Assembly: GCA_002269645.1 (NCBI GenBank)
Contig: NIVC01000323.1
Coordinates: 124,001 to 188,000, forward strand
Direction: 5' to 3'
Source of the DNA: Macrostomum lignano
Lineage: Eukaryota
Length of the DNA: 64,000 bases
Every line of letters starts with the position of its first letter. The stretch's first letter is position 1. The notes beneath the pieces were generated by a model, which was given only the letters and a program-made list of their open reading frames with translations, ran no database searches and was not told the DNA's origin. Below, one piece after another: positions 1-64,000 of this stretch. Made by a program: the position numbers and the translations under genes.

Positions 1-109
1 GTTGCAAAGGCCAGGGGTGGTCGGCCTCGCCAGAGGCTGCAAAAGGGGGACAGCTGAGAGATGAGGCGGCAAAATCTTTCTGGCAACCGGCTGTACAAAC
101 CTTTGAAAC

Positions 110-875
110 ACCTGCCGCTCTGACAGCAGCCGTGACTGACATCTGCCACTCTGACAGCAGTCGTGACTGACATCTGCCACTCTGACAGCAGCCGTGACTG
201 ACATCTGCCACTCTGACAGCAGCCGTGACTCACATCTGCCACTCTGACAGCAGCCGTGACTCACATCTGCCACTCTGACAGCAGCCGTGACTCACATCTG
301 CCACTCTGACAGTAGCCGTGACTGACATCTGCCACTCTGACAGCAGCCGTGACTGACACCTGCCACTCCTACAGCAGCCGTGACTGACATCTGCCACTCC
401 TACAGCAGCCGTGACTGACATCTGCCACTCTGACAGCAGCCGTGACTGACATCTGTCACTCTGACAGCAGCCGTGACTGACATCTGCCACTCCTACAGCA
501 GCCGTGACTGACATCTGCCACTCTGACAGCAGCCGTGACTGACATCTGCCACTCCTACTGCAGCCGTGACTGACATCTGCCACTCTGATAGCAGCCGTGA
601 CTGACATCTGCCACTCTGACAGCAGCCGTGACTGACATCTGCCACTCTGACAGCAGCCGTGACTGACATCTGCCACTCCTACAGCAGCCGTGACTGACAT
701 CTGCCACTCCTACAGCAGCCGTGACTGACATCTGTCACTCTGACAGCAGCCGTGACTCACATCTGCCACTCTGACAGCAGCCGTGACTGACATCTGCCAC
801 TCTGATAGCAGCCGTGACTGACATCTGCCACTCCTACAGCAGCCGTGACTGACATCTGCCACTCTGAAAGCAGCC
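110..875. repeat. 31-bp minisatellite (CTGACAGCAGCCGTGACTGACATCTGCCACT), about 24 copies
   Basis: Period of 31 read directly (units at 121 and 152). It explains the repetitive ORF 230..700. Confidence 0.95.
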
Positions 876-1062
876 AAGAACCACAGGTAGGATTGATAAA
901 GTATTTACAAAATTCGTTTTAATAATTCATAACTTCCCTATTTTAGCACTCCACCGCAATACACCTGGATGCACCACAATACACCTGCATGCACCACAAT
1001 ACACCTTCCCCTTTTTCTCCTTCCTTTTGTTCCTTTTTCTTCTTTCCTTTCAGAAACGAGGA

Positions 1063-4000
1063 ATGGGCCAAAGCCTGAGCCGCTATCAGGCCGTCACCAG
1101 CGGTAACATCACGGCAGTAAGAGCGCATCTGCGGCTTCAACTCGGACAAACACGGAAGACCCACTTTTGCATAGAAAATGCTCAACTGGCTGCGGAGCAT
1201 GGTCAGTTGGAAGTCGTCAAGTTTCTCGTGCCGACAGTCGCTGACCAAACAAAAAAAGATGATTGCTGCATCATAGCTACCAAATGTGCTGCAATCGATG
1301 GTCGGTTTGAAATCGTCAAGTTTCTCGTGCCGACAGTCGCTGACAAAACAAAAAAAGATGATTGCTGCATCAAAGCTGCCGTATATGCTGCATTCAGTGG
1401 CCACTTTGAAATCGTCAAGTTTCTCGTGCCGACAGTCGCTGACCAAACAAAAAAAGATGATTGCTGCATAAAAGCTGCCAAATTTGCTGCATTCAATGGC
1501 CACTTTGAAATCGTCAAGTTTCTCGTGCCGACAGTCGCTGACAAAACAAAAAAAGATGATTGCTGCATCAAAGCTGCCGAATATGCTGCAATCAATGGAA
1601 TTTTTGAAATCGTCAAGTTTCTTGTGCCGACAGTCGCTGACCAAACAAAAAAAGATGATTGCTGCATCATAGCTACCAAATGTGCTGCAATCGATGGTCA
1701 GATTGAAATCGTCAAGTTTCTCGTGCCGACAGTCGCTGACCAAACAAAAAGAGATGATTGCTGCATCAAAGCTGCCAAATTTGCTGCAGGCAAGGGTCAC
1801 CTTGAAATCGTCAAGTTTCTCGTGCCGACAGTCGCTGACCAAACAAAAAGAGATGATTGCTGCATCAAAGCTGCCGAATCTGCTGCAATCAATGGTCACT
1901 TTGAAATCGTCAAGTTTCTCGTGCCGACAGTCGCTGAACAAACAAAAAGAGATGATTGCTGCATCAAAGCTGCCGAATCTGCTGCAATCAATGGTCACTT
2001 TGAAATCGTCAAGTTTCTCGTGCCGACAGTCGCTGACCAAACAAAAAGAGATGATTGCCGCATCAAAGCTGCCAAATCTGCTGCAATCAATGGTCAGTTT
2101 GAAATCGTCAAGTTTCTCGTGCCGACAGTCGCTGACCAAACAAAAAGAGATGATTGCTGCATCAAAGCTGCTGAATCTGCTGCAATCAATGGTCACTTTG
2201 AAATCGTCAAGTTTCTCGTGCCGACAGTCGCTGACCAAACAAAAAGAGATGATTGCCGCATCAAAGCTGCCAAATCTGCTGCAGACGAGGGTCACCTTGA
2301 AATCGTCAAGTTTCTCGTGCCGACAGTCGCTGACCAAACAAAAAGAGATGATTGCCGCATCAAAGCTGCCAAATCTGCTGCAGGCGAGGGTCACTTTGAA
2401 TTCGTCAAGTTTCTCGTGTCGACAGTCGCTGACCAAACAAAAAGAGATGATTGCTGCATCAAAGCTGCCGAATCTGCTGTACGCGCGGGTCACATTGAAA
2501 TCGTCAAATTTCTCGTGCCGACAGTCGCTGACAAAACAAAAAAAGATGATTGCTGCATCAAAGCTGCCGAATATGCTGCAATCAATGGTCAGTTTGAAAT
2601 CGTCAAGTTTCTCGTGCCGACAGTCGCTGACCAAACAAAAAGAGATGATTGCTGCATTAAAGCTGCCAAATGTGCTGCAGGCAAGGGTCACGTTGAAATC
2701 GTCAATTTTCTCGTGTCGACAATCGCTGACAAAACAAAAAGAGATGATTGCCGCATCAAAGCTGCCGAATCTGCTGCAGGCGAGGGTCACTTTGAATTCG
2801 TCAAGTTTCTCGTGCCGACAGTCGCTGACCAAACAAAAAGAGATGATTGCCGCATCAAAGCTGCCAAATCTGCTGCAATCAATGGCCACTTTGAAATCGT
2901 CAATTTTCTCGTGTCGACAGTCGCTGACCAAACAAAAAGAGATGATTGCCGCATCAAAGCTGCTGAATCTGCTGCAGGCGAGGGTCACTTTGAATTCGTC
3001 AAGTTTCTCGTGCTGACAGTCGCTGACCAAACAAAAAGAGATGATTGCCGCATCAAAGCTGCCAAATCTGCTTCAGGCAAGGGTCACTTTGAAATCGTCA
3101 AGTTTCTCGTGCCGACAGTCGCTGACCAAACAAAAAGAGATGATTGCTGCATCAAAGCTGCCGAATCTGCTGCAGGCGAGGGTTACAATGAAATCGTCAA
3201 GTTTCTCGTGCCGACAGTCGCTGACCAAACAAAAAGAGATGATTGCTGCATCAAAGCTGCTAAATCTGCTGCAGGCGAGGGTCACAATGAAATCGTCAAG
3301 TTTCTCGTGTCGACAGTCGCTGACCAAACAAAAAGAGATGATTGCTGCATCAAAGCTGCCGAATCTGCTGCAATCAATGGTCACTTTGAAATCGTCAAGT
3401 TTCTCGTGCCGACAGTTGCTGACCAAACAAAAAGAGATGATTGCTGCATCAAAGCTGCCGAATCTGCTGCAATCAATGGTCACTTTGAAATCGTCAAGTT
3501 TCTTGTGCCGACAGTCGCTGACCAAACAAAAAGAGATGATTGCTGCATCAAGGCTGCCGAAGCTGCTGCAAGCAATGGTCAGCGGGGTATCGTCGAGTTC
3601 CTCATCTCGTGTCCCTCAATTCCAGATCAGAGAGTGAATCTCCGTTTGGATTGCGCAGTCGCGGCTTGCTCTCGTCTTCACGAAGATGTCGTTGAGTTCC
3701 TCGGCCTCGAGCCCGAATGGCTCTTCAAATCCAACACCATTCTTAGCTTTACCGCAGCAATGGCCATCGAAGGCAGGAACTCTGTGCTCACCGACATCCT
3801 CTCTCGAATGCAGCCAGCTCGCATCACACAGCTGCTCCGTCTCTCCATCTCTCAAAGACACGTCGCTCTTGCTGTCACACTGATCAAGGATGAGCGAGTC
3901 AGCTCACAGCATGTCGATCTGCCAGACAGCACTGGAGCCACTGCTCTCATGCTGGCAGCTGATGCAGGTCATCACGAGCTCATTGAGAATCTCATCGATC

Positions 4001-7000
4001 TCGGTGCGTCAGTGCGTGCTGAAGACAGTCAGGGTCGGACTGCTATGTCACGAGCGTGCAAAGCCGGTCACGTGCGAGCAGCCAAGGTTCTGATGGACAG
4101 AGGAGCGGATGCGAGTCATCGAGACGGTCGGCGTCTGACGTGTGCGCAGGTGGCACAGCAATTTGAGCAGTGGCAGGTGCTGCGGCTGCTGGATCTCAGT
4201 GGAGCGCTGTGAGTGAGGCGAGAATTTCGTGAATCTTTTCAGTACTGCATCGTGTTTTAGTAAAGTATTTCATTATTTTAATGCAAGAAAACGCTCGGTA
4301 AAAAGCTGTCTTATAATGGAAAACATTTCAAGCGTTTTCGTGTTGATTGCAAAAATATCCTAAAAACAAAAAAATTTTTGTCCGCTTTCTCCGGTCATCT
4401 GCTTCTGCCTGTCAATCCCTTTGCTTGAACTGGGCGACGCTGGAAATACAATGGGAGTTTCTGACTCAATGAAGTGATTTGTGCCGCATGAGAATTTCAG
4501 ACTCAACTGCTGTGAGAACCCTGGCTTTCCTTCCCGCATTGCAGAAGCCCAGAGGCCCGGCAGACAGCCGCTCACCGCTTGGATTCAGGACTACATCGGT
4601 GAGTCTGACCGGTTTTGACCGGTTCTGACCAGTCAACTGCCGCATTGCGCCTTCCAACAGGCTGGCAGCTTGGGGCAGAAATTGCAGCAAAACTCAGCAG
4701 GGTTGAGACTGGGTTGGACTGAGTGCTGCAGCTGCACTCTCAGCTCTCCTGCTTGAGATGCCAGTCTGAGTGCTGCAGCAGCTGCACTCTCAGCTCTCCT
4801 GCTTGAGATGCCAGTCTGAGTGCTGCAGCAGCTGCACTCTCAGCTCTCCTGCTTGAGATGCCAGTCTGAGTGCTGCAGCAGCTGCACTCTCAGCTCTCCT
4901 GCTTGAGATGCCAGTCTGAGTGCTGCAGCAGCTGCACTCTCAGCTCTCCTGCTTGAGATGCCAGTCTGAGTGCTGCAGCAGCTGCACTCTCAGCTCTCCT
5001 GCTTGAGATGCCAGTCTGAGTGCTGCAGCAGCTGCACTCTCAGCTCTCCTGCTTGTTCTGTCCATCCAACTCTGATTAAATCTCCCACACATTCCATCAT
5101 TCCAGGCTCTTAGACGACTCCCAGAAAGACAGGCGCCTGAGCGAGGAGCTGCATCGACTGCTCAGCGATGCGGGATTCACCAAGCAGAGAGCAAAGTGTC
5201 AGCAGAGACTGGCTGACTGGCTGGAAGGAGTCGCTCGAGTCCTAAGACAGGATGGCAGGCAGATGACGGGCAGCTACGCAGAAGGCTGGGCCAACAGTCT
5301 GGTGCAAGTGAACGGCAGGACAGCTGCAGACTCGGACATTGACTGGACTGTGCTGGTTGGTGGGCAGCTGTTCCATCTGGAAGGTGGCTGCATGGGAATA
5401 TTTGATTCCTGCAGAGACGCCACTCGGCTGCAGGTCACGGAGGGCCACGCACAGGTGGCAGTGGGAGCAGGTGAGTGAGGCTGGGTTCATCATCAGAATG
5501 CTGAGATCCGCATGCAACTGGAAGCCTATTAATTTTGCTCAATTTTAAATTCGCAACCGAGTGGCGCCCAGCCTCCAGCAGCTTCTGTGACTGCGAATTT
5601 CGGCTTGGGTGCTGAAACAAGCGGCAGGTGAAATTGAAAAGAAAAATCTGATGCCGACTGCTGAGACAATTCAGGCAATTGGGTTTTGAATTCACAGGCT
5701 CCGATTGCAGCAGAGTGGGTGCCGCGGTGCTTGGGTGACCCACGGTAGGCGGCATGGCTCTGCTGAGGTGCTGCTGCTCTCACTTGGAAAATTTCAAACA
5801 AAATAAACCGAAGCCGCCCTGACTGCCTGATTGGTGCCTTGCTGCGGGGCACTGAGTCCTGATGATGCTTGAGCAGCTGTGCTGAGCTGCAACCTGATGA
5901 AGCCAGAGCAGCTGAAGCTGAAGCTGGGCGAACTCAGATGGTGCAGAGGCTCATGCCTCACAGGTGCATTTGTTTGGCTCTTCAGAGAGCGTCGAACTTC
6001 TGTGGCGTCTCACCGAGCAGCTTGGGCTGTAAACTGAGCCAGACGGAGGGCATTGCAACCCTCGCCACGCAGCGAGAGGCCCCCCCACTCCCACTGGAGT
6101 CTCTAACGCCTTTGCAGGCTGGGCAACGCCGCCCACAATGTACACATTTTTATTGATATTAAATAAGAATAGCTATTGTATTGATGTATTGATTAGTAGA
6201 TGAAAATGGAGTTGCAAAAGCAAAATTCCCAACCGGCCAGGAGAAACTCTGCAGTTTCAAACCAATCCATCTTTTTCACTCGCCACAAAGCGACTCTCCG
6301 CTCACTGCGCTCTGCAGGCAGCCAACCTGCAGTGACAGCCACGGCGTGCGGTGTGCGGCCTGCACTGGACACGTGCCATGCGATCGAGTGCTGCAGCAGT
6401 TTCTGTGAGGAAAGAAGTAGAAAACCGGTTCTATTCGATAACAGAGTTCACCTCGTGCGGGCGACCAGACCGAGCTCGACCAACGAGCTCAGAGTGAGCT
6501 TCAGCTTCCAAGAGAAAGACATCATGAGACGACTGAGCACAGTCCAGGGCCAGCTGTTCACACTCATCAAGTTCATCTTCAAGACACACTTGCCGCTCAC
6601 TCTGGACACACCTGGACTCAAGACCTACCATGCAAAGACTCTGCTCTTCACAATGCTGGCGAAGCATGGCACATATCCTAGAGCTGAGGCTTGGCAGTCC
6701 CACAATCTGATCGCTCTGCTCAAGGAGTCTCTCGACATGATGCTGAGCTTCATCGACTCGAGCAGCTCGCCCGATGAGTGCATGCCGCACTTCTTCATGC
6801 CCGACGCTCCGCTCTACTTCAAGAACGCTGGAATCGGCGGCGACTTCGACAATACAAAGGCGAGGGTTCGAGACCGACTTTGTGAGCTGAGAAGCGACAT
6901 CGGCGGAGTGGTCGAGCAGCTGAGGAGACTCGTGAGACCTCTGCAGTCAGAGAAGTTCTACTTTCACCCGTTCACTCTGCTGCCTCTGACAGCGCCGCCT

Positions 7001-7960
7001 GCTGTCACGGAGATCAGGGAAGGAAGTGATGGCAAAGAGTTTTACTACAAGTTCGCAGACGTGTACAGTGTGGTGCACCGGTGTGTGAGCGAGCTGCAGT
7101 CGGATTCGAGCGACAGAGACACCCTGATGAGGCAGCTCGGCCTCCCGCATGAGCTGCAGTGGTGCAAGTGCGCCGCCCTATGCATGACCGCCATGACGCA
7201 TTTGAAGTTCGGAGAATCTGAGGAGGCTGGGAGACTCGCGATGGAGCTGCAGAGACATCAGGTTGAGTCAGGGTTCAAGCCACAGGATATTCAAGGGACA
7301 GCCTTAAGCGAAACTGAATTGCCAGAAGACTCAGACTGGGCGTGGAGGTTCTGCCTCCCCTGCGACTCTCCGCCTCACTTCCCATTTCTTCCCGAGTTCA
7401 CGCAGACTCTGTTCACAGCCAGACTGTCGCAGCCTCTCTCCTCCCACCTGTACGTGAACTTCCGCTGCCTGAGCTGGAGTCTCCAAGCTGAGCTGCTCCG
7501 CAATCGCGCACCTGCAATCGCATTCGATCATTGGATTGAACAGCTGCTTGGAGACCCGGACTCGGAAGAGCTGCTTGGAGACCCGGACTCGGAAGAGATG
7601 CTTGGAGACCCGGACTTGGAGGAGCTGCTCACTCTGGCTCACTACAGCGACTACCGCGAGCACGTGGAGCTCAGCCTGCAGCAGATGGAGATTATCGAGA
7701 AAGAGAGACGCGTCGCCATGGAGACGCAGGACGAGGAGAAGATCGGCTGGGTCAGGCAGAAGCGGTGGCGAGTTTCGAACCGCAGCGGCAGCGACAGCGG
7801 CGCTCACCGCAGCAGGGAAGATGAGGAGCGGAGGCTGTGGGCGAGGGCGAGGCTGCGGCGAGACGGGGCCGACTTGGGTCGCCTGGTTGCCATGGAAACT
7901 GCAGCGGAGCAGAGAGACAGCTGGACTCACGCCAAGCTCAATCGGGTTAGGCTGCAGTGA
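1063..7960 (+). CDS. Ankyrin-repeat / Mab-21 (cGAS-like, cGLR) nucleotidyltransferase fusion, copy 1. Exons 1063-4208, 5106-5470, 6318-7960; about 1717 aa.
   Basis: ATG at 1063 follows a polypyrimidine tract and CAG. Donor GTGAGT at 4209 (phase 2) matches acceptor TCCAG|G at 5105 (phase 2). Donor GTGAGT at 5471 (phase 1) matches TGCAG|GC at 6317 (phase 1). The exon sum is 5154 nt, a multiple of 3. Motifs: GSYAEG, DSDIDW, DTCHAI, LRVSFSFQEK, LKTYHAKTLLF, MPHFFMP. Identical intron phases occur in the paralog. Confidence 0.82.
1186..3600 (+). repeat. Coding 99-bp (33-aa) ankyrin-like array, 24 full units plus 1 partial
   Basis: Unit AAINGHFEIVKFLVPTVADQTKRDDCCIKAAES. DNA period of 99 (1861 vs 1960). 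It matches the ankyrin core AAxxGHxEIVxxL and is followed by canonical repeats (TGATALMLAADAGH, QGRTAMSRACKAGH). Confidence 0.95.
4719..5056. repeat. 50-bp minisatellite, about 6.7 near-identical copies, in intron 1 of the ANK-cGLR gene
   Basis: CAGCTCTCCT recurs at 4741, 4791, 4841, 4891, 4941, 4991 and 5041. Confidence 0.95.
5742..6159. repeat. About 418-bp dispersed repeat, second copy at 15239-15657
   Basis: Near-identical sequence from ACGGTAGGCGGCATGG to TTTATTGATAT at both loci. The ORF track shows paired translations (5869 vs 15366). Confidence 0.9.
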
Positions 7961-8162
7961 CCCGAGGGCTTCGTTACTCAGATTTATTAATTTTTCTGGA
8001 CTCGAATTTCAGAACCCAAAATAATGTACTTTTACCGTTGGGTTTCCTTGACTTTCTTCTGTTAAATTCAGTTGAGTCCGTAGTTTTAGAATTTGTATTT
8101 CAATTATTTTTGCTAATTTTCTGTAAATTATTTTTAATACCGTAATATGAAATGGCTATGAT

Positions 8163-8640
8163 TATTGTCTGCACATGCTGTTGGATTGTCTGCAGATGCT
8201 GTTGGATTGTCTGCACATGCTGTTGGATTGTCTGCACATGCTGTTGGATTGTCTGCAGATGCTGTTGGATTGTCTGCAGATGCTGTTGGATTGTCTGCAC
8301 ATGCTGTTGGATTATCTGCAGATGCTGTTGGATTGTCTGCGCATGCTGTTGGATTGTCTGCACATGCTGTTGGATTGACTGCAGATGCTGTTGGATTGTC
8401 TGCACATGCTGTTGGATTGTCTGCAGATGCTGTTGGATTGTCTGCAGATGCTGTTGGATTGTCTGCAGATACTGTTGGATTGTCTGCAGATGCTGTTGGA
8501 TTGTCTGCGCATGCTGTTGAATTGACTGCAGATGCTGTTGGATTGTCTGCACATGCTGTTGGATTGTCTGCAGATGCTGTTGGATTGTCTGCACATGCTG
8601 TTGGATTGACTGCACATGCTGTTGGATTGTCTGCACATCC
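8163..8640. repeat. 21-bp minisatellite (CTGTTGGATTGTCTGCACATG), about 23 copies, degenerating to about 8830
   Basis: Direct reading; 7-aa periodic ORFs in several frames. Confidence 0.95.
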
Positions 8641-9465
8641 TCTTACATTATCTTTACATCCTGTTACATTGTACATCACGCCACATTATCTATACATATA
8701 CTGTTGAATTTTCTGTACACGCTGTTTTATTGTATGAAAATGCTTTTGAATTATCTCTGCAGGCTGTTGTACATCCTGTTACATTATATGTACATGCTGT
8801 TGGATTAACTGTACATGCTGTAGGTATGTTGTCTGAAGCATGTACTTGTAACTGTAGCGTTCGTGGACTTTTTGGATCAAGTTATGCCGAAGATTTTCCC
8901 TGTAGCTGACTTTGCTACTTTTTTAGGAAATGAGCACCTCGAGAGCCATCGAATGCGAGTAGCCCTCCTGCTATGAACTGCAGTTTTGCACATTTGTGCT
9001 GCAATTCAATTCACACTGCATGCTGAATTGCTTTTTCCGTTCAAACTGCGTGTCCGCTTTGATGCGGGCTTTTCTCTGCGATTTTGTTCTGCGGACTTCA
9101 ATACCCAATTGCCAATGCCGTTTAATGAAATATTCAAGCCAAATATACAGGTGACAGTAATCTGCATGGAAACCTGGTAATCTGGAAAATCCTAAGGTCG
9201 GTTGGGTCAGGGAGAAGCTGGACAGACTTGATGCAGCAGCTTGAGTTGAACTCAGAAACTGTAAGCCTCTGGCTTTGCCCGTGCAGTTTGAGAAATTTTA
9301 CTGCACATGTTTCTGATATTTAAAATGTACTTTAATGGCTTAAAATATTGTGTGTACATGCTCCTGGATTCTTTAAGCAGCTGCTCTCAGAATCACCTCA
9401 ATCAGTCTGCAAATTGATTTCATCATGTACTTTCATCATGTACTCATGTACCCTGCAGAGACTGG

Positions 9466-10092
9466 CAGCCTGACAGCTCCCTAATGAACATTCAGTGACT
9501 GACAGCCTGACAGCTCCCTCATGAACATTCAGTGACTGACAGCCTGACAGCTCCCTCATGAACATTCAGGGACTGACAGCCTGACAGCTCCCTAATGAAC
9601 ATTCAGTGACTGACAGCCTGACAGCTCCCTCATGAACATTCAGTGACTGACAGCCTGACAGCTCCCTCATGAACATTCACTGACTGACAGCCTGACAGCT
9701 CCCTCATGAACATTCAGTGACTGACAGCCTGACAGCTCCCTCATGAACATTCAGTGACTGACAGCCTGACAGCTCCCTCATGAACATTCAGTGACTGACA
9801 GCCTGACAGCTCCCTCATGAACATTCAGTGACTGACAGCCTGACAGCTCCCTCATGAACATTCAGTGACTGACAGCCTGACAGCTCCCTCATGAACTTTC
9901 AGTGACTGACAGCCTGACAGCTCCCTCATGAGCATTCAGTGACTGACAGCCTGACAGCTCCATCATGAACATTCAGTGACTGACAGCCTGACAGCTCCCT
10001 CATGAACATTCAGTGACTGACAGCCTGACAACTCCCTTATGAACTTTCAGTGACTTACAGCCTGACAGCTCTCTCATGAACATTCACTGACG
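9466..10092. repeat. 37-bp minisatellite (GACTGACAGCCTGACAGCTCCCTCATGAACATTCAGT), about 17 copies
   Basis: Period of 37 (9721 vs 9758). Confidence 0.95.
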
Positions 10093-12671
10093 GGACTGAC
10101 CGGACAGGCAGGTCGCGGCCCCAGTCGCCATTCACTTTTCTGTCCGATCCAAGAGCTCCGCACGCTGCTGATGAACTCAAAACTGCGGCCATTTCAATAT
10201 TGCCGTCCATATTTGATGCCTGCTCTGTGCCATAAACCAAATGCACTGCTTCGGTTTCTAAATATAGAATGATGCGACCTGCCACTCGCTCTCAGTGCCA
10301 GCTCTGAGGCTCTGCAAGGGTGGCTTGAATGTCCTTGAAATGTCAACCAGTGCTTTGCAGATTTGCCTCATAAAATTCACTTGATGGAGATGAGCGTGCG
10401 TTCCAGCAGCCAGGTAGCTTAAATCAAGACAAATTTGAAATCTAAAACAAATTACAGTAATAAAATAAGTTGAGGGCTCGAGTCCGGGACCGAGCAGTGG
10501 GGATGCAGTGAGTATCTGAAGTGGGCTCGAATCCCTGAATGATTAGCGGTGATGCAGTGTGCTTGACTCGCGGGTTCAGTTAATCCCTCAGGAGCTGCAC
10601 TGGCTGCTTCCACAGCAACATGTAGACAGGGGGATGCAGAGGAATCTGCAATTGGCTTCCGAGCCCGCAGTGGCAGCGAACGCTTTCCTGCGCTGTCTCG
10701 CCCTCACTCTGTCTCGCCCTCCCTCTGTCTCGCCCTCACTCTGTCTCGCCATCACTCTGTATCGCCATCATTCCGTACTCCTCTCGCGTTTGCAGTCGAT
10801 GGACTGCGGGACTGCCGTCATCGCCCTGTGAAAATGAGCCTACACCTACACACCGTCAAACTCCTAAACCAGATTCTCTATCCGCAATGGCATTATGGGA
10901 AGCCATTCAGTTCTGGCAAATCCAGTCCCTACTCAGACAATTCATAAGTATTGATTGCAAAAGAAACACGCCGTACTTGTCGGCATGCTGGCCGGTGCCG
11001 GAATGTCGCGCAGGTGAAGCCAAGATAATCCAGAGAGACTTTGTCGCCTACTCGATGACGAAGGAGTGATGCTTGAAGTCTTGAGGCTTTCCAGCTGCCT
11101 GTTTGTTATATCAATTGCGTCGGGTTTTCTGATTGGACGAGTCCGGGATGACTAGCTCGATTCTGATTGGACGAGCTCAAAACCCCTCAATACTCTCTAT
11201 CGAGCGGCCTCTCAGACTCCGTGGGACTTGATAGGTGCGGTCAAAAATCATAAAAATGGGGGAAAAGCTAGTCAAAATCCTTGACTTGTCGGAGCCAAAG
11301 AATGACAGCTTGACGATCGCCAATCACAAAAACTGACGAAAACGATGACTAAAGGTCACCTTCTTAGAAGTGACAGGTAGGTGATCATAAATCAAAATCA
11401 GTCCAGACCGGCTGAGCTCTGGACAGGTAAACCATTCAACAAAGCAGAAACCACAAAAATTCAGTAAGACCTAGAAAATTCCAAGAACAAATAGTAGATA
11501 AAAATCCTTACCCAGCCTACTTACAGTAACAGAGATGGGAACCAGGCGCGATTCTAAGATTGGAAAAAGTGCGACCTCATCAATATTGGTGGCAGATCTG
11601 ATGCTGAGAAGGACATTGAATGGAATATTGTGTGCCATTCTGGGTGTGCAGCAGCGATGGAGATGGACACATTTCACCATGCGGAAGTGCTACGGCAATC
11701 CGCCAGCCGTTGCACCAAGTCGCCACTGTCGGCATCTCCGCCTCCCATCAGCTCAATTGACCCCAGCTTGAGCACACCCTGACCCGTCTGTAGTCACCTG
11801 CCACTTCTCAGAGTGCTCAATTTCAGCTACAGGTGCCAGAAGCTTTGAAAGTTCTAATAGGAATTCTCCAGCAAGGTGTCAATGGCAGGGCCTTGGCAAC
11901 TAAAGACACGGAAGACTGCAGTTTCCATCTGTGACCGTCACAGCTGCTTGAACGGAAACCGCAGACTTGTAATCACTCCAGGTACACGCTGATGCTTATT
12001 CCTCTGCGATGCCTTCTGCACACACCTGTTCTTGAACCCGTGAGACGCACACGCACCGGATATCTAAACTCATTCCAGAGGATTTTCCAAGACTTCTGCG
12101 TTACCGCAGGGTTCCGCCTGTTGTGGCTGAGGTGTCGAACTCCAGAGTAACATTAAGTATAGTTTAGTGTAACACCGAAGAATTCAATATAATTTCAGTA
12201 TGAAACGCATTATGAAGTGGGCAGTCGGTGGCTGAATAAAGTAGTACAGTCGCATTTTACGCTACTTATTTGAGGAAAAGCTTGATAAATAAATTTACTT
12301 TAATAGCGTAAATATTAAGCATGCTGGAGACAGCACACCGATGCAGACAGTAAAAGTACAAACAGATCAAGGTAGAAGTGCATCAAAGTGCACTCAGTGC
12401 TGTATGGTTACAGTGAGATGTACGATAGAACAGTCAGTACAGTTGGGGTCTGCGAGTGCCTGTCAGTGTGGCTCTATGCAGCCTTAGTATGTTGAATAAC
12501 TGCACACGGCATCGTGTACACACAGATAGCAGACACACACTGACAGGCCGAGAAGACACACACACAGACAGCAGACACACAGAGTTGTTGGAGAAAACAC
12601 ACACACACACACAGAGCAGACACATGGACAGACACAAAGGACCACAAAAAATCGATTGCAGTTGATCTGGA

Positions 12672-12770
12672 AGGCGGATGTCAGGGTGTCAGGCGGACGT
12701 CAGGGTCTCAGGCGGATGCCAGGGTGTCAGGCGGATGTCAGGGTGTCAGGCGGATGTCAGGGTGTCAGGC
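12672..12770. repeat. 19-bp minisatellite (GGCGGATGTCAGGGTGTCA), about 5 copies
   Basis: Direct reading. Confidence 0.85.
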
Positions 12771-13122
12771 TCCGATTTGAGCCCATAGCAACCGCTCTGC
12801 TCACATGAGCAGCCCAACCCACATAAACTTGTGCACAGGTCACCAAGACACGCTGAATTTACAAAACAGACTTGATAAGAATGATTGCGCATAGCATGCA
12901 GCTTCTGATTGGATGAATCTGGCAATGCATTCTGCAGCACAATGCGGCACTCAATGTAAACCAATATGAACAAAATCAGTCAGAGTTGCGCACGAGTTGC
13001 CCTGTGAGTTCATCTGCACTGATGGCCGAATTGTGGCACCTGAAATTGAAGGTGTGCAGTGGTATTTTAAAATCGATTTTTTAATGATATTGGGGCTGAT
13101 TCTCAGTGAGATTGGAGGCGAT

Positions 13123-13270
13123 TTCCAATGAGATGAGGGACGATTTCCAGTGAGATTGGAGGCGAGTCCCAGTGAGATTGGAGGCGAGTCCCAGTGAGAT
13201 TGGAGGCGAGTCCCAGTGAGATTAGAGGCGAGTCGCAGTGAGATGGGAGGTGAGTCCCTGTGAGATGGGA
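13123..13270. repeat. About 22-bp minisatellite (CCCAGTGAGATTGGAGGCGAGT)
   Basis: Direct reading, about 6 copies. Confidence 0.8.
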
Positions 13271-14352
13271 GACTAGCAGCTCAAGTATATGGCGGGACAA
13301 ACAGACAAGATAGAACTGGGCGCTAATGGCCTCGTATTCACAAGCAAAATACACTAATTAACAAACATTTAAAGAATGACGCGATCAAACAAAAATATTG
13401 AGCATCAAAAACTGATCATCCCCACGCCTTGCCGGTTTTTAGTTGCCAACGCTGAGCTTTCCTACAAGATTGACCAAAGCTGGAACGCTACAAAAATACG
13501 CAGTATTGGAGTGAGCTCAAGACAACAGAAATGTAGCGAGCACCGCAGTTATGACATGAAAGTCCACAATCGTAGGCAGTTTTTAGCAAAGAATTTTATT
13601 AGAAACGGCAAGATGATGCTGTGCAGCAAAGATTCTGCAATATTCTCTGAATTGAATGAATTCGATCACTTATTCTGTAATCGCTTTTTACAGCTTTTTC
13701 CAAGATTTTAAGAGTGTTGCTAGACAGCAAAGTCTATGCAGAACCTTTGCTACGCTGCAATCAATGCTGACAAACCATAATGCGAGTCAGTTTGAAGGAA
13801 CCACTGTTGGACGTATTTCAGCAGCAAGCGGTTAAACACAGCTCAAATTTGGACCTTCCTCAGAGTGACTGCCCACCGAGGTGCTTCGGGACGCATGAAA
13901 CTGTAGAGAATGCGCTACAGGCAGCGGCGGCGGCACCGGCGGTGTTGGAGTTGACGGCAGCGGAGGTTTCCACAGCTCCGCCGCTCTGATGCGTCGGTGG
14001 TGATTTTTACACAATGTTGTGATATTGTCGACGGCTGGCGTTGAAAAAGTACTCTGGATTTTGCACAGTCGATGTGCTGTGCGGCACTGCATTCGACTGC
14101 GTCTCCGGTGATCTTGGCGCTTCGTCCCGACTGTTGCTGGAATCCGCTCGAATCGGTCTCAAGTAGCCATCACCGGATGTACCAGCAGATGACTGGTCAT
14201 TTAGCTGAAAGAGCGGATGTCCCTCTGCAGAGATTTTGCATGGATCGGAACTGTTGCTAGAAATTCATGCGAAAATTCAATAGTTGAAAATAAATGATAG
14301 AGTCTCATTTTACCTCCCAGAGAATCTGGATCTGGGAGGATGATGATGGAGC

Positions 14353-15228
14353 TGAGGATCTGGGCAAGGTGGGTGAAGAAGCTGAGGATCTGGGCAGATG
14401 GGTGATGAAGTTAAGGATCTGGACAGGTGGGTGATGTAGCTGAGGATCTGGGCAGATGGGTGATGAAGCAGAGGATCTGGGCAGGTGGGTGATGAAGCCG
14501 AGGATCTGGGCAGATGGGTGATGAAGCCGAGGATCTGGGCAGGTGGGTGATGAAGCTGAGGATCTGAGCAGGTGGGTGAAGGAGCCGAGGATCTGGGCAG
14601 GTGGGTGATGGAGCTGAGGATCTGGGCAGATGGGTGATGGAGCCGAGGATCTGGGCAGGTGGGTGAAGGAGCCGAGGATCTGGGCAGATGGGTGATGAAG
14701 CTGAGGATCTGAGCAGGTGGGTGATGGCGCTGAGGATCTGGGCAGGTGGGTGATGGAGCTGAGGATCTGGGCAGATGGGTGATGAAGCTGAGGATCTGGG
14801 CAGATGGGTGAAGGAGCCGAGGATCTGGGCAGATGGGTGATGAAGCTGAGGATCTGAGCAGGTGGGTGATGGCGCTGAGGATCTGGGCAGATGGGTGATG
14901 AAGCTGAGGATCTGAGCAGGTGGGTGATGGCGCTGAGGATCTGGGCAGATGGGTGATGGAGCTGAGGATCTGGGCAGGTGGGTGATGGCGCTGAGGATCT
15001 GGGCAGGTGGGTGATGGAGCTGAGGATCTGGGCAGATGGGTGATGGAGCTGAGGATCTGGGCAGGTGGGTGAAGGAGCCGAGGATCTGGGCAGATGGGTG
15101 ATGAAGCTGAGGATCTGAGCAGGTGGGTGATGGCGCTGAGGATCTGGGCAGGTGGGTGATGGAGCTGAGGATCTGGGCAGATGGGTGATGAAGCTGAGGA
15201 TCTGGGCAGATGGGTGATGGAGCTGAGA
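14353..15228. repeat. 29-bp minisatellite (GAGGATCTGGGCAGATGGGTGATGAAGCT), about 30 copies
   Basis: Period of 29 (14471 vs 14500). It explains the Pro/Ser-rich minus-strand ORFs. Confidence 0.95.
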
Positions 15229-16683
15229 ATCCGGTAGGACGGTAGGCGGCATGGCTCTGCTGAGGTGCTGCTGCTCTCACTTGGAAAATCTCAAACAAAT
15301 TAAACAGAAGCCGCCCTGACTGCCTGATTGGTGCCTTGCTGCGGGGCACTGAGTCCTGATGATGCTTGAGCAGCTGTGCTGAGCTGCAACCTGATGAAGC
15401 CAGAGCACCTGAAGCTGAAGCTGGGCGGACTCAGATGGTGCAGAGGCTCATGCCTCACAGGTGCACTTATTTGGCTCTTCAGAGAGCGTCGAAATTCTGT
15501 GGCGTCTCACCGAGCAGCTTGGGCTGTAAACTGGGCCAGACGGAGAGCATTGCAACCCTTGCCACACAGCGAGAGGCGCCCCCACTCTCACTGGAGTCTC
15601 TAACGCCCTTTGCAGGCTGGGCAACGTCGCGCACAATGTACACATTTTTATTGATATGTATGATATGTATATGTATTCTTGCAAAATCTCCTAAGAAGTC
15701 AGGAATCTACAGGTTAATGATTGCCTTTGTTTTCTTCCTTTAAATACGAAACGCCGGAGTCGGTAAAGACTTTTGCAGCATATGCAGCTTCTCAGGCTCC
15801 AGCATGCACTCCATTCGTTAGAAATATTCATCAATAGCTGTCTTACGCGTGCTGAAAGCAGATCTACACATGAAACACCGCTGCAAAAATGAATTGCCAT
15901 GAACATCGCGGTTCCCAAGCGCAAGACGATTCAGAAGCTGAGAGAGAGTCTGCTAGATGGACGAAGTTGGCTGCTTCGCTGTGTTTTCAGTCGGCAGACA
16001 ACTTCAAGAGGAGACAGGCAAAAGCAACTGAACAAGAATCTTCTGTAGAGTTATTTTTCTTTCTCCAAAGATGAGCACAATCTCATTCATTGCAATTCTT
16101 CTAACTTCGTAGTTGTTGGGGAGATCGCATTGAAAACACGATCGCCAAGACAAACACCCAAGGCCTGACTGACTGTTTGAGCTACTCACAGTCGATATAC
16201 AGTGGTCCTTGCCTGGACTGTACTCGTCAACTCTGAAAAGTCGTTGAGCTCTAAAATTGATAAAATGGTCTTTTCTTAAAATTCTTTTCTCTTATAGATT
16301 TCTGATTCAGCTGCAACTACTTATTACTTTTGCTTTGAACTTTCAATTTTCAGTTCTAACATCGAGGGGCGCCAGCACCAAGGGGCGCCAGCACCAAGGG
16401 TCATTGCACAGTTTACGAGTACAATGAATTGAAGCTTTTAATAATTCTAGAGAGTAACGAAAAAATTGCCGATATGTATCGAAAAACATCTTTATCACGC
16501 GGTAAATACATACATTGAATAGCTTGAAAAGTGTTAAGGAAAGGCAACAAATAGGCACAATAAAGTAATTACGACTAGATTTATGTGCGGGACATCCATG
16601 GATTCTCAGTTTGGAAAGTGTACATTTAAATTCGTGCAAACACGCATCATGTTGCAAGTGACATGCACATGTACATGCACAGC

Positions 16684-16788
16684 AAAAAGTGGAGGTATCG
16701 AATTAGCGTGAGGGAAATTGCCGTCTGGTAGCAGAATTAGGAATTGCTTTTGTTTCAACATCGCTTCCCCTCACACCGCGGTCCCACC
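16684..16788 (-). ncRNA. Candidate Pol III structured RNA, unit A1
   Basis: Minus strand reads GGTGGGACCGCGGTGTGAGGGG...CCCTCACGCTAATTCGATACCTCCAC-TTTTT. The ends pair (GTGG/CCAC, TGAGGG/CCCTCA) and a conserved upstream block is shared with the other units. Confidence 0.35.
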
Positions 16789-17153
16789 GGTAGATGTCTG
16801 GTTTATTCTGCTTAATGTCAAGACTATAACGAATTGTACAATTTTTCTTTTTTCTCATCGCAATATTCTCATCATACTCATGTTGCACTACTGATGAATA
16901 AGTAGAAATCTGGAGCGGAAGTAGAATCGCTAGTCAACAAAAGTTAATTTTCGATATCGATTACCGTATCTTAATAATTTACATGTGCAAATTCTTCAAG
17001 CGTAAAACTTTTTACTTTTTCTAAGTAAATGAAATTATATCCAATCTATTATCTACTGAACTAGTACTCCTAATTTTTTGCCGATATGTATCGAAAACAA
17101 CTTTTTCAATGGGTAGAACTACATGTGCACATTGTGCAACATGGCAGTGTGGC

Positions 17154-17284
17154 AAAAGTGGGTGTCAAATTAGCAATGAGGGAATTGCCAGTTCGGACAG
17201 TATAATGGACCGCCCGAACTTGGTTGGCAAAGGTTGGAGTTGCTTTTGGCTCAACACCGTTTACCCCTCACGCCGCGGCCCACC
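17154..17284 (-). ncRNA. Candidate Pol III structured RNA, unit B1 (about 131 nt)
   Basis: G start, paired termini, a 12-bp internal hairpin with G-U pairs on the minus strand only, TTTT end, ATAAATA at -25 to -31, and a conserved block at about -86 to -116. Confidence 0.45.
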
Positions 17285-18011
17285 GGTGGAAATAAATGTC
17301 TATTCTGCTATTTATGTTGCGCTTCAACACCTATAAAATAGTGAAATGTTCAATTGTTTCCATTAAAATGTTCTTATGGTACGCATATAGCACTACTGAG
17401 TTTGTGAGTTGACAGTAAAATGTTATGTTATGGCGAAATATTTTTATAAGAAATTTCTTAATATGCCATAATAAATAGGATTTACAATACAATGTTTCTG
17501 ACCAAACAGCTGTTTTGCTGGAGACAACCTGAGACATGTACCACTACCATACTATACTTTTGGGAAAGTAATGAAAACGAATGCAAAAATGAATAGTCGC
17601 ATGTTTATTATTTCTGGACAATGCTCTGGACAAAAGTGTGTGGGTCGAGTCCGCTGCACCATGCGGTGACCACGGGACATCAGGATGTGGTGTCTCTTCT
17701 CCTGAATTCCGGAAGCAATCCAAGTCAACGCAACGTACGTATTTGGCTTTACACCGGTTGTGTTTCTAGCAGTATTTTTTGGCCTCACAAATAGCTTGGC
17801 CCAATTGGTGTCCTATTACGGAGCCTGTCCTAGTGTTGTCCTATTTGGGTACGGAAGCTGTCATTTTATAGCATTGTGTAATACGTATGTCTCATTAACA
17901 CCACTTTGATAAACTTAGTGCCTTTTTACTGACCAAAGCAACATGCTTTGGGACCATGGTCCCAAGAGTACGTTTGCGGTTCTTTTTAGAATTACTGGTA
18001 CATCTTATACG

Positions 18012-18618
18012 ATTGTGCTTAGCCATGTTGTGTATAATTGGGCTTAGCCATGTGTATAATTGTGCTAAGCCATGTTGTGTATAATTGTGCTAACCCATGT
18101 GTATAATTGGGCTTAGCCATGATAAGTGTTTGGGCTTAGCCATGTGTATTTTTTGGATTAGCCATGTGTATAATTGGGCTTAGCCATGTGCATAATTGGG
18201 CTTAGCCATGTGTATAACTGGGCTTTGCCATGTGCATAAGTGGGCTTAGCCATGTGTATAACTGGGCTTAGCCATGTGTATAACTGGGCTTTGCCATGTG
18301 CATAAGTGGGCTTAGCCATGTGTATAACTGGGCTTTGCCATGTGCATAAGTGGGCTTAGCCATGTGTATAATTGGGCTTAGCCATGTGTATAATTGTGCT
18401 TAGCCATGATGTGTATGATTGGGCTTAGCCATGTGTATAGTTGGGCTTAGCCATGTGTATAATTGGGCTTAGCCATGTGTATAATTGGGCTTAGCCATGT
18501 GTATAATTGTGCTTAGCCATGTTGTGTATAATTGGGCTTAGCCATGTGTATTTTTGGGATTAGCCATATGTATAACTGGGCTTAGCCATGTGTATAGTTG
18601 GGCTTAGCCATATGTGTA
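18012..18618. repeat. 22-bp minisatellite (TTGGGCTTAGCCATGTGTATAA), about 27 copies
   Basis: Direct reading. Confidence 0.95.
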
Positions 18619-18964
18619 ATTGGTGTGTGATCGGATGCTTTTGAGGGCTTTTGATATTACTTCTGGGCTTTGGTTCGCGGGCTCCTCTCCCTCCTCTCCC
18701 TGTCACTGGTTTATTCTGGTTTGTCCCCTCCGTCTAAAGCTGCCATTCATTATATTTTTTTCTCATTTTCATTTACCCACATTTTCATTGGCTGGCGTCT
18801 TTTAATCTCTCTCTCGCGTGGGCTAGTCCAATCATGCGTCTCGCCGCGGAGGCACCTGATTGGCTAGCCTTCCCTTTCTTCTCTCTCGCCCTTTAACTCT
18901 GATAGTTTTGCCCCCACCCCCCACCCTAGCCCTGCGTGGCTAAGCCCACCCAGTCCCCTGCTCA

Positions 18965-20164
18965 GTGCCCACCCAGTATTTATGTGCGTGCGCGGCCCCC
19001 GCCCGGTTCTCGCCCTCCCTGCTTTCTATCTACCGCTACGAACTTTGTGCTTGTGAAACTACAACATTGGTCGAGCATTGGTCATGCTACAAGTGGTTCA
19101 GCGAGTCAAACTACTGGTTTCAGGCCGAGCAGACGTGTCTGTCTCACCGGGCTCACCTCGCGTCTATCCAAAGGGAGCAAGAGAACCGACTGGTAGGCCG
19201 ACTGTCTCACTGCAGAGACGCCTGGATCGATTTGTTCGCCACTGACCTCGATCGTCTGGCCGACCCTATAAGCTACAGGTGGACGGACAGCGGCAGCGTA
19301 GGGAGCTTCGAGAGACACAACTTCTCTCAGCTGGACAGCGTTCACAAGCCTCTGATCCGAAGTGACGGTGAGTGGTGGCTCAACTCGCTGAATCACGAGC
19401 GGCACCTGTTTTTTTGCAAGTTGAGCGCCGACTCCAGCATTCTCGTCGACTGGTGGAGGTCGAGCGGCCGATGTCCCAGCGGCTGGTGGCTGCACGACAA
19501 GCAGTGCTACGTGATGCCGCAGTTTGAGGCCAACTTCCACGAGGCCAACTTCTACTGCCAGCGAAACTCGTCGCAGCTGGCGTCGGTGCTCACCCAGTCT
19601 GAGCTGGACTTTCTGAACAAGCTCAGCTTCGAAATCGACAGCTGTGAGTCGCTAGAGCTGCTCGACTCGGTGTGGCTCGGCCTCATCAAGCTGAACCCCT
19701 GCTTCCCTGACAGTGCGGGTCGCGAGCTCTGCTACCAATGGACGGACTTCTCAGAGAAACACGACAACAAGCTGCCCGCATGGGAGACTGGACACCCGGA
19801 AAGCGCGGACTGGACTGTGAACTGCGTCACGCTGCCAGCTGGTCAACTGCGCAGTGACAGGTGCCACAGCAGGCACAGGTTCGTGTGCAAGACGGAGGCG
19901 TCGGACAGCACCTCCCCACCACCACCACAGGTGGACGGCCTCGTGGCTGCGTTCGACTTCAGGAGGGGCCTCGACAACCTGGTGGACCCGCACACCTTCG
20001 CCATCGAGGACCAGTTCGGGGTGGAGAGATCAGCAGAGCCTGCTTTAGACGAAACGCAAGCGATTTTATTTATTCTAGAGAGTTTTAAAACGTCGGAGCT
20101 CCCGCGGCATTCAATGAGTCGATTTGGAACGCTGACGAATGGACCATGTTCTGGGGGAACATAA
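18965..20164 (+). CDS. Exon or ORF with two tandem C-type lectin domains; gene boundaries uncertain
   Basis: CYKWF..WFQAEQTC...HLASI..EQEN...WIDL..YRW, and CPSGW...CY....FHEANFYC....QLASV...WLGL...QWTD...W..GHP...NC...C..RHRFVCK. No clear ATG or signal peptide. Confidence 0.75.
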   Translation: MPTQYLCACAAPARFSPSLLSIYRYELCACETTTLVEHWSCYKWFSESNYWFQAEQTCLSHRAHLASIQREQENRLVGRLSHCRDAWIDLFATDLDRLADPISYRWTDSGSVGSFERHNFSQLDSVHKPLIRSDGEWWLNSLNHERHLFFCKLSADSSILVDWWRSSGRCPSGWWLHDKQCYVMPQFEANFHEANFYCQRNSSQLASVLTQSELDFLNKLSFEIDSCESLELLDSVWLGLIKLNPCFPDSAGRELCYQWTDFSEKHDNKLPAWETGHPESADWTVNCVTLPAGQLRSDRCHSRHRFVCKTEASDSTSPPPPQVDGLVAAFDFRRGLDNLVDPHTFAIEDQFGVERSAEPALDETQAILFILESFKTSELPRHSMSRFGTLTNGPCSGGT

Positions 20165-20429
20165 ATCGTGGGAACAGTAGCGGAGTTGAATTTCTTGCAG
20201 CGCTGTATAACAATTCGAATCTGTGGCAGGGGCTCAGCTTCTCTGTTTACCTACATCCTTCCTCTTTGAATTCGAGTAAATTTTACTTGTCAGTTTACCA
20301 GCTCACGCCAGGAAACGGTTCTCACCTGAATCACTATCAGACTTACATCTTTAATATTGGCACTGTTTGCATTTGAGGCCTGGTGTGATATTCATCTGGC
20401 CATGAACAATTTTGTATTGGATCCCGCGT

Positions 20430-20900
20430 TAGTTGGAGCAACGCGCGAATTTTGCTATTATAACACCAGCTGGGATGCTCCCGAGCCCGAACTACAGCAG
20501 CTGCAACTTGGCTTTGGAATGTCATTCTATCCCGGAGTTCAACGGCTCTGCGCGAGGTGCTTCGGAGTCGCCCGAAGGCAGTTGAGTGTTGACGAGGTGC
20601 GGCAGGCGATGTCGGCCTTCTGTCCCTGAGCATAAGGCTATAATTTGCGTCACTGTGCTCACACAAGTACTGCGATAACAGCATCCGGTTGAACAGCTTC
20701 GCAGCGCAGGACTGAAGGCAGATGCCACTGTGCTCCTCCAGCCTTGTGGTGCCCGGCTTCTTTGAGATAATGACGACCAAACCCGATTGGAAACTTGGGG
20801 GTTTCGACACTCTACAGCTGCATTCAGACCTGTAACCTACGAGAATCAGTGTTGGCATGATTTTGGATTCTAATGAAAAAGAGTTAATAAGAGAGTTTAC
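20430..20900 (-). mobile_element. Degenerate non-LTR retrotransposon (LINE) reverse transcriptase fragment
   Basis: IISKKPG...HSGICLQSCAAKLFNRML resembles the LINE RT N-terminal motif PIPKK...YRxISLxSxxxKL. Related sequence at 25430-25800. Confidence 0.6.
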
Positions 20901-20968
20901 ATGCTTGACAACTGGATGGTCAGGGTCGCTGTACACTGTACACCCTGTGTGAGCAAGTGTATGAGTAC

Positions 20969-21186
20969 GGGGGTTGTAGCCTAGTGGTTTGAGAGTCGGA
21001 TTTGCGACTGAAAGGTCGGGGGTTCGAATCTCGACCCACCCGGAATAATTTATGTAGTTGAGCAATACACTTAAACTCTACATTGCTTCAGTTCACTCAG
21101 CTGTAAAATGGGTGCCAGCATTAGCTGGGGTAATTGAGGGCAACTTAAAGCAGGCGGTTTACCAGAGGCTGAGTAAATGAGTCCTA
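20969..21186 (+). mobile_element. tRNA-derived SINE
   Basis: A box TAGCCTAGTGG and B box GGTTCGAATC, then a central domain (TTGAGCAA.ACAC.TAA...CAGCTGTAAAATGGGTGCC) shared with the copy at 39755. Confidence 0.75.
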
Positions 21187-21584
21187 TGGTTGCATTCTTG
21201 CAAACGACGCTACAAAAATTGTTCTCGGGTAGTAAAGTTTCTGTCTGGCATTGGACAGCTCGCTCATAGCTGCCAGTCTCTGATATTGGCAGGACTGGAA
21301 GCTCTCAGGTGCTTTGCAGCATGTTGCAGAAGAGAAACTGGTAGATATTTCAAAGTGTTGTTTGAATTGATTTGAAGGCATTTGAACAATATTATTTTTT
21401 TAATTTCAAATTTGCTCGAAAATTCGAAGTCGTGTATTTTCATTATCAGTCTTTGTACACAGCAGCAAAATATTTCAGTTTGCACAAATTTCAGGAAATT
21501 TCAAAGTTTCTTCAAAGCCGATTGAACTCTCTCGAATTTGCCGGTTGCAGCAGCGGCAGCTTCCATGCCATCACACTGGTCCTG

Positions 21585-22587
21585 CTACAGAAGCAACATC
21601 TCGATCTCTTTCAGCGAGTAGGAGTAGCCAAAGTTGCGACTCCAAACAACTCCCATTGCTTCAGCACCTCCGATGGCAGAAGATGAGTCTTTGTACTCTC
21701 CGTTCAGGTAGGTGTGGTGACAGTTGTCGAACCACCAGGCTCCATTACGAAGATTTGCGCAGTTGCCAGAGCCGTTGGTGTCATGATCGGCGTCCTTCGT
21801 GCTGAACTGCATGCCGCAGTGATGCGTGGGGCTGTCGCCGATGCCGGCGCTGCCGGAGAAGCCGGACACGTTCAGCCGGTAGTTGTCAGACTCGGGACCC
21901 ACGGAGAAGCTGGAGTACTCGGCCCAGTGCTCAGAGTCGTTCCACGCCTTCATCAGGAGCCTCAGCTTCCGAGGACCAGAAGCAGTGAGAGCGTGAAGAG
22001 AGTTCAGTCCTGGGAAGATGCGGGCGTCATGGCGCTGCTTGTCATTGAAATCCGAACTGGAAAAGCAAGCGAATGCAGCAGATCTGGGATGCACTCACCG
22101 ATCCAGTAGTTTCCGTCGGGTCCCTCGCCGAACTCGCTCTGGTACTGAGTCCAGATGCGGTAAAAGTCCACTGAGCCGGACACCCTGTGCACTGCCTGCT
22201 GTCTGCAAGGTGACAGGTGCACAGGTGTGCCAGCTTTTCTACTCTGCGTTAGCACTGACGTATGAAACTGAGTGACTAACCCACACTCTCTGAGCTCTCT
22301 GAGCACTTCCTGCAGTGGCTCAGGCCCAGGCGACACCTGTAGTGAGCGCACAGGCCGGAGCTGGCGTTGAACGACACCAGCTGCACTGCGGAGTCGCTGC
22401 TGGCAGCATACGAGCATTCAGAGTCGCTTCGGGCTGGCAGCGACCTCACAGCCACGTACTCGGAGAGGTTCTCGCGGCTCGACTTCCACATCTGCCCAGA
22501 GTCGGCGGCGGCTTCGGTCACGTGATGCAGCACTGCAGCCAACAGCAGCAGCAGCAGAGCGGCTTGACGAGCGGTTTAGAGCTGCAT
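21585..22587 (-). pseudogene. Secreted fibrinogen-domain protein (FReP/ficolin-like) with a possible PAN-like N-terminal region; nonsense codon at position 4 as assembled
   Basis: Exons 22202-22099 ([10 protein letters not shown]...FG...NYWIG) and 22009-21585 (LNSLHALT...FSTKDADHD..C...GAWWFDNC...LNG) are joined by a GTGAGT..CCCAG intron. Upstream reads ATG CAG CTC TAA then TARQAALLLLLLAAVLHHVTEAAA, a signal peptide. The junction of the N-terminal exon is uncertain. Confidence 0.7.
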
Positions 22588-24569
22588 TTGGTCTGAGTGT
22601 GGAATGTCGGGTTGGAGCTGCATTTGGTCTGAGTGTGGAATGTCGGGTTGGAGCTGCATTTGGTCTGAGTGTGGAATGTCGGGTTGGAGCTGCATTTGGT
22701 CTGAGTGTGGAATGTCGGGTTGGAGCTGCATTTGGTCTGAGTGTGGAATGTCGGGTTGGAGCTGCATTTGGTCTGAGTGTGGAATGTCGGGTTGGAGCTG
22801 CATTTGGTCTGAGTGTGGAATGTCGGGTTGGAGCTGCATTTGGTCTGAGTGTGGAATGTCGGGTTGGAGCTGCATTTGGTCTGAGTGTGGAATGTCGGGT
22901 TGGAGCTGCATTTGGTCTGAGTGTGGAATGTCGGGTTGGAGCTGCATTTGGTCTGAATGTGGAATGTCGGGTTGGAGCTGCATTTGGTCTGAGTGTGGAA
23001 TGTCGGGTTGGAGCTGCATTTGGTCTGAGTGTGGAATGTCGGGTTGGAGCTGCATTTGGTCTGAGTGTGGAATGTCGGGTTGGAGCTGCATTTGGTCTGA
23101 GTGTGGAATGTCGGGTTGGAGCTGCATTTGGTCTGAGTGTGGAATGTCGGGTTGGAGCTGCATTTGGTCTGAATGTGGAATGTTGGGTTGGAGCTGCATT
23201 TGGTCTGAGTGTGGAATGTCGGGTTGGAGCTGCATTTGGTCTGAGTGTGGAATGTCGGGTTGGAGCTGCATTTGGTCTGAATGTGGAATGTCGGGTTGGA
23301 GCTGCATTTGGTCTGAGTGTGGAATGTCGGGTTGGAGCTGCATTTGGTCTGAGTGTGGAATGTCGGGTTGGAGCTGCATTTGGTCTGAGTGTGGAATGTC
23401 GGGTTGGAGCTGCATTTGGTCTGAGTGTGGAATGTCAGATTGGAGCTCCATTTGGTCTGAGTGTGGAATGTCGGGTTGGAGCTGCATTTGGTCTGAGTGT
23501 GGAATGTCGGGTTGGAGCTGCATTTGCTCTGAGTGTGGAATGTCAGATTGGAGCTCCATTTGGTCTGAGTGTGGAATGTCGGGTTGGAGCTGCATTTGGT
23601 CTGAGTGTGGAATGTCAGATTGGAGCTGCATTTGGTCTGAGTGTGGAATGTCGGGTTGGAGCTGCATTTGGTCTGAGTGTGGAATGTCGGGTTGGAGCTG
23701 CATTTGGTCTGAGTGTGGAATGTCGGGTTGGAGCTGCATTTGGTCTGAGTGTGGAATGTCGGGTTGGAGCTGCATTTGGTCTGAGTGTGGAATGTCGGGT
23801 TGGAGCTGCATTTGGTCTGAGTGTGGAATGTCGGGTTGGAGCTGCATTTGGTCTGAGTGTGGAATGTCGGGTTGGAGCTGCATTTGGTCTGAGTGTGGAA
23901 TGTCGGGTTGGAGCTGCATTTGGTCTGAGTGTGGAATGTCAGATTGGAGCTCCATTTGGTCTGAGTGTGGAATGTCGGGTTGGAGCTGCATTTGGTCTGA
24001 GTGTGGAATGTCAGATTGGAGCTGCATTTGCTCTGAATGTGGAATGTCGGGTTGGAGCTGCATTTGGTCTGAGTGTGGAATGTCGGGTTGGAGCTGCATT
24101 TGGTCTGAGTGTGGAATGTCGGGTTGGAGCTGCATTTGGTCTGAGTGTGGAATGTCGGGTTGGAGCTGCATTTGGTCTGAGTGTGGAATGTCGGGTTGGA
24201 GCTGCATTTGGTCTGAGTGTGGAATGACGGGTTGGAGCTGCATTTGGTCTGAGTGTGGAATGTCGGGTTGGAGCTGCATTTGGTCTGAGTGTGGAATGTC
24301 GGGTTGGAGCTGCATTTGGTCTGAGTGTGGAATGTCGGGTTGGAGCTGCATTTGGTCTGAGTGTGGAATGTCGGGTTGGAGCTGCATTTGGTCTGAGTGT
24401 GGAATGACGGGTTGGAGCTGCATTTGGTCTGAGTGTGGAATGTCGGGTTGGAGCTGCATTTGGTCTGAGTGTGGAATGACGGGTTGGAGCTGCATTTGGT
24501 CTGAGTGTGGAATGTCGGGTTGGAGCTGCATTTGGTCTGAGTGTGGAATGACGGGTTGGAGCTGCATTT
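22579..24569. repeat. 36-bp minisatellite (GGAATGTCGGGTTGGAGCTGCATTTGGTCTGAGTGT), about 55 copies
   Basis: Period of 36 (22621 vs 22657); 12-aa periodic ORFs in four frames. Confidence 0.97.
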
Positions 24570-25429
24570 GCGTCGGAAGATGGCAGAGGATGAGAGGAAA
24601 GAGCGAGGAGGCGGAGAGAGAGGGCGGAAGGAGAGGGAACTGGGAGAGGGCAGATGTAGAGAGCGGAATCTCAGCTCATTCCCCGCGCTCAACAAACTGA
24701 CCAGTTAAGCTGAGTCTTCCGTGATTTCTCAGAGTTTCCAGAATTCAGTCCGCAGTCACTCTCTCAGAGGCGGTGGGGAGGGCCTTGCAGCTCACTGCAG
24801 CTCACTGCATGCACAGCGGGGCTGCATTCGAAGGCTCTGCTGGGCCCGGCTTGGAGGCGGAGGCGCAGCTGATGGCGGCAGAGCCGCTGCAGTTGCTGCG
24901 GGCGGCCCCACGGCCTCCCTGCCTGACTTTGCATGCGGGCTGCGGGAGCGCCGGCTGCGCCACCCAAGCCAGGGAGCGCTGGAGATGTGCAAGAGTGACG
25001 TCAAAGAGTGGGGCGCAGGCTGACCAGCTTAGGCTGGAGAAACGTTTAATATCTGCGGAGTCTCGGTGCTTTTCGAATAGAAACCAGCAATTGGCGACTT
25101 CTCCCCTGTTATGGAGGCAACAAAGAAAGGAATAAAACAGTTTGAATTATCTACAAGTAGCTTTTCACAGAATTTCTTCAAAAAGATTATGTTAAAAGCA
25201 AGAAGCATCAGCCCTGAAAGCCAGCCATCTGGCCTCAGATATCAGCATCTCCTGTGAGCTTTGGCATCAAAGCCTCCCTTTAGGGCTTGACTTAACCCTA
25301 AGTCTGCCTTTGATACCTGGCCAACAAAAAACTCCCAATTGACCTTTGAGATCTCAGCAGCCCCATATGCCACAGAATTCGTCAGAGACAGACATCTCAG
25401 GAATGCATCAGAGTGGACCACATGTACTT

Positions 25430-25800
25430 CAGGCTGACTCGAAGCAGTAGCAGCGAATTCCAGTTCCAGCTACCACGCGTACCATTGGACCGGACCGAGC
25501 CCTAATTGCAGCTGGTGCGACATTCGGCTGGCAATGAGGAACCACCGCGTTTTGGACTCCCCGTCCATTGCAGAGCCTCAGCAAGTTGGGCATTGCAACG
25601 TGACTTATGGAATTATGAGCTGTTCCCTCGAATGGCTTTCCAGCAGCTGCAGAGTTTTCAAAGTGATATTGAATCCCAGTGACTCTACGTGAGGTGCTCC
25701 GGAGTTGCCCGCAGGCAGCTGAGCGCCGATGAGGTGCGGCAGGCGATGTTAATGCCCGACACTTTATTGATACTTCATCATTGTGAGACAGACTCCAGAC
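25430..25800 (-). mobile_element. Second fragment of the same degenerate LINE
   Basis: SPAAPHRRSAACGQLRSTSRR matches SPAAPRQHSTAFGRLRSTSRR at about 20550. Confidence 0.5.
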
Positions 25801-26744
25801 CATCGGAGGTCCTCTTCATGATGGGTTGATGGTGTGCGCAATAAACAACTACGAGTACCCCAAAAAAGTTGACAAATTCTCATGCTGTACGCTGGTGCAT
25901 GTACCTTAACGTTACTTCCTGAATGAGTCCTCGATTCAGCTAAAAGGACCTCTTGGGCTGGACGCTGGTTTGAGTCGTTCAGAACATCGTAGAGAAAAAG
26001 GGGGTTGGCTATTTGACTTCTGATGAGGACGGCCTTTTACTTCTTCTTTCCTTCCCTCTCCCCATCTTCCCCATTCTTTCCTTCCCTTTCCTCATCTTCC
26101 CTATTCTTTCCTTCCCTATTCTATTCTCTCATCCAATCTCAGCCTTAGCTGGTTCACTGCTGCCAGCAGTCTCAGGCATCAACAGTCAGCAAGTTTGTCA
26201 GGGTGTTTAGCAAGCTCTGACTCGACAATATCTCACCACATGGCCGACTCCAGACTCGCAGATGAAGCAGCAAGTTTGTGTTGGTATTTGAGGAAAGAAA
26301 GTTGTGTTTACCGACATGCTAATAAGCGACTGTTGTGCGGAATCAGTTAAGAAAAGATCAGGATGACTCTGCTTATGAATTGACGAAGTCCCAGCGGAGA
26401 AGAAGGCACATGCCAAAAAGCACATGATGTACATGCATTGGATAATAAATCATCAAAACAATTGATTATTATTAACTGATTAAATTATAATTAAATTAAC
26501 AAAATTTAAATAGAGAATTAGTTTAAAAAACAAGAGTTTAGTAGCTCTGGACTCGATAATTTTTCGTATGCAGTCACTGATAAATTATACCATTAATATC
26601 ATTACCATTTATAATACGAGCTACCTTCGATCGATAAAGCGATTATAACAACGGCTTTATCGTGTGTGCAAAAGTAAACCATTTTTTCATATTTTTGAAA
26701 GTGTACATGTGTAATTTGTTTAACTTGCTTTAACATACATAATT

Positions 26745-27399
26745 CAGGTGTCGAATTAGAAGGAGGAAATCAGTCAGCTGTCCAGACTTGTTGGCGAGGG
26801 TAGGAGTTGCTTTTGTCTCAACCACCGCATCCCTCACACCGCGGCCTCACCAGAGGAAATATGTGCCTATCTGCTACTTATGTTTACTAACACTAAAAAT
26901 GTGTTATTTTTTGCCTTTTTCATCGCGATATTCTCATCATACTCATGTTGCACTACTGATGACAGTAGAAATGAAACACGAGGATAGGATTTATGACTTA
27001 TCAAGTACGAATACATGTAAATGAAAATTATACGTATAGTACGTGATACACATGCAGGCTCTCATAAAGGTTTGCATGTGTGAGAGTGCTTTCCTTCGGC
27101 AGAAGGGGCGCATGCAAAGCTTAAAATCATGTTTTTTTTATTCACTTCGATTGTAAGTATTCTACTGATATTTAAATATTGTTGTACCGATATGTACCGA
27201 AGACAACATATTAAAACTTGGATTGAGCCTTAAAGAGATAGACGGTAAATTATTTGAAAATTTGTGCAACGTGGCCGTGTGGCAAAAGTGGGTGTCAAAT
27301 TAGCAATGAGGGGCTGCCAGTCCGGACAGTATGGACCGCCCGGAAGAAGGCAAAGGAAAAAGTCGATCAACACCGGTTTCCCTCATGCCGCGGCCCACC
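26745..27399 (-). ncRNA. Second, diverged pair of candidate structured RNA units (A2 about 26745-26851, B2 27284-27399), probably partly decayed
   Basis: Same GGTG(G/A)GGCCGCGG..TGAGGG 5' end, the same 3' CTAATT.GACACC motif and the same upstream blocks. A2 lacks the T-run and B2 has an internal T5. Confidence 0.35.
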
Positions 27400-28319
27400 T
27401 GGGGAAATAAATGTCTATTCTGCTATTTATGTTGCAATTCATTCCTAAAAAAGGATTGTGAAATGTTTATTGCTTTTCATTTGAAACGTTCTCATCGTAC
27501 GCATTTAACGCTACTGAGTTGTGAGTTGACAGTAGAAAGTTATGTTTTGGCGAACCATTTTAATAGCAATTTCGAGAAGCCTAGACATGCACTAATGATC
27601 GCTTTACTGAACTATTAAACAACCCAAATTAATAGACTCGTACACGTGATGCTGGCCGAACAGGCTGTTTTACTTCAGCTAATCCTATAATATGCTACTG
27701 CTACTGCTACTGCTACTTCTGCTATTACCGCCCAAGGGCATCATCGCCCTGGATTTTACGGTGGGGTTTCTTAGTTTCAAAGCTAAGAATTCTACATGCA
27801 CATGTACATCCAAATCTCTGCTCACGCGCGTATTACGTGTGTATTATATAGCTCGTACGTGCGGCAATCACGTGCGTAATTCACACGTAATTGACGAACG
27901 TAGAACACACGTTTTGTGTCACCTTTTAACGCGAATCTACGTGTGTAAAGGATACGCGCAGAATACACGAGTGAGTTACGCGCCAAAAACGCCCGCTTTA
28001 CGCACACTTTACACGAATAATACGCGCACGTGTGTATCATTCATCCATTAAATATGCGACTGGAAGATAATAGTTGAGGCACGGATATCGCACGACAGAC
28101 GTATTTAAATAGATTGAGGTCCACAAAAGACGCACGGTGGATGTGTATATAAGTTGATAGAGGCGCACACATAAAGGAATGATAGATGCGCGTTTACATG
28201 TAAATAGACGTACATGTACAGGTTACGAACAAAGGGTTTTCTTAAATTGATAAGAGAACAAAGCAATAGAGACATACAGAGGTCTACTATAGTCGAGATA
28301 TGGAAAAAGCACGATAGAT

Positions 28320-29340
28320 GCATGTACATCCTGAGCGGTTTGAGAGGCGTGCGGTGGGTCCATGACGACATCATCATCTTTGCCAGCACCATAAAAAAGC
28401 ACAACGAGAGGCTGCGCAATTCCCTCGACAGGCTGAGCCAACGTGACTCTGAACCCGCGCAAATTCCGTATCGCCACCTAGCAGGCCGCCAATTTCAAGC
28501 GACTATAGAAGATGCAACGGAGGAGCGGTCCTTTCTCGGACTCGTCACATTCGTAGCCCGCTTCATCCCTCATCCCGAGGCCACTTCGAGAGCTGACCAA
28601 GAAGAATTTGAAATGGTGGTGGGGCCACATCAAGCCTCGACTCAGCCCTCCAGTCCATCAAGCAGTCGGTCACACAGCTCCACGCTTGCCTTCTTCAACA
28701 AGAACTGCGAGACCAGGCAGATTGTCGCCGCCAGCCTGACCGGCGCGATCCTCGCCCATGCAGGTGCAACCGGGCGGCCTCACCAGGCCAATCGCCTACG
28801 CCAGCCACAGCTTCAGTGACACCGAGCAGCGCTACTTGCAGACAGAGAGGGAGGCGCTGGCCGTCGAATTCGGTTGCCTCAAATTCCACCACTTTTTTAG
28901 CGGCTGCCCAAAGTCAAAGGTCATCGGTCATCACCGACCACAAGCCGCTGGTTATCCTGCTCAGTCCCGGTTCGCGGCTCCCGCCGCGTATCGAGCGCAT
29001 GGTACTTCGGCTGCAGGACCTCCTTTGAAGTCACCTACCAGCCGGGGGCAGACAACCCGGCAGATGTCCTGAGCCGCCAGCCACGTCCACACCGCCGAAC
29101 AACGAGGGCAAGGATCTTGACACGGCCTACATCGCAATGGCGGCTGACCGCAGCGCCGAACAGCATCATCAGCACCTCGAAACGATCAAGGTGGCCTCCG
29201 CAAGCGACAGGGCGATCCAAACCACCGTATCCGGGCTCTGGTCCCATCGGTGGCAACTCGACAGCCACGACACGTGCAGTTTACACGGCCTGCGGCATGA
29301 GCTCTCTCAGCATGACGGACTTCTGCTGACGGACGGTGGC
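28320..29340 (+). mobile_element. Degenerate Ty3/Gypsy pol fragment (RT, RNase H, linker) with frameshifts
   Basis: VHDDIIIF, RSFLGLVTFVARFIP, IAYAS...EQRYLQTEREALAV, TDHKPL, PPRIERMVLRLQ and PGADNPADVLSR occur in shifting frames. Confidence 0.85.
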
Positions 29341-32134
29341 TGAGCTGTCGGTTGCAAATCTGGCTTAATTAATTGGAGCAGGTGTATTTAGTTGATTGGG
29401 GTCAATGCATTTAAGATGCATTTTTGTAGGCGCCACTCAAAATGCAGCCTCTGTCTAAAATGATTGTTTTAAATAATCAATATTGATTTGGATCCCCGCG
29501 GTGGCGACGTCCTACTAAGCTGTTACAGCCGGAGGTTTTTTCCTGATGTCCAACTCTGAAAACTATTATAAGCAATATGACAATATTCGCGTATACCCTT
29601 TGTTTAGAAGACATCATTTATTAGCATCCCTATACTATAATCTTGTCATTGTGGTTAAATGCCGAAAAAAATACGTAAATTTTAAAATCATGTTTGATAG
29701 CAGGTTTTAAAGTCTAGGGTCGTTCGCAAATTCTAGGAGGAGCAAAAATTTTAACAATTTTCCGAACATTTACTATTGTTACTGCCATATTGAAAATAAT
29801 AGGACACTTTTATCTGTGAATAAAGATAATTTTTGGGTTGAACTTTATCATACAAAAGTGTTTTTAATCATCTGGCGGTATTAAGCGATAATTAGCGATG
29901 AAAAAATTCAAATTCAATCATTTCACCGATGTTAATTTTTGATACTACAAGATGTCTGTAGCTAAAAAAAGTTGTTGTTGTGTTGAAACCATGCTAAATT
30001 ACATTTAAAATGAAAGCTTATATAAATTTAATTTAAGAATTTTTTAAAACTCAATAAACTGCACTACAAATGATTTTATAGACGCTTAACTGTACGCCTA
30101 GCATTTCCGGTGGGATAGCCTCTTTGCGTCTCACAAAATGTATTTTTCGGCTGACGTCTAGAATGTGCGCTTAAAATGATACATTTTGATGCAGATAATT
30201 AGAAAAACATGTCTTATTATCTTTTTGTAAAAATTTTTTTATGAAATAGAGCACTATTGTTGATAAAAATAATTAAAAGCAACCATGCATCGCAATAAAC
30301 TCCTACTTTGAAGCACAAAATAAATATCCTGTAACCACACTAGCATTCTCCATGGAGCACCTTTTGAGCTGAAATTTTACAAAGATATCCAGTAAAGTAA
30401 ACTGAGCAAATGATTTTTTTGTTTTTGAAAATACTTCAATTTGGCTATGTATCAGTTAGTTCATTGGACATATTTATTATATTTTTATTAAAATCCTTGT
30501 AACCAAGCTACAGAGAAACATGTGCAAAACTGGACCTTGAAATTTGACCTGAATGATCAGCAAATGTGTATTTCGAAATGATTTTTTTTGTACGATTATT
30601 GGTCGATGTATAAACTTTTTTTGCAATAACAAAAAGTTGTGACCTAGCTTTGAGAACGACCCTCTACCCAAAATGGCAAAATGAATGGTCAAAATGCAGG
30701 GGGTACTTCAAATTTGTATACTGTTCTCACTAAAGCACCATTTCAGCTACGCGATCTCTTATTTTTTAATACGTTTTTTGATTTCGAATGTCCTAGTAGT
30801 ACGGCCTCTAATTATTTAGTTAAAATTTATTTGCTTCAGTAATAAGTTCTAAGAAACGCGGCGCTTGATTTAAAAGTATAGACAATTTTTTTCACTGAAA
30901 TGAAACGATCTGTGCAATCCACTGAATGTTCATCGTCAGCAGAGCTAAAGACCGTCAACATCCATCATCAACTGTGTATAATGTAGATATAGGCTTAATG
31001 AGATTATTACTATATTATATAATTATCACCACTAGGCTTAAGCCAAGCTTGTTTGGGGCCGACTGTTCTGTATTTATTATATTTCTAATCCTAAAAATTC
31101 CTAATCGGGCTAATCCTAGTTATCAGAATACTTTTTTTCTGCCTAGAGTCTGCTACTCAATTAGGCCTACTTCTAAGTAATTGTGCTAGCATTTATATCA
31201 CTAGGCCTAGCCTAGTTCTCATTCCCAAGATTCACAGTTTTTAGAAATTGGGATTTTTCTGATCAAAAGTTGTTAATAGTTTAGTTTGTCGTTTTTTCCT
31301 TTAAATCTAAATGTAGGCTGGCTATATAATGGCTATAAGTATTTATAAATTGTTGTACTTATACCGTGCAAAGTCAAAGGATAAGGTAAGGTAACTGGTA
31401 CAGTAACACTAACACTAACAAATAGTAGTAGGCTACCATAGACATAGTAAGTTTAGTAGGCCTAACTTTACTTAGTAAGTTGCCACTGCCAGTTGCCAAG
31501 TTGGTCACCATTGCCAGTTGGCATTCAGTGATGGTAATTGATGTGACTATTTAAATTCTACTATTGGAATTGATTGAATTACTGATTTACAGAATTATAT
31601 GGTAAATTTATGACATTCCCAATTGAATCAAATTTAAATAAATTAAAAATTAAAATAAAAATTTATAGATTTATTTAGGAGATAAAATAAATATTCAGAC
31701 AAAAACTAACAGCAAGAACAACAGCAGCAGAAAATGAGACAAGTAAGAAAAACAAAAAAGAAAAGTTAAACTCATCACTCATTAGTCATCAGGCATCAGC
31801 ATCAGTCTATGATCTATTTATAAGTCCTATGACTTTGACTATGAGTATGACTGACTATCAATTTATTTTATTTCTATCCCTATCAGTATCAGTATAACAA
31901 TATCAATATAGTATACATGACTTAATTATAAATTCTAAATACTATTACATTATGTAAATTAAAAAAAGGATTTAAAAATTTAAATCAGTAAAACAAAATT
32001 GTTTAAAAGAAAAAGACTGAGAACCCTAAAAGGATGTAAAAGAAAATTAGTTGCTGAAAATTTAGCAAATTTCAATTTTTAGCAATTTTGAGCAAAATGT
32101 AGTGGTGCTTTTGTAGCATAAGCTAAGCCAAAAT

Positions 32135-33218
32135 CAGTGGTCCCAGTGCGGCGCAAATTTGCGCCTGGTGCAAATAAGGCGCATTTAGGCAAATTTTACA
32201 GCAATGGTGCAAATTTTTCCCAACTGATTGGTACAAAATTGGAGCTAAACAGCTCCAAATTGGACAAAAACAGTTGCTTTAATCCATTTTTCTTAAATAT
32301 TCAAAAAAGTTATTACATTATTAGGGACAATGAAGCCAGTAAATATCATAGGAAAAATGCAAGAAAAAAATGTTCAAAACAAAGGGTAAAATGGTATACT
32401 CGTTGCTAATGATAAGTAGCCTCTGCCAAGAAGTTCTATAATTAGCAATCTAGAGTGGAAGCAAGTTTTACCTCATGATACCACACCAATTGTAAAGAGA
32501 AGGAGCCAGCACTGAATGTTTATGGGTCTGTTTGACTCTGTCTATGCTAGTCTGGCCTCATGAGGTAAAACTGAAAAACTCATTTCCACTCCAGGTTGCT
32601 AATTATAGAACTCCTTGTCTTTGCCCAGATCTAGACCGAATGCAATCTATGGTTTAAATTACAAAATTTTATTTAGCATTTACTTAAATTCAAATGGAAT
32701 TAATGTATTAATATACTTAACACTTTTCGATCTTCAAATTTTAAATTATTCAGTCTTATGCTATATCTAGGCTGTTAAAATCAAAATTCATTATTACAAC
32801 AGTTTAATTATGTTTTATTGTTAAGTTAGCAGTAGGTCTTGTCTGACTTCCTGCTATTTTTTGTGGTTCCTTATATTTTGTTCTAATTTTTAAACTTTAA
32901 TCAACTAATTCAAACTAAAATGCTACTAATATTTTATTTGTAATCCTTGGCTGCTGGAATCATTAATTTCTAAAAACAGTGTAAGAGGTACATGTATACT
33001 AAATTTTGCTGTCAGGTAGTTGTAGTTGCATCAAATGTCAATGCAGTTTGCATTTTTGCTAACATTTTTGTCACAGCATACTGTGTACCTAAAAAATTAC
33101 AGAACACCTTTTCTAGGTTGTGCACGCCATGTGACTTTAAGCTAGGCGCAAAAAAATAAAATGGTGCAAAAAAATAGAATTGCGCAAAAAATCAATGACC
33201 TACTTGCTGGGACCATTG
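32135..33218. mobile_element. hAT-like non-autonomous DNA transposon (MITE)
   Basis: TIR CAGTGGTCCCAG / CTGGGACCATTG. The 8-bp flanks GCCAAAAT and GTCAAAAT match at 7 of 8 positions. Confidence 0.7.
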
Positions 33219-33411
33219 GTCAAAATTCAATTTAGCGAATTTTTTAAATCGTAGCAGCGCCATAGCGAATTTCAAATTTAGTGCCCACTATGCCTATCAC
33301 TGCTTTCTTTTGCCAGAAAGTCCTACAAAAACTAAAAATCCAGATTTGCCAAAGCATCTTTTGCCAAAAATTCCTTTGCCAAAATGGTCTGCATGCATTC
33401 ATAGACATGTC

Positions 33412-34561
33412 CAGTGTTGGGCACTTCCGTTGGGCAAGTTACTTTTTCGTAAAGCGTTCCTTACGCAAGTTACTTTCCTATTTTGGTAACGGAGTAACGG
33501 TAAGTTACTCAAATTTCGGAAGTCCGTTACAGTTACTTTGCAACAATCGCAATATTTAAATTTAAAACTGATATGCTTAGCTATTACGCCAGTTGTCACA
33601 TTTTTAGCATTTTTCATTCTTAAATTCAAAACTAAGTGAATAATATCATACGGTATTACGCTGTAATTAATAAAGAAATACTTGAAACATGTTTTTACTT
33701 TGTTATTTTCGGTAAAATATTTTTGCTTTTCGTTTTTAAGTTAATAAAAATATTTTGTTTAGTTCTTAGAAACAAACAACCAAAGAAAGAAATTCATCTG
33801 TAGTCTCCACAAATCCACTCAGTGATCGACGTAGCCAGGAATTTTAATTGGGGGGGGGGCGGGTTGGCCTGGCTGGCCATGCCTCATGCACCCGCCACGC
33901 CCAACCCCACCCCCCTGGTGGGGTGTCTTGCAGGTGGGGTGAAGTTGCCGCCCCAACGATTGTTAAGGCGGCCTCCCTGGCTACACCACTAAAGTCCACT
34001 GGCACTGCACTGCACTGCACAATAATTTAATATTAATGAATTGAAAAATAATTGAAAAAATTGAAAAAAAATTCAAATAATTGAAAATAAAAAGACTAGT
34101 AAAGCAGACTGTAGAGTGGAGTAAAGCCAGGTACTTATTACGAGCGATGTATTATCAAGGACAACTGAAGTTACGTTAAGTTGTCCTTGTGTATTATAAC
34201 TTATAATGTTATTAAAAATTAAATTGCGTTTTGCCTTTAACGTTTCTGACCTTCAGCTTCTCTTCTTTTTACGGAAAGGGCCTAAAGTGATTAAAATTTA
34301 ATACAGTTACTGAAATTAATTTTGTTGTATTTTTCCTTCTGGCTTTCGCGATCATTTGTGCTGTTCCAGCACATTTGCAATGTTAAAAAAGCAGAAAATT
34401 TTGTTTATAACATAGGTAACGGAAGTAAGTAACGGAAGTAACTTAAAAGTTACCGGGTTTTTGTTCAAAGTTACTAGGCTAACGTAAGTTACTTTTTAAA
34501 AAGTGGTAACTTAAGTTACAGTAACGCAAGTTACTTTTTTTGAGTAACTTGCCCAACACTG
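33412..34561. mobile_element. hAT-like non-autonomous DNA transposon (MITE)
   Basis: TIR CAGTGTTGGGCA / TGCCCAACACTG, a perfect 8-bp TSD GACATGTC on both sides, and subterminal GTAAC/GTTAC motifs. Confidence 0.88.
33820..33992. mobile_element. Small MITE nested inside the 33412-34561 element
   Basis: Imperfect TIR (C)AGTG..CGTAGCCAGG / CCTGGCTACACCACT. The flanks AATCCACT and AGTCCACT match at 7 of 8 positions. Confidence 0.55.
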
Positions 34562-36294
34562 GACATGTCATTAGGGAAAAAGCCGAAAGGGTATTAGAGG
34601 GCAATTGTTTTTTGCATAGTATTGTGTAAATATTGCCATTGTTATTTATACAGTAATTGAAATAAATACCTTTTAAATATTTACCTTATCAGGGACTACA
34701 AATGCAACTCATTCGCCCTTAAAACAATGGATTTGTCGTCAAATATAATAGAACCATAGCTATAAGTACTGCATAGTCATAGTATATAAAACTAGTATTT
34801 CACTAGTACATTAAGCCCCCATGGGGGCATTCAAATTCAAAATCCAAACATTGAAAGCATAAAAAAATAATTTTTGAATACTTGACCCACTTCCAAATCA
34901 ATTTTTTCATTGTTCAAAATATTATATATTGAAAGCAATATTGAAAAGTTGCCACTCTCCCTGCCAGTGAGCAATTTCTCTTAAACTATTCTGAAATGAA
35001 AGATACAAGAAAACAAATTGGATGGCTTTAATCCATTCAACAAAACCCTTGCACACTGCATGCCCCCCTCACTTCATTCCTCAACTCAAGCCATCTGTGG
35101 CAAAGCAAGTTGCGTCACTCGCAAAGATAGAAAGACTTTACCTGCACTCTCAAAAGTGGCAACCACAGATGGAATCTTCTGTGATGGCAACTTTTCAATA
35201 TTGCCAAGTATATATAAGCATACTATGATACTAAGCCCCAATGGTGGGCATTCTAATAAAAATTCAAACATTGAAAGCATTAAAAACTTTGTTTTTCAAA
35301 TATTTGACCCACTAACAATTGGTGTAAATATAAATAAATTTTATTTACCAATTTGCCAAATAAATCCTAATTAATTAGGCCTATTAGCTACTGCCCCAAT
35401 CTGCAATTGCGTCACTTGGTATTGTATTCATAAAATAAGACAAGATCAGAGCAGTTTAGGGGATTGATAAATTTCAGGCCAGCTTTTTAACCCCCACACC
35501 TTATGCACCCACTCTTTCATCCTATATACTAAAAATGGTCTGTCTGTGTCTATCTATGTGATCGATTAGAGAAAAAATGGCTGGACCGATTTTGTTCGAA
35601 CTAGCACTGTTCGATCAGAAATTTTCCCGTGACTGTACATGCATCGTGGCTAAGAAATTGCTCGATGCTAAAGGCATTAAATCCTATATACTAAAAATGG
35701 TCTGTCTGTGTCTATCTATGTGATCGATTAGAGAAAAAATGGCTGGACCGATTTTGTTCAAACTAGCACTGTTCGATCAGAAATTTTCCCGTGACTGTAC
35801 ATGCATCGTGGCTAAGAAATTGCTCGATGCTAAAGGCATTAAATATTCGAAAAACATACTTTTTTTGCAAAGGTCAAGCAAACTTTTTGACTTGAAATGC
35901 ATTGTAAGAATGCTAGAGAAAAAACTGACTGGTTGAATTCTGATTCTGAAATAGATTGCATCATAACTGAATTGTAACTCCGACTTGAATTGAAAATGCA
36001 GTGTGGAAGCGTAGCACCAGACTTGATTTAAATTGCGTAACCATATTGTTAACTGATACTGACTGACTGAGAAACTGATTATGTCATAACTGCTTCGTGT
36101 GATTTACTCTATGCTTGGATTTTCAAGTGTTGAATTATATAAGTGCAAAATTTGATCTTATCAAAACGATGAGAGCTAGCCTAGAGGTGAACACACTGAA
36201 CTGCTAAATGCAGCGATGATGGTTCGAATTTTCATAGAGTATAATTTTTTTAATTAAAGCTTTTCAATGTCAGGAAAACTAAAAGACTTTTTAA

Positions 36295-37500
36295 AAAGAA
36301 GCGTCATGTAAAAATCATAGAAGCGTCATATAAAAAATCATAGTAGCGTCATATAAAAATCATAGATGCGTCATTTAAAAAATCATAGAAGCATCATATA
36401 AAAATCATAGATGCGTCATTTAAACAATCATAGAAGCGTCATGTAAAATATCATAGAAGCATCATGTAAACCATCATAGAAGCGTCATGTAAACAATCAT
36501 AGAAGCGTCATGTAAAAAATCATAGAAGCGTCATGTAAACAATCATAGAAGCGTCATGTAAAAAATCATAGAAGCGTCATGTAAACAATCATAGAAGCGT
36601 CATGTAAACAATCATAGAAGCGTCATGTAAACAATCATAGAAGTGTCATGTAAACAATCATAGAAGCGTCATGTAAACAATCATAGAAGCGTCATGTAAA
36701 CAATCATAGAAGCATCATGTAAACAATCATAGAAGCGTCATGTAAAAAATCATAGAAATGCCATGTAAAAAATCATAGAAGCGTCATGTAAAAAATCATA
36801 GAAGCGTCATGTAAAAATCGTAGAAGCGTCATATAAAAATCATAGAAGCGTCATGTAAAAAGTCATAGAAGCATTATATAACAATCATAGAAGCGTCATG
36901 TAAACAATCATAGAAGCATCATGTAAAAAATCATAGAAATGCCATGTAAAAAATCATAGAAGCGTCATGTAAAGATCATAGAAGCGTCATGTAAACAATC
37001 ATAGAAGCGCCATGTAAAAATCATAGAAGCGTCATGTAAACAATCATAGAAGCGTCATGTAAACAATCATAGAAGCGTCATGTAAAAAATCATAGAAGCG
37101 TCATGTAAAAAAATCATAGAAGCGTCATGTAAAAAAATCATAGAAGCGTCATGTAAAAAATCATAGAAGCGTCATGTAAAAAATCATAGAAGCGTCATGT
37201 AAACAATCATAGAAGCGCCATGTAAAAATCATAGAAGTGTCATGTAAACAATCATAGAAGCGTCATGTAAACAATCATAGAAGCGTCATGTAAAAAATCA
37301 TAGAAGCGTCATGTAAACAATCATAGAAGCGTCATGTAAACAATCATAGAAGCGTCATGTAAAAAATCATAGAAGCGTCATGTAAACAATCATAGAAGCG
37401 TCATGTAAAAAATCATAGAAGCGTCATGTAAACAATCATAGAAGCGTCATGTAAACAATCATAGAAGCGTCATGTAAAAAATCATAGAAGCCTTATTTAA
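36295..37500. repeat. 22-23-bp minisatellite (ATCATAGAAGCGTCATGTAAAAA), about 50 copies
   Basis: Direct reading. Confidence 0.95.
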
Positions 37501-38412
37501 AAACTAATGAAAGTGTCATTTAAAAAATTAAGTAGCATCATGGTAGAATAAAAGAAGCATCATTTCAGACATGAAAGGTGTCATGTAAAAATTAAATGCA
37601 GCTATAATGCTGTGCTGGGGAGAAAAACTGAGACGTCAAGGCTCTCAGAGAATAACTGAGATTATGGGGGGGGTTTCTGTGATGTCAAAGCAAAAGTCAG
37701 AAGCTACTTCAAAGTTTATGTACTTTATTTAATTTTTTTATTGCATTCTTTGTTGGCTTGCCACCGGGGGGGGGCGCTGATAGAAGAAGAGTCATGTAAA
37801 AAATAAAAGTAGCACTACATATACATAAAAGAAAAGTCATGTCGAAGTTAAAAGATTCATTTGGGAATTGGAAATTGAGGTCAAAGCTTGGTGAAATCGT
37901 TATAGTGCTGTGATTCTTAAAGAAGGAATCACTAAAATGTCAAGGCTTAGGGGAAAAGAATTGCTGAGATTTCAAGGCTTTAGGTTGGGTTAAAGTTAGG
38001 TTTAGGTCAGGTGTGGGTTGAGGGTTATATTTTATCAGGTTTCAAGGTCAACAGAATAACAGGGGATTTTTTAGATTTCAAGGTTTATGGGGGCCATCGC
38101 TGACATGTTAAGGCTTACGGGGGGAATAGCTGAGATGTCAAGGCTCACGGGGGTATAAATGAGATTTCAAGGCTAAAGTCAGAAGCTACATGTAGTTTAT
38201 TGAAAATTTTTTATTACATTATTTGATGCCTCCTCAGGGGAAGGATCGCTGATAGAAAAAATGTAATGTAAAAAAATAAAAGAAGCTTCATGTCGAAGTT
38301 AAGAGATTCATTTGGGAATCCCTACGATGTCGAGGCTTGCAGGGAATCGCTATAATGCTGTAGTAGTGCTATAATGACTCTTAGAGAGAATTATTACTGA
38401 AATTTCAATGCT

Positions 38413-38456
38413 TTAGGGTTAGGTTAGGGTTAGGGTTAGGCTAGGGTTAGGGTTAG
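38413..38456 (+). repeat. Short interstitial (TTAGGG)n-like tract
   Basis: TTAGGGTTAGGTTAGGGTTAGGGTTAGGCTAGGGTTAGGGTTAG. Confidence 0.7.
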
Positions 38457-39754
38457 AAGGTTGACAGATATTTTTAGATTTCCAAGGCTTATTGGGGGCA
38501 TTGCTGAGATGTCAAGGGGGGGAGTTGATATGTTAAAGCTTGTGGGGGGGGGAATTACTGACATGTCAAGGCTTACAAGGTTTGACAGAAGATTTTTTTA
38601 AGATTTCAAGGATACCTGTAGCTTATTAAAAAAACGTGTATTGCATTTCTTTGGCTCCCCAATGGGGGGCGTAGATTGCTAGTCAATAGTCTATATTAGA
38701 CTAGTTAATAAATGAAAATAAAATTCAACCAACCCCACAAATTGCAAGCCCATCACGCAAAGGATAATAAAACTCCTTAACTTTATTGTGAATGTACATT
38801 CTACACTGTACATTGGCCAAGGAGAGGCCTAAATGGTTGAACTGAGCAATTAAATTTAGAAACAGGGTGCCTATAAAAAGCATTAAAATTTAATCATTTT
38901 TTGAATATTTGACCTACTTCCAACTAAATTTTTTCATAAAAAAAGTTAAGCATGATTACCAAAAAATTAAAAACTTTTTAAAGGATAATTTGAAAAAATC
39001 AGCTAGACGGTTCTTGAGAAAATCAATAACAGACAAACAGCACACAATTAGTATATAGATTTAGTTACTATGTAAATAATGACAGTACTATTTATATAGT
39101 ACCATGCAAATAATAAGTGTTGTTTTAGAGAGGATAAGGGAGTTAGGAGACATGCTATGCAACAACTAGACTCTGACTAAGATCTCAATCTCAATCTCAA
39201 AATTTTGAGACTCAGCCTTTTTAAAGGTAGGTCATTTCAAGAAATTCTCAAAATTTTAAGAATGGGCTTGGAATTTGAGAACAGTCAAACAAGATTGAAT
39301 TCAATACAGAAGTTATAAAAATATTGTGAAGATGTGATGCCATATTAAGAATATCCTTAGCCCAATCAACTGACAGCCAATAAGTTGGTACACAAACTCT
39401 AGCATAGCCTGTGGGCCCTTGGCAGTGATGCCTTTGAGCTCCAAGCAAGAGGCTCCAGCTTTGCATATGCCTGAACTAATGCAGCCTTGAAATAGTCGCT
39501 TCTAGCCACTAGCACATTTTTATGCATAGGAAACTGGACATGGCATTGACATATTTTTTATTTGCTTCAATAGAGTTCTAAAGCATTTATTGCTTGATTT
39601 ATTTCTATTTTAATTGCCAAAAACTTGGCGAATCCATATTTTTATCTTTAGAGTATATAAATAACCTTAAGATAAGATGTTTAAGCTTTAAAAATAAAAA
39701 AATATATAAAGTACTTCTAATTTTAGAATAAATTTTCTAATTTCTTCAGAGTCA

Positions 39755-39930
39755 AGACTGAAAGGTCGTGGGTTCGATTCTCGACCCAGTTGTAAAAATT
39801 TGTGTCCTTGAGCAAGACACCTAACTCAGCATTGTTTCAGTTCACACAGCTGTAAAATGGGTGCCAGCATTAGCTGGGGTAATTGAGGGTGTGTGTGTAG
39901 CGATCCCCCAGTCCTTCGACTGAACAGCCG
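39755..39930 (+). mobile_element. 5'-truncated copy of the tRNA-derived SINE
   Basis: GACTGAAAGGTCG.GGGTTCGA..CTCGACCC and CAGCTGTAAAATGGGTGCCAGCATTAGCTGGGGTAATTGAGGG are shared with 20969-21186. Confidence 0.75.
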
Positions 39931-39999
39931 TATGCAGCTGTTAAAATTATTAAATTTTCAATGAAATTATAAAAATATTGATGCTTCACTGCGCCTTAT

Positions 40000-41208
40000 A
40001 TGCCGCCGGTCTCTAAAGCTTCATCAGGCGTGTCACCCACCGCCGCGGCCCGCCTGAAACAGGATTATAGTCGCTTAAAGCGCGACCCCGTGCCCTTCAT
40101 CAGCGCCGAACCACTGCCTAGCAACATACTCGAATGGCACTACGTCGTTGAAGGCCCCCCGGATTCGCCATATCACGGCGGATTCTATCACGGCAAGCTG
40201 GTATTTCCCAGAGAGTTCCCGTTTAAACCGCCCAGCATCTACATGATCACACCCAGCGGTCGGTTCAAGGTGAACAGCCGGCTCTGTTTGAGCATCTCGG
40301 ACTTTCATCCGGACACTTGGAATCCCGCCTGGTGCGTCAGCACTATTCTGACTGGATTGCTCAGCTTTATGTTGGAGAATACGCCTACGTTTGGCAGCCT
40401 GCAGACCTCAGACGCTGATGTGAGCTCTAATTTGTGTGCTTCATTGAGTTCTCTGTGTGATTGACTTTTGATTAATCACCTGCTGACCCACACTCACTCA
40501 CCTGCTGACACACACTGACTCACCTGCTGACCCACACTCACTCACTTGCTGATCCACACTGACTCACCTGTTGTGTTGACCCACACTGACTCACCTGCTG
40601 ACCCACACTGACTCATCTGCTGACCCACACTGACTCACATGTTGACCCGCACTGACTCACTTGCTGACGCAAACTGACTCACCTGACCCACACTGACTCA
40701 CCTACTGACCCACACTGACTCACCTGACCCACACTAACTCACTTGCTGACCCACACTGACTCACCTGACCCACACTGACTCACCTGACCCACACTGACTC
40801 ACCTGACCCACACTGACTCACCTGACCCACACTGAATCACCTGCTGACCCACACTGACTCAAACTATTTTATTCCAACTTCCCTCATCAGAAGCGGCGCC
40901 TGGCGGCCCAGAGCACAGAATTCAATCTGCGAGACGATCGATTTCGCGAATTATTCCCAGAATTGGCTGAGAAACTGCAGCAGGAAATATCCGATGCTCA
41001 GCAGCAGCAGCAGCAGTTGAAGCAGCAAGGCTCGGCCAGCCAGACAGTATCCAATGGCAACAAAAATTCGGACAAAGCCAACAATGGAAATGGCGGCCCA
41101 ATTGATCAGCAACAAAATTTTATAAGCCTATCCAATGTCCTGCTCATTGCATGCGTTGCTGTGCTCTGCTACGTGGCTCGCTCTGTTGTCACTAGCATGA
41201 ACGATTGA
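40000..41208 (+). CDS. UBE2J2: ER tail-anchored ubiquitin-conjugating enzyme E2 J2 (Ubc6). Exons 40000-40419 and 40891-41208; 245 aa.
   Basis: RLKQDY..., LEWHYVV.GP..SPY.GG.YHGKL.FP.EFPFKPPSIYMITP.GRF...RLCLSISDFHPDTWNPAW. A phase-0 intron GTGAGC..ATCAG is followed by KRRLAAQS..FNL.D..FRELFPE and a C-terminal hydrophobic anchor. Confidence 0.93.
40480..40862. repeat. 18-21-bp intronic minisatellite (CTGACCCACACTGACTCAC)
   Basis: Direct reading; lies in the UBE2J2 intron. Confidence 0.9.
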
Positions 41209-42312
41209 TTATTATTGAATATGGGACATCCATTTATTGTACTATTAGTAATCTTATCGGGTTGGTATATGCGTTACTATAGCTCGATAGGTTTGTAAAA
41301 TGCAACTTGCTTCTTTCTATATATAAATTCAGTTTATAAAGTTATTATCGATACATATCGACGATATTTCAGTAACGGGTTAAGTATTTTAACTTAATAA
41401 TGATGGTTTCAAAACGAATTTAAATTAAATCTAAAAAATGCTGCTGCAAAAAAGTTGACTATAAACGTTTTTTCGATACATATCGGCAAATATTTCTTTC
41501 AGATGTTTTGCTGCCGCAAAAATAATCCAGAATTTGATGCAGATTTTTTATTTATTAGAAAGATCAATTCGTATTTTTTAAAGTTATGCAAAGACTGTAC
41601 TTTTTGTCTGTCTCTGCATCAGTTTGTGTGGGATTCGAACCCAGGTCCCTCACTGACCCTAAAATTGGTTTGGTGCCTGCCTTGTCGAATAAAGCATCAC
41701 AAGTTTTTATTTCAAAACGCCGCTTACACTACTTAATAAACATCGTCAGTAGTGTTAAATGCAATTAAAAACAGTAAAACTTGCGAGGAAGATTTATTGT
41801 ACTTTAATGAGGCCTCTTCATGGCCTTTCGGGTAATCCGAAAGAAACTACCCATTTCGAAAAATCTGCCCTCTTTTGCTTTTTATGCTTGTTGAAAGAAG
41901 CAATGTCTGTGGCTGCATCTCAGTTGAGTTTTTCGTGTCTTTATTAACCAAATTATATTTTTTGCGTTGTCACTTGTCTTAACATGCGGTGTAAAGCTAT
42001 GGATTGATAATAAATATGAATATTTATAGCTGCAACATTTGAATTTTATCTTTTCAAATACTTGCTTAAAATGGAAATTTGTTTTTGCTTCACAAAGAAG
42101 CTCTGAAATTGTCTTTTTTGTTGGCAAAATAAATATCTGATGACAGAATTCAAGTTATTTTTATTTCGTTTAGAGCTTGTAGTTTAGCTAATAGTTAATG
42201 TTCGACTTAATCACACATGGGTCTTGCAGTCACTTCCGCTAACTCGCTCAGCTGCAGGTGATGCGCTGTGAGCTACACAAAATAGAAGTTGTCAACGTTG
42301 ACGAACTGAATT

Positions 42313-43650
42313 TTGCAAACAACAGCAGACGCTGATGAAGCTAGATTCGGCAATTTTCAGCTGTTAGATTTTAAAAGAAGGTTAAGGTTTAAAAAGAAGC
42401 TGGTGAAAGATATTTGTGAATTCAGTTTTTTCGGTACGTTTCAGGCCAGCTCTTCTGACCGTCAGCAGTCGCCGCAGGCGCTGCACCAGCAACAGCCAGC
42501 AGGTCAGCGTGTCAGAAAGCTTCCAGCTTGGATGACCGACGACCGAAGCGACGTTGAACCAGGTCACGTGACCGCTAAGCGCTACCGCTGCCTGCAGTTT
42601 GACGATTTCATGGAGCAAAGCTTGCCGCTGCTTGCACCGGATAGGCCGATAGTGTATATCGATAGGCCGCGTCAGCTGGACGTCTGGTGCGGCCGGGTGT
42701 TGTCGCAGTTGGATAGTGATCCCACTGGGCCTGCCGTGGCTTGCGGATTCGATATTGAATGGCCCGTCTTTAACTCTGATCAGGGTCGAGGGCAGATTTC
42801 CGGTCCAAATCAAGGTCAAAGTCAAGGTCAACAAAGCGTGTCTCACGGATTAGACCAGAGTCAAAGTCAACATGTCGCGTCTCATGGAATAGACCAGAGT
42901 CAAGGTCAACAAGTCGCGTCTCATGGAACAGACCAGAGTCAAGGTCAACAAGTCGTGTCTCATGGAATAGACCAGAGTCAAGGTCAACAAGTCGTGTCTC
43001 ATGGAATAGACCAGAGTCAAGGTCAACAAGTCAGGTCTCATGACAAATGCCAGAAGGAACCAAATATTTCCCTTTCTCAAAGTCGAGGCCAAGGAGACGG
43101 TCTCAATTCGGACCCTAGTTTTAAAGAAAAGTCTCAAGACACGGGTGAAACTTCTGTGTCCAGAACTACGTTCTTTAGTCTAACCCAGGATGGACGCTTT
43201 TCACGTACCGCCCTGCTGCAGCTGTGTCCCGCTATTGAGCCACCCTGTGCAGTGTTAATTCACTTTGCTCGTGGCGGCGCACTGACCCAGCCAACACCGA
43301 CTTTAAATAGCCTACTGACCCATCCGCGCCTAGTCAAGGTTGGCCTGTGCATCCAAGGCGATTTAAAGAAACTTTGCCGCGATTTTCCCCACCAAATATC
43401 CTCCGAGTTGTTGTTGAAGCCTTCCGGTTGGGTAGAGCTCAATAGTCTCGCTAAGCAGCGGTTAAAACTGTCAACTCAGTGGAGCTTGAACGGTCTGGTT
43501 CAGCACTTGCTTGACAGTCGATTGGACAAGGATCGAAGTATTCGCTGCTGCGATTGGGCCGCGGTGCCCTTGACTGCGGAGAGGCGGCGGTACGCCGCTC
43601 TGGACGCCATCGCGTCGCTGCTCATCTACGAGTCTTTAGCTAAGCGGTAG
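42313..43650 (+). CDS. Stand-alone WRN/EXD-type DEDDy 3'-5' exonuclease; 5' end uncertain
   Basis: GFDIEW (ExoI), ALLQL, KVG..IQGD..KL.RDF (ExoII), SLNGLV..LL...LDK..SIRC.DW...PLT....YAALDA (ExoIII); N-terminal RKLPAWM. The ORF starts at TTG, so an upstream exon is likely. Confidence 0.85.
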   Translation: MQTTADADEARFGNFQLLDFKRRLRFKKKLVKDICEFSFFGTFQASSSDRQQSPQALHQQQPAGQRVRKLPAWMTDDRSDVEPGHVTAKRYRCLQFDDFMEQSLPLLAPDRPIVYIDRPRQLDVWCGRVLSQLDSDPTGPAVACGFDIEWPVFNSDQGRGQISGPNQGQSQGQQSVSHGLDQSQSQHVASHGIDQSQGQQVASHGTDQSQGQQVVSHGIDQSQGQQVVSHGIDQSQGQQVRSHDKCQKEPNISLSQSRGQGDGLNSDPSFKEKSQDTGETSVSRTTFFSLTQDGRFSRTALLQLCPAIEPPCAVLIHFARGGALTQPTPTLNSLLTHPRLVKVGLCIQGDLKKLCRDFPHQISSELLLKPSGWVELNSLAKQRLKLSTQWSLNGLVQHLLDSRLDKDRSIRCCDWAAVPLTAERRRYAALDAIASLLIYESLAKR

Positions 43651-43716
43651 GAGCGGAGAGTGATGGTAGCATCCTGCTGATTGGCTGACTGCTACTGAGC
43701 ACAGGGACTGGGTAGA

Positions 43717-43839
43717 ATGTATGTGTCTGTCTGTCTGTGTCTGTCTGTGTGTCTGTCTGTGTGTCTGTGTCTGTCTGTGTTTCTGTCTGTGTGTCTTTCT
43801 GTGTGTCTGTCTGTCTGTGTGTCTGTCTGTCTGTCTGTG

Positions 43840-43902
<63 letters not shown>

Positions 43903-43933
43903 GTGTGTCTGTGTGTCTTTTTGTGTGTCTGTG

Positions 43934-43980
<47 letters not shown>

Positions 43981-44210
43981 TTGTCTATCTGTCTGTCTGT
44001 TTGTCTGTCTGTCTGCCTGTCTTAGTTGTATGTCTGTCTTAGTGTCTGCCTCTCTTAGTGTCTGTCTGTTTGTCTGCCTGTCTTAGTGTCTGTCTCTCTT
44101 AGTGCCTGTCTGTTTGTCTGTCTATCTGTGTCTGACTGTATGTCTGCCTGTCTGTCTGCCTGTCTGTCTGTCTGTCTATCTGTATGTTTATCTGTCATGT
44201 GTTTTTCGGT
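43717..44210. repeat. (TCTG/TGTG)n compound microsatellite
   Basis: Direct reading. Confidence 0.95.
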
Positions 44211-44932
44211 TTGTTTATTAGTCTATTTTGTCTCTTTGCTTCTGGATTTCTGTTTTGTTAATATGTCTGTCTACATGTACATGTCTATCCTCTCCACCTG
44301 CACCTGTACTTTAGTTGTGCATTAGTGTCAGCATTGGCTAAATCGCCTGTCAGACTATCTCCCTTTTCCTGTCAGTCAGTTTTTGTAGGCTTTAACGATT
44401 TGTAATAAAAGCCATACTTTGTGTCCAGGAATCCGCGCCTCAACTTCTAACGCTTAATGTACATCTATATTTAGCATTTAGCCGAATTGCATTGATTTGT
44501 TTTGTTTCAAACAGCACAGATAGTTGAAATATTCATTTGTATTCAGTGTCGATTCGTAAAGTCATTTGAATTATAACTTGATAACTTGAATCTGCACTGT
44601 AAGTCAATCATCGTATGTGATAAATAATGCGTTCTGTTTTACGAAATCGCTTATTTAAATTAATTAAAATTTATTTTTGACTTTCCGTTTCAATATCAAC
44701 GACGTTTGTACGAGCTATGTCGCCTCACTAATAAAATAATAAACAGATACATTAACATTGACCATCTCTTCGAATCTACTTTGAGCTATTTTTCTCAAAA
44801 AAAAAATAAAATGCTGGTTCTGTCCGCTTTTTTACTACTTTCTACATTTAGTAGTATGATTCAGACGACATAAAAATTGGTAGAAAGTAATGCATTTTAA
44901 AAACTATTTCAGCTAAAGCTAAACTTCAAAAA

Positions 44933-47900
44933 ATGCTTGGCGTGATTCGCGAGTTGATAAAATCTAAAGGGCCTATCACGGTCGCAGAGTACTTTAAATT
45001 GGCGCTCACCCATCCTGAACACGTGAGTTTGCAAAACTGAAATTTGTGAATCGAATCGTTATTAATATTTGCGCCAATTTCTATGTAGGGCTATTACATG
45101 AATAAGGACGTGTTTGGCGTTAAAGGCGATTTCACCACGTCGCCAGAAATTTCCCAGATGTTTGGCGAGGTAAGTTAGCGAATTGTATTTGAGAACTATT
45201 GAAATTGAAAACCAGTGTTGAAGAACCAGAAAGCTTTTTTGATGGCCTTAAGTTTCATATGATACCCTGGGGCCTGAAGGCCAAGCGTTTGGCACCTGAA
45301 GCCCCTTTTAACCTTGTGAAGACCCTTTAGACACTGAAGAATTTTATACATCGTGAAGACTCTTTAGTCACTTTGTAGATCCTTTAGACACCCTGAAGAT
45401 CCTTTAGACACCCTGAAGATCCTTTAGACACCCTGAAGATCCTTTAGACACCCTGAAGATCCTTTACACACCCACACCCTGAAGATCCTTTACACACCCA
45501 CACCCTGAAGATCCTTTACACACCCTGAAGATCCTTTAGACACTCTGAAGATCCACTGACTGACTGAAGATCCATTTAGACACACTGACTGAAGACCTTT
45601 AGACACACTGACTGAAGACATTTAGACACACTGACTGAAGACATTTAGACACACTGACTGAAGACATTTAGACACACTGACTGAAGACATTTAGACACAC
45701 TGACTGAAGACATTTAGACACACTGACTGAAGACATTTAGACACACTGACTGAAGACATTTAGACACACTGACGATCATTATTTAGACACCCCGGAGACT
45801 GTTTGGCGCTTCCGACCTTTTGCCTTTGACCTTTGGTCTTTTGACACCCAGATAACCCATATGACACGCTGCAGAAAGATTTTAAATGTCTTCTGGTGCC
45901 CTGAAGACCAGGTTTTGACACCCTTTTCGGCACACCCAAAATCGACATGTAATTTCGCACAACACTGCATAGCAAGCATACCATTTTCACATCCGTAAAC
46001 GGTTACCGTCCAACTCCTTAAAAACCAGCTAATAGCGGTGTGGATCGCCAACGAGCACGCCGAGTCGCGAGATCCCCGTCCGTTGCACCTGGTCGAGCTT
46101 GGCCCGGGTCGCGGCACCCTGGCCTCTGACGTCACCAGAGTGGCCACCAAGCTGCCGCAGCTTCGCAGCGCCCTGAGCGGTCGCCTCTTCCTCTTGGAGG
46201 TCAGCCCGGCTATGCGCGCTATTCAGCGACGTGTTCTACTATCCGGTCGTCCTTCCGACGCTTTGAATTCAGATGATACAACGGAATCTTCGTCTCCGAC
46301 TAGCGTTAATAACGACAATTGGCGCGAATTTGAAACTGCTAACGGATTTCGCGCCTCCTGGTTGGACAGTTTGGAGCAGCTGAGTAGTCAAGCCGATGGA
46401 CCGTGCTGCTTTTTAGCGCACGAGTTTCTTGATGCACTGCCAGTTCACAAACTGGAGAGGGTAAGAGGGCTGAGATGAATCACTCATTGTTGTTAGTCTG
46501 ACAGTGAAGTTTGGTCACTGCGGTAAATCAAGAAGGAGACAGCACTCATGCCCATTCCGCTGACCCATTGAGCGCGAACACGAATAGGTACGTAGACAGC
46601 TGGCAGACGCTCACACAGGACGTACAGCGGCCCAGACTTTATAATGTCAGACATACTGCATGTACACTTCATGTGCCTTTGCTATTGGCCCTTGAGGATG
46701 TGAATGGCACGGCAACCCCCGGCCAATTTTTCTTGCTCAAATATGAAATAAATATTATTGCACTCGGACAAGCGTCGAAACCTAAGGACATCAATGTAGA
46801 TACGCTAGTAAAATGAATACATCTAACGCTACCGCTCTGTTACCGTGCCTCCCATGCTATTGATTGTGACTAATTCCCGAGGTCTGGGCCTGGGATGACG
46901 TCATCATATGTCAGCTGTGCCGTGATTGGCCACTGAGTGGGGTGGGTGTATCGGCTGGGAAGAATCAAATTTTATCATTAGATACTGAATTTGAAACAGG
47001 TCACAAAACTTTGCAGGTGGAGATGAGGTGCGTGCAATGGGTGCAAGAGGTCAACCGTTGAAAAATGTTGAAAAATGAACCCTGACAAGAATCGCGAAAG
47101 AAGAGTCATTGCAAATAACTCACTAGGGGCTCTAGCGACGAGAGGCGACTGCAAATATTGTAACCGTCCTAAAGAGTTGTTGTGTTAGTGATTAGCTCTA
47201 CTAACTACTTTCTACTAACTCAAGTAGACTAATAAATTGAGTTGTTATAAATGCGAAATCCGGTTCGAATTCATAAAGTGACGCAACTCAGTGATTCTGC
47301 AGCGACTCTGGCGCGCCTCAGATACCACTCTACGCCCCAGAGTCGTTTCAGAGTCGCAGACAAAACTTCAGTAGCTGACGCTTTCAAAATTTTGAGAAAA
47401 TTCCCAAAACGTGAAGTTCCATACAGTTTCTCCCTTTAACGTTGTTACAAGCATAAACCCCTGTCTCCACCTTGTCAGCTACCCAGCGGCGAGTGGCGCG
47501 AGGTTCTCATTGACGTCTGCTCAAACGCCGGACTCAAATATCGCCTCTCGGACTCACCGCCGCCGTCCGACCTACTCGCCTGCATTCGCTCCAACGAAAC
47601 CCGTCGCCACATTGAAGTGTCGCCAATGTCGGGTGACTTTGTTGACCAGCTGGCCCGTCACGTGACCAGTCAGGGCGCCGGGTTCGCCCTGCTCGCCGAC
47701 TACGGCTACGACGTTGCGAATCCGGACGAGCTGAAGACGGACACTCTCCGCGGCTTCCGCAAGCATCGAGTTCGCGATCCGCTGCTGGATCCTGGAGAGT
47801 CCGATCTAACGGCCGATGTGGATTTTGATTATTTAAAGCGCAGGATTGCGCGGCTCGGCCTGCCAGGGCTGGCCGTGTTCGGGCCGAGTCCGCAGCGCGC

Positions 47901-48120
47901 CTTCCTGCTGCAGATGGGAATCGCAGCCAGGCTGTCAGCTCTGATGTCCAGCTCAAGTGCCAGCTCAGAGACTCGGCGAAACCATTTGAGCGCCGCTAGG
48001 ACACTGCTGGAAAGCATGGGCCAGCGGTTTAAGTTTCTCTGCATCTCCGGCTCGCCCGGTCGGTTGCTACCCGGTTGTCAGGCGCCGCCCGGTTTTCTAC
48101 CTGAGACCAAGTTTACTTGA
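44933..48120 (+). CDS. NDUFAF7: Mitochondrial protein arginine methyltransferase NDUFAF7 (MidA). Exons 44933-45022, 45089-45169, 46029-46460, 47479-48120; the targeting-peptide exon may lie upstream.
   Basis: GPITVAEY..ALTHP|GYY...DVFG.KGDFTTSPEISQMFGE|LIAVW...VELGPGRGTL..D...HEFLDALPVH|...WREVLID...ADYG...DTLRGFRKH...DPGESDLTADVDF...Q..FL..MGI..R...MG.RFK. All introns are GT-AG, phase 0. Confidence 0.93.
45320..45780. repeat. Two adjacent related 20-23-bp minisatellites in NDUFAF7 intron 2
   Basis: GAAGATCCTTTAGACACCCT units followed by GACTGAAGACATTTAGACACACT units. Confidence 0.9.
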
Positions 48121-49663
48121 AGCAGGCAAAGGTCGGAAAATTTTTTTTAACGTAAAGGGCCAGATAAAGAATCTAGCTCATGGCCGAGGTCCAGGTGACA
48201 GATGAATGGAAGAAAAGAGAGAATATGAAAAAAGAGAGGAAAAATGAGAAGAGGGCAGAAGAGTAGGCCGGACTGGAGTTTGTTGGCCCCTGACTTTAGG
48301 CAATCAACTCCCGATCCATTGCTTTCGTCAGTTACGGTGATAATTAAGAGCAAACAGCAGTTGGAATCTTATAAAATCAGAGCAAATGTCAATCTTTTGA
48401 CTCCGGGCTTAGTAGCGGACTCATCAGGCAGTTGACAAAATGCCCGAGTGCACGTCTGACATTGCTAGTAGGGTTACCTGCAGCGTTAGCAGGTGCACTC
48501 CTGCATTCCTGGCAAGTCTGTCTGAGACTTGTTTGAATAGGACGTACGTACCAGCATCACTCTGATTTTAAATTAACTCTTGAGATAGTTGTATAGTTTG
48601 TCCCGTGGATGGCTGTGGGCCAGTGGGGAAAAAGAATAGGGAATTGATAAGAGAGATAGGAAACAGAGAGTCGAGGCAATAAAGTAGAAAAGAGGAGACA
48701 AGACGAGAGAAGAGATTAAATTAAATAGAAGAGAGAGAGAGGAGAGGAGAGGAGAAAAGACCAGAAGGGAGATTAAAGAGAAGAGAGGGCCGGATAGAGA
48801 GGCTTTGCCGACCGCATGTGGCGACTCCTGGCTTAAATTACCAATTTGAATGATAAAAAACAATGGTCTCTGCATGATTTACTACCATATAACAGTCTAT
48901 GTATATCCTAGATGTTTTCAATGACCTATAGCTTCAACATCACTCTTGCATCAGTTGTTTTCAAGTAGCTATGAAACTACAATTAAGCTCGTAATACCTG
49001 AATATTGCTTTTACTATTGCAAAAGCATTTATCGTTGTTTACAACTCGTAGCTATTGTCAATTGTTTGTCAATGTTAAATGTCTGCGAACCTAACATACT
49101 AAATCTTTGGAAAATGCACGTGCATATACTCGTATATTCGGGCACCTTTCTATTGTCAGTGATTTTGCATTGAAAGTGCATGATCTTAGCAGTAATGCTT
49201 AAAACTAGTTAGAGATACTTTATTTTCTGTTTTAGCTATAGCTATATGATTTATTACCTGTAAAACTGAGCTCATTTTCATTTTAAAATTCTTAACGTAC
49301 GTAAGGTCCTCACGTAGATCTCTCGTAGTAGTCCTGACTATAACAAAACTAAAAATAATGCTAGTTATAAGAGTTCGCAAGTTTTGTGACCGCTCTTTTC
49401 TTTTCGTACACTGATCCGCGGTCGGGGGGTTAGTTACATTTTCAAGACACATTGCTTCATTGTGTACGCTTGTGTTGGAGTGGGGGGTACGAGCACTCTT
49501 TCTTAGAAGAAAATAGAAGTTCAGTTTGATGCGCATTTTAACTCAGTAGTGTCTCGTCCCGGTATATGTATGGGTCTTGGTAGCTCGTCCCCGTCCAAAG
49601 CGACTAGCAAGCAAAGTTTCTGTGAGACTCTCTGCTCGAAATCTGCCGCAACTCAAAGCAAGC

Positions 49664-50834
49664 ATGAGCACTAGAGAGCAAAATTTACCAGAGACTCTCG
49701 AGCGGCCTGAAGTTTCACCTGTTGTTCTTGACGATCTGGAGAATAACTTTCCCGAAATCGGCAAAGTGGAAGAGACAGCCGGAGTTCTTCCACTGATCGG
49801 TATAAACTTCGACAATTTTGAGGCGAGAATTCTGGAGAAACATGAGGCTGACCGTTTTGAAACGGCCTACGATACTCGTGGCAATCCTAGAGGTCTCTGT
49901 CTTATCATTAACAATAAAAGTTTTGCTGGTAAACTCGAAGACAGAACCGGAACGGATGTTGACCGTGATAATTTGAGCAATCTGTTCAACAAACTTCTGT
50001 ACAAAGTGGAGATTGTAAACAACCAAACTGCCGAGGGAATGAAGGAAACATGCAGGCGCTTCATTCTCGATCCGGAGCACGAACGGTACAGCTCGTGCGT
50101 CTTGGCGGTTCTGTCGCACGGCACAAATGGCAAAATACTGGGCTCGGACAGCAAGCCTGTGGACGAGTACAAGGACATCCTTTCGCTGTTTAACCATTCA
50201 GATTGCAAGCTAACCGGAAAACCGAAGTTTGTCATCATTCAGGTAAATATACATGTAGGACAAACTGTACTTTAAAACAGCCAAAGCCTCTATGCATTTC
50301 ACGGTTTTGAAATTTCAAGGCTTACCTTGCTGAATATAATTCCTAAGACACAGTACTTCTCTATTTTATATTTTACCTCCGCCATTCATGTGTGAAACAC
50401 CCTGGCAGGCCTGTCGAATCGAACTCGACAGAACTGACAAAGGCACCCAGCATCCCATGGTCGATCAGGAGGTCAGCGACGGTCCAGTGGTTGAGGGTGA
50501 CGAAAACTTCGACCTCGTGGATCATCTCCGACGGCTCAACTATGGAGATGCCCAACGGGTGGAGAACAGGCTCACGCCAGACTTCGCGGACCTGCTCATC
50601 GCCCACTCCACCTTGCCCGGGTACTTCAGCTGGCGCCACACCAAGCAAGGCAGTTGGTTTATCCAAGCTATCGTGCAAGTCTTTTCGATACACTTTCACT
50701 CCGAGCACGTGGCCGACATGATGGTGCAGGTGAACGCTGTCATTAGTAAGGCGTTCGGCAGGAACATTCGCTGCCAGATGCCCAGCCCTACCAACCATCT
50801 GCGCAAGAAGTTCTACTTTTTCCCCAGCAAGTGA
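49664..50834 (+). CDS. Caspase (peptidase C14A). Exons (at or before 49664)-50242 and 50409-50834; about 334 aa from this ATG, and upstream prodomain exons are possible.
   Basis: RGLCLIINN, RTGTDVD, VLAVLSHG, GKPKFVIIQ|ACR, DLLIAHST.PGYFSWR...GSWFIQ, QMP. The phase-0 intron GTAAAT..GGCAG splits Q|AC. Confidence 0.92.
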
Positions 50835-53601
50835 AAGAGACTGCATGGCCTGTTTTTAGCGAGAATTGAAGGCGTTCGTGGCATTCACAATTCAATGTCT
50901 GACCATACATGCATGTGTACGCGCTGCAAACCACAAACCAAAAACAATGAGCGTGTTTCACTGCTATTTAGGTTATTTATTTACTGATTTACTATTTTAG
51001 TTGACTAATTATTTTTTTTAATCAAAAAAGACTGGATATATATATTATTTACAGCAGCGAGTCGTATCCGATTTTATTATCACTATTTTACAGGGAAGAT
51101 CCACAAAGTCCATGTCTTTAACTCAGTGCCTGTCTTTACCCTGTCCGTTTCCTTTATTTATTATTCATTAAATATAGTTACTTTGCCTTGCATTGATATT
51201 GTTTTTGTGATTTTATTGGCTTAGATGACTAAAAATTTGTTTTACTGTATTAACGTAACCAAAAGTCGCTACACTTATGTCGAATTATTCGGTTTTGCAT
51301 GAGGTCTTAACTGATTGGAGTTCGGCTGCTGACCACACACATGTAACCAACACGTTGATAACTTACGGTAGATCTGATCTACCCAACCCAAATTCAAAGT
51401 AGACACACTTGATTTCCAATTACCCCAGCTGCTAGATTATCAATTGCATCACTGACCATCCGTCTGAAAAATAAAAATACATAATTCGAGTAATCTCTTA
51501 CAAACATTTTTTCATTTTCTATAATTGGCATGAGTGGCGATGCAGAGGCGTGAATCATCATGGTATGCTGCACAGGATGCAGAAGCAGAGTTGATGATGT
51601 TTATGGTTCGCTCTGAGCCAGTTCGTCACAGTTCGGCTTTGCTAGTGCTTCAGCATTAAAAATGTAAACAGTTGTCATGCTTTATCTGACTCCACCTCTT
51701 AGTGGCACAAGAGTGTTATCCAACCTGCACTGTGCTGAAATATTCACTGCTGACTTCAGTTTGATTAACTTAATGTCTGCATCTCGTAAAATTGAATCTC
51801 GTACGCAAAAGGAGTATTCGAGCTTAGCTAGGGGAAAAGGAGATATGTGAGATTAAAAGTCAAAATGGAGCCCGAATCATTCGGTCCCTACTATACGCCA
51901 GTCTCTTCATTGGAGCCAAAAGTTATCGGTATGCCGAAACCTGGGGATCTCTATGGGGAGAAATAATATAAATTGGAATTTCGATGTGAACTCGGTAGGG
52001 TTTCTATCCCCACCTTGATGAAGATATTTCGAGATACGTTTCGAGACGGAGGGTAGCAAACACCACTTTTTTGCACATTTATATCGTGGTTAAAGGTGCT
52101 AAGCTCTCTCACAACCATTTCTCCCCGGCCATAGGATTCCCGAATGCTAAAGGTGCGTGCGGGTTTTCGACATAACGGAAGCTTTTTGACTGCAATTTAA
52201 TGAAGAGATTAACGTAAGGTAATCGGGACCAAAATGTTTCGGGCTCCATTCGAGAGCACTATAAAAGTTCAAAATACATGACTTAAACAGGAAGGGAATT
52301 TCACTTTCCACCCCACAGGTTATTTTGAGCAGGTCCAATTTTCGTAAAAGATCTTTGGTCTCGCAGACCAGTTTATGATTTGCTAATTTAAACTGTCACG
52401 GTGCGTTTTAGTTCTGCATGAGCTTAAAATTTCCCGCACGTACCGGTACATGTATATCTCGGTGTACTTGCAACATTTTAAGCTATGATAAGAGTGACTT
52501 AGCTTTGTAGAGTGCTCTGCGCTCTTTGTATAAGAGTTAGAAATCTGCAGTGAGAATACAACAAAGGCCCCGGAGACAAACGCGTATACTTTGTCTCCAG
52601 TGTCTCGTAAATTCCAGTTCAGAACTGACTTTGTGTGTTCTGATTGATTTCGATACATAGTAATGTAGAAGCCTGTCGATCAGCACTCGAACTCGATCAG
52701 ATTCGTCACAATTAGATATACGCGTACTTTTCTATCGGTATACATTAAAGCTACACCCAAAAGCACAGACAATATTGTAGTGTCTATGCAATAGTAGCAA
52801 GGCGAGATCAGAGTAAATATTGATAAGCTGGCATAAAGGTTGAGAAGCAGCCAGGACAAGAGAATCTTGCAAACAACTGTAGGGATCTACAGGGTCTGCA
52901 AGTGTATATACGCTGGTCCTTGGTCGGCAGTTCTATCTTGAGTTCACTACATCCAGTAATACGGTAATAATTAGATAAGTTGAAGATGATGTTACCAGTA
53001 TGTTGCAAACAAAGGACTAGCTAAGCACCATGTGGAAATCAAACTTAAATAAATTTAGTAGTTAGCAACACGATGCTTTTTACTTGCTGGCTTACGCGCT
53101 GATATAAGATATTAAGATACTCGTATTTGGTCGTTTAATAACTTGGAAGTTTGACAGACACTAGAAAAATCACGTTTAAGCTCTCGTTTATGCTCTTTCT
53201 GCAGCAAATTTATTGATTGATTATGTATTTAATGCCAAAATTAAAAAATAACTTTCTGAATATAGTACACCTGCTTGGAGTATGCGAGTACGAGGGAGTA
53301 ATTCAAGAGTTGCAATTTGATTAAGCAAGCTACGAGCTAGAAAGTTAGAAAGCTAGAAAGCTACGAGCTCGATTAACAAAGCATCTTTGAAATTAACGAC
53401 AGACCTCTGAAATATATTATTTTAGCATAGATTATTACGTGATATATATCTATGAAAATTTATCTCCAGGGTAATCTATATATGGTAATGTATCTATGGT
53501 AATATATTACAGAAGTCTCTGCGTTTATTAATTTTTATAAAATATGACACATTAGGCTCGATAATTAGACTAGCTACAATTGAGAAGCGATTATGTAAAT
53601 A

Positions 53602-53746
53602 ATAAACGCCGTTTAATTCACATTATGTGGTTAGAATGTCCGAGGCTGCGTTTAATGGTCTCGAGGCGAGCGTAGCAAGCCGAGGACCATTGATTGTAGC
53701 CGAGGATATTCTAACCATAGACTATGATGAATTAAACGGCGTTTAT
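53602..53746. mobile_element. 145-bp palindromic MITE-like element
   Basis: ATAAACGCCGTTTAATTCA...TGGTTAGAAT and ATTCTAACCA...TGAATTAAACGGCGTTTAT form an inverted repeat around a CGAGGCGAGCGTAGCAAGCCGAGG core. Confidence 0.65.
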
Positions 53747-54144
53747 CATATATTAAATTCGATTGCTCCTGATTTCGAGGAGATTATATGATATAATATC
53801 CTAGTTTTTGTTAAAAATTACCACAGACAACACATTCCCGGCTCAGAATAGTAAAATTTTTTAACGACTAAATAAGCAATCGTATTTTATATAAAGCAAC
53901 ACTCGCATGACCGCTCATGTGGTGTTAGTACTGTAGTTGTAAAAAAATTCTCTTGAGTCAACTATATTCCCATGTATAATGCGAACACTTATATCATCAC
54001 TCAATTTACAAACAACAAAAGTGCTTGATGAACTATAATAAGTATAGAAATCAGCTAGGAGTTTACTGTTTTGCTTATCCATGTGCCAGGGTTTATTTCT
54101 TTTAAAAAAATATGTAACCCTAAACGGCACGAATTTTATATCAC

Positions 54145-57100
54145 TCAGCTTTTCTTTTCCGACCACGTCTCTGTGTTTCCAGGCCGGGCCGAACTACTGC
54201 TGCATCGTCTCTCCAGCTTCTGCCTGACCCTGCCGATCTTTTCCTCGTCCTGCGTCTCCATGGCGACGCGTCTCTCTTTCTCGATCATCTCCATCTGCCG
54301 CAGGCTGAGCTCCACGTGCTCGCGGCAGTCGCTGTAGTGAGCCAGAGTGAGCAGCTCCTCCAAGTCCGGGTCTCCAAGCAGCTGTTCAATCCAATGATCG
54401 AATGCGATTACAGGTGCGCGATTGCGGAGCAGCTCGGCTTGGAGACTCCAGCTCAGGCAGCGGAAGTTCACGTACAGGTGGGAGGAGAGAGGCTGCGACA
54501 GTCTGGCTGTGAACAGAGTCTGCGTGAACTCGGGAAGGAATGGGAAGTGAGGCGGAGAGTCGCAGGGGAGGCAGAACCTCCACGCCCAGTCTGAGTCTTC
54601 CGGCAATTTGGTTTCTCTTTGCTCTTTCCCTTGAATATCCTGTGGCTTCAACCCTGACTCAACCTGATGTCTCTGCAGCTCCATCGCGAGTTTCTCAGCC
54701 TCCTCAGATTCTCTGAACTTCAAATGCGCCATGGCGGTCATGCACAGGGCGGCGCACTTGCACCACTGCAGCTCATGCAGGAGACTGAGCTGCCTCATCA
54801 GTGTGCCTCTGTCGCTCGATTCCGACTGCAGCTCGCTCACACACTGATGCACCACACTGTACACATCAGCACACTTCGCGGAGTATAAGTATTCAGGTGG
54901 TTTTCTGATCTCCGTGACAGCAGGCGGCGCTGTCAGTGGTAGCAGAGTGAACGGGTGAAAGTAGAACTTCTCTGACTGCAGAGGTCTCACGAGTCTCCTC
55001 AGCTGCTCGACCACTCCGCCGATGTTGCTTCTCAGCTCAAAAAGTCGGTCTCGAACCCTCGCCTTCGTGTTGTCGAAGTCGCCGCCGATTCCAGCGTTCT
55101 TGAAGTAGAGCGGAGCGTCGGGCATGAAGAAGTGCGGCATGCACTCATCGGGCGAGCTGCTCGAGTCGATGAAGCTCAGCATCATGTCGAGAGACTCCTT
55201 GAGCAGAGCGATCAGATTGTGGGGCTGCCAAGCCACAGTTAAAAAGCCATACTTCTCTAGCATGAAGAAAAGCAGAGTCTTTGCATGGTAGGTTTTGAGC
55301 CCAGATGTGTCCAGATATTTGGGAAGGTATTTTTTAAAAATGAATTTCAAAACTAAAAAGAGCCGACCATGGTCAGTTGAGAGGCTTCGAATTTTGCTTC
55401 TTTCAACGAAGCTGAAGCTCACTCTGAGCTCGTTGGCTGAGTTGGGTCGGGTGGCCCTCACGAGATGAAGGGGCGGGTCAAGTCCTATTCCGATACTGCA
55501 CTCTCCTCCCTTGATTCCCGATCCATTGCAGCACCGGATAGCATGACAGAGGTCCTGTGCAGGCCGCACTCCGCAGGCTGGGCTACTCTTAGCAGGCTGG
55601 CTGCCTGCGATGAATGCAAAACGATAATGTCGAGTAGTTTCTGCTTTTAAAAATAGTCTGAAAAGACGGATAAAAACTAACCAGATCCGGTGGCAACAAC
55701 TGCGTGACCCTCCGAAACCAGAAGCAGCCGAGCGTTTTTGCATCCATCTGACTGCCGCATGCAGAATCCTTCCAGATGCAGCGCTTGCCCATCAGGCAGC
55801 ACAGTCCAGTCGATGTCCGAGTCTGCAGCTGTCCTGCCGTTCACCTGCACCAGACTGTTGGCCCAGCCCTCTGCGTAGCTGCCCGTCATGTGCATGCGAC
55901 CATTGTCCTGTGGGAGGACTTGAGCTGTGGATTCCAGCAGGGAGGCCAAACTCTGTTGGCACCGAGCTCTCTCTTGTGTGAAACCCGCCGCTTCAAACAG
56001 TGCGTGCAACTCCTCACTGAGCCAGTAGTCGCGCTCTTCATCATCTCCGGCTCTGTAGGTGATTTTTAAGCAAACTTAACGAAACGCAAATACATAAATA
56101 CATAAATAAAAAAGAAACAAACAAACTGAAACTTCAGTTCAAGTTTCATGCTTAATCAGTCTGAGCCAGATTCACACATATTTCACGCGAGCAACAGTCT
56201 CAGATGCGGTGTCTCGGTGTTCGACCCATTTACTTGTCATGCGGCAAAGCCGCACGTCAGTGGACCATCAGTCAAAAATAATGATAAGATAAGCGATGCG
56301 TTCTGCCTGAAAAATTATACCTTCTGTCAAGTATTCTCGGGCTACAGATGCCTGCAAACCACTGCCCCACTTCAAATATATTGCGACTTTGTAAGAATAT
56401 CTTAGTAAGAATATATATAACTGAGACATTTAAAAAGCTTTTTACTTTTTAAAACTGTCTTTTATGTACGATCGCAGCACTAGAAATTCATTGAAAATCA
56501 AGAAACAAAGTATAGCAGTAAACAAAAACTCACATAAAAAGATTGAAAAATTTCTGGCATTTTGGCTTCTCGCTCTGTCTGAAGTAGGAAATCCATTGCA
56601 ACATCTTTTATCCTTTTAAACAAATTTATGTAGCTTTCTCAGTTGTCATTTTTCATTTCTTTTTCATTTTTCATTCAAGTTGTCTTTTATCAGTTGAACT
56701 ACTCACCCAGATATCAATTTCATGAGCTGCTGTGAGTGACCGAACTGCTTAGCCACCTGAGCACACGTCAGACCCCGACCGTCTCGATGACTCGCATCCG
56801 CTCCTCTGTCCATCAGAGCCTTGGCTGCTCGCACGTGACCGGCTTCGCACGCTCGTGACAGAGCAGTCCGACCCTGACTGTCTTCAGCGCGCACTGACGC
56901 ACCGAGATCGATGAGTTTCTCAATGAGCTCGTGATGACCTGCATCAGCTGCCAGCATGAGAGCAGTGGCTCCAGTGCTGTCTGGCAGATCGACATGCTCT
57001 GTGGTGACTCGCTCATCATTGACCAGTGTGACAGCAAGAGCGACGTGTCTTTGAGAGATGGAGAGACGGAGCAGCTGTGTGATGTGAGCTGGCTGCATTC

Positions 57101-60100
57101 GAGAGAGGGTGTCGGTGAGAACAGAGTTCCTGCCTTCGATGGCCATTGCTGCAGTGAAGCTGAGGATGGTGCTGTGTTGGAAGAGCCAGTCGGGCTCGAG
57201 GCCGAGGTAGGCAACGACATCTTCGTGAAGACGAGAGCAAGCCTGCTCGACCAGGAGATTTTTGTTTGCAGAGGCCGCTCTGTCAAAAATTGCTTTCAAA
57301 ATGTCAACCTGACCTTCCTTTGCAACAGTTTCTGCAATCTGAATGCAAAAATCTTTAGCAATGGCTGAATCTGCAATAGTCTGCAAGAGATTCTTGACGA
57401 TATTCCAGTTGCGACCACTTGCCGCTCGTTTTGCCACCTCAATGCAATAAAAATCGCGAATCTCATTGCTGGACACCGAATCAATGAGGTATTGAAGCTC
57501 TTCAGGTGGTTCCGGTCCTGAGAAATAATTGATCGCACTTGCGACTTCCATGCAGAACTGATCCTTGAAGCCGTCGGCACCAGCAGCCTGCACCAAGCGT
57601 TTGACGGAGCTCAACTTGTTCTCATCATTAGCGAATACTTCTGACCTCATCCAGCATTGGCTTCGCTGCTTCAGGTCCGCAACAGTCTCAACAAGCAACT
57701 GGAAACATTTCAATCGATTTTGACCGGCTGATGATTTTGCAGCAAGGAAGCAAATCTCGTCCTTGTCGTTCGGGTCAGTGACGGTTGACAGGAGAAATTC
57801 CAGTTCTTTAAATCTACCAAAGCTTGCTGCTGCTACAGCTGCATCTCTGCAACAGTTCCTGCGCATTGCAGCATCTGCAATCCTGCTCAAGTAGGATTCA
57901 ATTTTCTTAAAGTCACCAGATTGTGCAGCCATAATTGCTGCCCGCATTCTGCACTGGTCCTGCGTTTCAGAACTTGAGGCCGAGTCAATTATAAACTGGA
58001 TGAGCTCATTATAACCATATTTATTCTTCCATCTGCCAAACAATTGAATAATGGCCTCCAGGCAGCACTTGTTCTTGACAACAGGGTCCGGAACTGCCTG
58101 CAGGAGTAGTTTTACTGTGTCACAATGATCATTAATGGCTGCCGTCCGAGTTGCCTCCATGCCAACAAGGTTTCTATTATCTGACTCAGCCATTGTTTTT
58201 AGAAACTGTTTCACTATTTCAAACTCGCGATCACTGACTTCCGAATTCCCAGACTTCCTTTGGTTCTGTTGATTCAAGTTTTGCTCAACAACTGTCCTAA
58301 GTATTCTTTCAACTTCTTCCCATATTTTAAATTTCGCTGCATAGCTCGCAAATTCTAGTAAGAACTGACGCCTCATACTTTTATCGAGAATATTCAATGA
58401 AAAATTCAACACTTCAGTTGAAATCAGCGGCCAGGTTAGTAGATCATTGATAAATGCTCCTTTTGACTTGTATAGAGCCGCAAAACTCTGATCCCTCAGA
58501 TTCTGACCAATGATTCGCTGCAAAAAGTACTTCCCTTTGCTCCAACCATATTGCTCCAGAATTGCAGCTGCTGCCGCAATGCAACAGTCATTCTTAGCGC
58601 CGATATCAACTACTGAAGCCAGTAAAAATGTCAGAAAGTGCATGTTACGAGTACTCGTACCTGGCTTCGTAGGTGTGACAATCTCTAAGCAGCACTTGTC
58701 CTTTATGTCTTGAGAAGCGATTGCCTTTATAAAATTCTTTGCAATATCAATTTGACCTTGTTGAGCTGCAAATTGAGCCAAAGAATTGCAGCACTGATCT
58801 TTCAGTGTCTGGTCGAAAATTAAGTTCACCAGAAAGGACCAGGCTGGCCAGTGGATTTTGCTCGAAGCTCGAATCAGATCAGAGCAGCAGCGATCTTTTA
58901 ATTCTTGGTCGGAGATCGCTTGAACCAGAAATTCCACAACCGTCCAATAAATGCTTTGCGCAATTATATTTTTGTGTTCGAAGACACTGATGACGTTTAA
59001 AGTCTCCACACAGCACTTATCTCTCTGAGACTGTGAAGAAAGTTTAAAGAAAAAGTACTTGGCCTCTTGTATGCAACCAGTTGATGCATAGTACTTCACA
59101 GCCTGCATGCAGCACTCGTCCTTTACATCTTGGCGCACAACTGCAGGCAACATGCATTTCACCAGCCCAAACTGGTTGCTCCATGCGGCAGACTCTGCAG
59201 CTCTTGCCCAGCACTGCTCCTGCACGCTCCGCTCTGACGCCCTCTGCACAGCGAATTGCACGACTTCGAGGCGACCAACTGCTGCAGCAGATTCTGCGGC
59301 TATGAGACACCACTGGTCTTTTGCTTGACGGTCAGTAAGAAACTCAAAAAACATTTGCCCCTCTGGCACCTGATTTTTGACCTGTTCATCTCTTTCATTG
59401 TCCCTGATGATATCGGCTTGATGTTCTCCAAGACGCAATAACTCCCCATTGTTAGAAGAATAACCTTTAATAGCTTTCTGAGTAGCCTCAATGCAGCACT
59501 CATCCTTGAGCTTCTGATCAGCAATTGACTGCACCAAGTCTTTCGTCAGGTCAAGGCGTCCGGCCTCGGCGTAGATGACTGCAACCTGTTTGCAGCACTG
59601 GTCTTTTGCGCTTCTGTCGGTGATTCGCTCGGACAGAAACTGCACGGTATCGAACAGGGCGAATGCGGCTGCGAAGCATGCGGACTCGGAGCAGCACCGG
59701 TCTGTCACCGCTGGGTTGGAGGCGGCCTGCAGCAGGAGCTTCACCACCTCCCACTGGGACTCGCTGGCTGCGAGTTGGCACACCTCGCCACAGTAGCTGT
59801 TCTTGATGTCCTGGTCAGAAGTTTCTTGAAGCAGAAACAGGAACAGATTCCAGTGACGCGCGCTTACAGCCAAGTTCATTGCCTTCAGGCAGCAGCTATT
59901 CTTTACATTCGGGTCAGCCGCAGTCTGAACCAAAAACTTGATCGTCTCCCATTGACTTGACCTTGCAGCAGACTTCACCGTCTTCTGACAGCACAGGTCT
60001 TTCACAGATTGATCGGCGATTGCTTCCACAAGGAACTTCAGCATCGCCCATTCGTTTGACAGGGCGGCGACTTTTGCAACTTCGAGGCAGCACTCGTCCT

Positions 60101-60293
60101 TTAGGCTCGAGTCTTCAGCTGCTTGCACCAGAAGTCTGACGAGTTCCCACTGGCGAGAGCGAGCAGCCAATCGAATAAGTTTGTCTGCAGCTTTGCCTTT
60201 CTCAGCCTCATCTCCGATTGCCTGTAGGAATGCCTCAACCGCCTGCGAGTCTCCGATGGCCACAGCATCCTTGATGTTGACTGGTTCGGCCAT
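54145..60293 (-). CDS. Ankyrin-repeat / Mab-21 (cGAS-like, cGLR) nucleotidyltransferase fusion, copy 2. Exons 60293-56707, 56052-55682, 55604-54145; about 1805 aa.
   Basis: Donor GTGAGT at 56706 (phase 2) matches CTACAG|A at 56053 (phase 2). A 77-nt GTTAGT..CGCAG intron is phase 1. The exon sum is 5418 nt, a multiple of 3. Motifs: GSYAEG, DSDIDW, DLCHAI, LRVSFSFVE, LKTYHAKTLLF, MPHFF. Confidence 0.82.
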
Positions 60294-61259
60294 TTGCCTT
60301 CAGAATTCTCAGCTGTGCCCCCGAGAACAGTTTAGTGGGCCTTAAACAGATGGGATGTAAATTACTGGTTTGAAGCTTGATGATATCGTGAATCTATAAA
60401 TTGGTTGGAATTTTTACTTTGTGTAACTTCTATATCTAGATACTCGTATATTTACGTATCGATAATAAACTGTTTTAAAAAGCAACGATTTTATGTTATT
60501 GAACGAGTTTTACTAATCTACCCCAGAGCAATACATTTTATCCAAGAAGAATTTTTCTGTTTAAAATCTAAAATAACTGAGACTTTTAAACTGCGCTTAT
60601 TTACTCGTACAAAATTTCATGGTTTTAGGATGAATGCATCCAAAAACATTGATTGTGACTCGCACTTTGTACAAAATATCCAACATGAGAACTGAAGTTA
60701 CTGCTATTCAAAAGTTAAAGAATTTTATTAAACCTGAAATGTACGAACTAAACTGATAAAGGCATAAACTAAGCGAGTGTAGTAAATTCAGTACAAACCG
60801 ATTTCGTATACGGTAGATTAGTGGCCTTTGGCTCGGCGTAATAAGCTTTTGGCGTAATCCGACGCTATTACTAAATGAGAAAACTGAGACTTGTGCGTAC
60901 GCGCCTCGATCTTCTGGCTAAAAAATTATGGCTAGGTAAGTTTTTTTCCTTGCCGATGCTTTTATTAAAACCTTCAGTTGATGCGCAAAGATCTTCGCTC
61001 ACAATCTCAAGACAAGCGCTGCCGTCCATTATTTGTTTATTCATGCACCTTTTAATGCGATGCGAGGGTACGCATACGAGGGTACGCGTAAGATAGCTGA
61101 GACTGTACAGCCCTGTCTTCTGTCTTCGCTTTTAATCTACACGGCTTTTTATAGCTGTATGTGACCATATACAGTAGGTACATTTTGTCAAAATAGAGAT
61201 TCTGCACTGGACCTTGCTCTCGCTTCGCTTATTTTGCATGAATTTTTGCTGCAATTACA

Positions 61260-61545
61260 TGCACATTACAACCTCTATTGTGCTGTACTATTGAACTTGT
61301 TTTCTTGTACAATTAAACTTGATTGTCTTGTACTATTGAACTTGTTTTCTTGTACAATTAAACTTGATTGTCTTGTACTATTAAACTTGTCTGATACTTT
61401 TGACTTGTCTGGTACTATTGAATTTGTCTTGTACTATTGAACTCGCCTGGTACTATTGAACTTGCCTGGTACTATTGAACTTGCCTGGTACTATTGAACT
61501 TGCCTGGTATTATTGAACTTATCTCGGTACTATTGAACTTGTCAA
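61260..61545. repeat. Short tandem repeats (GTACTATTGAACTTGCCTG-type) and a local duplication
   Basis: Direct reading. Confidence 0.75.
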
Positions 61546-61741
61546 CAGAATTTGAAAACTATAGTATATTTAGAAAGAAAAATTTTAGACTAAACACTTT
61601 CTCGCATACTTATTGTCTGTAAGATCTATAGTTGACGCTATTTTTATATAGCAAAATGCACATGTAACTCCCTTGCATATTAAACAGGCAATCTTAATCT
61701 ACATGCTTTACAAACAGAAAACCGAAAATTCCTATAATCCA

Positions 61742-63664
61742 TCAGATGCAACATAAAATCTTGACATACAAAGACTTCAGTCTTTGTTGCCAGCAGCAGC
61801 CAGCAGACTTGGTGGCAGCGGCCAGCAGTTGCAGTGCAGCCAGCTGCACAGTGACAGAGTACATCACGGCCGATGCAAAGCAAATCCAGCCGCAGCCCAG
61901 CACTTGTTCCCTATTGACACCGGCTGCTCCCAGAGCTGCATTGAACACTCCAGTTGCTAGGTTGCTTAACAGGAAGCTCAGAAATCCTGCCTGATCAAAT
62001 TCGGCCAGGTATCTTAGCTGGAGCAGCTCATTGCCAACTGCTGCTGAGTCCTGTTGAGACAGGCAGCCGCGCAGATTGGACAGGAGCGCGGCGCAGAGCA
62101 GACATGAGCAGGAGATGGCGACAGTCCAGGCACAGTAGGCCAAATTTAGCAAGCGTCTGCTTTCCGGTAGAATCAAAGCAAACTGAACCACAGCCAGCGG
62201 CCTCACAAGCAGCGAGGCCAGCAGGAGGCCGACAATTTTCATCCAGCGCCGGTCCCTGACCCAGCGGCCAAGCTGCACGCCAGCAAAGTACAACGCCAGT
62301 AGGCCCGGTATGGAGGCCAGGCCTTCACGATTCTGACCAATCAGGCTGGACCGATTGTAGGGCTCGTAATGGCCAGGTGCGAGCACGGCTTTGGCCAAAC
62401 CCGTCGCTAGGACGGCTTCATGAGCCAGCGCTAGCAGCAACGCCAGGAGCAGCGGCGGTGGCGGCTGACGCATCAGCGTGGTGAGAAGCTCCAACGCCGT
62501 GCCCAGAGCTCGAGCGATGGCCAACGAATAAAAAGCGCTCCAGTGGACTCCGTATTCCCACCATTCGGCTGCGAAGCGCAGATGTGTCGGGGGGAACGGG
62601 TCCTTTAGCTGATCCGGGTCGGTCAGCTGGACCTGAGCTCGGTTTCTCATGACACGGTTGAATGCCAGCGACCTTTGCAGGCTGATGCAGAGCCCCAGCC
62701 CGGTCAGGATGGCTGACTGACGGCTGCAGCATCTGAGCACGCGGGAGCTGTGGGTGGAGTAGGGTCAGGATGTGAGGGTTGGAATTGGGTCAGGATGTGA
62801 GGGTTGTAGTTGGGTCAGGATGTGAGGCTGGAGTTGGGTCAGGATGTGAGGGTTGGAGTTGGGTCAGGATGTGAGGCTGGAGTTGGGTCAGGATGTGAGG
62901 CTGGAGTTGGGTCAGGATGTGAGGCTGGAGTTGGGTCAGGATGTGAGGCTGGAGTTGGGTCAGGATGTGAGGCTGGAGTTGGGTCAGGATGTGAGGCTGG
63001 AGTTGGGTCAGGATGTGAGGGCTGGAGTTGGGTCAGGATGTGAGGGCTGGAGTTGGGTCAGGATGTGAGGGGGAGTTGGGTCAGGATGTGAGGGGGAGTT
63101 GGGTCAGGATGTGAGGCTGGAGTTGGGTCAGGATGTGAAGGAGGTCTATCATCGATGATGCAACAATTACAGTAAAGCACCAAGCAATCTCACCGATCCA
63201 CACGCATGCGAGAACTAGATGACTGAGCAGTGGGTGCCACGGTGCCCAGACAGATAACAAAGCAACCGATGCCCAGGTCCATGAGGCCCGTTCCGAAAGT
63301 CTTGGACTTGCTAAACTGGTTATTCCAGCAGGGCAGGTCGCGGCAGAAGATGCACAGAGAGGTGCAGATGTACAGGGCGCAGCGATAGGCAGACAGAATC
63401 GGATCGAATGGCCGCTTTTCAGTAATGAGACATGCAAAGTCAGCTGCTGATCTTCCAGAACTGTTTTTGCTGACTTTGGCCAACAGGTCTCTGCAGCGTC
63501 TTATTGAAATTGGCCAAGTCCGGTGACCCAGAGCGATCATAGCTAATGCGACACTGACTGCAGAATATGGCACCAGAAATGTGGTATAGTTGGTAAACGG
63601 ATAATCCAAAATGCAGAATAGAAATGGTATTGACAGGATTAGGAACACGGCGAGTTGGACTGTG
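61742..63664 (-). CDS. PIGW: GPI inositol acyltransferase PIG-W/Gwt1. Exons 63664-63194 and 62747-61742; upstream exon(s) lie outside the window.
   Basis: LSAYR....T..CI..D......FSKSKTFGTGLMDLGIG.FV, EYGVHW..F..L, NREGL.S..G..A.Y..G, SRRL.NLAY..W, FLLSN.ATG..N; multi-pass hydrophobic. The phase-2 intron GTGAGA..CACAG joins the two ORFs. Confidence 0.85.
62755..63140. repeat. 24-bp intronic minisatellite (GGGTCAGGATGTGAGGCTGGAGTT)
   Basis: Direct reading; lies in the PIGW intron. Confidence 0.93.
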
Positions 63665-63777
63665 CTGAAATGGTATTTTTAGAGTTACCCTAGGCCTATT
63701 ATTTAGAACCAGTTGACCTAATATTTACAACCCTAGTCCAAAAAATCACAAACCTAGTATAAATTTTGGCAACTGTA

Positions 63778-64000
63778 GGCCTAATATCGATAACCCTGAA
63801 CCTAATATCGACAACCTTAAACCTAATATCGACAACCAGAAACCTAATATCGACAACCCTAAACCTAATATCGACAACCCTAAACCTAATATCGACAACC
63901 CAAAACCTAATATCGACAACCCTAACCCTAATATCGACAACCCTAAACCTAATATCGACAAACCTAAACCTAATATCAACAACCCGAAACCTAATATCGG
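63778..64000. repeat. 21-bp minisatellite (CCTAATATCGACAACCCTAAA) running off the window end
   Basis: Direct reading. Confidence 0.9.

What the first reader, a model, noticed from the sequence alone, without database searches (positions are those of the whole stretch)
1063..7960. Hidden giant receptor: ankyrin array spliced in frame to a cGAS-like (Mab-21/cGLR) nucleotidyltransferase
Seen in sequence: the ankyrin ORF stop (TGA 4210-4212) lies inside a consensus donor (CT|GTGAGT). The next exon (5106) has no in-frame Met near its start and begins in the complementary phase, giving ...SGAL-LLDDSQKDRRLSEELH...GSYAEG...DSDIDW. A second intron joins to DTCHAI...LRVSFSFQEK...LKTYHAKTLLF...MPHFF. 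The same two junctions and phases occur in the paralog at 54-60 kb. Established knowledge: GS, DxD and a third Asp form the metal-binding site of cGAS/DncV-like NTases, and animal cGLRs act as innate pattern-recognition receptors that make nucleotide second messengers. Inference: this is an expanded family in which an ankyrin solenoid is the ligand sensor or autoinhibitory module of an active cGLR, possibly responding to proteins rather than nucleic acid. I cannot tell whether this family has already been described.
Basis: partly seen in the sequence, partly recalled or inferred. Interest (0 to 1): 0.92.

Follow-up and report, generated by a model that had tools for sequence, protein, structure and literature searches.

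The report
Flatworm ankyrin-fused cGAS-like receptor genes
The window holds two intact copies of a large Macrostomum flatworm gene that joins a long ankyrin-repeat array to a cGAS-like enzyme domain.

Summary
The sequence observations hold. The TGA at 4210-4212 lies inside a GTGAGT donor, exon 2 (5106-5470) and exon 3 (6318-7960) continue the frame, and the paralog at 54-60 kb has the same phases. The four-exon models give 1735 aa and 1820 aa with no stop.

The C-terminal part is a real cGAS/Mab-21 fold. AlphaFold2 gave pLDDT 90.6, and the top 50 Foldseek PDB hits were all cGAS or MAB21L1. It carries G-S, D-I-D and, 59 residues later, a third Asp, which matches the published cGLR criterion.

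The organism is Macrostomum. An M. lignano contig is syntenic at 82-92% DNA identity, and its gene BOX15_Mlig015315g1 (1845 aa) has the same four exons.

The family is not hidden. Many M. lignano ANK + Mab-21_C models are public. Li et al. 2023 describe ANK-fused cGLRs, list M. lignano members with Ank_2 domains, and cloned two members of this subfamily. Neither carries the note that marks active enzymes.

Whether the ANK array senses a ligand or autoinhibits the enzyme is untested.

Verdict: new member of a known kind, moderate-to-low interest.

The parts
1063..4208 (+). Copy A exon 1. Start MGQSLS..., then a 24 x 33-aa ANK-like repeat array followed by a canonical ANK C-terminal module. It ends in phase 2 at CT|GTGAGT.
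   Evidence: ORF and Pfam Ank_2 (5e-126) and Ank_4 (6.5e-95). Donor read. The start matches homologs P0007, P0011 and P0021.
1199..3581 (+). Homogenised 99-bp tandem array inside exon 1: 24.1 copies, 92% matches, no indels. Variation is concentrated at repeat positions 26, 27, 30, 31, 33 and 1.
4545..4598 (+). Copy A mini-exon, 54 nt, encoding (L)SPEARQTAAHRLDSGLH(R).
   Evidence: Borders cattgcag| and |gtgagtct. The homologous peptide is present in P0006, P0007, P0008, P0009 and P0028.
5106..5470 (+). Copy A exon 2: N-terminal helices and first strands of the NTase core. It carries G1122-S1123 (5269-5274) and D1144-I-D1146 (5335-5343).
   Evidence: The residues are invariant in alignments A2 and A3.
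6318..7960 (+). Copy A exon 3: the rest of the NTase core with the third Asp D1206 (6368-6370), the Mab-21_C lobe (about 6596-6814), and a roughly 290-aa conserved tail with no known domain. Stop TGA at 7958-7960.
   Evidence: Pfam PF20266 at 25.3 bits against a cut-off of 24.1. Also.
56707..60293 (-). Copy B exon 1: a diverged 33-aa repeat array plus the canonical ANK module. Donor GG|GTGAGT.
56534..56578 (-). Copy B mini-exon, 45 nt (QSEKPKCQKFFNLF).
   Evidence: The same exon is annotated in the syntenic M. lignano gene (L001 13767-13811).
55682..56052 (-). Copy B exon 2, with G1268-S1269 and D1290-I-D1292.
54145..55604 (-). Copy B exon 3: third Asp D1352, the Mab-21_C lobe and the tail.
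   Evidence: PF20266, 25.7 bits.

Best explanation
The window, from a Macrostomum flatworm, carries two intact paralogous four-exon genes. Copy A is on the plus strand at 1063-7960 and encodes 1735 aa. Copy B is on the minus strand at 60293-54145 and encodes 1820 aa.

Each encodes, in order:
- a long array of atypical 33-residue ankyrin repeats;
- a conserved canonical ANK module;
- a short linker, encoded by the mini-exon;
- a cGAS-like receptor (Mab-21 fold) nucleotidyltransferase domain with a complete G-S / D-h-D / X59 / D active-site motif;
- a conserved tail of about 290 aa with no known function.

They are additional members of the large M. lignano ANK-cGLR family, which is already annotated and was catalogued by Li et al. 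2023.

Shown here: the gene structure, the fold, the motif conservation and the family membership.

Inferred: like other cGLRs, the protein rests inactive and, once activated, condenses NTPs into a nucleotide second messenger. The ANK array would be the regulatory or ligand-binding (probably protein-binding) part.
For: Gene model:
- The four-exon ORFs have no stops and all introns are GT-AG.
- Similarity between the copies is confined to the exons.
- Copy B aligns end to end with the annotated protein P0001 (78.6% identity). Its syntenic M. lignano locus shows the same four exons.

Fold:
- A profile of the family hits cGAS (E 5e-6) and Drosophila cGLR1 8gjy (6.6e-6), and more weakly MAB21L1 (0.09) and MB21D2 (0.3), in the PDB.
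- hhalign against a cGAS/cGLR alignment gives probability 97.1% and E 5.5e-11.
- Of ten distant profile hits scanned (family-profile E about 1e-12 to 1e-34), six carried PF20266 and five of those also PF03281 above its cut-off. They are five of the six with E about 1e-12 to 1e-16.
- AlphaFold2 gave pLDDT 90.6 and pTM 0.92.
- The top 50 Foldseek PDB hits are all cGAS or MAB21L1, with E from 3e-9 and TM 0.47-0.58.

Active site:
- G-S and D-x-D are invariant, and the third Asp is present in at least 90% of rows, in a 14-sequence family alignment (down to 32% identity). S, D-x-D are invariant, and G and the third Asp at least 90%, in a 26-sequence alignment that includes five proteins with PF03281 at or above its cut-off and one just below.
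- Both window copies have the motif with a 59-residue spacer.
- The residues lie on the expected elements of the model: strand, GS, helix; the start of strand 74-87; and strand 134-142.

Selection: dN/dS is 0.38 in the NTase core.

Literature: Li et al. 2023 define cGLRs by exactly these criteria and include M. lignano ANK-cGLRs.

ANK as a binding module: repeat variation is focused on a few positions. These include the two that align with the canonical 'AAxxGH' variable positions of ankyrin binders (the mapping to the binding face is my inference).
Against: - No transcript evidence was obtainable. Every relative found comes from genome annotation.
- Pfam's NTase model PF03281 does not reach E <= 1 on exon 2, or E <= 10 on full-length homologs. 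Only PF20266 passes, and only just.
- The two NTase constructs of this subfamily in the Li et al. screen (#92, #93), and three more M. lignano constructs, have no 'active' note in Table S3. Enzyme activity is therefore unproven. The screen used only dsDNA and poly I:C, and constructs without the ANK region.
- dN/dS of 0.6-0.8 in the ANK C-terminal module and the tail suggests weak constraint or recent gene conversion.
- Whether Macrostomum has a STING-type receptor was not determined.
Confidence: 0.72

Rival explanations
1. The Mab-21 domain is a catalytically silent scaffold, as proposed for MAB21L1/2 or MiD49/51. The protein would act by ANK-mediated protein binding or assembly only, without making a nucleotide signal.
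For: The M. lignano constructs of this subfamily carry no 'active' note in the Li et al. screen table. PF03281 is not detected. MAB21L1 is among the Foldseek and PDB hits.
Against: The full GS / DxD / D set is invariant or nearly so across paralogs down to about 32% identity. By contrast, Li et al. state that Mab21L1/2/3 lack a predicted functional active site. The paper itself attributes in vitro silence of many cGLRs to unknown ligands.
Confidence: 0.2
2. The reader's exact three-exon transcript (4208 joined directly to 5106, mini-exon skipped) is the main or an alternative isoform.
For: Both mini-exons are multiples of three (54 and 45 nt), so skipping keeps the frame. Some annotated homologs, such as P0017 and P0019, show no counterpart of the mini-exon peptide between the ANK module and the NTase.
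Against: P0001, P0006, P0007, P0008, P0009 and P0028 include it. The mini-exons have good GT-AG sites. The peptide SPEARQxAAHRLDSGLHR is conserved among copy-A-type paralogs.
Confidence: 0.15
3. These are two separate genes: an ANK-only protein ending at TGA 4210-4212, and an independent Mab-21 gene downstream.
For: A real stop codon ends the ANK ORF, and no transcript data were available here.
Against: In copy A, exon 2 has no ATG, GTG or TTG before the GS motif, and coding conservation reaches its acceptor. The phases are compatible in both paralogs and in the M. lignano ortholog. Dozens of independent gene models in two annotation sets join the parts.
Confidence: 0.05

Closest known systems
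ANK-fused cGAS-like receptors (cGLRs) of Li et al. 2023 (PMC9980059), in particular the M. lignano entries PAA68676.1 (BOX15_Mlig016402g1, my P0021) and PAA93208.1 (Table S3 #93 and #92)
   Same: The architecture is the same (N-terminal ANK repeats plus a cGLR NTase domain). So is the signature GSYAEGWANSL...DSDIDW...RPAxD...ELRVSFSFxEK...GLKTYHAKT...CMPHFF. Copy A is 76.6% identical to P0021 over 1020 aa. All come from the genus Macrostomum.
   Different: The window copies are not identical to any public model (best 74-79% identity). Copy A has an unusually homogenised 24-unit repeat array. The published work cloned only the NTase part and reports no activity or ligand for these proteins.
cGAS and Drosophila cGLR1 (PDB 4k9b, 8gjy and others)
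   Same: Bilobed Mab-21/cGAS fold, the G-S activation-loop motif, an acidic triad with the same spacing class, and the WRLSFS-type motif (here LRVSFSF).
   Different: Only 12-17% sequence identity. There is no evidence of the nucleic-acid-binding surface or zinc thumb. The protein has a large ANK N-terminus and a roughly 290-aa C-terminal tail. Ligand and product are unknown.
MAB21L1 / MB21D2 (orphan Mab-21 proteins)
   Same: Same fold. They appear among the PDB hits.
   Different: According to Li et al., Mab21L1/2/3 lack a predicted functional active site. The window proteins keep it.
Repeat-array innate immune receptors such as NLRs and TLRs (analogy only)
   Same: A variable repeat solenoid is fused to a signalling module, the family shows lineage-specific expansion, and there are signs of exchange between paralogs.
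   Different: There is no NACHT or TIR domain, the repeats are ANK rather than LRR, and no binding or immune data exist.

Membership tests
cGLR (criteria of Li et al. 2023) | Predicted structural homology to cGAS | tested here: met
   AF2 pLDDT 90.6. Foldseek PDB top 50 are all cGAS or MAB21L1, E from 3e-9. Profile against the PDB gives cGAS 5e-6 and cGLR1 6.6e-6. hhalign gives 97.1%. The model was made from the homolog P0028, not from the window protein itself.
cGLR (criteria of Li et al. 2023) | G[S/G] activation-loop motif | tested here: met
   G1122-S1123 in copy A and G1268-S1269 in copy B. Invariant in alignment A2.
cGLR (criteria of Li et al. 2023) | [E/D]h[E/D] X50-90 [E/D] catalytic triad | tested here: met
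   D-I-D, then 59 residues, then D in both copies. D-x-D is invariant. The third Asp is present in at least 90% of rows in A2 and A3.
cGLR | Ligand-dependent synthesis of a nucleotide second messenger | not testable with these tools
   Needs biochemistry. The relatives #92 and #93 in Li et al. Table S3 have no 'active' note.
cGLR-STING pathway | A cognate STING-type receptor in the same genome | not tested
   No eukaryotic genome collection or STING query sequence was at hand. Macrostomum is absent from the held copy of Li et al. Table S5.
Pfam Mab-21 superfamily | PF20266 (Mab-21_C) above the gathering score | tested here: met
   25.3 bits (copy A) and 25.7 bits (copy B) against a cut-off of 24.1.
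Pfam Mab-21 superfamily | PF03281 (Mab-21 NTase domain) above the gathering score | tested here: not met
   No hit at E <= 1 on exon 2 or exon 3, nor at E <= 10 on full-length homologs. Homology of this part shows only through the family profile, which reaches PF03281-bearing proteins at about 1e-12 to 1e-16, and through the fold.
Ankyrin repeat proteins | Pfam ANK models above threshold | tested here: met
   Copy A: Ank_2 5e-126 in 16 stretches and Ank_4 in 19 stretches. Copy B: Ank_2 8e-32. The 33-aa array units are atypical (DDCCIKAAESAAINGHFEIVKFLV...).
M. lignano ANK-cGLR family (public gene models) | End-to-end collinear similarity, shared exon structure and synteny | tested here: met
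   Copy B against P0001: 78.6% over 1843 columns. The same four exons appear in L001, with flanks syntenic at 82-92% DNA identity.

The most novel reading that the evidence does not exclude
The Macrostomum ANK-cGLR radiation comprises 84 clusters at 50% identity with E <= 1e-30. It could be an NLR-like repertoire of protein-sensing receptors. In this reading the fast-evolving, recombining ANK arrays bind pathogen or self proteins and relieve autoinhibition of the cGLR domain. That would explain why isolated NTase domains were silent with nucleic acids, and it would be the first non-nucleic-acid ligand class for cGLRs.
Probability: 0.2. Interest if true: 0.7.

Novelty: new member of a known kind. 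Interest (0 to 1): 0.3.

Why it matters
The gene model matters mainly for annotation. Two large genes would be mis-called as ANK-only plus orphan fragments if the stop inside the donor site were taken at face value.

Biologically, ANK-fused cGLRs are a recognised but functionally unstudied minority of cGLRs. The held literature holds no ligand, product or role for them. Macrostomum lignano is a laboratory model, so this large family is a practical place to test whether a cGLR can be controlled by a repeat-solenoid sensor rather than by direct nucleic-acid binding. The window itself adds only two more members and a clear example of repeat homogenisation and exchange between paralogs.

Tried and rejected
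- Pfam on exon 2 alone gave nothing relevant. The only hit was T2SSK_1st at E 0.2.
- phmmer of a whole homolog against the PDB was swamped by ANK hits.
- A first family profile of 10 close paralogs gave only E 0.07-0.8 to cGAS, cGLR1 and MAB21L1. A first AlphaFold2 run on that shallow alignment was unusable (pLDDT 50). Both improved once paralogs at 31-39% identity and distant Mab-21 proteins were added.
- I looked for transcript-derived relatives (Logan or TSA) that could prove splicing. Every relative traced back to two M. lignano genome annotations, or to one 3.2-kb metagenome contig.
- I looked for later functional work on ANK-cGLRs and for Macrostomum cGAS/STING literature. Nothing turned up beyond Li et al..
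- No STING sequence was available from the paper's supplements to search with.
- I considered the reading 'two separate genes' and the reading 'pseudogene'. I rejected them because the ORFs are intact, the phases are conserved, similarity is confined to the exons, and NTase-core dN/dS is 0.38.
Window exons went to the database tools separately, and database homologs stood in for the spliced product. The spliced ORFs were assembled only in local scripts, to check frame, length and identity.
Full report
**What is in the sequence.** The window is eukaryotic. On the plus strand a 1061-codon ORF (1027-4212; first ATG at 1063, MGQSLS...) is made almost wholly of 33-residue repeats. Pfam scores these as ankyrin: Ank_2 at 5e-126 in 16 stretches and Ank_4 at 6.5e-95 in 19 stretches. 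The array is 24.1 copies of a 99-bp unit at 92% identity with no indels. A canonical ANK module follows it.

The ORF ends ...GGA GCG CT|GTGAGT, so the stop TGA at 4210-4212 lies inside a consensus donor. Exon 2 starts after ttccag| at 5106. Its frame opens only nine codons upstream of that acceptor, and it holds no ATG, GTG or TTG until 5263, two codons before the GS motif. It ends G|GTGAGT at 5470/5471. Exon 3 starts after ctgcag| at 6318, in the frame of the 6200-7960 ORF.

On the minus strand the paralog (ANK ORF 60293-56703; last ORF 55743-54145) has the same phases.

**Correction to the gene model.** Annotated homologs carry about 15-19 extra residues between the ANK end and the LSEELH helix. 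The matching mini-exons are present in the window. Copy A has 4545-4598 (54 nt; cattgcag|...|gtgagt; SPEARQTAAHRLDSGLHR). Copy B has 56578-56534 (45 nt; QSEKPKCQKFFNLF).

The four-exon models give 1735 aa for copy A and 1820 aa for copy B, with no internal stop and GT-AG at all six introns. DNA similarity between the two copies is limited to three blocks that sit inside the exons. These are 3663-4163 (94%), 5137-5451 (75%), and 6314-7763 (83%), the last beginning 4 nt before the acceptor. The introns (336/507/847 nt against 128/481/77 nt) do not align. That pattern is what coding exons of one gene would show, not a chance frame match.

**Organism and public gene models.** The best relatives are all Macrostomum lignano proteins. 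Copy B aligns end to end with BOX15_Mlig015315g1 (P0001, 1845 aa, 78.6% identity). Copy A aligns with P0002 and P0006 (74% and 68%).

The P0001 locus (GCA_002269645.1, NIVC01000102.1, 760-786 kb) is collinear with window 35-63 kb at 82-92% DNA identity. P0001 maps onto it as the same four exons, including a 45-nt mini-exon. The window is therefore either a homeologous segment of M. lignano or an ortholog in a sister species. I could not tell which.

Dozens of public models from two annotation sets combine ANK with Mab-21_C. So the fusion is not hidden. Those models are genome annotations, however, and I found no transcript-derived sequences. Splicing is strongly inferred but not directly observed.

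**Is the C-terminal part a cGAS-like NTase?** Pfam detects only the C-terminal lobe. PF20266 scores 25.3 and 25.7 bits against a cut-off of 24.1. PF03281 is never detected.

A profile of 14 paralogs, reaching down to 32% identity, gives these results:
- In the PDB it hits cGAS (5e-6) and Drosophila cGLR1 (6.6e-6), and more weakly MAB21L1 (0.09) and MB21D2 (0.3).
- hhalign against a small cGAS/cGLR alignment, taken from the Li et al. table, gives 97.1% probability and E 5.5e-11 over the C-lobe.
- Against 1.84 billion representative proteins it finds 1040 hits at E <= 1e-3 and 84 at E <= 1e-30.
- Of ten distant hits scanned, six carried PF20266. Five of those also carried PF03281 above its cut-off, and one fell just below it.

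AlphaFold2 on a shallow alignment failed (pLDDT 50). With 26 sequences it gave pLDDT 90.6 and pTM 0.92. The top 50 Foldseek PDB hits were then all cGAS or MAB21L1, with E from 3e-9 and TM 0.47-0.58.

G-S, D-I-D and a third Asp 59 residues later are present in both window copies. They are invariant or at least 90% conserved in the family and in the wider alignment. In the model they sit where a Pol-beta-type site needs them: strand, GS, helix; the start of strand 74-87; and strand 134-142. This meets the criterion Li et al. used for cGLRs: cGAS-like structure, G[S/G], and [E/D]h[E/D] X50-90 [E/D]. NTase-core dN/dS between the copies is 0.38.

**What is already known.** Li et al. 2023 (PMC9980059) make three relevant points. 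They state that some cGLRs carry ankyrin- or TPR-repeat modules. They state that most, not all, platyhelminths lack cGLRs. Their Table S2 lists M. lignano proteins with Ank_2 domains: PAA67649, PAA58690, PAA68676, PAA86972, PAA45980 and PAA68216.

Their Table S3 lists five M. lignano constructs for the biochemical screen. Numbers 92 (PAA93208.1) and 93 (PAA68676.1, BOX15_Mlig016402g1, my P0021) have the same GSYAEGWANSL...DSDIDW signature as the window genes.

The screen used NTase constructs with dsDNA and poly I:C only. The authors caution that many cGLRs are probably silent for want of their true ligand. I found no later functional work on ANK-cGLRs in the held library.

**How it most likely works.**
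- Shown: one gene, an ANK array, a cGLR fold, an intact catalytic motif, and an expanded family.
- Inferred: a resting enzyme that makes a nucleotide second messenger when activated, with the ANK array as the regulatory or binding part.
- In favour of a binding role: variation among the 24 near-identical repeats is concentrated at positions 26, 27, 30, 31, 33 and 1. By my alignment to the canonical repeat, positions 30 and 31 are the 'AAxxGH' positions that are varied in designed ankyrin binders. This mapping is inference.
- The copies are mosaics. dS is saturated in the array, about 0.17 in the ANK C-terminal module and the tail, and 0.51 in the NTase core. Copy A 3652-4163 is 92.8% identical to the M. 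lignano P0001 gene, higher than the 82.6% for P0001's own syntenic partner. This points to exchange between paralogs.
- The main rival is a catalytically silent Mab-21 scaffold. It is kept at about 0.2 because no activity has been shown.

**Verdict.** The structural interpretation is right. The claims of 'hidden' and of possible novelty are not right, because the family is annotated and catalogued. These are new members of a known kind. The open question worth testing is whether the ANK array controls the enzyme.

Noticed in passing
Window 3652-4163 against L001 13148-13659; segments of copy A against copy B: Divergence between the paralogs is mosaic. dS is saturated in the ANK array, about 0.17 in the ANK C-terminal module and the tail, and 0.51 in the NTase core. 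The ANK C-terminal module of copy A is 92.8-94% identical at DNA level to copy B and to the M. lignano P0001 gene. This suggests gene conversion or domain exchange among family members.
   Followed up: partly
Window 1063-1080: Copy A starts MGQSLS. Homologs start MGQNLSS (P0007) and MGQNQSR (P0011, P0021). All fit the N-myristoylation pattern, which hints at membrane anchoring. Copy B starts MAEPVN and does not fit.
   Followed up: no
Related proteins P0008, P0030, P0031, P0037: The same conserved ANK C-terminal module is joined to protein-kinase domains in other M. lignano models. P0008 reads ANK + cGLR + kinase. These could be real fusions or merged gene models.
   Followed up: no
Related proteins P0130, P0131, P0133, P0136 and the C-terminus of P0005: A second, divergent subfamily (31-39% identity) has canonical ankyrin repeats and a GSFSEGWGNSL...SDID NTase. 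P0133 has His in place of the third Asp.
   Followed up: partly
Window about 7000-7960 (copy A tail); 7551-7620: A conserved extension of about 290 aa follows the NTase domain and has no Pfam match. It includes the unit LGDPDSEE(L/M), present 3 times in copy A, once in copy B and many more times in P0016. Its function is unknown and it was not modelled.
   Followed up: no
Window 18965-20164 (+), 21585-22094 (-), 49577-50275 (+): ORFs with a C-type lectin domain, a fibrinogen C-terminal domain and a caspase domain lie between the two ANK-cGLR copies. Also present are a UBC E2 (40000-40464), a 3'-5' exonuclease (42313-43650), a Methyltransf_28 fragment (47617-48120) and GWT1 (61742-63648, minus strand).
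   Followed up: partly
Whole window, e.g. 108-875, 4724-5055, 8164-8638, 14328-15231, 22572-24570, 36297-37542: There are 21 minisatellite rows. They include a 36-bp unit x 55 copies, and a 50-bp x 6.6 array (99% identical) inside intron 2 of copy A. Several create long spurious ORFs on both strands.
   Followed up: no
P0129 (JGI metagenome contig, 3238 bp): This is the only relative not from an M. lignano record. It is a 467-aa exon-3-type protein, 67% identical, on a short environmental contig, presumably from a related flatworm in the sample.
   Followed up: no
Window 35-63 kb against L001 (M. lignano NIVC01000102.1, 760-786 kb): The two are collinear at 82-92% DNA identity, but the window has extra sequence (about 38.7-49.6 kb) between matched blocks. 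No public protein is identical to the window's genes. The window is either a homeolog or from a sister species.
   Followed up: partly
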